Assembly (NCBI RefSeq): GCF_000143415.4
Contig: NW_003314265.1
Location: 2,869,181-2,933,180, forward strand
Length of the DNA stretch: 64,000 bases
DNA from: Selaginella moellendorffii
Lineage: Eukaryota; Plantae; Lycopodiophyta
Direction of reading: 5' to 3'
Position numbers and translations under genes: made by a program. The notes under the pieces are model-generated. The model saw only the letters and a list, made by a program, of their open reading frames with translations, was not told the origin of the DNA and did not search any database. Positions 1 through 64,000 of the stretch are shown here, piece by piece (within the stretch, counting starts at the first letter, position 1; each line of letters starts with the position of its first letter).

Positions 1-122
1 CAGTGAGAAATCTGGCGAGAAAACCATTCCGGGTGAGAAGAGAAGGGCGAGGAAAGAGAATTCAGCCAAACGTACTTGAGCTCGTCGAGCGAGAATCTCT
101 CCCGCCGCCTCCACGGCCACAT
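1..122 (-). CDS. 5' end of CLEC16A/TRANSPARENT TESTA 9 (GFS9)-like gene; exon 1 122-76, exon 2 starts at 11 and runs off the window
   Basis: ATG at 122 gives MWPWRRRERFSLDELK; a GT..AG intron (75-12) is followed by FLT. This resembles the plant TT9/GFS9 N-terminus (RDRFSLxELRYLTD, recalled from memory). Confidence 0.7.
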   Translation of the reverse strand, partial: MWPWRRRERFSLDELKYVWLNSLSSPFSSHPEWFSRQISH

Positions 123-158
123 CGTAGCAGCGCCTCCTCCCGACAGCTAGACCACTCC

Positions 159-305
159 CTACGGCCGCCACAGCACGACCGCGCACAGGGCACTCCCGCT
201 GGACGCTAGCGGCGGCGCTACCACAATCGGCAGGCATTGCATCAAGGTGTCGAGGAAATGGAGCACCAGGCGCACAACAACGATCCAAACCCCAGAGTTC
301 AGCAT
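159..305 (-). promoter_or_regulatory. Candidate upstream ORF (48 aa) in the leader of the TT9-like gene
   Basis: ATG at 305, MLNSGVWIVVVRLVLHFLDTLMQCLP...WRP*, stop 36 nt before the main ATG; transcription start unknown. Confidence 0.4.
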
Positions 306-1810
306 GTAGAGCCGACTTCCCGCGAGCTGGGAGCCAGGATCTAAGCGCGGCGGATCCAAAATCCGGGAGAATTGGAGCCGATGCGCGAGAACCTACAAAC
401 AAACGGGGGTCACAAGCCCTAGAATCGTGTCCAGAGCATATGCTAAGAGAGTGTTAGACTTAACACGTTGCACTTCCCACGCGGGGGTCGCGAGTTCGAC
501 CCTCGCCGAAGTACTGATACTCGCGAGCCTTAGAATTTATAAAAGTTGGCGCCAAAGTAGAACCCACGGGTTTAGGGCTGTGGCTAGGATGACTGCAGGA
601 GCGTCTATTCAATACAACTCGAACTTCTTAATTTACGCCGATCTCGACTCATGGGTTACATTCGAGCATCTCTGGAGCTATCAACGTGCGGTACGCCGAG
701 AGCTCTGGAGCACGCATTTACAAAGTAGGAATATGTACAGCGTATTTGTTTGCAGGATGAATGACGAGCTGCGGGCTGCGGTGGGAACATCAGATTGCTG
801 GGTATGTGTTAATCTCTCTTCTTGTTGCTGTGAATGTTTGGCGTTCGGTTATAGGATTGGTATGCGCAAAACATGTCCTTGGTGGTGAGACGCACATCAC
901 TTGCGATGGTGTTGCTGTGCCGAAATGGGGAGGACGAGAGGCTGAACCGTCCAAGTTCTCTTTCCCGTCTCAAAAATGCCGCAAGTACTCACTCTTTCGC
1001 TAGCTTGTTCGCACAGGAGCGGCTGACTACAGCAGACTCCTATGCGTCAAATCACCTAGTGTGTCACATGGATAGCGATTATACAAGCGTTTTCACCACT
1101 CGGATTGACGCACTCGTGAGTATTGTATACTTTTACTCCGCAAACGAGCTTGTGATGTGCGAACTCGAGGAAGCTTGCCGCCAAACAGGGGCTGATGAAT
1201 GCAGGACATTCAGAGCTTCTGCGACAGAAAGTGGCCAATGGAGTGACTCGAGAGGTGAGTGGACAGTTATACAGCGCCGCAGAGGACAAAGAGGAAGGCC
1301 CAATCTAAATATTCCCCGATCCTGCCGATGAATCTGAATCTGAAGACGAAGACGACTCGTCCAAAGACGAAGACATGACGCTAAGGCTATATGGTGTTAG
1401 ACCCCATGGTTTCCGCCCTCTAGGAGTACACCCATAAACCGGTCAGTACCCAAACCCGTCACCTTTTGCCGGACAGGGATCCCTGCATAAGGATGATGGA
1501 CCTCAAGGTAACTCTTTTTCTTCTTTTCTATATGTTGTTTGAGATTTTCTTATCAGGAAAAGGACCTCATGTTTGTAAAGTCGGCTCTTGCTAGTTTGTA
1601 ATTAAATGCGGGAACATAAAAGAGTGGTTTGTATTGTAATTCCTGTTGGAGGTCAGATACACAGAGGCAAAGCAAAGGGATGTTTGGCATTTGACATGAG
1701 CTTTTGTCTTTTCAGAGATATGTTGCTTCGTGGTTTCCTACTGGTTCCTTTACTGGCTTGGTGTCTTTCGTTATTTCGTTTTTCACCTTTTAACTGACTT
1801 GTTTCTCAGC

Positions 1811-2158
1811 CCTTTACAAGGAGTGCCAGCATCTAAAATCATTGCTACTCACATTACAAAGACGGAGTCAGAAGCTGCTGAGCATCCTGGTCTCACTTAC
1901 AGGTATGCCAGAGTGTGTAGCAAATATGAGATATTGTTCTTTTGCCATTACAGGGACGCTATATCATTTACTTGCGATGAGGGCATTAAACACGTAGCGC
2001 TCCCAGCTATCTCGTGCGGACATGGCAGGATTGTACTCACACCTTACCTCTTGTATACTGAGTTAGCATATTACAGGTTTCCTCCGGATAAAGAGGCACA
2101 GATTGCTGTAGAGAGCGCACAAAGGGCACTCAAAAGTGCTAAGGCTCCATTGAGCTAA
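1811..2158 (+). pseudogene. Macro-domain (ADP-ribose binding/hydrolase) gene remnant; further disrupted exon-like sequence at ~757-1700
   Basis: PASKII...YR / DAISFTCDEGIKHVALPAISCGHG / FPPDKEAQIAV matches the macro C-terminal IAFPAISCGxYGYP region. One intron donor reads GA instead of GT, and upstream frames contain stops. Confidence 0.55.
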
Positions 2159-2879
2159 GCTGCCCTGGATTAACTTTCTGGCTTAACTTAAATCTGAAGA
2201 GTAATTAGTGTTGTGATTAGCTAATTAATTTTAAACTGTTGATCTCTTTGTAAGTGATGGTCTCGGGCATATAACGTTATAGCCAGATCGCACTGTGGAA
2301 TGTGCCCATGAAAATAAGTGTTAAAGAGGTTTTCCATGCACTTATGGAGAAATCATTGTTGTGGTATTTAGACTCAAAGTCTTTGTGGATCCCGAAAGAT
2401 ATATATAGCTGGCAGCCAGGACAGCTATATAACCATATTACTGTTCAGATCAAGTACAAACCAGAACCCGTTACCTCTTGACGGAGGGGCTGATCAGGAA
2501 AAGGACCTTAAGCTTCTGCTCTTGCAAGTTTGCAATTAAAAATGGGGATATGAAGGAGGGGAGTTTAACATTTGACTTTTGCTTGCCCACTCTATTGCAT
2601 TGTTTTCAAGGTTTGAACTTCTTCTTGCTTTGATTTCATTGTAACTTGTTTATTACTTGGACTAATGCTCAAGTAAGAGGTCTAGTCTGGCTAGGGCAAG
2701 CAATTGCTATAAGTGGATATGCCTAGATTAGACACATTTTACCACTAATGGTTATTATTTATTGAGGTTAATTTTTGTGATTATAAATGTAAGCTTTTTA
2801 AACACCTCCAAGTATATTCTAGGTTATTCACTTCCAATATAATTTATAAACTTTCTTAAACATACGCCATCCTCTCAAA

Positions 2880-6745
<3,866 letters not shown>

Positions 6746-6948
6746 TAGCAGGATCGTCCCGAAATATTGCTTCTTGAGACGCAAGCGTTAACTTTATTAT
6801 ATACACATACTAATCTCATCTCCAGCTATAAAACGAAGCTTCCAGAGAAAGGAAATTCTCTTCTTGAGGCCTTTGATGATCAATCTCCTGCTCCGGCGTG
6901 CGAGCGAAAAACACCCGTGCCTGTATAAAACACCTTTCGCCTATGTAT

Positions 6949-7923
6949 CTATACGACAACCTCGAAGAAGTCACACGAGTTGCACAGAATGAACAGGCTC
7001 TGGAACTCGTCTTTGAAGGTGAAGACCGGTTGGCTGCTACAGCCCGAGCTGTAGTGTTGATCCATCAGCTCTGCCAACCGGATGCGCACAAATTCCACTC
7101 CCACCTGCACAAACATTCTCGATCGAGTTCTATGCACTGAATGGTAAAATCATTCATTCACCTTGAGCTTGTCGCGCTGACTTCCCAAGTCCAGGCAGCC
7201 ATTACTGCTGCATCTGATGCTATTTTCTTTGTCCAACAGGAATCCTCGCCGACAAAGCGGGCAAAGTACACCATTTTCCTGCGAGAGAACTTGAAATCGC
7301 AAAACGTTTCGAAGGGAAGCCAAGAAAGCTCGACAAACCTGGTGATTCTGCTCCAAAAGACTGGCCAACGAGGAATCCTCGAGAGCTGTCGCCTTCTCGT
7401 AGTCCTCGAGATCGTCTATAGCTAGATCTCAGCTCAAAGTTGTCGTTCCAAGAATTAAAAATCCATACCGTGCTGCTGCTGCTCAGGATACGTGCCTTGG
7501 TACAAAACCGCTTGCATTGCGAGCATAAGATCCTCGTACTCTTGTGGCGATAGCTCCGACGGCGACTTTGATCCAGCAGAGGAATAGTTCCAGAGCATGT
7601 CACCATCGCCGTCCTCTCCTCCAATCCGGATGTTCTCCAGCTCCTTGCTCATAATCTCCTTGATCACCTGCAAGGAAAACACAAAGAAGAAGGAAAACAA
7701 TAGAAAACAAATGAAGGTAGTCACGCCACACCTGTTCTTGAGACTTTGGCGATCGCAATTCCCAGAGCAGCTGGCTCCTGTGGTGGTTCATGCGCATCAA
7801 GCACGATTCTCTCAGCTACAACCGAAGAAATTAGTGAGAGCTATGAAGAAAAGCGCCACTCACCTTGGCCTTCCATGCTGCCGCCTTGTCGCTGGGCGAT
7901 TTCCTTGCCCTAGAGGTGTTCAT
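6949..7923 (-). CDS. RPAIN: RPA-interacting protein (RPAIN/RIP), multi-exon
   Basis: N-terminal WKAK/LRESCLMRMNHHRSQLLWELR, acidic middle (EYEDLMLAMQAVLY), C-terminal Zn-finger motifs CPLCRRG..C..C and HYSSGC..P.F..LFILCNSCDFFEVV*; short GT-AG introns. Confidence 0.8.
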
Positions 7924-8899
7924 CTTATTAGGGCTCTTCTTTGCCGCCAAATTTTTGTCTTTTCTCTGTCCGACAATAAAACATTTAATAGAAAATGATT
8001 GTTACAAATTGAACATTAAGAGATTTTTATTTAATACAATAAGGTTAAATTAGGATTAATGAGGTTATTGATAAATTATTATGCATAAAGACATATTAAT
8101 TGATTGGAATAACTATTTAGTCAAAGTTTGACATGTTTATCCGAAATTGTGTATCATTTTGCCATATTCAAAACAATTCAATAAAATAATAATTGAATAA
8201 TTATTATTTTTTCAACAGTAATCTTTTCTATTATAAAAGAGTTTTAGAATGTAATAAAAAACTTTAACATTTAACAATATTATATTACTTATAATTTCTG
8301 TTAATATTACAAATTTAAATAAATAAATTATATAAAATAAATATTTAGAAATATCATAATAACAAATTGAGATAAAACATGGAAAAAACATAAGAAAATT
8401 TTGAAATTAAAACTTTAGCAACTATTATATGTTTCAGATAATTAATGAATGTTTTTTAAAAAAAGTAAAAGTTAATTTTACAATATATCCCAAACTTACT
8501 ACTAGTTAGTTATTTTTTATTTAGTTTTTCTATAAAAAGTTTAATCTTTATAAATTTAGTTATGTAAACAAGTTTTTACTCATTACACACTTTCTATATT
8601 GACATTGACTACCTCATGATATATTATTGTTATTTCAAACAAATATCACTAATATTTAATTATATTTTTATGTAAAATTTATGAATCTTTATTTTTAAGC
8701 ATCTATTTAAACTTTTAATTGATAACTCATATTTTAACCATATTTCTATTTTAAGTATTTTAAAAATTTAAAATTTACAGAATAATAATTTTTTTTTAAT
8801 ATTTAAAAGTAAAAAATATACACTTATGATTATAATATATTCATATATATATATATCCACCCATAAAGTTACTGTTTTATGTAAAGCTAAATCTTGATT

Positions 8900-9074
8900 T
8901 GTGAGTGCTTGGAATATGGAAAGGGAATACAGAAAATGGGCATATCAATTAGCCCAAAAACCTAGGTTATATACAGGAGCAAGTGATCTGGATTGAAACC
9001 AATCCAACGGCTACCAAAATCCCATTACGTTAATATTAATATACGGCATCGTAGCTGTACACTTAGCCCTCACA
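8900..9074 (-). repeat. 3' LTR (175 bp, TG...CA); polypurine tract GAGAGGAAGGAATGA adjoins at 9075-9089
   Basis: Direct repeat of 13683-13857 with about 24 differences in ~170 nt by eye. Confidence 0.9.
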
Positions 9075-12000
9075 TCATTCCTTCCTCTCAGAATAATGAA
9101 AGACCATCAGAGTTCTCTTGTAGATGGGCCGGGATCTGGAGGAACATTAGGAGGCATTGGCAGATCTATAGGTGGTATTAATTGCTCTTGATCCTTTTAT
9201 ATGAAGCATTTTAACTGTTGCACATGCACAATCTTTGGAGGATTGACTTGCTGGACATCATGCCAAACCTCATAAACTTGTGGTCCCACTTGCCATAACA
9301 CTCGATATAGTCTTTTCTACTGAGCAAGGAGCCTTTTAAATAAACCATGTACTGTAAGATGGGGAAAATGGACTAACACCAAGTCATCCACTTGATATTT
9401 CGGAGGTGGATGATGTAACATCGTTGTTGTCCCACTTGTATATGGTCTAAGTGTTCGGCAGACTTTACTCGGACAAATGGAAGAATGTTCGTCAAATACT
9501 AATCCCATGACCTAGCATCGGCAGCTCGTGGCAATTGTGAAGGTAAACCCAGCTCCGTTGGTAATATTGGATCATGATCATATAGAAGTTTATATGGTGA
9601 AGCACCAACAGAACTTTGAAGAGACAGTAAATAACCATCCCAATCCGAATCCTGAAAGTTCACATACTTCGTGATCATCCCTTTGAATGTCTAAACGAGC
9701 CGTTCCACTAAACCGTTTGATTGTGAATGATAAGCACTCGTAAAAGTGTGGTGTATCCCCAACCGAGACGTCAAAACATAAAATGCCTCAGCCATAAATG
9801 TGGGACTATTATCCGAAAGAATCCGCTTTGGACAAGAATGCTGAAATACCACTTGATTGAGGAGGAAGTATCTAACAATAGTTGTAGAGGCACTAGCAAG
9901 AGCACCAACTTCCACCTAATGAATGAAGTAGTTAGAAGCAATGATAACATATTCATTGCCAGTAGTTGACCGTGGAAAAGGTCCCATAAGATTAAACGCC
10001 ACCAACTCAAACAAACAGGAAATTGTAATTGACTCCAATCGTCCTTCCACGGCACGAGGGGGAGTATTACGAGCTTGGCACCAAATGCAGCTACGCACAT
10101 ACTGGATAATATCACGTCGTATCTCTAGCCAATAGAAAGACCTGTGCAGCTTCTTGATCACACAATGATGTCCTATATGCCCACCTAGAACAAGAGAATC
10201 ATGGTAGGCATGGAGAAATTGCAGAATAAAGATAGAAGGCACCACTAGCTATAAATGATCATTAGGATCCGTCCCCACAAAATAAAGAAGGCTGTCTTCA
10301 ATGCGATATTAAGAATGTAAATGCCAAAATGGCAAGTCATCAACAAGTGATGCAAACCCATCTCGAAGCCTTTAAATCCACAGCTCAGTCTTTTGAGCTT
10401 TGTGAACTTCATTAAGAGAAGGTAGATCTTGCTTTGCGCCTTGTGGACACTGAACGTCAAGTATAGCAACTGCTAATAGCACAGAATCCTCGTCTAAAAA
10501 ATCAAATGCTAGAACAACAGTCTTATCAAAAACATGAGAAGAAAGTAGAGAAGGAAGAGGAGTTCAAGAAAGGGCATCAGCATCAGCTATAGAACTCCCT
10601 GGGTGATGAACAACATCAAAATTATATATTTGAAGCTTTAAAACCCACTGAGCAGTACGACCAACAAAGTTCTTTCACTTCAATAATGAAGTAACAGCAG
10701 CATGGTCACCCTCAAGTAACGTCTGAGAACCATGTAGATATGTATGAAGTTTCTTGAAACCCCAAATTGCTGCTAAACACTCCTTTTCTATCATAAAGTA
10801 GTTCACCTCTACTGGTTGCAATGTACGGCTTATATGCAATAGGATGGCACTGACTAGGCCCACTCGGACTTTCTTGCAGCAACACACCCCCAAGACTAAT
10901 ATCAAAAGCATCCACGCGCAAAATAAAAGGTTGAGTGTAGTCAAGATATGCCAAAACAAGAGGAGTCATTAATAGCTTTTTGATATCCACGAATGCCCAC
11001 TCACAATCTAAAGACCAGATGAAAGATGATGTTGATGACTTCAACAATGCTCACAACGGTGTAGTGTGATAAAAAAGATGATCCACAAAACGACTGATAT
11101 ACTACACCTTGCCCAAAAAGCACTGCATATCATTCACACACTTCGGAGTAGGGAACTTTAAAATAGCCACAAGTTTGTTAGGATCAACTTGCAAACCCTC
11201 ATAAGAAATATAATACCCAAAGATAAGTTGTGTCCTTGGACCCAAACACACACTTCAACTGCTTTAGCTTTAAACCAACGTCCCATAGCCGATCTAACAC
11301 TTTACAAACATCACGAACATGCTCCTCCCATATCCCCTTCGAGTGGATCAAGACATCATCAATGAAATCAGCAGTCACTTCCGGCATATCACAAAGAACC
11401 TTGTCCATCATCTGCTGGAAAGTTGTTGAAGCATTGTTCAAACTAAACGGCATCACCAAGAACTCGTACAAACCAAATGATGTATGAAAAACAGTCTTAG
11501 GAATATCTTCTTTGGCCATCGGTACTTGCCAATACCCAGAAGCAAAATCTAGCTTGGTGAACCAACGACTTCACCCCAGATGATCCAAGAAATTAGCAAT
11601 GTGAGGAAGAGGGTATACATCCAGGATCATCACTTTGTTTAACGGACGATAGTTGATGCAAAATCAAATACTCCCATCAGGCTTTGTCACAAGTTGAGGT
11701 TCATATGCCCAAAGACTTTGCGACTTCCAAATAACACCCTTCTCCAACATTTCCTTGACGTTTGCATGTAAAATCTTGATTTCCTTGGGTGACCGATGAC
11801 AAACAAAAATCTTGATTGAACGAGCATCCCTGGTTGGAATCGGTGATATGTAACAATCTTGGCCTCAAACGATAGGTCAAAGTCAAAGAGATCAGAATAC
11901 TCCTTCATGAGCCAGTCAACCGTTACAACACAAAGATTGCCGAAGGGATTGAAAAAGGGAAGAGCAGAACAAAACAAAAACATTGGAGGAAATAGTGGGG

Positions 12001-13682
12001 AACAAAAGTAATGGAAGTAGAGGTAGAAATAAAGGGACGAAAAGGTATGGAAGTGAAAGGAATGGATGAAACATAAGGAAGTATGAGACAAGGGGGAGAA
12101 GCCTCAAAATCCCATTTGGCATGATTGTGCTGCAGCCAATCCATACCAAGAATGAGGTCAAAAGTTTGATTCGCCACCACCCACAATGACTGTAACTCAA
12201 GCTTGAGATCGCCCACACACACAACCAAGTCCACCTCATCCCGTGCACATGCATTTTTACAGCCATTGCCATAAAGAATAAAAACTAATTCTGCTGCACG
12301 ACGCAAGTGTAGACGGCAACATGTGGCAACAGGTTGAGCAATAGAAGATAAACTCGAACCTATATCAACCAACACAGAGAGAATAATAGGAGACCTTTTG
12401 TTATAAAAACAAGCTTGGAAAGTAAACACTTGATGAATTGGTGCCGAGTGAACCCCTTGATGATACTCCCGAAAGAAGATGGAAGGGTTACTGACTTATT
12501 CACGCAAGGTCCCTCCGTTACTCACGTGACTCTTTGTTTCCCGGATGCATCTCGGTGTCCAGATCTTCCACTGCAGCAGCACCAATAAGATGTTGTTGAC
12601 GCTAAAGTCTCCACCTAGAAAATGGAGATCGCCAATCTGGAAAATGCCGACAACGTCGATAAGTATGACCAACTTCATCACACGCCCAATAGCGAACATC
12701 ACGGCCATGACCACATCCTCGCCCTTGTCCTTGGACTCGAACAGTAGCAGCATCAACCTCTATTGGAACAAGATCATCACCCATAGGAAGTGGAGCTAAA
12801 GGACGGGCAGCAAGAAGTGGAAGAGACAACGTCTCATAACATTGTGCCAAGCGAAAAGCATTGTCAAGGGTGGTGGGAGCAAGTGCATGCACAAGTTCGA
12901 CAAAATCTTGACGAAGTGCTAGCCACAACATTCCTAGCTTGATCCGCTCCGACATATTTGGCTCCGCACGAAGCAAAAGACTTCGGAAACGAACGCCAAA
13001 TTGCATCACTGACTCAAATGGCCCTTGGCGAAGACGATGCAATTGTTGGAAGGCATCATCACAATTGTCGACATGTCCGAATGTACGTTTGAAGATGTCT
13101 GGGAGAACACTCCAATCTTCATGAGTGGCTGTGCTCAAACCATTGTACCACTACAATGCCATTCCTTGGAGATACGTAGGAAACTCACACAAATGTCGAG
13201 CATCATCCCAAGAATGATATGTGGCAATCACCGTGAAGTGATCGAACCAATGATACACATCATCCCTAGGATTCTTACAAAAGAACTCTGGCCGAATGCG
13301 AGGATTGGCACCAAGAGTAGGAGGAGTTGTACCACGTGCCGTGAATGCCGCCATCAACTGAGTTTGGTTGTTTAATTGCAAGTGCATAGCATCAAACAAT
13401 TGTACCAACTGTTGCTCCAAAGTCAAAGGAGAAGATTGTAGATTTGCCATAAAGATGAACAAAAAGGAAAAAGCAAAAGAAGAGAAATGATAAAAAGCTA
13501 AAAGGAAATGGAGATCTAGACAATGCAAAAAACTAGATTTAAACCAAAATCCTAAAAGAAAATAATAAAAGAAAGGAAATGGAAAAAAGCTAGATCTAGA
13601 CGATGCAAAAGCTAGATCTAAACTAAAATCTTAAATCCAAACATTCCTCAAGTACAATCAAAAGTACCCTTACCTCGACCAA

Positions 13683-13857
13683 TGTGAGTGCTTGGAATAT
13701 ATAAAGGAAATATAAAAAATGTGCATATCAATTAGCCCAAAAACCCTAGTTTATATACATAAGTGAGTGGTCTGAATTGAAACCAATCCAACAGCTACCA
13801 AAATCCTACTACGCTAATATAAGTATACGGCATTGTAGCCATACACTTAGCCCTAAA
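13683..13857 (-). repeat. 5' LTR; degenerate PBS at 13665-13681
   Basis: Matches 8900-9074. Its outer end is eroded (ccctaaat vs ccctcaca). Confidence 0.9.
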
Positions 13858-15476
13858 TTTAAATTTAAAAATATTTTATTTTTAATCATTTTTATAATTT
13901 TTTTTAAATAGAATGAACTTTTTATTTTATGTGTTAAAAGAACTTTTATTATAAAGAAATGGAGTAATAAAGTTATGGACACTTACAATAACAATAATAA
14001 AGCCATAATTGTTTTCAACTTCATTAAAAAATATATGAATTTGTGAAATTTTAATTATTTTAAATATTATAATTTACAAAAATATTCTAATTAAGAAAAA
14101 CAATTAAAATGCAAAATAATAAAATAAAATAATTTATTTTAATTAAAATTTATTTATTTTATATAGAATCATAATTAAATAAATATTATTTTTTATGCAC
14201 AAACTGTGGTGGTGACGGTTGTTAGGTACAAACCAAATTTCGGGGGGGATCTTTACTAGCCCAATGTGATAATGCAAGTCCATGACCAAAGTTATATCTT
14301 TCCTCCCAGTATCGCGACTTTTGTTTTACTTTCTTTAATAATAAAATTTTAATTTATTATTTATTTTTACCAGTAAATAAAAATAATTATAAGCACAAAA
14401 TAAGATAAATAATAATTAAAATTATTCTATAATATAGTGTTTTTTTTATGTTAGGTGTAATTTTTGGAATCCTTTTGTAAAGGTTTAGTTTTTTTTTTTC
14501 TTAGTTGTTATTTATTTTATAAAAATATAAAGGTTTTACAGCTTTTTTATTTACAACTGAGTATTTTAAAATTTATCCACTTTGGAAATGTTAATAACTT
14601 CATTATTTTTATAACTTTCACATAAACCATAAAACTTATTCAACTAATTTATAAAGAATAAATTTTATCATTAAAATATTGTTTTTATACATTTATTTTT
14701 TACTTAGTGTAAAACTTTATCTTTCTCTGATGTAAATGTAAAATTTAAAATAACATAAATTAAGAATATGATAATTTTATTATTTTAAGTAAAATAAAGT
14801 TTCTGATATGCAGTTTTTTTAATTATAAATATAAGGTTTTTTCTTTTGTTATTTGTGGAAATTTTTTTTATTTACTATTGAGTTTTAAAAAAATATTTTT
14901 AAATCTATTTTTTGGCAAGATCAGGTTTACCCTATACTCCTTATAATATTTTATAGATTTCTATAATATACAAGTAGTGATGGAGTGTGGAACATATAAT
15001 GTTTTTATTTTGAAGTTAATTTTTTAATTTTGCTACTTTTATATATTTATTTGTATAATTTTAATTTAATGGTGTCACTTAAAATAAAAACATGGTATGA
15101 GTATGAGCCATATTCATACTATGTTTTCATTACAATTATTTAAAAATTTTATGTTTTAAATTTGTTTTTGTTTTTATTATTTTAAATATTTTTCATTTAC
15201 TATTTAATTTTTAAAATAAATTTCTTTAAAGACTGATAGTATTTTGTACATACCAACAGTGACAGAACTTTGAAACATTTAAAATCTGCATAAGTACCAT
15301 TACCTATCGTTTACCACAGTTTAGATATTTTTTAAATTAGTCATTAAAATGTGTTAAGCCTAGTGCAAGTGTGAGTTATTTTGCCACATTCCTATTCCGG
15401 TGGATCTGCATTTCTTGCTGGATCTCTTAAATTTAAACCCTAATCATGAAATTAGTTCAGTCGACAATGCTGGTCA

Positions 15477-17384
15477 ATGAGGCTGGTGGCATCACGCAGC
15501 AATTCGGCTGCAGCTACCAAGGAGACGCTCGCTTCACTGATCCGCTGCTGCGGCGAAGCAAAGGACCTCGCCCAGGCCAAAGACGTCCACTCCCGGCTCC
15601 TGGCCTGCCCAGCCCACAGATCGAATAAGTTCCTTGCCGATCAGCTCGTGATCATGTATGGAAAATGTGGCAGCGTCGAGAACGCGAGGAAGGTCTTCGA
15701 TTCCATTTCTCAGTGCGATGCCATCTCGTGGAACATCTTGATCGCGGCATATGCCCAAAACGGGCATCTGTACGAGGCAAAGACGCTTTTTAAAGAAACT
15801 CCGCAAAAGGATGTGGTTTCCTGGAACACAGTGATCACTGCTTTCCTTCAAGAAGGTAAAACAAGCATAGCAAATGGATACTTTGATAGAATGCCGCAGA
15901 GGAACGCTGTGTCTGGAAATTTGATGGTCCAAGCGTTTGCCCAGCTCGGGCAAATCGATCGCGCGAAAGAGGTGTTTGATTCAATGCCGGAGGCGAACTC
16001 TTGGTCGTGGGTCGGGCTCATTCTTTGCTACGGCGCTGCCGGCCAAACCGAGCGAGCGCTGGAGGCTTTCATAGCGAGCGTGGATCGCAGCATCGCGACC
16101 TGGACAGCGCTGCTCCAATCGTATGCCCGGATTGGGCATTTGGAGAGATCAAAGGGGGTGTTTGGGCGGATGCCGAAGCACAACCGTGTTGCCGCAAACT
16201 CGATGCTCCAGGGATTGATTCGCAGCGGCCGGATCGTGCAGGCCAAGGCCATTTTCGACGAGATGCCCGAGCGAGACGTGGCATCGTGGACGAGCATTGC
16301 CTTCGCATTCGCCCAAGCCGGAGACCTGGATCAATCCGCGCGTCTCTTCCATCGCTCGCCACAGCTCGACGTTGTGTCGTGCAACTCGATCATCTCGGCC
16401 TTTGGCGCCAGCGGCGAGCTCGAATTCGCGAGATGGGTCTTTGACTCCATGCCCAACGCTGCCAGGAACACGATCTCCTGGACGGCGATGCTCCACGCCC
16501 ACGCCCAGCGCTGCGATCGCGAGGGGGTGAAGAGATGCTTCGACGCAATGCCCACGCACGATCTCGTCTCGTGGGCCGCACTCCTGGGCTGCTACATCCA
16601 TCTGGGCGAGCTCGATCGAGCCAGGGACGCGCTCGCGAGGATGCCCAATTGGAGCGGCCTGGCGTGGAACTCGGTCCTCTCGGCAGCCGCGGAGAACAAC
16701 CTGGTCGCCATGGCGGAACCGCTCTTTCGGGAGATCCCGGACAAGGAGGATCCACTCGCGTGCGCCATGATGATCGGCCTCTACGCCCAGAACGGGCGGA
16801 TCGACCGCGCCTGGGAGGCGTTCATCGGCGTTCCCGAGCGGTCAAGGACGGTCGTGGCGTGGACCGGAATGGTGGGCGGATATGCCCAGACCGGGCATCC
16901 CGAGCGCGCGCTGGAGCTTTTCCGCGAGATGGAGCTCTCGGGCGTCATCCCCGACCGCGTCGCGATGATCACGGTGATGGACGCCTGCAGCCACGCCGGG
17001 GAGCTCGATCGAGGGGTCTGCTACTTCGTGTCGACGCAAGCGGACTATGGGATCGAGAGTTCGTGCGATCACTGGTGCTGCGCGGTGGATCTCCTGGGGC
17101 GCGCCGGGGAGATCGAGCGAGCGGAGGAATTGGTGGACGCGATGCCATTCGTGCCCGGCGGCGCGGTGTGGGGTTCGCTGCTCAATGGGTGCCGGATCCA
17201 GAGGGATCTGGGGCGGGCGATTCGAGCGGCGGAGCAGCTTGTGCTCGATCTGGAGCCAGGGAACTCGGGACCAATTCTGGCGCTTGCGAGCATCTACTGT
17301 GGATTGGATTGGAATGTAGGCGCTCAAACGAAAGAGAGAGAGCTTTCCAAGCAAGAAAAACACAAACGCACGCAAAACAACTGA
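15477..17384 (+). CDS. PLS-class pentatricopeptide repeat protein with C-terminal E-like region and no DYW domain; single exon
   Basis: 635-aa ORF with tandem ~31-aa FDxMPxxxxxSW motifs, then ACSHAG, HWCCAVDLLGRAG, MPFVPGGAVWGSLLNGC. Confidence 0.92.
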   Translation: MRLVASRSNSAAATKETLASLIRCCGEAKDLAQAKDVHSRLLACPAHRSNKFLADQLVIMYGKCGSVENARKVFDSISQCDAISWNILIAAYAQNGHLYEAKTLFKETPQKDVVSWNTVITAFLQEGKTSIANGYFDRMPQRNAVSGNLMVQAFAQLGQIDRAKEVFDSMPEANSWSWVGLILCYGAAGQTERALEAFIASVDRSIATWTALLQSYARIGHLERSKGVFGRMPKHNRVAANSMLQGLIRSGRIVQAKAIFDEMPERDVASWTSIAFAFAQAGDLDQSARLFHRSPQLDVVSCNSIISAFGASGELEFARWVFDSMPNAARNTISWTAMLHAHAQRCDREGVKRCFDAMPTHDLVSWAALLGCYIHLGELDRARDALARMPNWSGLAWNSVLSAAAENNLVAMAEPLFREIPDKEDPLACAMMIGLYAQNGRIDRAWEAFIGVPERSRTVVAWTGMVGGYAQTGHPERALELFREMELSGVIPDRVAMITVMDACSHAGELDRGVCYFVSTQADYGIESSCDHWCCAVDLLGRAGEIERAEELVDAMPFVPGGAVWGSLLNGCRIQRDLGRAIRAAEQLVLDLEPGNSGPILALASIYCGLDWNVGAQTKERELSKQEKHKRTQNN

Positions 17385-17830
17385 GCAATGAAAATTCATC
17401 CTTTCATCCTTATGTGCCAAGAAGAGAGATGCAAAACGTGTATTTTATTAGCACAAGAGTGGTTTAGAGGTGTCATTATGAACGAAATTGCTAAGCTTGA
17501 CCACTTTGTATTTATTCCTTCATTCATTAGCCCCTTACAGGGGTGCATGAGACCCACAAATTGTAGTCAGCCGTTTTGATCTCGTGAGCTTCGTTTGCTG
17601 ACAAATACAGACAAGTTATTTAGCTATGCCATAACAACTATGGTTCAAGCTTTTTCATTTCGCAAATGACACATTTTTGCAAATAATTAGTGAAAGTTTT
17701 TGCAACTTAACATCTTTTCATCCCAATGATATAGTGCTGTTGAAAGATTCTCATGTGGTTGTTCTTCAAGAGTTTTCTTTTATGGATCTAAAATTCTTGT
17801 GCGGGAACTCAAGAGTTTACCCACCTGAGA
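17373..17830 (+). pseudogene. RBOH 3'-part remnant (inverted relative to 23294-26924)
   Basis: Colinear patches encode [20 protein letters not shown] and GSKILVREL; intron sequence also matches (aatgaaaattcatcc vs aatgaaagatcatcc). Confidence 0.85.
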
Positions 17831-19073
17831 ATGTAGTGGCGTGATTGCAATCTCCTTGAACTATAATTTACAAGCTAGAAAAATCAGTAGCAAAAAAGAA
17901 AAAGGAAGGGAATTGTGGTAGCTTCAGCAGCAAAATCGTCTTAAGATTGAAGAGAAAACACCAAAAAGTAGACAACCGAGGAGAAAAGATAGCAAGACAA
18001 AAAATTTATGTAAATTGAAGTATGACAAAGAACACCACAGTGAGCTCAGTCTTGAGGTTGAGAACCTTGGCCTGGAAAGCCACAGTTTGAGCTCTGAGAT
18101 CGTGAACCTCATTTCTGAGAGCCTCAACCTTCTTATCAAACTGAGCTCACGCTCATGAGTTTTGAGGCCTTCAACCTTTGGTTTTGCTACTGCCCTTACA
18201 GCAATGAGCGCGCATTACTTTTGCTTAATGTTCTGTGCAGCCACCTGCTTGCCTTCTACAGCCACCTGTGCCTCGAGCGCATCAAGTTTCGCAAGCACAC
18301 TTTGGTTGAGCAGTTCTTTCACATGTTGTAAAACCTCCTGTTCCTTGCATTCTTCCTGAACACATCCTCTTTTGCTTGCTCTTGCATGAGACAATAGCTC
18401 CTCTTCTGTTTTTCCATGAATAGCTTGGCTACTTCTTTCTTCTCTCAGGGCTTTTCTTTGAGCAAATGGTTTTGATCAAGTGCTCAATTTTGCATGACAT
18501 TTCTAGGAGGCTGTGGCAATGCCTTGTCGAAAGCAAGAGCATATCTTTGCACAATAGCTTCGTTATGCCAGTTTTATCACAAAAGCGCAAACAAAACTAG
18601 AATTACAAAATCACAAGTGGTAATATCTAGAACTCGAGGAAAGTCTTCAATTTTTGGCCACATATCATCTGTCTGAAGCTAATTCAAAATGCTCCATAGA
18701 TATGTATAGCATATTAAATTCATATTAGTATATGAACTGATCATATAACTTTGATTGTGATGTCAATTTCAGTAAAACAAAATAGTAAATAATTTTAGAA
18801 AGCTAAACTTTATGGTTTTTTAAATTTAATGCTATCCATTTAATCAAGAAAATATATCCAGAATAAAGAAAGTAATGTCATTAGAAAAAATAACAAGCCA
18901 AAATGTCTAAAAGAAACTTGTAATTTATATTTATTATTATAAATAAATGAAAACATGTTTTCATTACAATTTAGTTTAAAACTATATTAATTTACACATT
19001 ATTAAATAAAAAATTGGTTTAAACATAATAAATATTTATTATAAATGAAAAGCTATGTTATAAGTGGCATCAA

Positions 19074-19304
19074 NNNNNNNNNNNNNNNNNNNNNNNNNNN
19101 NNNNNNNNNNNNNNNNNNNNNNNNNNNNNNNNNNNNNNNNNNNNNNNNNNNNNNNNNNNNNNNNNNNNNNNNNNNNNNNNNNNNNNNNNNNNNNNNNNNN
19201 NNNNNNNNNNNNNNNNNNNNNNNNNNNNNNNNNNNNNNNNNNNNNNNNNNNNNNNNNNNNNNNNNNNNNNNNNNNNNNNNNNNNNNNNNNNNNNNNNNNN
19301 NNNN
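19074..19304. other. Assembly gap (231 N)
   Basis: Run of n. Confidence 1.
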
Positions 19305-20102
19305 AAGAGTTTAATATCCTCTTAACATTGAGTATTTTAAATATAATGAAAAATATTTTGAAATTAAATAATTGAGTTTTATGATAAAGAAAAGTGCACT
19401 TAATAATATATATTATAATCGTATAAAATATAAAATAGTTGGAAACATATTTTTATGTTGGTTAAAGTAATTAAATTTTATCAATGTTTTTACAAAATAT
19501 AAAAAATATTAAACTTTCTATATGTAATATTTAATTTTATATAATTATTTAAAATTGTTCTTCCAAATGCTCCACCAAAACACTGTTGCTTAATTTTGAT
19601 TTCCCTGTTCTGGAGCTAATGCCAGTAAATTATGCGCCACAAAAGCTTGGTCATGTTTCTATCACTAACAAAGTGATGGACCTCTTTGGCAATGGCAATG
19701 CTCTCTGTAATTGGATCTGCACAAAAGCATAGTGTGTTTAATTGATGAAATCTCTGGAATCTTGATACACAATTACTTGGATTTTTCTGAACTTCCACGA
19801 GAACTGTGATGAATCTTCCTAGTAAACACACTTCACTTGCGTTTCATACCTTATCACTGTTCCAAAATCAACAGACGTATCTTAAATCCGTGTCATTTCA
19901 GTCCGTGCCAGGCTGCTATAGTTTGATCGAGCAGTCCGCCAATTCCTGGCCTGCGTGCACCTAACACTTAGTCTCGAGTCAATCGCCAGCAACGTCGTGA
20001 TATTACTATATACAAAACGTGTATATCAGGAAATACATATAATATGTAGTTTCCTGATATACAATCACCTCGTTTGGTATCGCTGTGTTGACCTTGATCG
20101 CT

Positions 20103-21762
20103 ATGTTGAAGTTTCACTTGTTCTTCATCGCTGTGATCTATTGCACGCTTCGGATCATCAAGGCCAACGATGATGGTGCTGTTTCATTTATCAGGGAAGC
20201 AAACAGCACAACTCTAGAGCACAAGTACGACTATATTGTTGTTGGAGGAGGAACTGCTGGCTGTGCGATCGCTGCAACCCTATCTCAGCGCTGCAAAGTT
20301 CTTGTTCTCGAGCGAGGCGGCTCCCCGTATGGAAATCCGCTGCTCTTGCGGATCGAGAACTCTGGGAACACCTTCGCCAACCCGGGTGGATTGGAGGCTC
20401 CCAATCAGGCATTCACTTCCGAGGATGGCGTCGCAAGCATCAGGCCAAATGTTTTGGGAGGAGGCAGCAGCATCAATGGAGCCGTCTACAATCGTGCTCC
20501 AGACGAGTTTATCAGCGATGCCAAGCTCGACAAGAACTTGGTCGAGAGCTCGTACGCTTGGGTGGAGAAAGTGGTGGCATCCAGGCCAAGAAACTTCAGT
20601 GCTTTCCAGAATTCCATCCGTGGAGCACTGCTCGAAGTCGGTGTAACGCCAGATTTTGGTTTCACTTACAAGTACGTTGTTGGAACAAAAACGACTGGAA
20701 ACACATTTGATAGCCACGGACAGCGTCATCCATCTTCAGATCTTCTTCTCGCTTATGCAAATCACAAGAACATCGATGTGCTGCTCCATGCGACAGTCTA
20801 CAAAGTCTTGTTACAAGGTAAAGTTCTCGTGATGCAATTGCGATCGATCTTGTATCCTTTTCTTCTACAGGAGGACGCAGTCGTGGAGTTCTATACACTG
20901 ACAATCTCGGCCGCTCTCACACAGCTCTTCTCAGCTCTGAAAGAAGTGAAGTTATAATCTCTGCGGGTGCTCTGGGAAGTCCACAGCTACTTATGCTAAG
21001 CGGTGTTGGTCCTAAAACTCACCTCGAGGAGATGGGAATTCCAGTAATCTTGGATTTGCCTAAGGTAGGGAAGGGCATGGGTGATAATCCGACAAACACC
21101 ATCATACTGCGCTCTCGCATTCCTGTTGGAAGCCTGATCCAGCAAGTGGTGGGAGTGAGCAAGTTAAACTTTAGCGCTGGAGGATACATTTTGAGTCAAG
21201 ACTCGGGGGCTATTGCCGGGGAGGTAAACGGCCCTCTATCAACAGGCGAGCTCTTCCTCAAGAGCATAAACGCGAGTGAAACTCCCCGAGTGAGATTCAA
21301 CTATTTCCAGAACCCGGTGGATCTACAACGCTGCATTGCCGGAGTCAACACTTTGGAGGAGATGGTGCTCTCTCGATCCATGGCAGCGCTGGTGTTTGGG
21401 AATCAGTCCCTTCCATCTGGAGGCACGGTGTCTTCGCCGGATCGAAGAAATGCAACGCTCGTTGCGAGTGGATCTGTGAATAGAACCATCAGCGAGTTTT
21501 GCCGGCAAAGTGTTTCGACGAATTACCACTACCATGGGGGATGCCCGCTTGGGGAAGTGGTCGACTGGAGCTTCCGGGTGATGGGCTTGAACGGATTGCG
21601 GGTCGTGGATGGATCTACTTTTTTGTCAACTCCTGGAACCAATCCTCAAGCAACAGTGATGATGCTTGGGAGGTACTCTATTCTGTTCTTTAGTGGATCA
21701 TTGTCTAACTCTCATGGAGCTTTTGCAGATACGTTGGAGTTGAAATTCTGAAAACACGATAG
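20103..21762 (+). CDS. GMC oxidoreductase, HOTHEAD/mandelonitrile-lyase-like; exons 20103-20817, 20871-21672, 21729-21762
   Basis: Signal peptide, [16 protein letters not shown] motif, [48 protein letters not shown]; two GT-AG introns restore the frame. Confidence 0.92.
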
Positions 21763-23140
21763 AATGGCAATTGCTACATTGCTGTGGGGCTAGCATTAAA
21801 TATTTCAAGGAATAAATTATAACATTATGCTAAACATTTGAGCATTAGTGCAAGCATTTATATCTTTTCTTTCCAAGTAATAATAAAATAATAACTTTTT
21901 TTTTATTACTAAAAATTTATTAAGTTAATCAAACTTATAAGCATTAGGATGATATTCATTATATTTTTTGTTTATAAAGCTTATAGTTTTAATTTTGTTT
22001 TGTTAAATAAAGAAAAAATAAAAATTTCTATGGAAAGGTGAAGTTAAAAACAACTTCTAAAGTATAAAAAAGTGTAATTTTATAACAATTATAGAAAAAT
22101 GACAAAAAGAGTTAAAACGTTTTAAAAATAAAATAAAATTTATAGAAAAATACTTTTTTATAGTTTTATCCAAAAGTATCTTAAAGCCATTTTTCCTTAT
22201 ATAATACTCTTTAATTGTATTAATAACAAAAATAAGAAATATATTTTTTATATATTCAATCAATACCACTAATCTTAGTTTTTTCATTAAATAGTAAAGA
22301 AATTACTATGTTATTTCTAAAAATAAATCTTAATTTGTTAACTATGATATTTTCAAATTTATAAAATTCATGTATAAGCGTAAATCCAGTGGTTATTATC
22401 ATTGGTTATTGTCCTGAAGAAAAATGACAAATTATGAATTTGTGTCAATTACAAAAAGTTAAAAAATATTTGATGTAATGCACACCCAAAACCATGAATA
22501 ATATAAACTTATGCATATAATATTCAAAACAATATAAATAAAATTTTTATAAAAATAATTATCTACTAATTTCGAAATTATTTCCCAAATATGTAATATA
22601 TTTATTGTTGCATATTCCAAATAAAATACACATTATGATTTCTTACTAGTAATTATAAAATATAATAATTTTTATTTTTATAAATATAAATTTATTATAT
22701 TAATAAACCTTATAAGCATTAGAATGTGTTATTATAGTTTTTTTTAGACTTTAAATTTTGATATTTTAATTTTTTTTATTAAATAAAAATAACAAAAATA
22801 TTTTATTTCATGTTACTCATTTTGTATTTCTAAGCTAGTGGATGCTACACTTATATAATAGAAGGAAATGAGTTTTAATATTTCAAACTTGTAAACCTCA
22901 TAGTGAGAGAGAATCCAACAATGTATTACACAAGTTTTTGTTCAAAATTCACAACAAAAGTTTAGAAAAATTTTAAAATACAAGTAAGTTTCGTTAATAA
23001 GAATACCACTTTTTTTAGTTTCTTCAAAAATATCTCAAGGACATTTTTTCCATTTTTTATTATCAATGACTAAAAGATGAAGAATGTCATTTTATATATT
23101 CCACCTAATCTTACCTTTTTCCTCTTTTTCTTTTGCAATT

Positions 23141-23270
23141 TACAGTTTAAGGATCTTGCAATCACACCTTTCACCTCCACTACATTTTAGTGTGGGTAAA
23201 TTGCGACTGTAATGTCCTATATGTCGCAGGGGTGGATGTTTAGAGCATGAGAGACAAATGTGGTGTGCCT
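23141..23270 (+). pseudogene. Decayed copy of APC11 last exon and 3' UTR
   Basis: tacagttt..cttgcaatcac..cacctcca..gtgggt..tgtcctat.tgtcgcaggg..tagagcatgagagac matches the reverse complement of 33115-33240. Confidence 0.88.
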
Positions 23271-23293
23271 TTAGTTGCCTGTGAGTATGTGTA

Positions 23294-26200
23294 TCAAAAG
23301 TTCTCCTTATGGAAGTCGAACTTGGTGGCTTGGTTGTGTGAGTATTCTCGTGCTAGGCTATCAAGTTCCCGTGCGAGAATTTTAGATCCACAAAAGAAAA
23401 CTCCTGAAGAACAAACTTAATGAGCAACCTTCAAGAGGACTATCTTTGCGTGTTACCTATCCGAGCGTTTGGATGAAGTGATGCTAAGTTGCCAAAAACT
23501 TTTCTCCAGTTCGGTTTTGCAAAATGTGTCCTGACCTGTTGATCATCGATTAGTTCCAAAATGAGATAAATAAAACTTTTGGTTTTACTCGAGTTCCAGA
23601 GAGGATGTCTACTCCGTTTTTCTCAAGGTGCAAAGCTTGCACCATTGTTATGAGAGCTGATCTCGCATCGTCCTCGGCATAGACACTAGTTAAATAGTTG
23701 TGCATTTCAATCAATGCCTGTGCTTGCATTTGTCAACGTCTAGAATATGAGGGACGTTTACAACATACCGAATGGTCAAGCTCAGCAATTTCGTTCATGA
23801 CGCCTCTGAACCACTCAAATGAGCCTTGCTCTTTTGTAAGCCAGTAAAAATACGCGTTGCATGGGCCGTTAATCTTTCTGAATGACGATTCCTTTTTCAG
23901 AGGTTTCATCTCACTTCTTCGCACCTAGACAATGGTAAGGAAATGGATGATCTTTCATTAAATCTCATACCTTGGGCTCAGTTGTTTTGATGTTATTCAG
24001 TATGTCCTTCAAAATACTGATGAAAGGTGTTGCTCCTATTCCAAGACCGATGAGAAGAAGCACGTCATATTTCTTGTAGTCCTGAGCCGGAGCTCCGTAA
24101 GGACCATCAATCAGCAGTTTAGGAAACCTGTTCCAACGAAAGTAAGGACTAACATCAAGTTTTAACACAAACCGTGACTGAAGTCCAAAGAGATACTCCG
24201 CTTTCAAAGGCCCGCTCTTGTTGCCAACTGGAGGTTCGCAAACCTGTGTAGTTCCAAGTCAATTACCACCAGAAAACTGTCCGATTTAAAGTACCTTGGA
24301 GAAAATTTTTCCCATTTCCCCAGTCCAATCTCCCGATATCCGAATATGAACACTGACAAAATCATCGCTCGGTGCGGAGGTGATGGAGAAAGGATGCCTG
24401 CAGACAACCAGAGACGCCAATCAGTCAACGCTAATAAAGTTAGAACGTTTTTTAATGTAGAACGTGGGAGCACAAACGATACCATTCGAAAGGTGATATC
24501 GATGGGCACTTGATGAATATATACATACCACTTTGGTACTTAAATCCTGGAGGCTTGGTCATGTCCAAAGACAAAACGTTTCCAGGATAGATTGCCGCCT
24601 GAGAAGACGAAAATTATGATCACTAAACTGCCAGAATTATACAACCTTTAGGATTTGAACAGTGGAGTATCCTGCTCGCAGACCGGAAAACGTTCGCTCG
24701 AACATGTACAGCAGTGTTGGAAGAAGAAGATACATCCATGCCTGAAAGAACGAAAGAATTAAGAACTGCAAAATGCCAAAGAAAAACAAAGTAAAGGAAG
24801 GGAAACATTACTTACTGTTTTGTCGACCCAGTCGTGCTTTAAGAACAGGAACATGGAATGTAAGACGAGCATCGTGTAGACAATGATGAACAGATGGTGG
24901 GAGTACCAAAAGGCGTTGAAGCCAGTCAATCTGTGTAACGGCCACGGGAGCTTCACCAGGTTTCTCCGCGAGCGTCCTGATGCTAGAACGAAGGCGACGC
25001 ACATAATGAGGACCATGGCAATGCCTGTAACGCCTTCGATCGATTTTACGAGCTCCCAGTACGTAGGTTGCCTGTTTCCAAAGTCCCCAGCGAGTCCAGC
25101 GGCCATGAACTGCTCGCGAGGGGAATTCGCCAGCCTCGGAAAGTCACAGGTGAGATGAACTCCGCCGTGAAGAACGACTCCAAGGAAGATTGCTCCCCCG
25201 ATTATCTGTAACCACGATGTTGAGAACACGGGAAAAAGATTACCAACTTGCCTTGTGGAAGTTGATGTTGTCATCAAAAGGAATAAGAGATCCCACGGCG
25301 CTTGTGGACCTCAGCCAAGTGATGGAATTCCTACAAACCGGGAGAAGGATGAGAGCCATGTTGAGCTTGAGCGTCTCAGCGGCGCCTTTGGCGACGCATA
25401 TGCAGTACCCGGCAACCAGAAACGACGACTGGTTCTTGTACTGCACGAACTTCCAGGAAAACAGGCACACCACGGCCAAAAGCCACAAGCCCAGCACCCA
25501 CAGTCGCTGCCAGTGCTCGATGAATACGTAGCAAATGCCGCGTACCAAGCCGCTGCCACAAAACATCCTCGGCTGCACCAAAATCTGGCCGTAGTTTCCG
25601 ATTCCGGTCGTCCCTTGGATCAGACTCTCGAGCTGCCAAAGCTGCACGTCAAGCAGGAAAGACAATCCCATGAGAAAACGTACACCACTTTTTTGGAAAA
25701 GAGGAACAAAGTGATGGAAAGAGTGCAAGCTCAGCTGGAAATTTGTTTGTCATGCATGACTATTCTGGCTCCAAAGGCGACTGAATGAATGAATCAGTCC
25801 AAAACTGTGAGAGCTGTGATGCAATGCATGGGATGGGCAAAAAATTCGTTAAAAATAAAAAGAAAGCCATGGACGACGAAAGAGAAGTCCAATGCTAGCT
25901 GCTAGCAGGAGAAGGAATGGAGTACCTCAATGTAGCCTCTTCGCTGGGGGTCCAGCTCTTCCATGATCATCGCAGCGTACTCCTCGGCACGCTCCTTGAG
26001 CTTGGACAGCTTGTTCTCGGACGCGCTCAGCATGATGACCTACAAAATCGCAAACAAAGGACGAGGACGTCACCGCCACCGCTCACCAATTGATCGATCT
26101 TTGTTACCTCCTTCACCTCCGCCTCGGAGATGAGTCCATCCAGATCCTTGTCACACCTAGATCGCAAGGATATCCAGGAGATGATCGAAGAGAAGAAGAA

Positions 26201-26924
26201 ATGGCTTACATGTCGAAGAAGATTTGCATCCTCGAGTCGAAATTCTGGTCCGAAATCTGGAGCCAAAAATCCCTGAGCTCGTCGTAGCTGATCCATTCCA
26301 CGCGCTGCCGATGCTTGAGCTTGCGCCGCGCCAAGGCATCGAAGAGCTCCCCGGCAAACTCTTTAGAGTCTTGCATGCCTAGCAAGAAAGAAAAAAAAAG
26401 AGCGCGATGGATGATCAATCAAACGCAACCAAAATACTTCTCCCACCGATGCAAAGCCCAAAATCCGCCCGCGAGAGGAGCCCCTGGTCGCTGGCCAGCT
26501 TCCAGAATCTCGACTCCACCGCCCGCCATTGCGAATTCGTGGTGCTGATGAATCGCAGGCCCTGGAGCGCGTGCTTGGTCCCGGAGTTGAGGAGCCGCTG
26601 CTTGTTCTTGCTCCACAAATCCTTCCTCAGCACGAACGGGCTGCTGGCAATGGCGTCGCGCAGGCTGATCGGGCTGCGATCGGGCGTGGATTTCGCCGAC
26701 GCCTGCCCCGCGGAGAGCCAGGAGAGCTGCCGGATGAGCGCCAGGCCGCGCGGCGAGCTCCTCGGCGCGCGGCTCTGGGAAGGGTCGTCGACGAGCGTTA
26801 CCGACCTGTGCTCGGGATCGATGTCGATGGTGAGCTCCAGCAAATGCCGCTTGGATCCCTCGCGCTGATCATCTGCCCCCTTGCGATCGCCGAAGCTCTC
26901 GAGCTCTTCTTCCATGCCCGACAT
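23294..26924 (-). CDS. RBOH: Respiratory burst oxidase homolog (NADPH oxidase), multi-exon
   Basis: [12 protein letters not shown]-hand region ([15 protein letters not shown]), [63 protein letters not shown]-terminal [10 protein letters not shown]. Confidence 0.95.
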
Positions 26925-27279
26925 ATACAAAAGAACAGCTACGTCCCCTGGTCGCTAGACTCGATCTATCTATCGATCGGGCTATCGATCGAGCTACAGA
27001 GAGATGGACCCAGCCGGCAAGACATGACATTCGCGCCACAGCAACAGCGTAGCTTCTCAAGCCCCCTTTTGATGGATGACACGATTCCTTCCTTCTAGAA
27101 TTCCAGATTTTCTCTCCTCTTTCTCACGCTCGCCTGATCAAACACGCGGCGACAAACTGCGACAGGCGACCTAGAGATCGGTGGTCCAGTCTCATCAAAT
27201 TCCAATCGGGTACTACTACATTGCGTCAAGATCTAGCGCTAGGGCTCACGCGACAGAGGAGTGTTTGAGTCCCTCTCTA

Positions 27280-27860
27280 TTGTTTTTTCTTCTCTCTCCC
27301 ACTTTCATTCGTTTGACCTCCCCAGTTCTTAGACTCCAATCCAATCCACAGTCAAGTAGCAAACCCCTAGACCGAGCTCCCGGCGTGGCTGCACGCGCCC
27401 ATCACAATGCTCGCCACGTCTCGCTCGGCCATCTCATCGAAGGTTGCCTTGGCCTGCACAATCCAGCCGCTGCGAATCAGTCAGTCCCTGGCGAATTTGC
27501 CCAAACACCGCCCTTTGATCTCTCCAAATGCCGAAGCCGGGCATACGTATAGAGCAGCGCTGTCCAGGTCACGATGCTCCGATCCCCGCTCGCCGTAAAA
27601 GCTTCCAGTGCTCGCTTTGTCTGGCCACCAGCGCCATAGCAAACGATGAGCCCGGCCCACGACCAAGAGTTCGCCTCCAGCATTGAATCAACCACCTCTT
27701 TCTTGCAATCGATTTGCCCGTCATGGGCAAATTCTTGGACCATAAACACAGCGTTCCTTTACGATATTCTCTCAAAATAACCATATACAGGAAGCCACAT
27801 CCTTACTTCAAACAATATCTTTGCTTCCCGTTTTGCCGGATGTTCCACGAGATGGTATCA
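27280..27860 (-). pseudogene. Internally deleted inverted copy of PPR 15477-17384
   Basis: EANSWSWAGLIVCYGAGGQTKRALEAF..TWTALL..HLERSKG is near-identical to the intact PPR; the 3' tag ctgtggattggattgga is also retained. Confidence 0.92.
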
Positions 27861-29049
27861 TGTAAAAGAATATATTTTGAATATCCAGCCTAAGTTATTC
27901 CTTAATTTAATGGCTGTGATTTTCTCCTTTTATAATTCAAACCACATTCTGAATATATTTTAAGGCACATGAATTGGTTAATTAAGAGTTCATCCTCACC
28001 ATCAAGCTGATAGACACATGCTCTAGATGTGTGAGCAACTTTAAAATCTTAGCTTTCTCCTTCCAACTAGTGTGATGGGAAAATCAATAATTATACTTAG
28101 ACTTTGACCTTTACTTTATAGTTCTTTGCTTGACACTCAATCTTTGGAGAGCACTTTCTACACACTAGGCAAAGAATTAGTAACTTCTACCATGAAGGCA
28201 CTTCCATCCATAAGCATTACATAAACCTTTATTTTGGTATCTAATAGACATGGTTATTTTAAAATTCCATCATCATAATGTATGTGTCATGCAAGATCAT
28301 CATGATCTATGAGACAACATTATAGTTTTATAGTTGTCATATGTGCTTTAACACCTTTTATACAAGCCAATATAGCCCAACTGGATTTTACTAAATTAAT
28401 TGAAGAATATTTCAAATAGCTTTTGGATGGTTATAAAAAAAGGAAAATCAACTAATTTTCAGTAAAATTTTTTTAAAATTTTATAACTAGTTTTATTTTG
28501 AAAATAAATGTAAATATCACAAAACTAGTTTACAAATGTTTTTATATAAACTGTTATGAGGTAGTTTTAAGGGTAATTCAACTATTTTTGTTTTATCACT
28601 TGCGTACTTTGTAATCATCCTTATATATTTAAAAGAGAAAAGGCTTTATATTCCAATTTAAATTCCTTTTCTTCTAGATGGTTTAGATGAGGCTATGTGT
28701 AAAAATTAAATATGTTAGTTTGAATCAATTTTAAGTTTTTTTGGAGAGAAAAATTAGAGTAGCAATTTTATTTGCTAGGATATTGGATGCTAAATTTTAT
28801 TATGATTATAATTCCTTAAGTGTTTACATACATTTTTGTGAAAGATAGTAATACTAAAGCATTTTAAATGCAAATGTTATAAAATTTTGTGTCTTCTTTT
28901 TTATAAAATTACTTCATACCCTACAGTAAATCAGTAAAAATAAGCATTGCAATGTGTTTTTAAAGGTAAGAAAGTTTTTCCTAATTTTCTCAAATACTAA
29001 TGTTACATCATTTTTCGTATTATGATTATATGTTAAAGATAATAATAAG

Positions 29050-32000
29050 TAAAGGTAAACTCAACTCCATTAGTAGTATCAGATCATAATCATATAGGAA
29101 TTTATATGGTGAAGCACTAATAAAACTTTGCACCCCTATAATATATGCATACTGAAAAAATGGTAAATAACCATCTTAATTTGAATGTTGAAAGTTCACG
29201 TACTTCACAATCATTTCTTTGAAAGTGGAGTGAGACATTCCACCAAACCATCTAACATAGATAATAAGTACTTGTGAAAATGTGATATATCCCCAATTGA
29301 GACATTAAAATATGAAATGCTTTAACTATAAATGCGAGACCATTATCTAAAAGAATTCACTCCGAATAGAAATGTTAGAACACCACTTGATTAAGGAGGA
29401 AATATCCAATACCAATTGCAAACACACTAGCAAAAGCATTGAATTCCACCCAAAAAGTCAAGTAGTCAAAAACAATAATGACATACTCATGGCACCAATT
29501 GCAACTACGTATATATTAGATAATGTCACATCACATCTTTGACCAATAGAAAAATCTATGCAGTTTATTAGTCACATGATAATGTTCCATATGCCTACCT
29601 AGAATAGGAGAATTATGGTAAGTATAGAGAAAGTGTAGAATAAAAATCGAAAGCACCACCAATCGTAAATGATCATCATGATCTATCTCTACAAAATAAA
29701 GAAGATTATCCTCAAGGTAATATTAAGAATGTAAATGCCAAAATAACAAGTCATTAGCAAGTGATGTAAGATTTTTAAACCCATTGGGAAATATTCAAAT
29801 CCACAGCTCAACCTTTTGAGCCTCACGAACCTCGTCAAGAGAAAATAAATTTTGCTCCTTGTAGATATTGAATATCAAAGATAACAACTGTCAATAGCAC
29901 AAAATTGTCATCCAAAAAATCCATAGATACTAGAACAACATGTTCATTAGAAATATAAAAAGAAAGTGAAAAAGGAAAAGGAGCTCGAGAAAGAGTGTTA
30001 GCATTAACTGTAGAACTCCCCGAATGATAACTAACATTAAAATTATATATCTGAAGCTTCAAAGCCCATCGAATAGTACAATTAACAAAGTTCTTCCACT
30101 TCAATAATGAAGTAACCATAATATAATCACCTTCTAGTAATATTTGAAAACCATATAGATATACATGAAGTTTTTCGAAACCCCAAACTACTCCTTTTTT
30201 ATCGTGGATTTATCTCCATTGGTTGTAATGTACGGCTAATGTATGGGATGACACTAATCAGGCACACTCGGTTTCGTTTGCATTAGCACATTTGTAAAAC
30301 TGATATTAGAAGTATTCACGTGTAAAATGAAAAGTCGAATGTAGTTAGGATATGCTAAAACTAGAGGAGTCATGAATAACTTTTTTAGATCTGTAAAAAT
30401 CTACTCATAATTCTCGGACCAAATGAAAAACAACCTTAATAACTTTAACAATGCTCGCAATAGTGCAGTACAATCAAAAAAATGATTAACAAAATAGTTG
30501 AGATATTGCATCTTGCCTAAGAAGCATTGTATATTATTCACACATTTTGGAGTAAAGAACTTGAGAACAACCATAAGTTTATCAGGATCAATTTGCAAAT
30601 TTTCACGAAAAATACGGTATCCAAGATAAGTGGTGTCTTTAGACCTAAACACACTTTAATTACTTTAGCTTTAAACTAACTTTCTGTAATCGATCCAACA
30701 CTTTATGAATATCACAAACATTTTCCTCCCATTTCCCCTCCAACTGGATCAAAACATTCGATGAAATCAATAATCACCTTTGGCATATCACAAAGAAATT
30801 TATCTATTATTTGCATTAGAGCATTGCTTAAATCAAACGGTATCACCAAAACTCCTATAGGAACCTTGATTGAACAAACATCTATAATTTGAATAGGATG
30901 ATCTGTTGCAATCTTGGCCCTAAATAACATGTTAAATTCAAAGAGATTAACATACTCTTTTATGAGTTAGTTAACCACTACAATACAAAGACCGTTGGAG
31001 AGATTTAAAGAGGGAATAAAGGAACAAAATAGAAACATAGAAAGAAATAAAAGGGAGACAAAATGATGGAACTAAAGGTAAAAGCAAAGGGATAAAGAAG
31101 AACAAAAGTGAGAGGAATGGAAAAAAGATAATAAAGTATGAGACAAAGGGGAAAAGCCTTAAAGTTATATTTGGCATGATTGCATTATAATAAATTCATA
31201 TCAAAAATGAGGTCAAAAACTTGATTTAACACCACTTGCAATGAGTGTAACTCAAACTTCAGATTGCCCACATACACAACTAAATGTACCTGATCCCATG
31301 TAGATGCGTGTGTATGGCTATTATTATAAAGAATGAAAATTGGCTTTATAGCATGATGCAAATGTAGATGGCAATATGTGGCAATAAGCTAAGCAATAGA
31401 AAATAAACTCAAGTATGTATCAATTAACATGAAGAGAATAATATGAGATCTTTTGTTATAAAAACAAATTTGGAAAGTAAACACTAGATAAATTGGTGTC
31501 GAGTGAACTTTGTGATGATACTCCTGAAAGAAAGATGGAGGGGTCACTAACTTATTTGCACAAAGACCCTCCACTACTCACAGGACTCTTTATTTCTCAA
31601 AAAAATCTCAATGTCCAAATCTTCAACTGTAGTAGCATCAATAAGACATTGTTGACGCTAAAGTCGCCACCCAAGAAATGGTCACTTATCTAGAAAATGT
31701 TAATAACGCTAATAAATGTGACTAACTTCATCATATGTCTAACAGCAAACATCATGGCCATGACCACATCCTTGTTTTTGTCTTTGAACTTGGGCAGCAA
31801 CAGCATCAACTTCCATGAAAGCAAGACCATCTTTTATAGAAAGTGAAATTAAAGGTGTGGCAAACACTTCTTCATGATCTTATAGGATTTATGTATACAC
31901 TTTCTTTAGCCACTTTGTTGATGCTCTTCCCTTTGGCATAATGTTATAAAACGTTACCTCTTCCACTTTTCATTACATGTACATTCTTAATTTGATTTGC

Positions 32001-32710
32001 TTTGACATATTTGCCTTTGCACGAAACAAAGGGTTTCAGAAGCGAATGCCAAATTGCATCACTAACTTAAATGGCCCATAATGAAAATGATGCAATTGTT
32101 AGAAAATCACAACCATTGGTATGTTCAAATATGCATTTGAAGACATATAAGAGAATGCTTAAACCATTGTACAATTGCAGTGCCATCCCTTAAAAACACA
32201 TGGGAAACTCAAGTAAATGCCAAGTATCATCCCAAAAATGATATGTGGCAATCATTGTAAAGTGATTGAACTAATGATATATATCATCTCCATGATTTCT
32301 ATGGAAGAACTCTAACTGGACATGAAGATTGGCAGCAAAAGTAGAAGGAATTATACCACGTGTCATGAATATTGCCATTAATTGAGTTTAATTGTTCAAT
32401 TGAGCAATTGCATTAATTGTTACTTTAGAATCAAAGGAGGAAAAGTCTACTACTCTACTATGAAGATGAATAAAAAGGAAAAAAAGGAAACAAAAAGAAA
32501 TTAAAAAATCTATAAGGAAAGGGAAATTTAGACAATGTAAAAGCTAAATTTAAATTAAAATCCCAAATCTAAGCACTCTTCAAAAACAATTAAAACTACC
32601 CCTCATCTCCACCAATGCGAGTGTATGAAATATGGAAATAGAATGCAGAAATATACATATCAATTAGCCCAAAAACCATAGTTTATATAAGAGTGAGTGC
32701 CAATGGCTAA
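29050..32710 (-). mobile_element. Second, more decayed and 3'-truncated copy of the same gypsy family; partial 5' LTR from 32616, PBS 32597-32614
   Basis: Colinear with ~9560-13790; internal deletions, no 3' LTR, many C>T/G>A differences. Confidence 0.92.
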
Positions 32711-32999
32711 TAAATTTTTAATCTATTGATTGTAGAATAAAATTATATTTATTAATCTCATTAAAAAGTTCAATTTCACTGTGTATCACGATAATAAAAA
32801 ACATTCTAAAAATAAATAGTTGCAGGTTAAAGAAATTATAAAAAATTATGACTATTGTAAAAAACCTAAACTTCCATTATCCATGACGCCATTGGCATAC
32901 AACCTCAGCCCTCTCTAGATTTCCAGATTTCTCCATTCTTTAGCGCTCACTTACAAGAGAGACTAGTGTTTTGAATCCCAACCCTGAAGGTTTCTCATT

Positions 33000-33085
33000 C
33001 GGTTCATTCTTGGCGCGGGAGTGACTCGGGAATACTCTCCACCAAGTTCAACTCCCACAAGGAGAACTTTTGGCACACATACACG
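33000..33085 (+). pseudogene. RBOH last-exon remnant, tail-to-tail with intact APC11
   Basis: attcttggcgcgggag..gaatactc..ccaccaagttcaactcccacaaggagaacttttggcacacatac matches the RBOH end ccaccaagttcgacttccataaggagaacttttgatacacatac. Confidence 0.85.
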
Positions 33086-33119
33086 CAAACAACACACAGA
33101 CGTCATGTTTATTCGTCTC

Positions 33120-33840
33120 TCATGCTCTATACTTCCACTCCCTGCGACACATAGGACACTGTGGTCGGGGGCTCTGCGAGTTCACCCACTTGAGAATACA
33201 ATGGAGGTGGAACGCGTGATTGCAAGCTCCCCAAACTGTAGATCACAACCGAGAAAACACACAGGTAGTCAGTAGCAAACGATAACAATCAAAGACTACA
33301 AAGGAAACAGGAAAGCCAAACTAACAAACTTGACTCTGTCCAGTGAAGAGATCTCTCGCAGCTGCATGCTTAGAAGCTGCGGAAAAATCGATCGTTTTCA
33401 CTGCGAAGATCGCTCTAGCACTAGAAAACCTTCTCGGGTCTTCCCTCGACGAGAGAGCTCGCTCGAAGAGAGGGCCGAAGTGTGCGTATCTCAAGCCAGA
33501 CGAAACGAAAACAGAGAATACAGACACCAGAGGAAAAAAAAAACCACTTACTGAGAGGGCAATCGTCGCCGGGCATCTTGCAATCCGGGCAGCATCCATC
33601 AAACGCCATTCGGCAAATCCCACAGGCGTCGTCGTGCGCGTCCCATGTCCAAGAAGCCACAGCGTGCCATCTACAAAAACGAGTCTCGTAGAGAAGAAAG
33701 AAAAAAAAAAGAAAAGAGAAACTTACTCTAAGATTTACAATGCCGAGCCGATCGCGAGAGCCAGCAGTTAAGGAGATCACAACAAGGAAGAAAAAAAATG
33801 CAATAGATCGAGCAAGGATACTCAGCACCTTCACCTTCAT
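33120..33840 (-). CDS. APC11: Anaphase-promoting complex subunit 11 (RING-H2); exons 33840-33822, 33727 (1 nt), 33670-33552, 33235-33120
   Basis: Spliced product MKVKVLKWHAVASWTWDAHDDACGICRMAFDGCCPDCKMPGDDCPLIWGACNHAFHLHCILKWVNSQSPRPQCPMCRREWKYRA*. Confidence 0.95.
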
Positions 33841-33904
33841 CGCGCGCACAAGAACCCTAAAACCCTTCCACGAAAGTAACGTTTTAGGGCTAAAGGAGAG
33901 GGGG
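33841..33904. promoter_or_regulatory. 64-bp divergent spacer with an inverted pair of telo-box-like motifs
   Basis: ccctaaaac (33855-33863) and its exact reverse complement gttttaggg (33881-33889) lie between two divergent ATGs. Confidence 0.6.
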
Positions 33905-36900
33905 ATGAGCTATGCCGCGATCAAGCTGGTTCACGGGCCGACCGGTGTCAGCGCTTGCGCCAGCGCGTTCATCACGCACTCGCCAGTGAATCCGGCGTCG
34001 TCGTCAGGATGGAAATCGGGCAATGCGAAGGACTCCCTCCCCAATCTTGTTCTCGTCAAGGCCAATGTGCTGGAAATCTACAATGTGCGCTTCCAGGAGG
34101 GGGACGAGAAGAGCGCGAGAGGGGGCGAGCAGCTGGTTGGATCGGCCTGCGTTGCGTTCCCGGCGTCGGCAAAGAGGGGAGGATTCATGTCAGGGATTAC
34201 AGCAGCTTGGCTCGAGCTTGTTTGCCAATACCGGTGAGAAAAAAAAAAATTGTTCATGGCTGCTATGGCTGAGGCATTGTGATCGTCAGGCTTTTCGGGA
34301 TTGTAGACAGCATGGCTATTCTCCATCGTGGTCGAGACGGCGGTCGTCACCGAGATGCTATCATTCTCGCATTCCCGGCTGCTAAGTTTTCTGTGTTGTT
34401 CTTCGATGATGCAACCCAGCAGCTCAAGACGAGGTAAGTTTCCTATAGCTCAGCTCTTGTAAGGTGTTTGATCTTCGCGTGTGTGTCCAGCTCGATGCAT
34501 TATTTTGAAGGACCGGAATGGATACACTTGAAACGAGGACGCGAAAAATTCCCTGGTGGTCCTCTAGTCCGAGCAGATTCTCAGGGCAGATGCGCTGGAG
34601 TTCTTATTTACAAATGCCAGTTGGTGATGATGAAAGCTGCTCAGGTTTGCTCGTTTGTGTTGCATATTTCGCTGGATGTTTTGATATGATCGTGAAAAAC
34701 CACTGACAGGAGGCATATGGGCTTGTCGAGGAAGACGATCCATCTGGGAACATCGTCAGTGCGCGCATTGAGTCATCGTATGTAGTAAACCTGCAAGAAT
34801 TGGGAATGATGCACGTTAAGGACTTCGTCTTTCTCTACGGTAAGCAACGAGAAACTTGGTGCATGCTGATCTGGAGCTCGTCCATCCGCAGGATATATTG
34901 AACCAGTTGTAGCCATTCTTCATGAAAGAGAGCTAACATGGGCTGGCCGTGTCACATTTCGACGAGATACTTGTTGTGTAACAGCGCTGAGCATAAACAC
35001 CAACACCAAGAAGCATCCCAGGCTATGGTTTCAAACAGTGAGTTTTCGTGATATTGTGCTTTTTCTCCCGAGTAAAACCAATCCTCACACAGGGTCTACC
35101 TTACGACGCATACAGCCTTTTAGCGGTGCCTTCACCAATTGGAGGGGTGCTAGTTCTTTGTGCGAACAGCATTCTTTACTATAGCCAGGTGAATGTATTA
35201 ACTTTTAGGCGATGGGTGCTCATACAGCTTTGGACAGGTCTCTACATGCATCGTTGCAGTTAACGAGCTTGCCACTCCACCTGCTGGAAGGTAAACGTCT
35301 GCTTGAATGTCACGTATGATTCAATGTTGATCTATTCAGCTTGGAGATGCCAAGGTCCAAGTTTTCTATCGAGCTTGATGCTGCTCATGCAACTTGGCTC
35401 TCATACGATGCCGCTCTTTTGTCAACAAAGACAGGAATGCTTGTTCATCTGCACTTGATATTCGATGGCAGGTACTGTCAATGAGCACCAAACCTTGTAA
35501 AATCCTATATTTTTTTGTTTTAGGAATGTGCAGAGGCTTGAGCTCTCAAAATCGAAGGGGTCTGTATTGTCCTCGGTATTGTTTGTTTTTCTTTTCTTTT
35601 CTCTTCAAAACTATGGACTTACTCTTCTTTTCATGTAGAGTTTGTGCACCATTGGGGACAAGTTCTTTTTTGTCGGAAGTCGGCTAGGCGACAGCCTTCT
35701 TGTACAGTTTGGTAGCGCATCAACCTCTAACTCACTTGAACACAGCTATGATGGAGAAGACGTATGTTTGAATTGTAATATCATTTGATTGATACTGATG
35801 TTTCATCTGTAGTACGACGAAATGGACGAGGATATAATGGTGCGACCTTCAAAGCGAATGCGTCTTGATGACGATGCCAGTGAACAATCTTTGTATCAGT
35901 ATAAGTCGGGGGTTTCAGATTCACAAAAGGTGATCTGTCTTTCTGATGTGCTGTATCTGAATGTTTCGCTCTTTCTGCAGAACATGAACTTCTTATTTTC
36001 CGTGCGGGACTCCTTATGCAATATAGGACCTATCAGAGATATCACTTGCAGATCTCAGAATCCATCGGAACAACCTGGTAGCGCACAAGACCTGGTTCGT
36101 TTATTGTTTTTCAAAATTTTGTCTATAATAGTAATTTTTTGTAGATTGCTTGCTGTGGCCATGGAAAAAATGGCTCGCTTAACATAATCAGTCGCTCGAT
36201 ACGACCAGATTTCATCACTCAGGCAAATATGTCACTCCTGTTCTTTGCAGTTGCTTATGCTTTGTTTTTTCAGGTTAAACTTCCCGGATGCGTAGGCGTG
36301 TGGACAGTTTATCACAGATCTGGTCAAATCCCTGCAGAAAAGGATGAATACCACGCTTATCTGATTATTAGCCTAGAATCTCGCACAATGGTCAGTGGTT
36401 TATGTTTGTTACGTTGTACACAATAAGTAGTTCGGTAAAACTTCTACAGGTTCTAGAGACCGGCGAGACGCTTGGAGAAGTTACGGACTCTGTAGAGTAT
36501 TACACTGAGGGCCCATCAATATCGGCTGGAAACCTGTTTGGAAGGTATGGGTTAGCCTCGACGTGTAAGTTCTGATCATTCTTTTGCAGGAGGAGAATTG
36601 CTCAAGTATATCAGAAGGGAGTCCGGATTTTGGATGGAGCCCGTCAAACTCAGGACTTGCAAGTAGGAGAACCAGGAAATGCTATTGAGTCTGCATCGTT
36701 TGCAGATCCGTATGTTCTCTTGCGAATGCAAGATGGGAGTTGTCAGCTTGTTGTGGGAGGTACGTTCAGCTTTACGTGTATCGAAGGTTTGCATGCTTAT
36801 TATTTCTCTGACAGACTCGGAAACTCTCACCGTATCTGTATCAACACCTCCAGAACTCGGACTTTCTCCCGATCCAATCAGCGCTTGTACACTCTACAAC

Positions 36901-39461
36901 GACAGAGGACCCAGTCCTTGGTTGCGAAGAGCCACTGGAGACGTGTGGCAAACACTGGGGGTTCCAGATGCAAACTTCGCTTTTGACCAGGGGGACATGT
37001 ACTGCATAGTTTGCCGAAATAGTGGTACTATGGAGTTTTTGGAGCTTCCGAGCATGGCCTGCTTATACAGAGTAGAGAGACTGCCATATGGAGTTCAGGT
37101 GCTGGCCGATAGTAGAACTGCTAGCAAGGTCCCCGTTGACACCTCTTCGAACAAAGATGAGGAAGGTGCCGAAGAGATACGGGAAAGAATGTCGAAGATC
37201 AAGGTGGTAGATATCTGCGTCGACACCTGGGGAGAGAAGTATGGCAGACCATTTGTGTTTGTGCTTCTAAGTGACGGAACTCTTCTCTCCTACCGAGCAT
37301 TCATCTACGAAGGACAAGACAGTGGTGCCCATGCCAGCGACGGTACAAGTTTCAGAAATCTGCGGTTCTTACGGTTACAGCTTGACTTGGAGCTCGGAGA
37401 GGAAGACAGCAATGCCGACGAAGTCCGATCCGTTCAGAAGATCATTCCTTTCAAGGATGTTGGTGGCCTCCAAGGATTGTTCCTCGCCGGTGGCAAGCCA
37501 ACGTGGTTGATGATCTTTCGTGAGCAAATACGTCTTCATCCACAGGTATGTCCTTCAGCTCTTTTCTGTGATTGATTTCTTTGCATTTTCCAGGCCAGTG
37601 ACGGACCGATTGTAGCGTTTACAAGCTTACACAATGTGAATTGTCAGCATGGACTTATCTACGTAACTAACGAGGTTAGTGCTCACATATAGTGCACGTA
37701 TCTGCTAAGCTCCGGTTTCCTGGTCTCTCCAGGCATCGCTAAAGATATGTCGACTCTCTAATATCTTGAACTACGATAATGACTGGCCAGTGCAAAAGGT
37801 AGATATGGTTGGTTGGTTGCTCCATTAGGTCCTGTTACCATTTCCTTGCTCAGATCCCGTTGAAAGGCACACCGCATCAAATGGCACACCATCCCGACCT
37901 TAACATCTACGTTCTCGTCTTGTCATTCTCGGTAAGAAGGTTTTTCCACTCCCTATAGATATGTGATGGTTTGTTGTCAGGTCTCAGTGCCAACATCTCT
38001 CGTGCTGCCATCGGCCGCAGATGGCCCGCCTGGCCATCAGATTGACCAGAGCGAGGCTTCTGATGGCCTGGATCCTCAAAAAATGGTCCAAGTTGATGAC
38101 TTTGAAGTTCGCCTTTTAGAACCAATGGCTCAGGGTGTGCCTTGGGAGACCAAAGATACAATCAAGTTCCAGCCCGCGGAAAATGTCTTGACGGTCCGCA
38201 TTGTTAGCATCAAGGTAAATAGTCTATCCATCTTTCGCGCTACTGATGGCTTCAAATTTCTGGCAGAATGCAGCAACGGAACAAGTAGAAAACCTACTGG
38301 CAATTGGAACCGGTTATCTGCAAGGAGAAGATGTTGCTTCTAGGGGACGTATTATCCTCGTCTCACTTGGAGAGGATCCTAGTGATCCAAAAGTCTGGGT
38401 AAGCTCTCGCTACTTTTAAAGTTGTGACTTGGATAACGATGCATTGTCACGTCAGGCTAAAGAACTCTATTCCAAGGAGCTGAAGGGTGCCATTTCCGCT
38501 TTGGCGGCATTGCAAGGCCACCTTCTCCTCGCTATAGGACCGAAAATCATTCTTCACACGTGGAATGGATCTGAGCTGATTGGGACAGCGTTTTTTGATG
38601 CTCCACTCTACGTTGTCAGCCTAAACATCGTAAGTAGCTAATTCCTCGTGTTTTAATCGTTTGTAACATTTTCCTTTTCATTGCAGGTGAAAAACTTCGT
38701 GCTGTTTGGCGACTTCCACAAGAGCATATATTTTCTTTGCTGGAAGGAAGAGGGAGCGCAACTAGTCCTACTAGCAAAGGACTTCGGCTCGTTGGACTGC
38801 TACGCAACCGAGTTTCTGATCGATGGGAGTACACTGAGCCTTCTCGTCTCGGACAGCCGAAAGAACATACAGGTGACTCGCTTGTAAAAATTTTATACAT
38901 TTTTCCTTTCTGTCCTCCTATGATTTGCAGGTGTTCTCCTACGCTCCCAAAAACGCGGAGAGCTGGAAGGGACAGAAGCTACTCCCCAGGGTGGAGTTCC
39001 ACCTGGGATCTCATGTCACCAAGTTCCTGAGGCTCCAAATGCTGCAGACGCCAGGTTCTTCCCGCACAAATCGATTCGCTCTCTGCTTTGGCACACTCGA
39101 CGGCGGCATTGGCTACATCACTCCGCTCGACGAGCTCACGTTCCGGAGGCTCCAGACGCTCCAGCGAAAGCTGGTGGACTTGGTGCCGCACGTAGCGGGG
39201 CTCAATCCAAAAGCGTACAGGCAATTCCAAGCAAACGGCGAGCACCACAAGCATGGCCCGGACAACACAGTCGATAGCGAACAGCTCAGAGAGTAAGAAG
39301 CTCCCGAAAAACTTTTAGTTTACTCACTCCTTTTTGTCTTTTCCAGATATGAATCACTGTCCCTCGACAAGCAAGTGGCCATAGCTCGTCAAATCGGCAC
39401 GACTAGGCAACAGATTTTTGCAAACTTGCGGGACATATCTCTCAGCACGAGCTTCTTTTGA
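33905..39461 (+). CDS. CPSF160: Cleavage and polyadenylation specificity factor 160 kDa subunit, many short introns
   Basis: MSYAAIKLVHGPTG, NLVLVKANVLEIY, SSMHYFEGPEW, VKDFVFLYGYIEP, GSRLGDSLLV, YLQGEDVASRGRI, GTLDGGIGYI, HVAGLNPKAYR. Confidence 0.95.
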
Positions 39462-39626
39462 TCGACTTTGGAGGACAAAATATCTTTCACAAGTGTAAGG
39501 AGCTCTCTTTTTTTTTTCACTTTTTGTTTAGCCCGGGTATACTAGAGAAGAGAGAAAACTTCTTTTGTAATATTGATTGTCACAGCTTTGTAAAATTGGA
39601 TTAGCTCTTGTTAGTTTCGTTTACCT

Positions 39627-41115
39627 TCACGCCACGACTCTAACAGCGGGCGAAGAATCAACTCCAGAGGATGCAGTGGCCACCTTGTCCATCTTTCGAG
39701 CGGCTGTGACCATCTCCGTTACGTGATCTACAATCACTCCATCCACACCATCCTCTTCTTGTTTGTGGAGAGCTTCGGCCATGTTACTGTAACTAGACAG
39801 TGTAAGAGCTGGTCACTAAAAAGATTTCGCAGTACGTACTTTAGTTCGCCGTAAGTGAGGAATGAGAGGCCGGCTTGCTTTACTTGCGCCACTGCGCTGG
39901 GATTGTTTAGCACGGCTTTAACTTCGGAGACAATCCCTTGGAGGTTACCTGTTTAGCGAGGAGACAAAGGTTAGATCCCAGAGTTTGGAGCAAACGAAGT
40001 ATAGCGAAGCTTACTCGTCTTGCAGACTTGGATTGCTGCCTCTATTGAATTCCGACGAGGATCGTTGTAAAGCTGTACACCACCGTCGGTCAGAAAGAAT
40101 ACCTGCAGGCACCCAAGAGATCAGATAATCACAAACAATTAAGCAAAGGACTTACGGGATATCTCGATTGTTTCTTCCTCAGCAAACCCACCGCGTCGGG
40201 ATGGAAAGAGGAGAAGTAAATCCTTCTTCCGCCGGCGTACTGCTCCACTTCCTGAAAACCAGCAGCGTTAGCCATTTCTGCACGGGAGAAAGCTCGAAAA
40301 CTTCTTAGATTACCGAAAGGATAGCACCGATAACACGCTCCAGCTCCTGGTCTGACGTGGGAAGAACGTCGTGGAACTTCACCTCGATGTTGAAGCCAGT
40401 GAAGGGATGAACCTCCTCAAAGGCCTGTTTGAGCGTACACAAGGAGTCGTCCACACTGACAGTCCATTTCCTCAGAGCCCCATCGCTTGCACGTCGCAAC
40501 AGCGACTTTCCACCCTGAAGAAACAATATTAAATCTCTTCGGACACAAGAGAAGAGACAAACTTCTCTACCTGGTGGCCATCTCTCTGGAAGCCAATGGA
40601 TAGAAACTCGTGCAACGTCATATCTCCTATCGCTCTCTCAACCTGTGGACACAGCCAACGATAAGTGGATAAGTCCTTTCTACTCTCCTCATTTTTTTTC
40701 CTTAAGAAACTCACGCTATCATCAGTGATGAGCAGATCATCGTGGAAGATCACAGCATGTCCATCTTTGGTCACCTAATTCACAAAGAAGTTATATATCA
40801 CGAGGAGCTCAAAGTAAAAAAAGATAGACTACTCTCGTACTCTTTTTACCTGGACATCAAATTCCACGAAGTCGGCTCCATTGGCAGCCGCCATGTTGAA
40901 CGAGGTGATCGTGTTCTCCATGATCGAAGGCCTGGAATCGGCAGCTTCCAGCGCTGTGATCTTGTTCTTGCCACACCCACGGTGGCCAACCACGACGAGC
41001 TTGGGCTTGCCATTAAACCATCTCGACCCTGCAAAGGCAAAGATTCACATCCATAGCGAAGCTAGAGACACCGTATCGCCTTACCTGCCCAGAAATCCAC
41101 CGCGGCTTCTCCCAT
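39627..41115 (-). CDS. Glycerophosphodiester phosphodiesterase (GDPD1/GDE1-like)
   Basis: VVVGHRGCG, ENTITSF, ADFVEFDVQVTKDG..VIFHD, GFNIEVKF, FSSFHPDA, GVDGVIVD. ATG 41115 was inferred via the first intron. Confidence 0.9.
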
Positions 41116-41560
41116 TTGCAAGGTCTCTGGAAGGGCAGCAAAGGAAATATTTCAATGAAAGTTTTCCCCCCTTTTTGCCGAAAGGGATCGATTCATCCCT
41201 TCTCTCCTCCGAGAAGCAGGAAAAGGGAGAGAAAGGGAGAGAGGAGAAGGAGTCAGCGATTGATACCAGGAACAATCTTTGCTTCCGCGATCGCCGAGAG
41301 GAGGCGGCGCTGATTCCCGCTAAGCGGATCTTGAGGCCTGGGCAGCGAATCGCCAATACACGAAGCGATCAAGCACGAGCAGCGCAATGTGGATATCACT
41401 CTTCCACCCATCGATCTTCTTCCCTCTTTCTCCTCTTTATAAAAATTTTACCTCTCTTTCACAGTAACGCGCTAAAGCTGCCGTACCGCATCTGGTCGTC
41501 CATCTCGTCGATATTCCGGGGCGCAATGGCAAGTGGACGAATCTTCCCCAGGGGATCTTC

Positions 41561-41590
41561 GCATATCCATATCAGGGGCTCCGGATATTC
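41561..41590. promoter_or_regulatory. Two P1BS (GNATATNC) phosphate-starvation elements upstream of GDPD
   Basis: GCATATCC at 41561-41568 and GGATATTC at 41583-41590; TATA-like TATAAA on the minus strand near 41436-41441. Confidence 0.6.
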
Positions 41591-41665
41591 CTATTGACTT
41601 GACCATTAACCTTAAACGTGTATATCGATTTCCCTATTGTCCTGATTGAGATGATAGAGATTCTC

Positions 41666-43968
41666 TTATGGTGACAATCGCTCTATCTTCCACTCGCTGG
41701 AATTTGCTAGTCTTGTGAAACGAATCCTAGCAAAACCAAGAGCAAACTTATCAACCATCAAATGTAAGAAACTTCTAACCTGTCATGAAGGCGAGACTCT
41801 CGACCCTGCCAGAATTCTATGGCACGCGGAGCCAATCTAAATCCACCCCAGTGCTCCGGCCTTGGAATCGCTAAGCTCCTGCCAGCACTCCTCGCTTAGC
41901 ATATAAAAGTTGAAATTGGTGCTAACCTGTCCGCATACTTTGCGACCAGCTGCTCATAAGACTCGTCCAGAATGTGCCTCCCGGAAATCACAGCGCTCTA
42001 AACCATGAAGAACTTTGCGTTAAGTTGCCAGGAAGATCGAATAAGAGTTTTCACCTGTGAGCTTACGAGTGCTCCAATTTGACTTTCTCTTGGTCGGCTG
42101 TGAAAATAGTCATCGGATTCTTCTCGGGACACGGGCGACACGTCGCCCTCCACACGGACCTACAGAAGCTCGACGTTACAAGAGATTAAAACTTGGCAAA
42201 ACAGACCTGGCGATGAAGCCTGTCCCAAAAAAACACGAGCGACGCATTAGGATTGGAGTTGAGTTCGTTTGCTTTGCGACTGTCGTAGTTCGTGTACCTG
42301 TATATGCGAAGGAAAGAAAAGATTTGATAAGTACAAGAGGGTGTTGTATAAACAACTTACCAAACAAAGCCTCGAGCATCGTAGCCTTTCAACAAAACCA
42401 TCCGAGCAGAGCTGGGAGAAATAAACAATCAAAGACAAAGACAAAGAGAGAACGAAAAAATTCATACGGTCGTCCTTCAGCATCGGCGGTTGCTAGTGTC
42501 ATGGCATTTGGTTCTGGCAATCCCGCAGCCACGGCATCTTCAAACCACTCTTTGAACTGCAATCCAAATACTCGTCATTGTTAATAAGATTGGAGTCACA
42601 GCAGAGATTTTCTCAAGCTTTCTACCTGCTGTATGGGATCTGAGTTCACTTGATTCTCGAGCAGAACGGATCCAACATAGTTCTCTCTCAGAGCCGCAAC
42701 ATCTACGTGGGGTGTCCTCCCGATTCGCACGCATTGAGAAGTTCCAGGATATGGCGGCAGCTTCAAGTTAAACTTATTCACCACTGCAGGAGGAACAAAT
42801 CTTCCACCTAGAAAATGATGAGGACCTTTAAACATTTTGGCACAAAGCTTTGGAGCCGTGAGAGAAACCTGGACAGTCCACAGATAAGTATTGAATCTAA
42901 ATGAAAGGAAACTTCGCACCAGCATATCTGGATTCAAGCCTAGTCCATTAACATCGCCCTCTTCAACGTGCCAGCCCGATGGAACATCGACCGATACTAC
43001 ATTTGGCGTGCGCGTCAAAAGCTGTACAAGCTTGTCGAAAGGAGGTCTTGGAACTCCTGGAAATGCAAGACTACTTAAACCCGCAAACAGAGAGGGAACG
43101 CATTCTTGCCTTTGAATGAAAATCCGAACATCGCATCCACGACAATATCGTAACCGGAGCTTAACTCCGAGGGAAGATCCTCATGCGACAGGAACGGCAC
43201 AGACAAGCTTTCAAGCTACAGAAAAACACAGTGAGGGATTAGAACTCCGAGAGATAAAAGCTTGAATCCTACTTGAGTTACGAGGCCGTGGTAAAGAGGC
43301 TTGTCAGTTCTCTTGGGATAAACAATGCTCGGTTTGTAGCCAAAATGGTGGAGATGGCGAGCGGCCACCAGTCCGTCACCACCGTTGTTTCCAGGACCAC
43401 ACAGCAGTAAAACACGAGCGTGATCGAGAGAAGAATAAACCTGCAACGAGAAAATTAGAATCACATAAATGTAGTTTTGGTTTCATACCTCAGCTATGGC
43501 CGAAGCAACACTCAATCCAGCAAGTTCCTGAGAAGAACAAAGAGAAAAAAAGGAACTTAAGAAGAAGAAAGAAGAAGAAAGAGAGGTTACCATTAGCTGG
43601 TCGACACTGAATCCAAGCGGCCCCATGAGATGCTCGTCAATTCCGATCGCCGATGATTGCGAGAGATAGGAAATCGAGTCGGGGTCGTGCAAATGCTGCA
43701 CGCTCACTGCCGCCATTTCTTCGCGCGTCGTCGAGCAAGAACGTCGGGGAATCGAGCGCTCTCCAATCCAGCTGATTCTACCGCTGCTGCGATTCGTTTG
43801 ATCCCAAAACCTCACTGCCCTAGCGCGAGAAGCTCCCCGATTCCAGCAGCTCGCGAATTTCAAGCAATGCCTCGCACTGAAGTGTGCAGGCAGCTGCAAC
43901 AGAGAAATCGCCCCAGCGCTCTTAGCAGCTCAATCAAATCTGGGGGAAGAGAAAGACGTCACCGCCAT
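41666..43968 (-). CDS. PDX3: Bifunctional NAD(P)HX epimerase (YjeF_N) / pyridoxine-pyridoxamine 5'-phosphate oxidase
   Basis: [83 protein letters not shown] 6-nt first exon (ATGGCG) is inferred. Confidence 0.9.
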
Positions 43969-44026
43969 AGCGCACTCAAACAATGCCGCGCCCTTAGAGC
44001 CCTAGAAAACAGGGGACCCAAGAGCC

Positions 44027-45628
44027 CTAAGATTCCGGTATATTCTCCTTCGTTCTTCTTAAGTTGCTGGCCAGGAGAACATACGCAGCCCCATTCCTGG
44101 GATTCAGTCCCAGCGCGCGATCGGCCGCGACATCGCTGCTACCGCAATCGATCCTCTGCAGCGTTGCCCATGCCACATCATCGGGAAGAAATGGCATGGT
44201 GTTAACGAGCTCCTCGGCGTCGGCAATCCTTCCCACTCTCGCCAGGACGTCGATCATTGCCCAATAGTGCTCCTGCGATGGATCAAGCCAGTGATCCGAT
44301 CTCATCGACCGGAACAGCGCGCCCGCGGCCTCCAGCATTCCGGTGTGGCTGTGCGCGAGCAGCGCCGCCACGAAAGAGACCTCGTCCGGATCCTCGCCCT
44401 CGCAGCGCATCGATCGCAGCAGCTCGACTACCTCTCTGCCGCGCTCGTATCGCGCGCACGCCGCGATCATCGTGTTCCAGGAGCCCCGATCGAGATTCCA
44501 CTCGGGGATCGACGCGAAGAGGGCCCTCGACTCGCGCAAATGCCCGCACTGCGCAAAGGCTGTGATCATCGCCGCTGCTGCCACGGCGTCGTGGCTGGGC
44601 ATCCGCTGATAGACCTCTTCCGCGCGGCGCCCATTGTCGGCGTGATCCCCAAATGCCTTGATCATCGTGGTCCACGCCGCGAGATCCCTCTCGGGCATCG
44701 ATTCAAACACCGTTTTCGCGCGATCGGGATCCCCGGCGCGCGCGAGCGCCGTGATCATCGATCCCCACGCAATCGCGTCCCTCTGCGGCATCGCCTCGAA
44801 GACCCTGAGGGCGCAGTCCAGATCGCCGGCCTGCGCGCTGGAATCCAGCAGCGCCGTCCAGGAGATCACATTCCTCCCGCCCAGCTCCTGGAAAAATTCC
44901 CAAGAACACAGCAACCTCGCCACCGCCGTACAAAGTACCGGGCTCTCGCCACCAGCAACGCGGCCGTATAGGCCCCTGGCGCTCGCAACATCGCCGTTGG
45001 ATGCGTAGGCGTGGATCAACGGCGAGCACGATGCCACGCTGTGGGCGGGCATTCTCTCCAGCACCATGCGCGCTTGATCCACTTGCCCGGCGAGGGCATA
45101 CGCACTGACCATAGCATTCCAAGCGATTAGATCCCTTTCGAGCATCTCATCAAATACTTCTCTGGCGCAGTCGATCTGGCCACTGGCGGCGATCATGCTT
45201 GTGGACATCGCTAGAGTTCTTCCAGGCGCTCGATTAAAAGCGTCCAGCGCAGTTTCCAAATCACCACTCCCGACAAATGCCGTCACCATGACAGCCCAAG
45301 ACGCCGAGTTTCTCCCCGGAGCTTCGTCGAAGAGCTTCTTGGCGTCGGCAATTTCTCGGATTCTGGCGTACGTTGTGATTAATGAGTTCCTGGCATGTAT
45401 ATCTGGCTGTGGTGTCGATTGAAAGAGCTGCCTAGCAGAATCCAGATCCCCACACCGGGTATACATTGAGATGAGGAGGCTTGCGAGGAGTGGCGTCTTC
45501 TCGAGATCGATCCGGCGCGCGCGAGCGTGGATCTGCTTCCCTTGCTCGAGGTTTGAGCACGATCGCAGCAGCTGGGAAAGCTTCTCTCGCTCGAGCCAGG
45601 CGCGGGACGGGCGGTCTACAAGCCGCAT
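44027..45628 (-). CDS. PLS-class PPR protein with E-like C-terminus, single exon
   Basis: Tandem short PPR motifs, SHTG, HYWAMIDVLARVG, MPFLPDDVAW, AAYVLLASN; first in-frame ATG at 45628. Confidence 0.88.
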   Translation of the reverse strand: MRLVDRPSRAWLEREKLSQLLRSCSNLEQGKQIHARARRIDLEKTPLLASLLISMYTRCGDLDSARQLFQSTPQPDIHARNSLITTYARIREIADAKKLFDEAPGRNSASWAVMVTAFVGSGDLETALDAFNRAPGRTLAMSTSMIAASGQIDCAREVFDEMLERDLIAWNAMVSAYALAGQVDQARMVLERMPAHSVASCSPLIHAYASNGDVASARGLYGRVAGGESPVLCTAVARLLCSWEFFQELGGRNVISWTALLDSSAQAGDLDCALRVFEAMPQRDAIAWGSMITALARAGDPDRAKTVFESMPERDLAAWTTMIKAFGDHADNGRRAEEVYQRMPSHDAVAAAAMITAFAQCGHLRESRALFASIPEWNLDRGSWNTMIAACARYERGREVVELLRSMRCEGEDPDEVSFVAALLAHSHTGMLEAAGALFRSMRSDHWLDPSQEHYWAMIDVLARVGRIADAEELVNTMPFLPDDVAWATLQRIDCGSSDVAADRALGLNPRNGAAYVLLASNLRRTKENIPES

Positions 45629-47059
45629 CAGCGCTGACGTGGGGGCTGCGTCGCTTTTAAACTTTCTCTGGCAGTTCCCATGGGATCGATCGATCAATCC
45701 GGTTTTATACCCCCATTTCTCCAACGTTCCATGCAACAATTCGCCTCTCCATCGAGCAAAGTTTTCATACCGTGCCTCACGGTTTACTGCCTCATGGCGT
45801 GATCACCATTTTATTGGTACCATGTAGTTTCAGTCAGTCCCTAGTTTCTTCAGTCAGTCAGTCAGTCCCTAGTTTCTTCAGCTGGATTACTTGTTTCACC
45901 TTCCGGTATGAACATTTTTGTATCTATGATTTTATTGGATTAAAGAAATGTAAATTTATTGCAAAAAATATAACCAGTAGTCTGAAAGAACATTAGAGAT
46001 TTTCCTTTCAAATTCCACTTAGAAGCTAAAATGCCTTTCTTTTCAGATGGTTATATTTGAATCTGGATTAAGAAGCAATACCAAATCATATAGCTTATGC
46101 TTATAAGAAAATCCAGTCAAGATTACTAGTGCTTGATCCTCATAAACTTCAGTTAATTTCATTCTCTCAAGGGTCTTTTCCTTCTCAATCCTATGGTTGG
46201 GCACAAAAGGATTTAAAAATTTGTAGAATGGACATTATAATATTTGTTGGAAGTCCCACTTTTTTTAGTAATTGAGATTGGTTGAGTGTATAAAGTGAAA
46301 ACTAAGAGTGAGGGTGTTATAAGTTATATGCATATACATACTGTCGGTTGGACTATTTCTCGAACAAACAGGTTCGTTGTTGGTTCAATAAAGCTTTTCA
46401 TAACTTGTCCAATAGATCCAAAGTTTAAATAAGTAATAAATCTCCAGCTTTCATCTTACCTTAACCAATATTCAATAAAAACAATTGAAGACAAAAGAGA
46501 ACATATTATTGGGCTTCACATCGCATAGTGTACCTTGTGGTTTGCTGATTATTATTAATTATATCATATTAGTTTTGCTAAGTAGAACCCACCCTTTACA
46601 AGGTGGTGGAAGTAAAGCCAAACATAATGCATGTCCAGAAACATACTTGATTTGCATGCAAGCAGCTGATGGCAAAGTTTGACAATAAACTGATGGTATC
46701 TCAAGTTTAACTGTGTCAGGGAGTCTTATAGGAAAGACATTGAGTCGTCCCCTATGAAAGGTAATATCTTTTGCAAGGTAAATTGAGAGGTTCTAACTAA
46801 CATTCACAAACAAAAACCACCAATGCACCTCAGAGCAACTTAAATATAGATCTAGTTCATGAACATTTGCTCACTGTATGATGTCATTTCAAGCAAGTTT
46901 ACAACCATTCCTCTTAAGAGAAGTTTAATATAAACAGAGATTACTTTTGTGTAATTAAAATTGTTAAACCATAGTTATTGAAACAAATATCATTCTGAAA
47001 AAATGGTGAGGACCGTTTAGAGAAAAAGTTTTATATTTGAGTTTTCTTTTCAAGAACTA

Positions 47060-47900
47060 TAGCTAAAGCTTGTCCATCTCGTAGGACAGTCCCATGAGGA
47101 TCTTTGTAGCCAAAATGGTGGAGATGGGCAATCTGTCACCACCATTGACACAGCAGCAAAACACAGCTGTGATTGAGCAAAGAATAACCTCATACATACA
47201 ATCTGGTTTTCGTATCATACCTATGGTTTGAGTAAGAAATCTGTACCATTATCTGGTTAAACGCGGCACGGTGACCATTTCTTTTTGCGGCGAGTAAGAA
47301 CGTCGCGATATACCGCTCACCAATCCAGAATCATTTCAGGGATCGAGGTGGAGGGCCCTCGACTCGCACAAATGCCCGCACTGGGCAAATGTTGAGATTA
47401 TGTGGCTGTGCATCCTCTGATAGTATAGATTCCAGCGTAGTCCAACGCCGCGCGAGATCCCTCTCTGGCATCAATTCAAAGGCCGATTTCGTGCGATATT
47501 TGAGAGCGCAGTGAGGTCCCGCACTGCGGCGGAAATTACGTCACAGGGCCAGCGTGGCACTTTTGTCAGTGACGTCATTGCTGACGCGCCGGCCGCTTCC
47601 ATGAAATAGGGGGGCGGGGGGGCGGCGCTCCTGCGTGTATGTGTCCCCCAGGGACGCGTGGTCTTGATCAAAGTTTGATCCTGGAGCTCGCGGGGAGCCC
47701 ACATTCGCTACAATCCACAGCGTCGCTTTATGCCATCAAAAAAACTTTTCCTAGCGGCTGGCGGTGTGGAAATTGATCGAAGCCAGCAAAAGAATAGATT
47801 GATTACAACCATCTCTCCATCGTTCCGTGCGTGTCCAGAGCTTTTCAAGGAGAATTCGCGTCTCCATCGCGCGGAAAGTCTCAAAGAATACAACGCTGCA
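47060..47900 (-). pseudogene. Fragmented direct duplicate of the PPOX 5' exons and the neighbouring PPR
   Basis: tttgtagccaaaatggtggagatgg (=43333), gagggccctcgactcgc.caaatgcccgcactg (=44519), gcgagatccctctc (=44679), aattcgc.tctccatcg (=45738), in the same order. Confidence 0.8.
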
Positions 47901-48726
47901 TTAGGCGGTGTGGGCAAACACGTCGGACACGCCAACCGAAAAGAAGGAACGCTCCTTGCTTTCATTCCGTACCTCCTCGTGGTTTGACTTCCCCGTGATC
48001 CCCGGGTCCGTACTCGCGTGCTCACCATCGCGTTTGTCTCCTCGAGAGTTGCTACATTAATTACCTTGTCATTGTTGGGGTTTGCCGCTGGTGCAAGCAA
48101 GCAAGCAAGCAAGCCTAGAAAGCACACAAAAATAGTTTCGATCGGACAAAGACCCGGCGTTTGACCCGGCTCATGCCGCCGTTTTCCAGCAAAGTCAGTC
48201 AGTCAGTTCACACACAGTCGTTCAGTCAACCTTTCAAAGTCAAACCAGCCCGATTATTTTTGATTCGTTTACACGCGAGCTCTTTTAATCTTGTTTGTGT
48301 ACTGTTCCTCAATCACAAGTGTAAAAGCCTTTTTGTATTTTACGAATTTATCCGAAGTTTCGTGGCTTGGCTCGAAGAGAATTTACACGTCGCTAGACAC
48401 ATACACAAGCAAATCCGATCTCAAACAGGCACAGTAAAACACAAAAAGAAAGGTTGCATTGCCAAGTCTTTTCCGAAACTTCGTGTGGGCGATTGATTTT
48501 CTGATCGGGATGGGTAGTTAACACAGATTTGCGCTTTCTCTTTTTAATACCTTTTACCCTCCACTCAAGATCCAAAAGCTATGCTTGCTTGAAAACATAT
48601 AAACTAAAAAGAAAGTTTTGTTATCCTGAATCAAATATGTACAAAATAGTGTTGATGTTTCCGTCGTTGAAATTGTCAAGCTCTTGTTTCAAAATATCCC
48701 CCAAGAAGATGAGAAAAAGAGGAACT

Positions 48727-50338
48727 CTAGAAGCTCACCATGTCCTCCAGAAGTCCCTTGTCGATCATTGGCGAGCTCGCGGCCACGAGGCCCGAGGATA
48801 GGATCGATCCAGATCCAGCGGCGGCGGCAGAGGGATCCAGCATTCCAAATTGGTGGTGTTGGTGGAGGTGTTGGTGGTGGCTCATGAGGAGTGGATTCGC
48901 AATGCTGCTGCTAGCGTTGACACCGGTGGCACCGGTGGCGGTGGCGGCGCCGCCAAAGCTGGCGGAGGGGTGATTGTACAAGAGCCTCGAAACGCAACTC
49001 ATGTACTGCGACTCGGCGCTGCCGCTCCGGATGGCCGCGGGGCTGTGGTGCGTGTGAACGCCCTCGTACGTGGTGATCACCAGGCTGGAATCTTTGGAGG
49101 ATCTCTCCACCCTCTTCTTGACGTGGCACTTGGTGTACGTGCACCGGTAGTAGCTCCTGAAAGAACAATACCAGCCGATATTAGCATCTTTTTGGATTCT
49201 CTCCATGATCCTCTCTCCCTCCCTCCGTTTTTGCCGTCGAATCGTTCCAAGGATTGATCATGGAGACTGGAGCAGAGTCCCATGCTCGTCTCGATTTCAC
49301 CGTCGATCGTGGAGGTGGTCAATCCAATGGCCCCAATTCAACGCATTCCTCGCCTCTCTCTCTCCTCTCACAATGGAGGTCTGCCGTACGCACCTTGGGT
49401 ATGGGCTGTTCTTCACGGCCTTTTGTCCGTACTTCCTCCACCGGTAGCCATCGTCCATGATCTCCTTGTCGCTCTTGGTTTGTATGGCATACCTGGGCTG
49501 GTGGCTTCTCTTCTTCCCTTTTCTCCTGGGATTGGTGGCCCTGGAGAAAGAATGCAACGAAACAAATCGATCAGTGTGATCGGAGGAGAAGAAAACTCTG
49601 TCGATCGAACCGATCGATCGAGAGAGAAACTTACTGCTGCTGCTGCTGCTGCTGCGTCTGCGGCTGCTGCCTGGCCGAGTCGTAATGATCCAATGATGCC
49701 CCGCCGTCGCTGGCTTTTCTCTTGGGCGCCACTCCTCCATGGAGCGCTTCCATGGGCTCGTCGCTGGAGGAGGAGGATATCGAGGAATTCGGGGTGCCCG
49801 GGGGGATCACTCCCCTGCCCGATCCAAGCAACGATCCAGTGGCGGTGCTCGAGTGATCGCGCATGAGGAATTCCGAGAGGGTATCGAGGACCACTTTGCT
49901 GCTGCTGGTGCTCGGGGAAGGATCACTGCTCGCCGACGAGTAGTTGAAGCCAAATCGCGGCATCTGCTGGAAATCGCTGCCGCCCAGCTCGAATCCAGTG
50001 CCGCTGGGATCGTCGAGGAGCTCCAGCTCCTTGCGCAGGGCCTGGAGCTCCGGCGAGGAGCTGTAGCTGCTGGCGAGGGCGGGCTGGCCAGGCAGCAGAA
50101 ATTGCGAGGAGCTGGAGGAAGAGGTGGAAGCGCCCGAGAAAGCTTCCGCGCCGTGAAAGACCATGGAGGGGACAGGCAGGGTCCCAATCGTGCCAGTGCA
50201 AGCCGGCGATGGCCCGGCCGGATTGAAGAAGCAATCGTCCTCTTGGAGCTCCTCGCCATGGCCATCGGCGTCGGGCTTGGCCAAGAGCCTCAGGAATCCA
50301 TCCAGGTCGTCCAGCCCTCCCGGATGAACCACCTCCAT
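48727..50338 (-). CDS. WRKY transcription factor, group IIc, 3 exons
   Basis: [61 protein letters not shown] (C-X4-C..HXH); upstream [13 protein letters not shown] motif. Confidence 0.93.
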
Positions 50339-50855
50339 GTCTGAGCTCTGCGAGATCTCGGTGGAAGAGAAAGAAAATCCCCAAATTGGGCTGCTAGGAA
50401 CTGGCTGTAAGATATCACCTTTGGAGAAATGAATGCGCAAAGGCGATCGATCGATCGAAGCGAAAGAAGGCCCGGGGGTTTTATGGAGCCTAGAGGAGAC
50501 GAAAGATCCAAATTTGCGGCCCAGCCCAGTCCCTATCAATCGAAAGCGAGTAGAGGCGCGATGGATCGAGCGGGGACGCGGAGAGGATTAGAGTAAACTC
50601 GCGCTAGAAGAGAAAGAAGAGAGACGATCCATGTCTGAAAGAGCGCTCGCGCCCACAACGGGAGCTGACCGACCGACACACACGAAAGAAAATAAAAAGC
50701 TAGAGGTGATGGTGGAAGGAATCGAACCGGACACCCGGACAAACAGTGCCTTTATACTTTAATTTTTCCTGCGCAGCGTTCGCTCGGCTACGCGTGGCGG
50801 CCAAGGCTTAATGAGTTCAACTTATTTAATTTGATCTCTATAATTTGTTTAGAGA

Positions 50856-51751
50856 GGTCAAGGTCAACGCCTTTGAATCGAGACGAGATGATTAATATTT
50901 GCCCCCTAATAATTAGAAATACATAACCTAATGTACAGATCTCTTTCTCTCTCCTTTGACATTTGCTACCACGTTTTTGATTCGGTCAAACGGGTCGAAG
51001 ATCCGCGGGCAAGCGTTGGTTCCGTTGATTTCTTTCAAAGATTTGGAGTGTTGAGCAATCCATTTCAATGGTTTCTTTGTTTGGAAAATCGCGGAGGTCA
51101 AACAGCTGGAATAGTTCGTCGTGTTTTCTTGGTCCCACACGCAAAGGCAAATGCAAATGCTGCAAATGCCGGGCCATGGCACATGGTTTTCGCAATTCCT
51201 TCTTTTGTTTTTCTCCTTGTTCTTGGTGGTTTTCCTCCTCCTTTTTTTTAATTTGTTCATATCTAAAGTGGGGGAAAACACAAATAAGACCTCCATGTGG
51301 TGCCACATTCCCTGCGTTGAATGGATCCAAAAGATTCCTTGTCCAGTCCACGAAGAACAATAGTTGTAAGGAGGGAGGTATTTAGATCAGATGTGGATCC
51401 GAGTGTGAGAAAACAAGTAAACATCAACATTGGCATTCAATGTATGATGTTGTGACCAACGCAATACTCCAAACCAAAAGACCCCCATTCTCACAAGAAA
51501 AAAAAAGAATTCTCTGATCCATCTAGACGTGCCGTGTTCCAGTTATGATGTTTGGGAGGGCTTTGCGAAGTGTAAATTTTGGAATGGGACTATAGTTTAC
51601 TTGCTCCTCGGTGAACAAAAAGAAATATAGAAGTGGCGTCGCGATCCCAACCGAAACAACTGCGACACGTGGTGGCATCTCCGGCATACGCGGCACCGAG
51701 TTGACCAGATGCGCGATGACGTAATTTCGCGGTGTTTTTAAGTGTTTGACT
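50856..51751. promoter_or_regulatory. W-box cluster (TTGACY) upstream of the WRKY gene
   Basis: GGTCAA at 50856, 50862, 50984, 51096; TTGACC at 51701; TTGACT at 51746. Confidence 0.55.
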
Positions 51752-52519
51752 TTTGGGGGACTTAAAGTCATCGCTCAAAAGGACCTGATCCTCTAAATCC
51801 TTCCATTGCATGCCTTTTCTTGTCTTCGTTGTTTCTTTCTCTGGGATGATAATCCCAAAGAATAGGTTCAAGCTTGCTCATAAATTATTGCATTATTTGC
51901 AGGCATTGTCTTTTACAATAGAGTTCCCAAATTCTCACAAAGTGGGCTGGCCGTGGTTTTTTTTAGACAAGTTTGCACGGACAAATGAGTTGCTTAGAAT
52001 AGCATAGGAGGGCAGCCTAAGCTGGACATTTTGCATTTTGGTTCTTTGTGCCTAAAGTCAATTATATGATTGTTTCTTCAATATTATTTCCTAAAATTAT
52101 TATAATATTATTTAAAATAATTCTAAATCCAATGAAAAAAACAAAGAGCTTATTAGCTTTAATGTAGTTATAGATTTTTGTGATTAGAAGAGTTCTATTT
52201 TTAAATTAATAGTAATTTTTTGGAGAATACCATCTAATGCTTTTTTTAGATGGTGTACCACTTTCCATGCTACTAATCTCACCATAATTTCTCCATAACT
52301 TTTCAATAGATTTTCTTTTTTATTTTACTAAATTAAAGTTATTGTCTTTGGGTTTTGTTTCAATCATGGTTGCTAAAAACTATTTTGGTGGTTTAATGGA
52401 AGTTTCAAATTTATGGGGTAGTTTATATTTGCCTAGAAGAAGCTTCATATGTTCATATGTTCCACATAACTTATCATCATCACTTTTTTATCTTCTAAAG
52501 GGGAGGATAATGCAAGATT

Positions 52520-52679
52520 TGTAACTATATGTATATGTATATGTATATGTAGATTGCAATTATAGTATTATCACATAAGGACTATCTAATTGAGATTGAA
52601 TTTGGTCCATCCATTATTGTATATAAGTAGGGGTTTAAACCTCAATTAATATACCTATTCCCATATCCTAAACCTCACA
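52520..52679 (+). mobile_element. Probable diverged solo LTR related to the gypsy LTRs, opposite orientation
   Basis: tgtatataagtaggggttt..caattaatatacctatt..ccatatcctaaacctcaca resembles the reverse complement of 8900-9000 (tgtatataacctaggtttt..taattgatatgcccatt..ccatattccaagcactcaca). Confidence 0.5.
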
Positions 52680-55001
52680 TTATATAATTATATAATTACA
52701 ATTCTTGAGGTTAGAAGTAAATTATTTATTTTCAAAAAAGAATTGTTTTGTAATTACAAATCAACTTTGTAGTGCTAGTGGAAAACTCTTGTTAGAGTGA
52801 ACAAATGTCTAATGGAATAGTGTTTTATCCTTAAAAATATCATTTTAAAAAGAATAACAATTTAATATCTTTTTTCTAATTTGTTTAAGGTGTTCACAAT
52901 TATTTATGAAGGTGCATTACACTATTCAGTAGCCAAATAATTATATTTAGCCACCAATGGTGATTGGACTACCATTTAAGGCAAAATGTTTATATTTAAT
53001 AGTTAAATATAAATTTGGTGGTTAAATCATAAATTGATTATACAATCACATGAGATATATAAATGATAAAAAAAATTTATGTTTGCAAAATATACCTATA
53101 AAAATCTAAAATTTACCCTTTAATATCCTAAGTAAAGGATAACCACCATTTCTATCACTATCTCACTATTAATTATATTCACAGATATAATTATAACAAC
53201 ATTATTACAAACTTTGTAAAGATAATAGATTTAATTTCATTGACACTAGAAATTTTTATCAAATCTCAAATAAAATCCAAAACTAGCTCAACAAAAATAT
53301 CAATTATTATATAACAAGTAATTAAATGATCTTTTGAGTGCACCCACCTTGTTTTTGCCCACTTTAATGCAAAAAATTCCTTGAATGAATGTATGGACAG
53401 CCATGTTACTTTTTAGTACAATTTAATTTTCTCATTTGACCATGTGTGAGTTAATGAATACTCTAAATAGTTAAATCACATAGATGTGTTAAATCTAAAT
53501 CAGCCAATATTCTAGAAAAAATTTAGTGTGGAGGCTTTTCTTTTATTTTTTTGTTCTTAAAACAATCAAATAGTCTTCAAATTCATTGAGAGTTTTTGAA
53601 AATAAAAATTTATTTATTTATAAATAATTTTAATAATAATAACTATTGAATATACTAAAATTTTGCTACCCAAACTACCATAAAAGAGCCTTTGTACACA
53701 CTCCCAACTCAACAAATTTGCTCAACTGTAACTAGTATCTTATAGGCTAAATTAAAAATACATATGTGAATTTTCTTACCTAGGTTAAAATTCAAAGCAT
53801 CATTGAAATCTTAAAATAATATTAACGCTTTGTTTTCAGAAGCAATCCTCTCCAACTTAAGGATTCAATCTCCACCAAAATAGTAATCATGAGGACTTGT
53901 AAAACTTGTAGTATCATAAGCATTTTCACTGAAGGATGGCCTAGTGTAAGTTCAACCATTCTATTGTAGCTTATACCTTAAAAATGAGAGCCAATCTAGC
54001 TCGAAAATGAAAAACCTAGTTCTCTAGATTAAGCAAGCACCAATGGCAAGCTAAGAGAGGGTTGAAAATCTCTTTGAGCTCATCAATTAGACTTGAAGAA
54101 TCTCACTCATATAAAATGAGTTTTTGTGAGGATTATTCCGAGGCTACTGAGAGAATATTGACATCTAAACTAACAAGCTATAAGCAACAAATGAAGTACA
54201 TATCACATTTGAAAAAACACGGGTATTAATATTTTGAGAATATAAAAAGTATATAAAGAATAATCCGGAAAATGAGATAAATTGAAGTTGAGTGAAAATG
54301 GCAAAATCTTGAGTTTCAAGTCCATCTAGAACATCTGGGCTGAGTGTGTATCCCCATCGTGTCAAAAGATGCATCACCCCCTCATTCTTGCGAAGATCCT
54401 TGCTGATGGTGGCTTTAACTGTGTGCCTCCACTCTTTTCCTAGCATTCAGAGGAAGACGAAGTATCTCAAAATCCGGGCCAGGATCACATGAATCAATAG
54501 GATATGGAGAAATGTTCAAGTCCCCCACAATAATAATCCTCCTGCCTTGTTCTTAGACTTTCACTTCATTGTCTTATCCCTCCAGAGAAAACTTTAGTGA
54601 CCATAAAGTTGACCGGGAGAGTCTGGATGCACCCGCTGGCTGAGATCCAGAGGAACCTCGACCAGGAATAGTGCTTGCCTGGTATCAGTGTCCCAGTCCT
54701 TCACCATACCTTTCCAAAACTCACAGACACGACCTCCCATCCAGTGGAATGGACGCAAACATACATTGTGAGCAAGATCATCCCTGCATACTCGAGTCTT
54801 CTTACGTTGTCTCTCGGGTATGTATGGGGATTACATTTAGAAAGATAATATTCTATGAATCTTCTTCAATCACAAACTAAAAAGTGTCATTCCTTCATCT
54901 ATTAATTCAAAAGGTGGTTTCTTAGTTAATTGCTGAAGAATAATTTATAAAAGACTTGGAGAGAAAACGAGAGAAAAAACCATTTGCACTGCACTAGCTA
55001 G

Positions 55002-55340
55002 CTAGCTGGAGTCCCTGGCGCATCGAGTGATGGTGCTGCATCGCCGAGCGTAGCAATCGGGAGGACCCTTTGCCGCGACGCAGTTGGGGGTGTAGTAGGA
55101 TCTTCCCGACATTGGAGCGCAGGGGACTCGATCAGCCGAGAGCGCGCCATAGCTGATGTAGTGGATGTGCTGCTGCTGCTTCTTGGGCGGCTCTTGGTAG
55201 TACTGGATCGATCTTCCCCCTGCCTGGAGCAGACCCAGCAATGGATCTCGAGGCGACGAAGATGAAGCAACAACCGTAGCGACAATGAGCCACATTGTCG
55301 CCAAAACGAGCATACCTCCTCTCATCGTCCATGCCGCCAT
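55002..55340 (-). CDS. RALF-like secreted peptide precursor
   Basis: Signal peptide followed by YISYGALSADRVPC..GRSYY..NC..Y.R.CSTITRCAR. Confidence 0.92.
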   Translation of the reverse strand: MAAWTMRGGMLVLATMWLIVATVVASSSSPRDPLLGLLQAGGRSIQYYQEPPKKQQQHIHYISYGALSADRVPCAPMSGRSYYTPNCVAAKGPPDCYARRCSTITRCARDSS

Positions 55341-55608
55341 AGCTTTGCTTGCTCTACACGACCGCGCTTCCTCCCCCTAGCTAGCTGTGAAAGAAGAAAA
55401 ATACTCACTGATAATAAATAGATGCTCTGGTTTCTTTCTTTATAGCACGTGAGTTTAACGTACCGGCAGGGTCATCTTAACTCTCGCGTCGTTAGTCACC
55501 AAGAGAAGCAAAATTTTGAGCCGATCCAGAGCGATTTAGGCGGCTTCGAACGCCGCGAGCCATGACCGAAAGGCCTGGGAAAAAAAACAAAAAAACAACG
55601 CATAGGAG

Positions 55609-58600
55609 TTAAAAAGAGAGCATAGAATAGTTAGCATTGATCTGACCTTCGATGACTCTCAGCATGGAGTTCCACCACACTTCGCGAGGAGCGTTGCGTG
55701 CGCTGAGCTCCGCGTCGATCGCCTCGTTGTGCCTTCCGGAGAGTAAGTCATGGAGCGTTTGCACCGCGTCGCGTGTCGTCTCGAGTATCGTCGGCGTTTC
55801 GCTGCTGCTGCTCTGGCCGCAGATCGCTTGCAAATCGCCCTGGGAGGCTGTTAGACTTTTGGCTAACGCCCACCGAGTAGCGATGGCCCATCTCGCAGAC
55901 GCTGCCCACTTTCGCTGCTCAATGCTGGCCATCTCTTCCAGCTCGGACTTCACGTCGACATCTCCTCTCACAATGCTCTGGTTTTGAAGATGGCGAACAC
56001 GAACTTAGTTTTCACAAGTGAAGAAAGTAGTCAACTTACCATGAGATACTGAGCATTGGCTGCGCCAGTACTGCGAATCATTCCCGTGAAAACACCGTTT
56101 TCATTTGCAAGGAGAGTTGCCGGTGTGTCCATCTCGACGACCTGAAAGCGGTGTTATTACACTTGCAACACTCATGACCATCTCCTACCTTGCCAGCATC
56201 AAGCACGAGAATTTTGTCACAGTCGATGATGGTGTTCAGCCTGTGCGCGATGATGAGCATGGTACATGCGCGAAATTCTTCGCGGATTGTCTTCTGGATG
56301 ATGGCGTCTGTGCCAACATCCACAGCGGCAGTTGCTTCGTCCAGAACAAGGATCTTACACCTCCGTAACAAAGCTCGTGCCAGACTAAGGAGCTGTCTCT
56401 GTCCAACGCTAAAGTTCTCTCCAGCTTCTGCTACCTGTAAGATGACCAGGCATACAAAATGAGAACAAGTACCAAAGAGAAACACACCAACCTCTGCGTC
56501 CAAGCCTTTGGAATTCCGCTTCACAACGTCCTTGAGATGAGCTCTTTCCAGCGACTCCCAGATCTCGACGTCCTTGTGCTCGTTGAAAGGATCTAAATTG
56601 AAACGAATGCTACCTGAGATAGAAAAACGAGTCAGAAAAAACTTCGTTTCCGAATATATATACACACCTGAGAACAACACTGGCGTCTGTGGAATGATTC
56701 CGACAGCATTGCGCAAGTCTCGCAATCCCATCTTCGAAATGTCATATCCGTCAATCAGAATCTGTCCACTCTCGATCTCCACGAGACGGAACAGTACGTT
56801 GAGCATGCTGGATTTGCCTGCGCCTGTTCGACCAGCTATTCCCACCTTCTCACTGGGCTTGATGCTTACAGACAGGCCATGCAGCACGGGCGGAAGATCC
56901 TGACGATATCTCATGACTACGTTCTTCATTTCGATGGCTCCAGCAGAAGGCCAACCGGGAGGTGGACGTCGGTTCTCAACCACGAGTGGAGCTTCCGCGG
57001 GCAAATCTGCATAAGTTCCCACCCTTTCAACGGCGTTGAAGCTGTTCTCGGCTAAGCTTGCTAGTCGCAATACCGCTGTCAATAACGAGGTGATATTGAG
57101 AGCGTAACTCAAGAGCAGGCCCATCTGAGGTGCCACAGATGCTTGACTCGATGCGTTTGCATTGGCTAAAACAGCAAATGCCGCGGCGAGAAAGATCATA
57201 AGCCCGCCAACGAACTCGAGACGTACAGCGAGCCACCTGTTTCCACTCATATTCACGAGCGTAAAACGGACGTTGTTGTCCATTGTCGTGCCATTGAACT
57301 CAGCAAGGCGATCATGAGCTCTGTAAGCTCGAATAGTCGCCACGCCGTTAAGTGCCTCCCCAAACTGTGCGTAAACAGGAGAGCGAGTTATAGAATCGAG
57401 ACGCTTGACTTCGCGAGCAGTACTCTGTGTGGAGAAGAGTAGTCAGTATCAGGATACAAAAACAACAGAGTTTACCTGAAAGTAAAGATACGCTACATAA
57501 AATCCAACAAGGAGAGGTAAAATAGCCCAGAGAGAGATCGTATTAACGAACCCTATGAGCACAAACGTAGACAGGAGCTGAAAGATGGAAACAAGGAACA
57601 TATTAGACCACAGTGCCACGTTCCTGTCGATGTCTCCAGTGTCTTTGGCGAAGCGGTTCACAACGCGACCGATTGGGTTTGTATGAAAGAAAGACATGGG
57701 AGCACGAAGGACGGATGCCAGCATCCCGTTGTGAAGGCGTGCAGCAGCGTACAGGCTCGAGGTGACGAGCCAAAAGGAGTTTAAGAGCGTAACCAGCACC
57801 TGCAATTTTTGGTGAGGAAACGTAGAACTTACTTAAAACTAACAGGATACCTGACAGAATGACAGTGCGCCATAGATACCATTGTAAAAGTTGGCACTGT
57901 GCTCTTGGCCCGAAGTTGGCTGTGTCCAATAGCTGAGCCAAGTGCTGCTAGAAAGGCGAAAGGTTTCTGTCATAATGTAGCAAAGAAACAGGATGGCAAC
58001 AACCCAGAATCCACCGAGAGCATTTTTGTACCTGCAAACAGAGAGAATCAGCAGCTGTATATTAGTAAATAAATACTTACCTTTCCAGAACCCGAAAACT
58101 TATAACACCTGTTTCTCGTTCTTCTTTCTTTATCAATACCGATTTCTTCTTTTCTTTCTTCGAGCTCGATTTCTTTTTTAGCGATGGCGCCCTCTGAGTT
58201 TTCATGTCACCATTTATGTTGCTTTCATCTGACGATTCAGCCGACTCTTCGTCGGTATTTTCCATCTTTCCGGCATTCTCCATAAGCTGCTTAAACAAAG
58301 GTCCATTCGAAATAAGGTCCTCGTATGTTCCCTGCTCCTTTATCATCCCGTCGTGGACCAAGAAGATATAATCAACGTGTGGAAGAAAATGGAGCTGGTT
58401 TGTTGCCAGAACTCTCGTCTTTCCTCTGAGTTCGTCACGAAGACATTTGTCAAATACTTCGCGGCCGACGTGTGCATCGAGTGCACTCAGGGGGTCATCA
58501 AATAGATAAACGTCCGCAGTAGAGTACACGGCTCGTGCTATAGATACTCTTTGCTTCTGCCCGCCACTAAGATTCACACCACGCTCACCAATTTCTGTAA

Positions 58601-61600
58601 GGTCTCCTCCCTGCCGAAATGCTCAATACAAATTTACAAACCAAACAAATTACTTACAGCTAATATTTGAAGGTCCTGTGCCAACGCACTAACTTCAATA
58701 GCCCTGTTGTAGCGCACTGGATCATAAGGGGCTCCAAATAGTACATTATCACGGACCTGTTCAAGAAACGTTATTAGTGTGCAAGAAAAAAGAAAAAAGA
58801 TCTTACAGTGGCATTAAAAATCCATGATACTTGTGAAACATATGCTACTCTTCCTCTCAATATAATTTCCGTATCAGCGAGAGGAGGCAACTCTCCAATT
58901 GCAGCTGAAATTAAAGAGGTTTTTCCCTCTCCAGTTCCCCCAACAATGGCCACAAAACTTCCAACTGGGACCTCAAAATTTATGTTCGTAAGAGTGGGCC
59001 GCTCTGCCTGTTTCAGAGCAACAATATTTAGCAACAAAGAAACAAGAAAGTGAAAGCAGAAGACCTTTGGATCCCAAGAAAAACTGCCATCTTTGATTGA
59101 AATAGCAGGTAATTCCTTCTGTATGGGTGGATTGGGTAGTAATGCGAGTTCCTCGGCAAGAAGGAGCTCTTGCAATCTCTTCAAGGATACTTTCGCATTG
59201 ACAGCCTGTAAGACCACGATCACCAATTGAGCGAGCATCTAAAAAACTCCACCTGTGTTATCAGAGTCGGGAACATGAATAAGGGAAATCTCAAAACAGA
59301 AAATAGCGAGAGAGAAGTAAAAGCTTTTGCCGGTGTCAATTTCCCACCCAACAGCGTGTAAATGCCAAAGGCTAAAACAGTAACAAAAACCGGAATGCTG
59401 TTCAAGAGAAAGCTGTTTATCTGCAAGTGGAGATGTTTAAGAAGGTAAAGAAGCTGTAGAATGAAGAGAACTTACCGCAGATAGAAGCTGTGCTTTTCGA
59501 AACCAACTAAGCTCGTCATTTCGAACATTCTGAACTTTTGAGCTAAAACTATCCTCCCAGGCATAGCATCTGTGTTACAAAAGTAAACACCGAGACAATA
59601 AAAATACGCACACGTACTTCACAACGTCCATGGCTGATAAAACTTCAGAGACCAGGCCGATACGTGTGTCAGTACGCTGTAACCCTTCTTTTGTCAGCTT
59701 TTGCATGCGACTGATGATAAAAGTCTACAGCGAAAAGCCAAAGTTGTCAGTATATTCACAAACGAAAATATACCGCTCACCTGAGCAGGAAACAACAACA
59801 ACAAAATTGATGAACCAATCAAGGATGCAACGCCGAGTTGATAGTAAAGGAAAACTACAGCTCCTACAATCCGTAGGGGAGCTGACCACAGGCCATGGAG
59901 TTGTTGACATATTTGCTGTTGATAAATTAAATTACAACACATAAGTTTACTGATCTGGATGTACCTGAAGAGCTTCTGCATCAGTAGTCATCAGATTTAC
60001 AATTTTTCCTGAAGTAAACCCCTGTCGCCCAACTTGACTTAGACGAACAGATTTTCGAAACACCGCAGCAACCTATACAATGCTATAATGGTTAAAAATA
60101 CGAAGGACCTGGGATAAAAACCAAATGGCGATTCTAACCAAAACAGAGCGCGCACGAAATCCTGTACGCATTACGTTTTGAAAATATTGCGCTTCACAAA
60201 GAACACCTCCAAACTATAAAGCAAGCGTTGAGAAATAAAAATTTGGGAGACAAGACATGTAAGATAACTTACAATGCCAACAAATATCAGTGCTGCATAT
60301 ATGTAGCCTTGCCAGACGGGAGCACCGGTTTGCATTGACTATAAATCTGAAACATTTGAGCAAGTGCAATGGATATTAGCACTTGACTGACCTCTAGAAG
60401 CAGATTCAAGAAAAAAGGTCCAACAAATTGAGAAAGATCATTTCCAACCTGAAAAGACAAGAAATGCTTAGATACATAGTATAGGATGAGAAAAGCTTAC
60501 TTTAAAAATTCCACCCAGCCAGAATCTAGGGAACGTAAAAACGTTTCATCAGAGAAGAAAGACCAAATAACTTACTAAAAGTGCCAAACCTCGGTCCAAG
60601 ACAGCTGTGTAAAGCTGCCAAAAGCCACGGATTCGCCTTTTTGCACTCGTCATCCCAGAATTTCCTAAAAGTGCAAGTACAAGGCAAGATCGTCTGCAAA
60701 GCTCCCCAGCAAATGTCTTACTTTCGATAGAGATTCTCCGTCCTATCCCACTCATCAAGCTGCCAAATATCCTTTTCAGTAAGCGGTCTCTTGTAGCCTG
60801 TCTCCATTAGTGGAGTCATCCATGAGAAGACAATTCCTGTATGACAGGTACGATCAGCTCACTCACGTTTCCATTTTAAACCTTGACATACCCGAGAAAA
60901 TGGAAGCATGGCACTCCGGGCAAACTTTCTCGGACGGCATCTGATCTTCATACTCAACTGTGATGTCCTCCGGGATGGGACGATAATCTCCTTCTTCGGT
61001 GATCTCCGGAGAATAAATCCACGCGACAACAGTGAACACAGCCTGAGAAAATCCATCATCAGCAACAAGTGAACGAGAGTTTAACAATCAGCTTACTTGC
61101 GCTGCGAAGTAACCGCAAGAAACCCCGAACGCATACCTTCAGTAACCATTGCCACGGTCATATCAAACTTAAGAAACACATCGGACCAACTTACTTGTCC
61201 AGGTAATCCTTGAGCTCAAGAACGAAACGAAACTTCGTGATCTGGGCCACCAGAACGTAAAGCAAAGCAAAACGGTAGTGCCATTTGTATTCCGTCACGT
61301 AAATCCTCGTCTCCAGGCACAGCATTATCAGGACAGCAATCCAAGTAGCCGAGGAAACGATCATAGCAACAATCTGACATAACCACAGTCATCACCGAGA
61401 ACATAATAAAAAATGCCATACCTCGTAAGGTGGAGGGGACTTGTTTCCTTCGGGATTGTCACTAGAAATCCCCAGGCCGAGCTGCGCAAGCGGCTGGAGG
61501 GCGGAATAAGCAGCTAGAGCGATGAGAAGAACATGGCCACGCCGCCGCTTGACGCTGTGCCGCACAACGGGGCCGTCCGAGGAGCCCCTGATGAGCCGGA

Positions 61601-61754
61601 TCCTCTTGACGGCGAAGGAGAGCAGCACCAGCATGGAGATGTTGATGACGAGCGTGTCGGTGACGCAGGGAGTGAATGCGCCGAATCCATTCTCGATCTT
61701 CGTCTCCCACACGCCGCCAGGCACCGTGCGGCAAAATTTCCCAGCGATCCCCAT
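55609..61754 (-). CDS. ABC transporter C family (MRP), ABCC1/ABCC2-like, multi-exon
   Basis: TMD0 [13 protein letters not shown]; NBD1 [10 protein letters not shown] and [15 protein letters not shown]; NBD2 [26 protein letters not shown]; C-terminal [19 protein letters not shown]. Confidence 0.95.
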
Positions 61755-62124
61755 GGGGCAGCAATCCCGTCGCGCAAAACCCCCGAGTACTCTGTAGCAA
61801 AGCCGCTGCTGGCAGTGGAACAGCCGTGGATTACCTAGAGGGCACGCCCATAGCTGGGAGGATCGCCCCAGGCGGCCGCGCAGCCCTACAATACTTCTCG
61901 CGAGTGGAGGAAAATTATGCTATGACCTATCGAGATTCTAAGATGCTCCTTTGCTGTTCCTCCTAAAGGTGGACACGGGCAGAAGAGAGAACTTCGTGGA
62001 GTCTTTCCCAGAAGCCATGCACGACGCTTCCAGGAACGAGCAAAAAACTTATAAAGCTGAGATTCTGAGATATTCCCCATGCTTGCGCTAACCTTCCAAA
62101 AGTTTATTCGTATGAAATGGGAGC

Positions 62125-63191
62125 TTACGCTTCCACTGCTATTTCCCTGGAGTCCTCGTCAATCGCAATCTGCTTGACCAGTGTCGATTTTTGGAACGTC
62201 AGCTGCTGGAGGAGGAAGTCTCGCATGACCATGGTCGATCTCTCGTCTGGAAAAATAAATCACCGCTTTGAAAGAGCAAATGAGCAGGAAGTATTACCGA
62301 GTCTTGGAACCGTGTGGCCTTTGGGATGTCTGATGACGAGTGGTGATTCGTAGGCTTTGAGCAACTCCTCGCCTGGTGTTCTAAGCCAGTCCTTGTCACC
62401 TGAGAGAGTAGAGAATTCGGGAAGAGTTAAAGAAAACTAGCTGTCAGCTCGAACCTAAGACGTGAACGGAGGGACGCCGGATGCCATCGGAGTAGACAAA
62501 CGCGAATTTCGATGCAATGAGCTTTGCACCCGACACCGATATCACGAATTTCACGGGAGGAATTCCAGTCAGCGCTTTACCCTTTTTGTGCGAGAAAGAG
62601 AAAGAGCCGTGTTAGCAAAGAAAAACACAACACGACCTCTGTGTTGCTTCTACCTTTTCTTGCATCCCGACAAGTGCGGAAGACAAGATTGAGCCCTGGA
62701 TTTGCCAAGAGTCAGCCACGCTTCCCTACCGCAACGGGAAATCTTACCTGAGAAAAACCGAGAAGTCCATCGAAAGGACCATTGTTTTCCATGAAGTTTG
62801 CGATGAACTGGACTGTCTCGTCGAATCCCGTGTACTCGGTGAAATCCTGCAGCGGGAGGAGATCAAGAAAAAAAAAGAAAAAACGAAGGACTGCAGCTTA
62901 CATGATTGTACTGAAACCACTCATAGTACGGCGGTGGGAAAAATCCCTCCACATCCGACTTCCCCTTCGCTGGATACGGAGCATCCAGAAAAGTCTGCAA
63001 AACCAATGGGATTTTCGAAGCTAGAAACCAAAGGGGGAATTTTTCTGCTTGCTTACCAGATCCAAGAGCTCGTGAATTGAGCTGCTCCATTTGCTGAGCT
63101 GCTTCTCAAGGATGCTTCCGCTCGTCCTGAACCCGTGCAAGCACAAGACCCTCAATTTAGTCCTCTCTCCCAAATTCCTCTCGCCCGTCAT
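62125..63191 (-). CDS. FSH1/OVCA2-family serine hydrolase
   Basis: [57 protein letters not shown]. Confidence 0.9.
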
Positions 63192-63738
63192 GACTAGCCC
63201 CTCCTAGTCAAGTGGCAATGCTCCCACAACTCAGGAAAAAAAAAAATTTCATAAAGCGATGGGACTAGATTCTCGATCGCAGCAGCAGCTACCGCGGCTA
63301 CAGAATCACGCGGCGGAGAAGAAAACAACGAGGAACACACCACGCGACAAAGAAAAAGCCAAAAAAAAAAGGCGAAAAAGCAAGTGATACGTGTGATCTG
63401 GACGAAAGAGAAAGCTACAAACTGTGACACAAAGTGTGATCAACAGCGCGTCAAATAACCTAGATCCTCACCTGATGGATCGCGTCCACGCGCGGATGAC
63501 CGGTAGCTGGGACGCCGCCCAGCGCGCCCATAAACCCTAAACACCCCGGCATCCGCCGCGAATATCCCGAAATTTGAATTCCGCCAGGTGGTACGCCACG
63601 TCAGCAATCCGGAACGCAAGCGCCGCGCCTTCTGTTACCCTACCAAGAAGAAAGTCCCAGGCGGGCGCGCGCGCGGCGGCGATGGAGGAGCAACAGGGCT
63701 TTGACAGGGGCAAGAAGAGGTGTCCTTGCGGCGGCGCG

Positions 63739-63770
<32 letters not shown>

Positions 63771-63906
63771 CGCGAATGAATCCATCACCTGGTGAGTCCC
63801 CGGCGGCGGCGGCGGCGATTTTGTCACCAAGATCGCCAAGAAGAAGTAGTTCTAGCCCTAGGAGTGGAGGTCGCAGCAGCAGCAGCATCAGCAAGGATCC
63901 TTCTTT

Positions 63907-64000
63907 ATGGCCCAAAGACGAGGGCTCCCACCCCGGAGACGCCCTCTGGATGTCATCGTCGTCATCTTTCTCCTCGTCAACATCCCCATCGTCTTGTTCC
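63907..64000 (+). CDS. 5' end of probable EXPERA/TMEM97-like membrane protein (truncated by window)
   Basis: MAQRRGLPPRRRPLDVIVVIFLLVNIPIVLF resembles the first EXPERA helix; telo-box AAACCCTAA at 63532-63540. Confidence 0.45.
   Translation, partial: MAQRRGLPPRRRPLDVIVVIFLLVNIPIVLF

What the first reader, a model, noticed from the sequence alone, without database searches (positions are those of the whole stretch)
15477..33840. Inverted triplication of a PPR-RBOH-APC11 block with reciprocal gene retention
Seen: copy 1 (+) has the intact PPR and an RBOH remnant (17373-17830). Copy 2 (-) has an APC11 remnant (23141-23270), the intact RBOH and a PPR remnant (27280-27860). Copy 3 (+) has an RBOH remnant (33000-33085) and the intact APC11. 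Inference: an ancestral PPR>RBOH><APC11 unit was amplified +/-/+, and each copy kept exactly one different gene. Dosage returned to one while RBOH ended up inverted and displaced. This is a route to gene-order change with no net gene gain.
Basis: partly seen in the sequence, partly recalled or inferred. Interest (0 to 1): 0.8.

Follow-up and report, generated by a model that had tools for sequence, protein, structure and literature searches.

The report
Fossil inverted triplication around spikemoss RBOH
In the spikemoss Selaginella moellendorffii an old copy-and-flip rearrangement turned the RBOH gene around between its neighbours PPR and APC11 and left short dead pieces of each gene as scars; it is a clear example of a known kind of rearrangement, not a new mechanism.

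Summary
The window is S. moellendorffii scaffold GL377569.1. An intact PPR (15477-17384, +), RBOH (23294-26924, -) and APC11 (33123-33840, -) each sit beside decayed pieces of the other two. The piece holding the tail-to-tail 3' ends of RBOH and APC11 (stop codons about 45 bp apart) occurs three times, in +/-/+ order. About four fifths of PPR occurs twice, +/-.

The copies differ by 0.25-0.37 substitutions per site, with no pair resolved as closer. Alleles differ by 2-3%.

The other haplotype (GL377656.1) has the same layout. It bridges the N gap with about 565 bp of 17%-GC spacer, so I see no misassembly.

No trace shows that whole units were amplified. Copies 1 and 2 both stop just inside APC11 intron 2, and copy 2 lacks the first ~80 PPR codons. 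PPR and APC11 were therefore probably never fully duplicated; only RBOH could have been.

A 5.2-kb spacer with an expressed GMC oxidoreductase gene between copies 1 and 2 is unexplained. No close outgroup genome was reachable.

The class is known: inverted triplication, or inversion with duplicated breakpoints.

The parts
15477..17384 (+). Intact PPR gene, a single 635-codon ORF (copy 1).
   Evidence: Pfam PPR E 8e-76. The 635-aa RefSeq product of the other haplotype is P0122. RNA contigs cover it.
17420..17810 (+). Copy 1 remnant of the last RBOH exons with their introns. It starts mid-exon, 36-70 bp after the PPR stop codon.
   Evidence: blastn 84% and 82.5% to 23816-23765 and 23443-23364. 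tblastn. Alignments A1 and the six-sequence alignment. The PPR RNA contigs run on into it, to 17478 and 17598.
17813..17925 (+). Copy 1 remnant of the 5' part of APC11 exon 3 plus the start of intron 2. The APC11 sense strand here is minus.
   Evidence: Matches 33178-33257 and 23168-23125. Alignments.
17926..23099 (.). Spacer X, with no likeness to the unit. It holds the assembly gap (19074-19304) and an intact GMC oxidoreductase gene (20103-21762, +).
   Evidence: Pfam GMC_oxred_N and GMC_oxred_C. Annotated as 516 aa. Spliced RNA contigs at high depth, with introns 20816-20868 and 21671-21726. No TE domains in its ORFs. No likeness to the unit.
23100..23258 (-). Copy 2 remnant of APC11 exon 3. 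It now lies directly 3' of the RBOH stop codon.
   Evidence: 72% to 33256-33039. tblastn 75% over 20 aa. Coordinate map.
23294..26924 (-). Intact RBOH (NADPH oxidase) gene, 883 aa (copy 2, inverted).
   Evidence: Annotation with NADPH_Ox, Ferric_reduct, FAD_binding_8 and NAD_binding_6 in both haplotypes. Pfam on exon ORFs. Its mRNA contig cross-maps on the copy 1 remnant.
27264..27859 (-). Copy 2 remnant of PPR. It corresponds to PPR positions 15717-17376 with deletions of about 670 and 270 bp, an in-frame stop and a frameshift. It lies 340 bp upstream of the RBOH start codon.
   Evidence: blastn 77% and 80%. Extra colinear hits. Local alignment score 62 against a shuffle mean of 21.5. dS 0.25 and dN/dS 0.53.
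27860..33004 (.). Spacer Y, mostly a decayed Ty3-type LTR retrotransposon on the minus strand (29049-32700).
   Evidence: 70-75% to the element at 8900-13854. Reverse-transcriptase and integrase-like ORFs. That other element's own LTRs are 86.6% alike, so the two elements are independent insertions.
33005..33093 (+). Copy 3 remnant of the last RBOH exon. The stop codon has changed to TGG at 33071-33073 and there is a 10-bp deletion. It lies directly 3' of the APC11 stop codon.
   Evidence: 84% to 23328-23274. Alignments. Coordinate map.
33123..33840 (-). Intact APC11 gene (copy 3). Exons are near 33823-33840, 33547-33681 and 33123-33242.
   Evidence: Pfam zf-ANAPC11 E 1.6e-13 and 1.6e-15. P0124, 86 aa, is 100% identical over exon 2.

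Best explanation
One old duplicative rearrangement of the inverted-triplication kind (template switching during replication or repair) hit a very compact PPR>RBOH><APC11 block.

Shown:
- The segment with the overlapping 3' ends of RBOH and APC11 now exists three times, in +/-/+ order.
- The 3' four fifths of PPR exists twice, +/-.
- RBOH sits in the inverted middle copy.

Inferred:
- The amplified segment ran from about PPR codon 80 to just inside APC11 intron 2.
- PPR and APC11 were therefore never fully duplicated. At most RBOH was, and any extra RBOH bodies were later deleted.
- The surviving scraps are the old neighbours' sequence that each intact gene needs as its own flank. The PPR scrap is the 340-bp-distant upstream region of RBOH. 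The APC11 scrap is the 3' flank of RBOH. The RBOH scrap is the 3' flank of APC11. The copy 1 scrap now lies in the transcribed 3' region of PPR.
- An LTR retrotransposon entered between copies 2 and 3 later.
- The origin of the GMC-bearing spacer between copies 1 and 2 is unknown.
For: - Three colinear copies of the junction, middle one inverted.
- Similar ages: PPR pair dS 0.25. Junction copies JC 0.26-0.37 with SE 0.07-0.09, and unresolved site patterns 10/8/5. Alleles differ by only 2-3%.
- Copies 1 and 2 end at nearly the same point in APC11 intron 2.
- Nothing beyond the boundaries is alike.
- No scraps of the RBOH body, APC11 exons 1-2 or the PPR 5' end lie elsewhere.
- The remnants keep intron sequence, so the copying was at the DNA level.
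- The stop codons of RBOH and APC11 are 43-46 bp apart in copies 2 and 3.
- The PPR remnant ends 340 bp from the RBOH start codon.
- RNA contigs run from the PPR coding region into the copy 1 remnant.
- Both haplotype scaffolds share the whole layout.
- Inverted triplications made by template switching are a described class (PMC11293582, PMC4689423).
Against: - The copies are not contiguous. A 5.2-kb unique spacer with an expressed gene separates copies 1 and 2, which a simple fold-back junction does not predict.
- Junction microhomology or inverted repeats can no longer be read at 25-35% divergence.
- The three-way comparison rests on only 69 columns.
- The absent PPR 5' end, or absent RBOH bodies, could equally be later deletions.
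- No close outgroup shows the unrearranged state.
- The UTR and promoter roles of the scraps are inferred from position. Only the PPR 3' case has RNA contig support.
Confidence: 0.55

Rival explanations
1. The complete PPR-RBOH-APC11 unit was amplified to three whole copies (+/-/+). Each copy then lost two of its three genes by deletion, so dosage returned to one.
For: - Complementary retention is what is seen.
- Decay by internal deletion is real here. The PPR remnant has two deletions, and the copy 1 junction lacks about 190 bp.
- The ages are similar.
Against: - It needs at least four large, clean deletions that leave no scrap of the RBOH body, APC11 exons 1-2 or the PPR 5' end.
- Copies 1 and 2 stop at almost the same place in APC11 intron 2.
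- Spacer X stays unexplained.
Confidence: 0.2
2. A plain inversion of RBOH by staggered breaks, which copies the sequence at both breakpoints in inverted orientation (the Drosophila model). It gave PPR...PPR' and junction'...junction. The third junction copy next to PPR, together with spacer X, arrived as filler or templated DNA in the same or a nearby event. No gene body was ever duplicated.
For: - Apart from the segment 17420-23099, the layout is exactly what the staggered-break model predicts: an inverted middle flanked by inverted copies of both breakpoint regions (PMC1885836).
- It needs no later deletion of RBOH copies.
- A second inverted pair (the ABC transporter halves at 2986-6721 and 61709-56270, 82-84%) hints that such events recur here.
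Against: - The junction is present three times, not two.
- The third copy is as old as the others and no closer to either of them, so an extra step has to be added.
- The source of X is unknown.
Confidence: 0.2
3. An artefact (a misjoin at the N gap or collapsed haplotypes), or gene fragments carried in by a transposon.
For: - An N gap lies inside the structure.
- No public-run contig spans it.
- Transposons are present nearby.
Against: - The second haplotype scaffold is colinear from 5474 to 43829 and bridges the gap.
- The copies differ by 20-30% but alleles by 2-3%.
- Independent DNA and RNA contigs cover the PPR/remnant and remnant/spacer joints.
- The fragments keep the order and orientation of the unit.
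- No TE domains in spacer X.
Confidence: 0.04

Closest known systems
DUP-TRP/INV-DUP and origin-dependent inverted-repeat amplification (ODIRA) inverted triplications in human and yeast (PMC11293582, PMC4689423, PMC10766183).
   Same: A segment is present three times with the middle copy inverted. It is flanked by sequence present twice. The layout can be explained by two template switches. No gene is broken by the event itself.
   Different: This case is fixed, old (about 0.3 substitutions per site) and decayed back to single genes. The copies are separated by foreign DNA. Junction repeats cannot be read. The known cases are recent, dosage-increasing variants.
Inversions flanked by inverted duplications of breakpoint genes, from staggered breaks, in Drosophila (PMC1885836).
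   Same: An inverted gene is flanked by inverted, decaying copies of the genes that lay at the two breakpoints. There is no net gene gain.
   Different: One breakpoint sequence occurs three times here. The inverted segment is a single gene. This is a plant (lycophyte) genome.
Duplication followed by random or reciprocal loss as a route to a new gene order (the tandem-duplication-random-loss model of mitochondrial genomes; my own knowledge, not checked here).
   Same: Gene order changes through a duplicated intermediate, and pseudogene scraps are the evidence.
   Different: This is a nuclear locus, with an inverted rather than tandem copy. It is not shown that whole genes other than perhaps RBOH were ever duplicated.

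Membership tests
Inverted triplication (DUP-TRP/INV-DUP or ODIRA class) | The same segment is present three times in +/-/+ order. | tested here: met
   Junction copies at 17420-17925 (+), 23100-23830 (-) and 33005-33290 (+).
Inverted triplication (DUP-TRP/INV-DUP or ODIRA class) | The triplicated core is flanked by sequence present twice. | tested here: met
   PPR positions 15717-17376 are present in copies 1 and 2 only. The longer RBOH 3' part (17420-17730) is in copies 1 and 2 only.
Inverted triplication (DUP-TRP/INV-DUP or ODIRA class) | The copies are joined directly at fold-back or template-switch junctions with inverted repeats or microhomology. | tested here: inconclusive
   Copies 1 and 2 end within about 30 bp of each other. 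However, 5.2 kb of unrelated DNA lies between them, and 5.1 kb (mostly TE) lies between copies 2 and 3. Microhomology is unreadable at this divergence.
Inverted triplication (DUP-TRP/INV-DUP or ODIRA class) | All copies arose in one event, so they have equal age. | tested here: inconclusive
   JC 0.26-0.37 with SE 0.07-0.09, site patterns 10/8/5, and PPR dS 0.25. This is compatible with one event, but power is low (69 columns).
Staggered-break inversion with breakpoint duplications | The inverted segment is flanked by inverted copies of both breakpoint regions. | tested here: met
   PPR (+) and PPR' (-) bracket one side. Junction (-) and junction (+) bracket the other.
Staggered-break inversion with breakpoint duplications | Each breakpoint region is present exactly twice. 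| tested here: not met
   There is a third junction copy at 17420-17925.
   No RBOH body in copies 1 or 3, no APC11 exons 1-2 in copies 1 or 2, and no PPR 5' end in copy 2. Absence of scraps is not proof of absence at origin.
   Apart from the Selaginella moellendorffii copies themselves (92% and 78%), no protein exceeds about 37% identity to this PPR among 5.8 billion proteins. APC11 loci of Diphasiastrum and Riccia have no RBOH or PPR within 10 kb, but these species are far too distant to decide.
Transposon-captured gene fragments (Pack-MULE or Helitron type) | The fragments lie inside an element with terminal repeats or transposon genes. | tested here: not met
   No TE domains in spacer X. 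No terminal repeats around the scraps. The scraps keep the order of the unit.

The most novel reading that the evidence does not exclude
In this very compact genome RBOH and APC11 shared their 3' ends (stop codons about 45 bp apart), and RBOH's upstream region reached into PPR. Any cut between them would therefore have been lethal or damaging. Only a rearrangement that copies the shared flanks could reorder them. The fossils would then be retained, working parts (promoter, 3' UTRs), not junk. The event would also have released RBOH and the essential APC11 from convergent overlapping transcription.
Probability: 0.25. Interest if true: 0.5.

Novelty: new member of a known kind. Interest (0 to 1): 0.35.

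Why it matters
It is a clean, readable fossil of a complex duplicative rearrangement in an early-diverging land plant. It shows how a single gene can be flipped inside a gene-dense block without losing or gaining genes. It also shows that the leftover gene scraps mark the sequence each gene needed to keep as its own flank.

It is a caution for annotation, because remnants next to intact genes can be taken for exons or extra genes. It is a caution for synteny work, because order can change without net gain.

It does not reveal a new mechanism.

Tried and rejected
- Retrotransposons as part of the duplicated unit: rejected. The two copies (8900-13854 and 29049-32700) are 70-75% alike, while the LTRs of the first are 86.6% alike, so they entered independently.
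- Extra homology beyond the copy ends, both strands: none above shuffles.
- Scraps of spacer X, the RPA-interacting gene or spacer Y elsewhere in the window: none.
- Transposon domains in spacer X: none.
- Misjoin at the gap: the other haplotype is colinear and bridges it. Public-run contigs are too short to span it, so reads gave no verdict on the gap itself.
- Run X19, labelled as another organism: its contigs were 99% or more identical, i.e. low-depth DNA of the same species, not an outgroup.
- Outgroups. Look-ups by exact product failed for P0001 and P0150; a longer isoform (P0243) worked. The Diphasiastrum and Riccia APC11 loci, and three metagenome plant contigs, show no RBOH or PPR nearby. 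That is uninformative at that distance.
- Spliced gene models were never joined for any search. Exons and ORFs were searched one by one by reference, and the joined step was left out.
- The third large protein search and the representative search were not used, because no claim rested on them.
Full report
SOURCE. The window is Selaginella moellendorffii scaffold GL377569.1 (GCA_000143415.2). Locus L001 from that record is 100% identical to window 5654-19073 and 19305-27384. Window position 1 is record position 2869181. The second haplotype of the same assembly, GL377656.1, was fetched as L002 and L003.

GENES. Pfam on ORFs taken by reference, together with the public annotation, gives this order:
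- PPR, 15477-17384 (+), one 635-codon ORF.
- GMC oxidoreductase, 20103-21762 (+).
- RBOH, 23294-26924 (-), 883 aa.
- APC11, 33123-33840 (-), 86 aa.
A CPSF_A/RSE1-type gene, GDPD and other genes follow to the right.

- PPR remnant: 27859-27264 (-).
- RBOH 3' remnant: 17420-17810 (+).
- APC11 exon-3 remnant: 23100-23258.
- RBOH last-exon remnant: 33005-33093 (+).
E-values run from 2.5e-8 to 6e-92 within a 64-kb search space.

Multiple alignments show that all three copies are colinear across one and the same junction: the last RBOH exons, then 43-46 bp, then APC11 exon 3 on the opposite strand.

The remnants contain intron sequence, so they are DNA copies and not retrocopies.

The PPR remnant is specific. 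It is 65-87% identical in protein to the neighbouring PPR, whereas outside the species' own copies of this gene nothing exceeds about 37%.

THE GAP AND THE ASSEMBLY. The 231 N lie in non-coding AT-rich spacer between copy 1 and the GMC gene.
- The other haplotype is colinear with the window from 5474 to 43829, at 90-98% identity outside transposons. It carries all three copies and fills the gap with about 565 bp of 17%-GC sequence without N.
- Contigs of independent public runs cover the PPR/remnant joint (17357-17746) and the remnant/spacer joint (17717-17966, 17808-18188). None spans the gap.
- The copies differ from one another by 20-30%, while alleles differ by 2-3%. Haplotype collapse therefore cannot explain the structure.

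AGE.
- PPR against its remnant: dS 0.25, dN/dS 0.53, with an in-frame stop.
- In the 69 columns where all three junction copies align, the JC distances are 0.26, 0.30 and 0.37 (SE 0.07-0.09). The site patterns are 10, 8 and 5, so no pair is resolved as closer.
- This fits one event, or events close in time, roughly ten times older than the allelic split. Power is low.

WHAT WAS ACTUALLY COPIED.
- Copy 2 holds scraps of PPR from position 15717 to 17376, with deletions of about 670 and 270 bp. It holds nothing of the first ~80 codons or the upstream region.
- Copies 1 and 2 both stop about 15-60 bp into APC11 intron 2. Neither holds APC11 exon 1 or 2.
- Copy 3 starts in the last RBOH intron or exon.
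- No RBOH body exists outside copy 2.
The junction is thus triplicated and most of PPR is duplicated. Nothing shows that PPR or APC11 were ever present as two whole genes.

THE SPACERS.
- Y (27860-33004) is mostly a decayed Ty3-type LTR retrotransposon. It is 70-75% like another element at 8900-13854, whose own LTRs are 86.6% alike, so the two entered independently and later.
- X (17926-23099) is unique. It has no TE domains and no likeness to the unit.
- X carries the GMC gene, which is spliced (introns of 53 and 56 nt, GT..AG) and reaches very high contig depth in runs X2 and X1. The splicing shows that these runs are RNA.
- I cannot explain how X came to lie between copies 1 and 2.

A FUNCTIONAL READING OF THE FOSSILS (inferred). 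The old unit was extremely tight. The PPR 3' end lies 340 bp from the RBOH start codon, and the RBOH and APC11 stop codons are about 45 bp apart. Each intact gene still carries its old neighbour's sequence exactly where its own flank must be:
- the PPR scrap upstream of RBOH;
- the APC11 scrap 3' of RBOH;
- the RBOH scrap 3' of APC11.
For PPR there is direct support. RNA contigs that cover the PPR coding region run on into the copy 1 remnant (to 17478 and 17598), and lower-depth contigs continue to about 18140-18390. Run X2 has zero depth from 18200 to 20000.

MECHANISM. A +/-/+ arrangement with an inverted middle copy, flanked by twice-present sequence, is the signature of inverted triplications made by template switching (DUP-TRP/INV-DUP, ODIRA). 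Such an event breaks no gene here. A simple inverted duplication would have cut APC11.

My preferred reading is therefore a single event of this class, with amplicon ends at about PPR codon 80 and in APC11 intron 2. It was followed by deletion of the extra RBOH body or bodies, entry of the retrotransposon, and an unexplained gain of X.

Two rivals remain open:
- A staggered-break inversion (PMC1885836). This predicts everything except the third junction copy plus X.

OUTGROUPS.
- Apart from the Selaginella moellendorffii copies themselves (92% and 78%), no protein exceeds about 37% identity to this PPR in the protein collection.
- The APC11 loci of Diphasiastrum complanatum (L007) and Riccia fluitans (L008), and three metagenome plant contigs, have no RBOH or PPR within about 10 kb.
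- These lineages are far older than the event, so this neither supports nor refutes.

VERDICT. This is a well-preserved member of a known class of rearrangement, of moderate interest.

PROCEDURE. 

Noticed in passing
window 2986-6721 (+) and 61709-56270 (-): Two halves of ABCC-type ABC transporter genes are inverted copies, 81.5-83.8% identical including non-coding parts. That puts them in the same age class as the PPR/RBOH/APC11 copies. They bracket the whole ~50-kb gene block, so this may be a second duplicative inversion. The left copy has shorter, broken ORFs where the right copy has a 454-aa ORF.
   Followed up: partly
window 29049-32883, against L003 (reverse complement) 4176-9700: Inside the retrotransposon of spacer Y the two haplotypes are only 82-85% identical, with about 1.8 kb extra in GL377656.1. 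The flanks are 95-98% identical. Possible causes are gene conversion from other copies, a non-allelic element, or an assembly mix-up of TE reads. Unexplained.
   Followed up: no
window 6949-15767: One annotation stretches an RPA-interacting-protein gene (303 aa) over 8.8 kb, across an LTR retrotransposon (8900-13854) and into the PPR start. The other haplotype has a compact 232-aa gene, equivalent to about 6950-7930. The long model looks wrong.
   Followed up: no
window 15477-17384: GenBank models of this PPR (520, 547 and 497 aa, with introns) disagree with the plain 635-codon ORF that RefSeq uses for the other haplotype. That disagreement made the window's own gene look only 78% identical in the protein search.
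   Followed up: partly
window 20816-20868 and 21671-21726: The GMC oxidoreductase gene has two very short GT..AG introns (53 and 56 nt), confirmed by spliced RNA contigs. It shows far higher RNA contig depth than its neighbours.
   Followed up: partly
window 23248-23296 and 33071-33122: RBOH and APC11 stop codons were only 43-46 bp apart, tail to tail, in the ancestral unit. Their transcripts must have overlapped in antisense. Today each gene's 3' flank is a decaying copy of the other's last exon.
   Followed up: partly
window 44030-45802 (-): A second PPR gene (591-codon ORF), only about 30% identical to the first. It is an old family member and not part of the rearrangement.
   Followed up: no

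What the first reader, a model, noticed from the sequence alone, without database searches (positions are those of the whole stretch)
33671..33840. One-nucleotide exon in APC11 between a U12-type and a U2-type intron
Seen (minus strand): exon 1 ATGAAGGTGAAGGTGCTGA (19 nt) is followed by GTATCCTT, the minor-spliceosome 5' consensus, with a U12 branch-site match TCCTTAAC at 33774-33767. Then comes cttAG|A|GTAAGT (A = 33727) and a 56-nt intron ending tttttgtAG|ATGGCAC. Joining exon 1 straight to exon 3 frameshifts; adding the single A gives ..CTG AAA TGG CAC (LKWH) and a complete APC11. Known: a single-nucleotide exon has been reported in Arabidopsis APC11. Inference: the exon is conserved in this probable non-seed plant, and the minor and major spliceosomes must act one base apart, probably in a fixed order, which could gate production of a cell-cycle E3 subunit. 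Caveat: the branch site is ~40 nt from the 3' splice site, long for U12.
Basis: partly seen in the sequence, partly recalled or inferred. Interest (0 to 1): 0.9.

Follow-up and report, generated by a model that had tools for sequence, protein, structure and literature searches.

The report
One-base exon between two spliceosomes
The spikemoss APC11 cell-cycle gene really has a one-letter exon (already published for plants), and the intron before it carries minor-spliceosome signals kept across land plants, which may explain how so small an exon is never skipped.

Summary
The window is Selaginella moellendorffii (100% identical to GL377569.1). An RNA-derived contig joins exon 1 (ends 33822) to exon 3 (starts 33670) with exactly one extra A. 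A33727, in AG|A|GTAAGT, is the only canonical source in the 151 skipped bases. The one-base exon is therefore real, but it is not new: it was shown in Arabidopsis in 2015, reported as conserved in land plants in 2022, and predicted for this species in that paper's supplement.

The part that looks new is the upstream intron. Its GTATCC donor is invariant in 12 sequences of 10 taxa: liverwort, Sphagnum, lycophyte, Nymphaea, monocot and eudicots. A CTTRAY branch motif lies 38-46 nt before the one-base exon in all ten taxa, and the spacer is AG-free and otherwise unalignable.

In Ceratodon, Ceratopteris and Klebsormidium the donor is U2-type, exon 1 has 20 nt, and the annotated products need no one-base exon.

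My best reading is a U12-type intron abutting a U2-type intron, where spliceosome incompatibility prevents skipping. Splicing order and cell-cycle gating remain untested. No paper in the held library links APC11 to U12.

The parts
33822..33840 (-). APC11 exon 1 (coding part): ATG plus 16 nt, encoding MKVKVL and the first base of codon 7
   Evidence: Sequence. The RNA contig is contiguous through 33822 and then jumps. Aligned with the exon 1 of 13 other sequences.
33814..33821 (-). 5' splice site of intron 1, GTATCCTT, a perfect match to the U12-type GT-AG donor consensus
   Evidence: GTATCC is invariant in all 12 sequences that have the one-base exon (the Arabidopsis-lineage loci).
33728..33821 (-). 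Intron 1 (94 nt), read here as U12-type with atypical branch-to-acceptor spacing
33767..33774 (-). TCCTTAAC, a perfect U12 branch-point consensus; its second A (33768) lies 41 nt before the one-base exon
   Evidence: An orthologous CTTRAY block is invariant in alignment A2. A run X3 contig carries TCCTTGAC here (33769 T>C on +), which still fits the consensus (table 3).
33728..33766 (-). Spacer between branch motif and 3' splice site: no AG before the acceptor, no polypyrimidine tract at the acceptor, sequence not conserved, length conserved
33727..33727 (-). The one-nucleotide exon (A), middle base of codon 7 (AAA, Lys)
   Evidence: The only AG-N-GT site in the 151 skipped nt. One extra A in the RNA contig (table 5c). 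Positionally equivalent to Arabidopsis A333.
33671..33726 (-). Intron 2 (56 nt), U2-type: GTAAGT donor, 59% T, acceptor ttttgtAG
   Evidence: It sits at the same position (1 nt before the Trp codon) as the only intron of Klebsormidium, Ceratodon and Ceratopteris.
33552..33670 (-). Exon 3 (WHAVASW...DDCPL), first half of the RING-H2 domain
33236..33551 (-). Intron 3 (316 nt, GT..AG)
   Evidence: The joint 33235/33552 appears in contigs of all four runs (table 5).
33120..33235 (-). Exon 4 coding part up to the TGA stop; contigs continue as 3' UTR to about 32974
33907..34234 (+). First coding exon of the divergent neighbour, a CPSF_A-family (CPSF160-like) gene whose ATG is 66 nt from the APC11 ATG. 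It is not part of the splicing feature but shares the promoter region.
   Evidence: sequence. (gene call with PF10433, PF23726 and PF03178 on the identical locus L005). (the contig runs from APC11 exon 1 through 34234 and then splices in + orientation).

Best explanation
This is the Selaginella moellendorffii APC11 gene. Its codon 7 is assembled from three exons: 19-nt exon 1, a single A (33727) and exon 3.

Shown:
- The mature RNA carries exactly one extra A between exon 1 and exon 3.
- The only canonical source of that A is AG|A|GTAAGT.

Strongly inferred:
- The upstream 94-nt intron is removed by the minor (U12-dependent) spliceosome. It has a perfect GTATCCTT donor, a perfect TCCTTAAC branch site and no polypyrimidine tract at the acceptor.
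- The downstream 56-nt T-rich intron is removed by the major (U2-dependent) spliceosome.

Inferred mechanism:
- A U12-type donor can only be paired with a U12-type branch site and the first usable AG after it.
- The GTAAGT donor can only be paired with the U2-type branch and acceptor in front of exon 3.
- Exon 1 therefore cannot be joined directly to exon 3, so the one-base exon cannot be skipped even though it is far too short for exon definition.
- The two reactions must be consecutive, because the U12 acceptor AG and the U1-binding site overlap.
- The conserved spacer of about 40 nt between branch site and acceptor, three times the usual U12 optimum, may give the U11/U12 particle on the branch site and U1 on GTAAGT room to sit side by side. 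Intron length would then substitute for exon length.

Which intron goes first, and whether slow U12 splicing limits APC11 output, is not known.
For: - One extra A in the RNA contig, with the joint at 33670/33822. There is a unique AG-N-GT site, and only the version with the A is in frame.
- The same architecture is proven by mutagenesis in Arabidopsis, where a putative branch A was noted 44 nt upstream (Guo & Liu 2015).
- Donor GTATCC is invariant after a 19-nt exon 1 in both Selaginella copies, two Arabidopsis-lineage loci, Vitis, Helianthus, Acorus, Nymphaea, two Marchantia assemblies and Sphagnum. Intron 1 length meanwhile varies from 94 to 1109 nt.
- Misannotated proteins that read through the donor as RIL, SIL or CIL (xGT ATC CTx) add Phlomoides, Zostera, Gossypium and Catharanthus.
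- A branch motif YYCTTRAY has its A 38-46 nt before the one-base exon in all ten taxa. The shuffle probability is 0.010-0.018 per lineage.
- The spacer is AG-free in all ten, apart from an AG 2 nt after the Marchantia branch A. The chance product over 8 lineages is 1.4e-6.
- The acceptor lacks a pyrimidine tract, for example AAAAAAAAAACAG in Arabidopsis.
- Natural experiment: in the three taxa whose donor is U2-type (Klebsormidium GTGAGT, Ceratodon GTGAGC, Ceratopteris GTACGC), exon 1 is 20 nt. The annotated products join it directly to the W-codon exon, which stays in frame only without a one-base exon. An AG|A|GTAAGC still lies unused inside the Ceratodon intron.
- Contigs in three of the four runs keep intron 2 while intron 3 is already removed. 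In two of those runs the contig also covers the 3' part of intron 1. This fits slow removal of the block.
- U12/U2 exon-definition cross-talk and U12-to-U2 conversion through a nearby cryptic U2 donor are established (Turunen 2013).
Against: - The branch-to-acceptor distance (40 nt here, 37-45 nt elsewhere) lies far outside the stated U12 optimum of 11-13 nt. CTTRAY also contains the U2-type YTRAY branch motif, and 40 nt is a normal U2 distance.
- No test of minor-spliceosome dependence and no branch-point mapping was possible.
- Sphagnum also has an ACCTTGAT motif 17 nt before its one-base exon, so the long spacer may not be obligatory.
- Marchantia (GTATCCCA) and Sphagnum (GTATCCAA) deviate from the consensus at donor positions +7 and +8.
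- A one-base exon exists in Fusarium CYP621A. By my own knowledge that lineage lacks the minor spliceosome, so U12 is not needed for one-base exons in general.
- The fully spliced junction was seen in only one of the four runs' contigs. Contigs cannot quantify isoforms or give splicing order.
- For Ceratodon, Ceratopteris and Klebsormidium I rely on the deposited protein models, not on reads.
Confidence: 0.72

Rival explanations
1. Intron 1 is a hybrid or minor-like intron that is in fact removed by the major spliceosome. GTATCC acts as a weak U2-type donor. The conserved CTTRAY at about -40 is an ordinary U2 branch point with an AG-exclusion zone behind it.
For: The distance of 37-45 nt and the AG-free zone are typical of U2-type 3' splice-site selection and atypical of U12. 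CTTRAY contains YTRAY. Olthof et al. 2024 describe hybrid introns, of which only about 5% respond to minor-spliceosome inhibition.
Against: Six intronic bases, GTATCC, are invariant across liverwort, moss, lycophyte and angiosperms, which is not expected for a U2 donor. The donor matches U1 poorly: exon position -1 is A or C, and +4 to +6 read TCC. There is no polypyrimidine tract at the acceptor. The branch motif is extended (YYCTTRAY) beyond what U2 branch sites conserve. Wherever the donor is U2-type, the one-base exon is not needed.
Confidence: 0.15
2. The extra A does not come from A33727. It would instead be an assembly artefact, an untemplated or edited base, or the product of a single non-canonical intron.
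For: Only one contig in one run shows the junction. RNA alone cannot say which A in the intron is used.
Against: No single intron can yield CTGA-A-ATGG, because the base after CTGA and the base before ATGG are both G. A unique AG|A|GTAAGT lies in the interval. The same site is conserved in ten taxa. In Arabidopsis, base changes at the orthologous A reappear in the cDNA. The contig has depth 167 and the A restores the frame of a conserved protein.
Confidence: 0.03
3. One reading: the two spliceosomes act in a fixed order, and the slow U12 step is a regulated gate on production of the APC/C catalytic subunit.
For: Contigs that lack intron 3 still keep intron 2, and in two runs also the 3' part of intron 1. 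For plant microexons in general, the downstream intron tends to go first and the upstream intron is detained (Yu 2022). U12 introns are generally considered slowly spliced (title and abstract of PMC4615840).
Against: No intermediate with only one of the two introns removed was seen. Contig depth cannot be used as a measure. Grasses have intronless APC11, and ferns and some mosses lack the U12 intron, so a gate is dispensable. In Selaginella, retention of the whole block stays in frame without a stop, which does not look like a designed off-state.
Confidence: 0.2

Closest known systems
Single-nucleotide exon A333 of Arabidopsis thaliana APC11 (Guo & Liu 2015, Sci Rep 5:18087); APC11 1-nt microexon cluster 1 of Yu et al. 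2022 (Nat Commun 13:820)
   Same: Orthologous gene, same codon and same AG|A|GT context. There is a 19-nt exon 1, and a branch-like motif about 40-44 nt upstream. Yu et al.'s supplement already scores S. moellendorffii as having it.
   Different: Neither paper mentions U12, the minor spliceosome or GTATCC (for the discussion in Guo & Liu). Here the upstream intron is only 94 nt against 332 nt. The codon is AAA (Lys) rather than CAA (Gln).
U12-type GT-AG introns (Sharp & Burge 1997 classification; reviewed in Turunen et al. 2013, PMC3584512)
   Same: Donor GTATCCTT, branch site TCCTTAAC, no polypyrimidine tract, and deep conservation of the intronic signals.
   Different: The branch-to-acceptor distance is 40 nt instead of the 11-13 nt optimum. 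The acceptor is followed after one base by a U2-type donor.
Spliceosome incompatibility enforcing exon choice in MAPK8/9 (JNK) and TMEM87A/B (reviewed in PMC8329584)
   Same: Adjacent U12-type and U2-type splice sites cannot be paired with each other, which dictates which exons can be joined.
   Different: There it makes two exons mutually exclusive. Here it would make a one-base exon impossible to skip. This is my inference and has not been demonstrated.
Recursive splice sites (ratchet points, AG|GTAAGT) and the Drosophila prospero U2/U12 twintron
   Same: Acceptor and donor are juxtaposed, so the two removals must be consecutive. Deleting the Arabidopsis A still allows both introns to be removed, leaving a zero-length exon. 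Two spliceosome types act on one stretch, as in twintrons.
   Different: One base is kept in the mRNA. The introns lie in tandem rather than nested, and both products are constitutive rather than alternative.
One-nucleotide exon of Fusarium CYP621A (Nelson & Syed 2026, PMC12940212)
   Same: A one-base exon confirmed by RNA-seq and needed to keep the frame.
   Different: An unrelated gene. The organism, by my own knowledge, has only the major spliceosome, so it would have two U2-type flanks.

Membership tests
Plant APC11 single-nucleotide exon (Guo & Liu 2015; Yu et al. 2022 cluster 1) | The host gene is the APC11 orthologue (RING-H2, zf-ANAPC11) | tested here: met
   The 84-aa product was assembled. 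It is 100% identical over 56 aa to S. moellendorffii APC11, with PF12861 and PF12678 precomputed. The window is identical to GL377569.1.
Plant APC11 single-nucleotide exon (Guo & Liu 2015; Yu et al. 2022 cluster 1) | The mature RNA holds one base that is contiguous with neither flanking exon | tested here: met
   In the run X1 contig, the joint 33670/33822 has one letter between (tables 5 and 5c).
Plant APC11 single-nucleotide exon (Guo & Liu 2015; Yu et al. 2022 cluster 1) | A genomic AG|N|GT site between the flanking exons, at the position orthologous to Arabidopsis A333 | tested here: met
   A unique site at 33727, aligned with the AGAGTA block of nine other loci.
Plant APC11 single-nucleotide exon (Guo & Liu 2015; Yu et al. 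2022 cluster 1) | Changing that base changes the cDNA (direct proof of origin) | not testable with these tools
   Done only for Arabidopsis.
U12-type (minor-spliceosome) GT-AG intron | Donor matching RTATCCTT | tested here: met
   GTATCCTT at 33821-33814. GTATCC is invariant in 12 orthologous sequences.
U12-type (minor-spliceosome) GT-AG intron | Branch-point sequence matching TCCTTRAY | tested here: met
   TCCTTAAC at 33774-33767, 0 mismatches. The CTTRAY core is conserved.
U12-type (minor-spliceosome) GT-AG intron | Short branch-to-acceptor distance (optimum 11-13 nt) | tested here: not met
   40 nt here and 37-45 nt in the orthologues, against the stated optimum. For this reason I describe it as U12-type by its signals and atypical in spacing, not as a proven member.
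U12-type (minor-spliceosome) GT-AG intron | No polypyrimidine tract at the acceptor | tested here: met
   The acceptor context is gtaaatcttag here and A-rich in angiosperms. Spacer pyrimidine content is 0.47-0.65.
U12-type (minor-spliceosome) GT-AG intron | Splicing depends on U11, U12, U4atac and U6atac | not testable with these tools
   No experiment or mutant RNA-seq is available here. No paper in the library pairs APC11/AT3G05870 with U12.
U12-type (minor-spliceosome) GT-AG intron | The organism has a minor spliceosome | not tested
   There are only unchecked scan notes of a ZRSR2 gene and other U12 candidates in this genome. No snRNA gene lies in the window.
Recursive splice site (zero-length exon) | Acceptor AG directly abutting a GTAAGT donor that is regenerated after the first step | tested here: not met
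   One base lies between the two sites and is retained in the mRNA. It works like a ratchet point but is not one.
U2/U12 twintron | One intron nested within or overlapping the other, giving alternative products | tested here: not met
   The introns lie in tandem, separated by one exonic base.

The most novel reading that the evidence does not exclude
The only one-base exon validated by mutagenesis is un-skippable because it sits between a minor-spliceosome intron and a major-spliceosome intron whose splice sites cannot be cross-paired. The branch-to-acceptor spacer of about 40 nt, conserved since the origin of land plants and outside the normal U12 range, would be the clearance that lets the U11/U12 particle and U1 snRNP define an exon of one base. 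Lineages that converted the donor to U2-type lost the need for the one-base exon at the same stroke.
Probability: 0.35. Interest if true: 0.8.

Novelty: new variant of a known kind. Interest (0 to 1): 0.62.

Why it matters
How a spliceosome can keep an exon of a single base has been open since 2015. [quoted passage not shown]

The upstream intron appears to be U12-type across land plants and has an unusually long, length-conserved branch-to-acceptor spacer. If that holds, there is a concrete and cheaply testable mechanism: spliceosome incompatibility plus spacing.

It would also add a U12 intron that annotation-based catalogues probably miss. The old Arabidopsis model counted the first 10 intron bases, GTATCCTT among them, as exon. 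Both RefSeq models for this Selaginella gene are wrong at this point.

Finally, it links an essential cell-cycle ubiquitin ligase subunit to minor-spliceosome activity in plants. The one-base exon itself, including its presence in this species, is already known.

Tried and rejected
1. A hairpin in the spacer that would bring the acceptor closer to the branch site. RNAfold of the ten spacers gave z-scores from -1.25 to +0.8 against shuffles and no shared structure. Rejected.
2. A single non-canonical intron giving CTGAGATGG (Arg) or CTGAATGG. The contig shows an A between the exons. Rejected.
3. A second branch motif nearer the acceptor in Selaginella. There is none; the only other near-match (TCCTTGTT) lies further upstream, at 55 nt.
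4. Rfam scan of the window for snRNA genes or other RNAs: nothing found.
5. The Amborella locus: the protein was not on record.
6. A metagenome scan to find APC11 genes outside land plants. The 80 loci kept were mostly intronless or transcript-like. Only a few showed an intron near codon 7, and their organisms are unknown. No conclusion on the age of the U12 intron.
7. Literature search for a prior U12 assignment. The searches were APC11 + U12-type, AT3G05870 + U12, nucleotide exon + U12 + Arabidopsis, and microexon + U12 + minor spliceosome + plant. Nothing relevant turned up. Subscription journals and databases such as MIDB or IAOD are not covered.
8. A formal PWM classifier (intronIC or similar) was not available. 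I used consensus matching and conservation instead.

Full report
**Origin of the window**

Positions 30120-36840 are 100% identical over 6721 nt to Selaginella moellendorffii scaffold GL377569.1 (locus L005). A 56-aa query from exons 3-4 is 100% identical to the S. moellendorffii APC11 entry.

**Observation**

On the minus strand the features lie as follows:
- ATG at 33840.
- Exon 1 at 33840-33822 (19 nt, ending CTGA).
- GTATCCTT at 33821-33814.
- TCCTTAAC at 33774-33767.
- cttAG|A|GTAAGT with the A at 33727.
- A 56-nt, 59% T intron ending tttttgtAG at 33671.
- Exon 3 from 33670.
- A 316-nt GT..AG intron at 33551-33236.
- Exon 4 with the stop ending at 33120.

The 151 nt between exon 1 and exon 3 contain only one AG-N-GT site. 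Joining exon 1 straight to exon 3 frameshifts. Adding the A gives an 84-aa APC11.

**RNA evidence**

- A 718-nt contig of run X1 lies on 33206-33235, 33552-33670 and 33822-34234. It has one letter (T on +, A on the gene strand) between 33670 and 33822 (tables 5, 5c, 8). The message therefore reads GTGCTGA-A-ATGGCAC.
- The runs are labelled only as guessed RNA, but the spliced joints show they contain processed transcripts.
- In three of the four runs, contigs that have lost intron 3 continue unspliced from exon 3 into intron 2. In X3 and X5 they continue across the one-base exon into intron 1. X3 also has contigs across the rest of intron 1 (table 8).
- No contig shows only one of the two flanking introns removed.
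- Contigs cannot give amounts or splicing order.

**What is already known**

- Guo & Liu (2015) proved by mutagenesis that Arabidopsis APC11 has a one-base exon, A333. They noted a putative branch A 44 nt upstream.
- Yu et al. (2022) reported the APC11 one-base exon as conserved in land plants. Most monocots are intronless, and Physcomitrium has two isoforms.
- The supplementary table of Yu et al. gives Selaginella moellendorffii a value of 1 for the zf-ANAPC11 cluster. The one-base exon in this species is therefore not new.
- Neither paper contains U12, minor spliceosome, U11, AT-AC or GTATCC.
- No paper in the held library pairs APC11 or AT3G05870 with U12.

**The U12 question, tested by comparison**

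I fetched APC11 loci from 12 further assemblies and parsed them.

Donor:
- After a 19-nt exon 1 the intron starts GTATCC in 12 sequences of 10 taxa: both Selaginella copies, two Arabidopsis-lineage loci, Vitis, Helianthus, Acorus, Nymphaea, two Marchantia assemblies and Sphagnum (alignment A1).
- Positions +7 and +8 are TT in Selaginella and all the angiosperms except Acorus (TG), CA in Marchantia and AA in Sphagnum.
- Several misannotated database proteins read through the donor as RIL, SIL or CIL, the translation of xGT ATC CTx. These extend the pattern to Phlomoides, Zostera, Gossypium and Catharanthus.

One-base exon and branch motif:
- All ten taxa have AG|A|GTA at the one-base exon.
- All ten have a YYCTTRAY motif whose adenosine lies 38-46 nt before it:

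| Taxon | Distance (nt) |
|---|---|
| Selaginella | 41 |
| Marchantia (both assemblies) | 41 |
| Nymphaea | 41 |
| Acorus | 42 |
| A. arenosa | 43 |
| Arabidopsis locus L002 | 44 |
| Helianthus | 39 |
| Vitis | 38 |
| Sphagnum | 46 |

- Sphagnum also has a second motif at 17 nt.
- Intron 1 length ranges from 94 to 1109 nt.

Spacer:
- The spacer is not alignable and has no AG, apart from one 2 nt after the Marchantia branch A.
- It shows no significant or shared fold.

Statistics:
- Shuffling each intron gives a probability of 0.010-0.018 per lineage for such a motif in that 9-nt range, and 0.09-0.38 for an AG-free spacer.
- The range was chosen after seeing the data, so the products (1.6e-15 and 1.4e-6) are indicative only. 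The conservation is still far beyond chance.
- A variant contig in run X3 changes TCCTTAAC to TCCTTGAC, which still fits the consensus (table 3).

**Natural counter-examples**

- Klebsormidium (ATCAA|GTGAGT), Ceratodon (CTGCA|GTGAGC) and Ceratopteris (CTCAG|GTACGC) have a U2-type donor one base further downstream, a 20-nt exon 1 and a single intron ending one base before the Trp codon.
- Their deposited protein models need no one-base exon.
- Ceratodon still has an AG|A|GTAAGC inside that intron.
- So a U12-type donor and use of the one-base exon co-occur in 10 of 10 taxa, and a U2-type donor and its absence co-occur in 3 of 3.
- Conversion of U12 introns through a nearby cryptic U2 donor is a documented route, whereas gain of U12 introns is almost unknown (Turunen 2013).
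- Whether the alga shows the state before gain or after loss cannot be decided here.
- A few metagenomic eukaryote contigs have a single intron either 2 nt or 1 nt before the Trp codon. One of these, from an unknown organism, has a GTATCCTTG donor.

**Interpretation**

The donor, the branch motif, the missing pyrimidine tract and their conservation for roughly the age of land plants make a U12-type intron the best reading.

One typical feature is not met. The branch-to-acceptor distance is about 40 nt against a stated optimum of 11-13 nt. It turns out to be a conserved property, so it is more likely functional than a sign of a false call. It also keeps open a rival reading: a hybrid intron removed by the major spliceosome, with CTTRAY as an ordinary distant branch point.

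I propose that the pairing rules of the two spliceosomes forbid joining exon 1 to exon 3. This would explain constitutive inclusion of a one-base exon. The spacer may let the U11/U12 particle and U1 bind side by side. Both points are inferences.

Against the U12 step being necessary in general: Fusarium has a one-base exon and, to my knowledge, no minor spliceosome.

The general finding that the downstream intron of plant microexons tends to go first would suggest U2 first and then U12.

**Verdict**

- The one-base exon is real and already known.
- The U12/U2 juxtaposition, with its conserved long spacer, appears unreported in the literature I could search. It is well supported by comparison and needs an experimental test.

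Noticed in passing
window 33841-34282 (+ strand gene from 33907): A CPSF_A-family (CPSF160-like) gene starts on the opposite strand only 66 nt from the APC11 ATG. One unstranded contig runs from APC11 exon 1 through this exon and then splices a 48-nt + strand intron (34235-34282). The two divergent transcripts therefore probably overlap at their 5' ends.
   Followed up: partly
window 33552-33840 (-): Both RefSeq models of this gene are wrong at the N-terminus. XP_002988801.2 (MKVKTRFCRWH...) uses a donor inside exon 1 and an acceptor inside intron 2. XP_002964594.2 (134 aa) is the isoform retaining intron 1, the A and intron 2. That isoform adds 150 nt in frame without a stop, so it would not be an obvious target of nonsense-mediated decay.
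   Followed up: yes
window 23151-23201 (+) and 17803-17864 (-): Short APC11 exon-4-like fragments with substitutions and a stop (tblastn). They fit the other first-stage note of a triplicated PPR-RBOH-APC11 block. Only the copy at 33120-33840 is intact.
   Followed up: partly
window 33769 (+ strand T>C in run X3): A contig of run X3, filed under a different organism label, carries four differences in intron 1. One of them turns TCCTTAAC into TCCTTGAC, the Marchantia form of the motif. The other three lie upstream of the motif.
   Followed up: partly
L007:4130-4155 (Ceratodon purpureus): The single U2-type intron of the Ceratodon APC11 still contains GAG|A|GTAAGC, resembling the one-base exon context of Marchantia and Sphagnum. 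It may be a relic or an alternative site.
   Followed up: no
L045:1311-1400; L065, L047, L040/L044 (metagenome contigs, organisms unknown): APC11 genes of unidentified eukaryotes have a single short intron either 2 nt before the Trp codon (L065 GTAAGT, L047 GTGAGT) or 1 nt before it (L040/L044 GTACCT). In L045 the only in-frame donor is GTATCCTTG. Both positions that land plants use together therefore occur singly elsewhere.
   Followed up: partly
window 33039-33079: In all four runs, long unrelated contigs (up to 2336 nt) match this 41-nt piece of the APC11 3' UTR with 3 differences. It looks like a short repeated or shared element.
   Followed up: no
L008:66805-66905 and 66935-67066 (Ceratopteris richardii): The fern locus has a tandem partial duplicate of the W-codon exon, and the annotated first intron is about 63 kb long. 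The gene model was taken from the deposit and not checked with reads.
   Followed up: no
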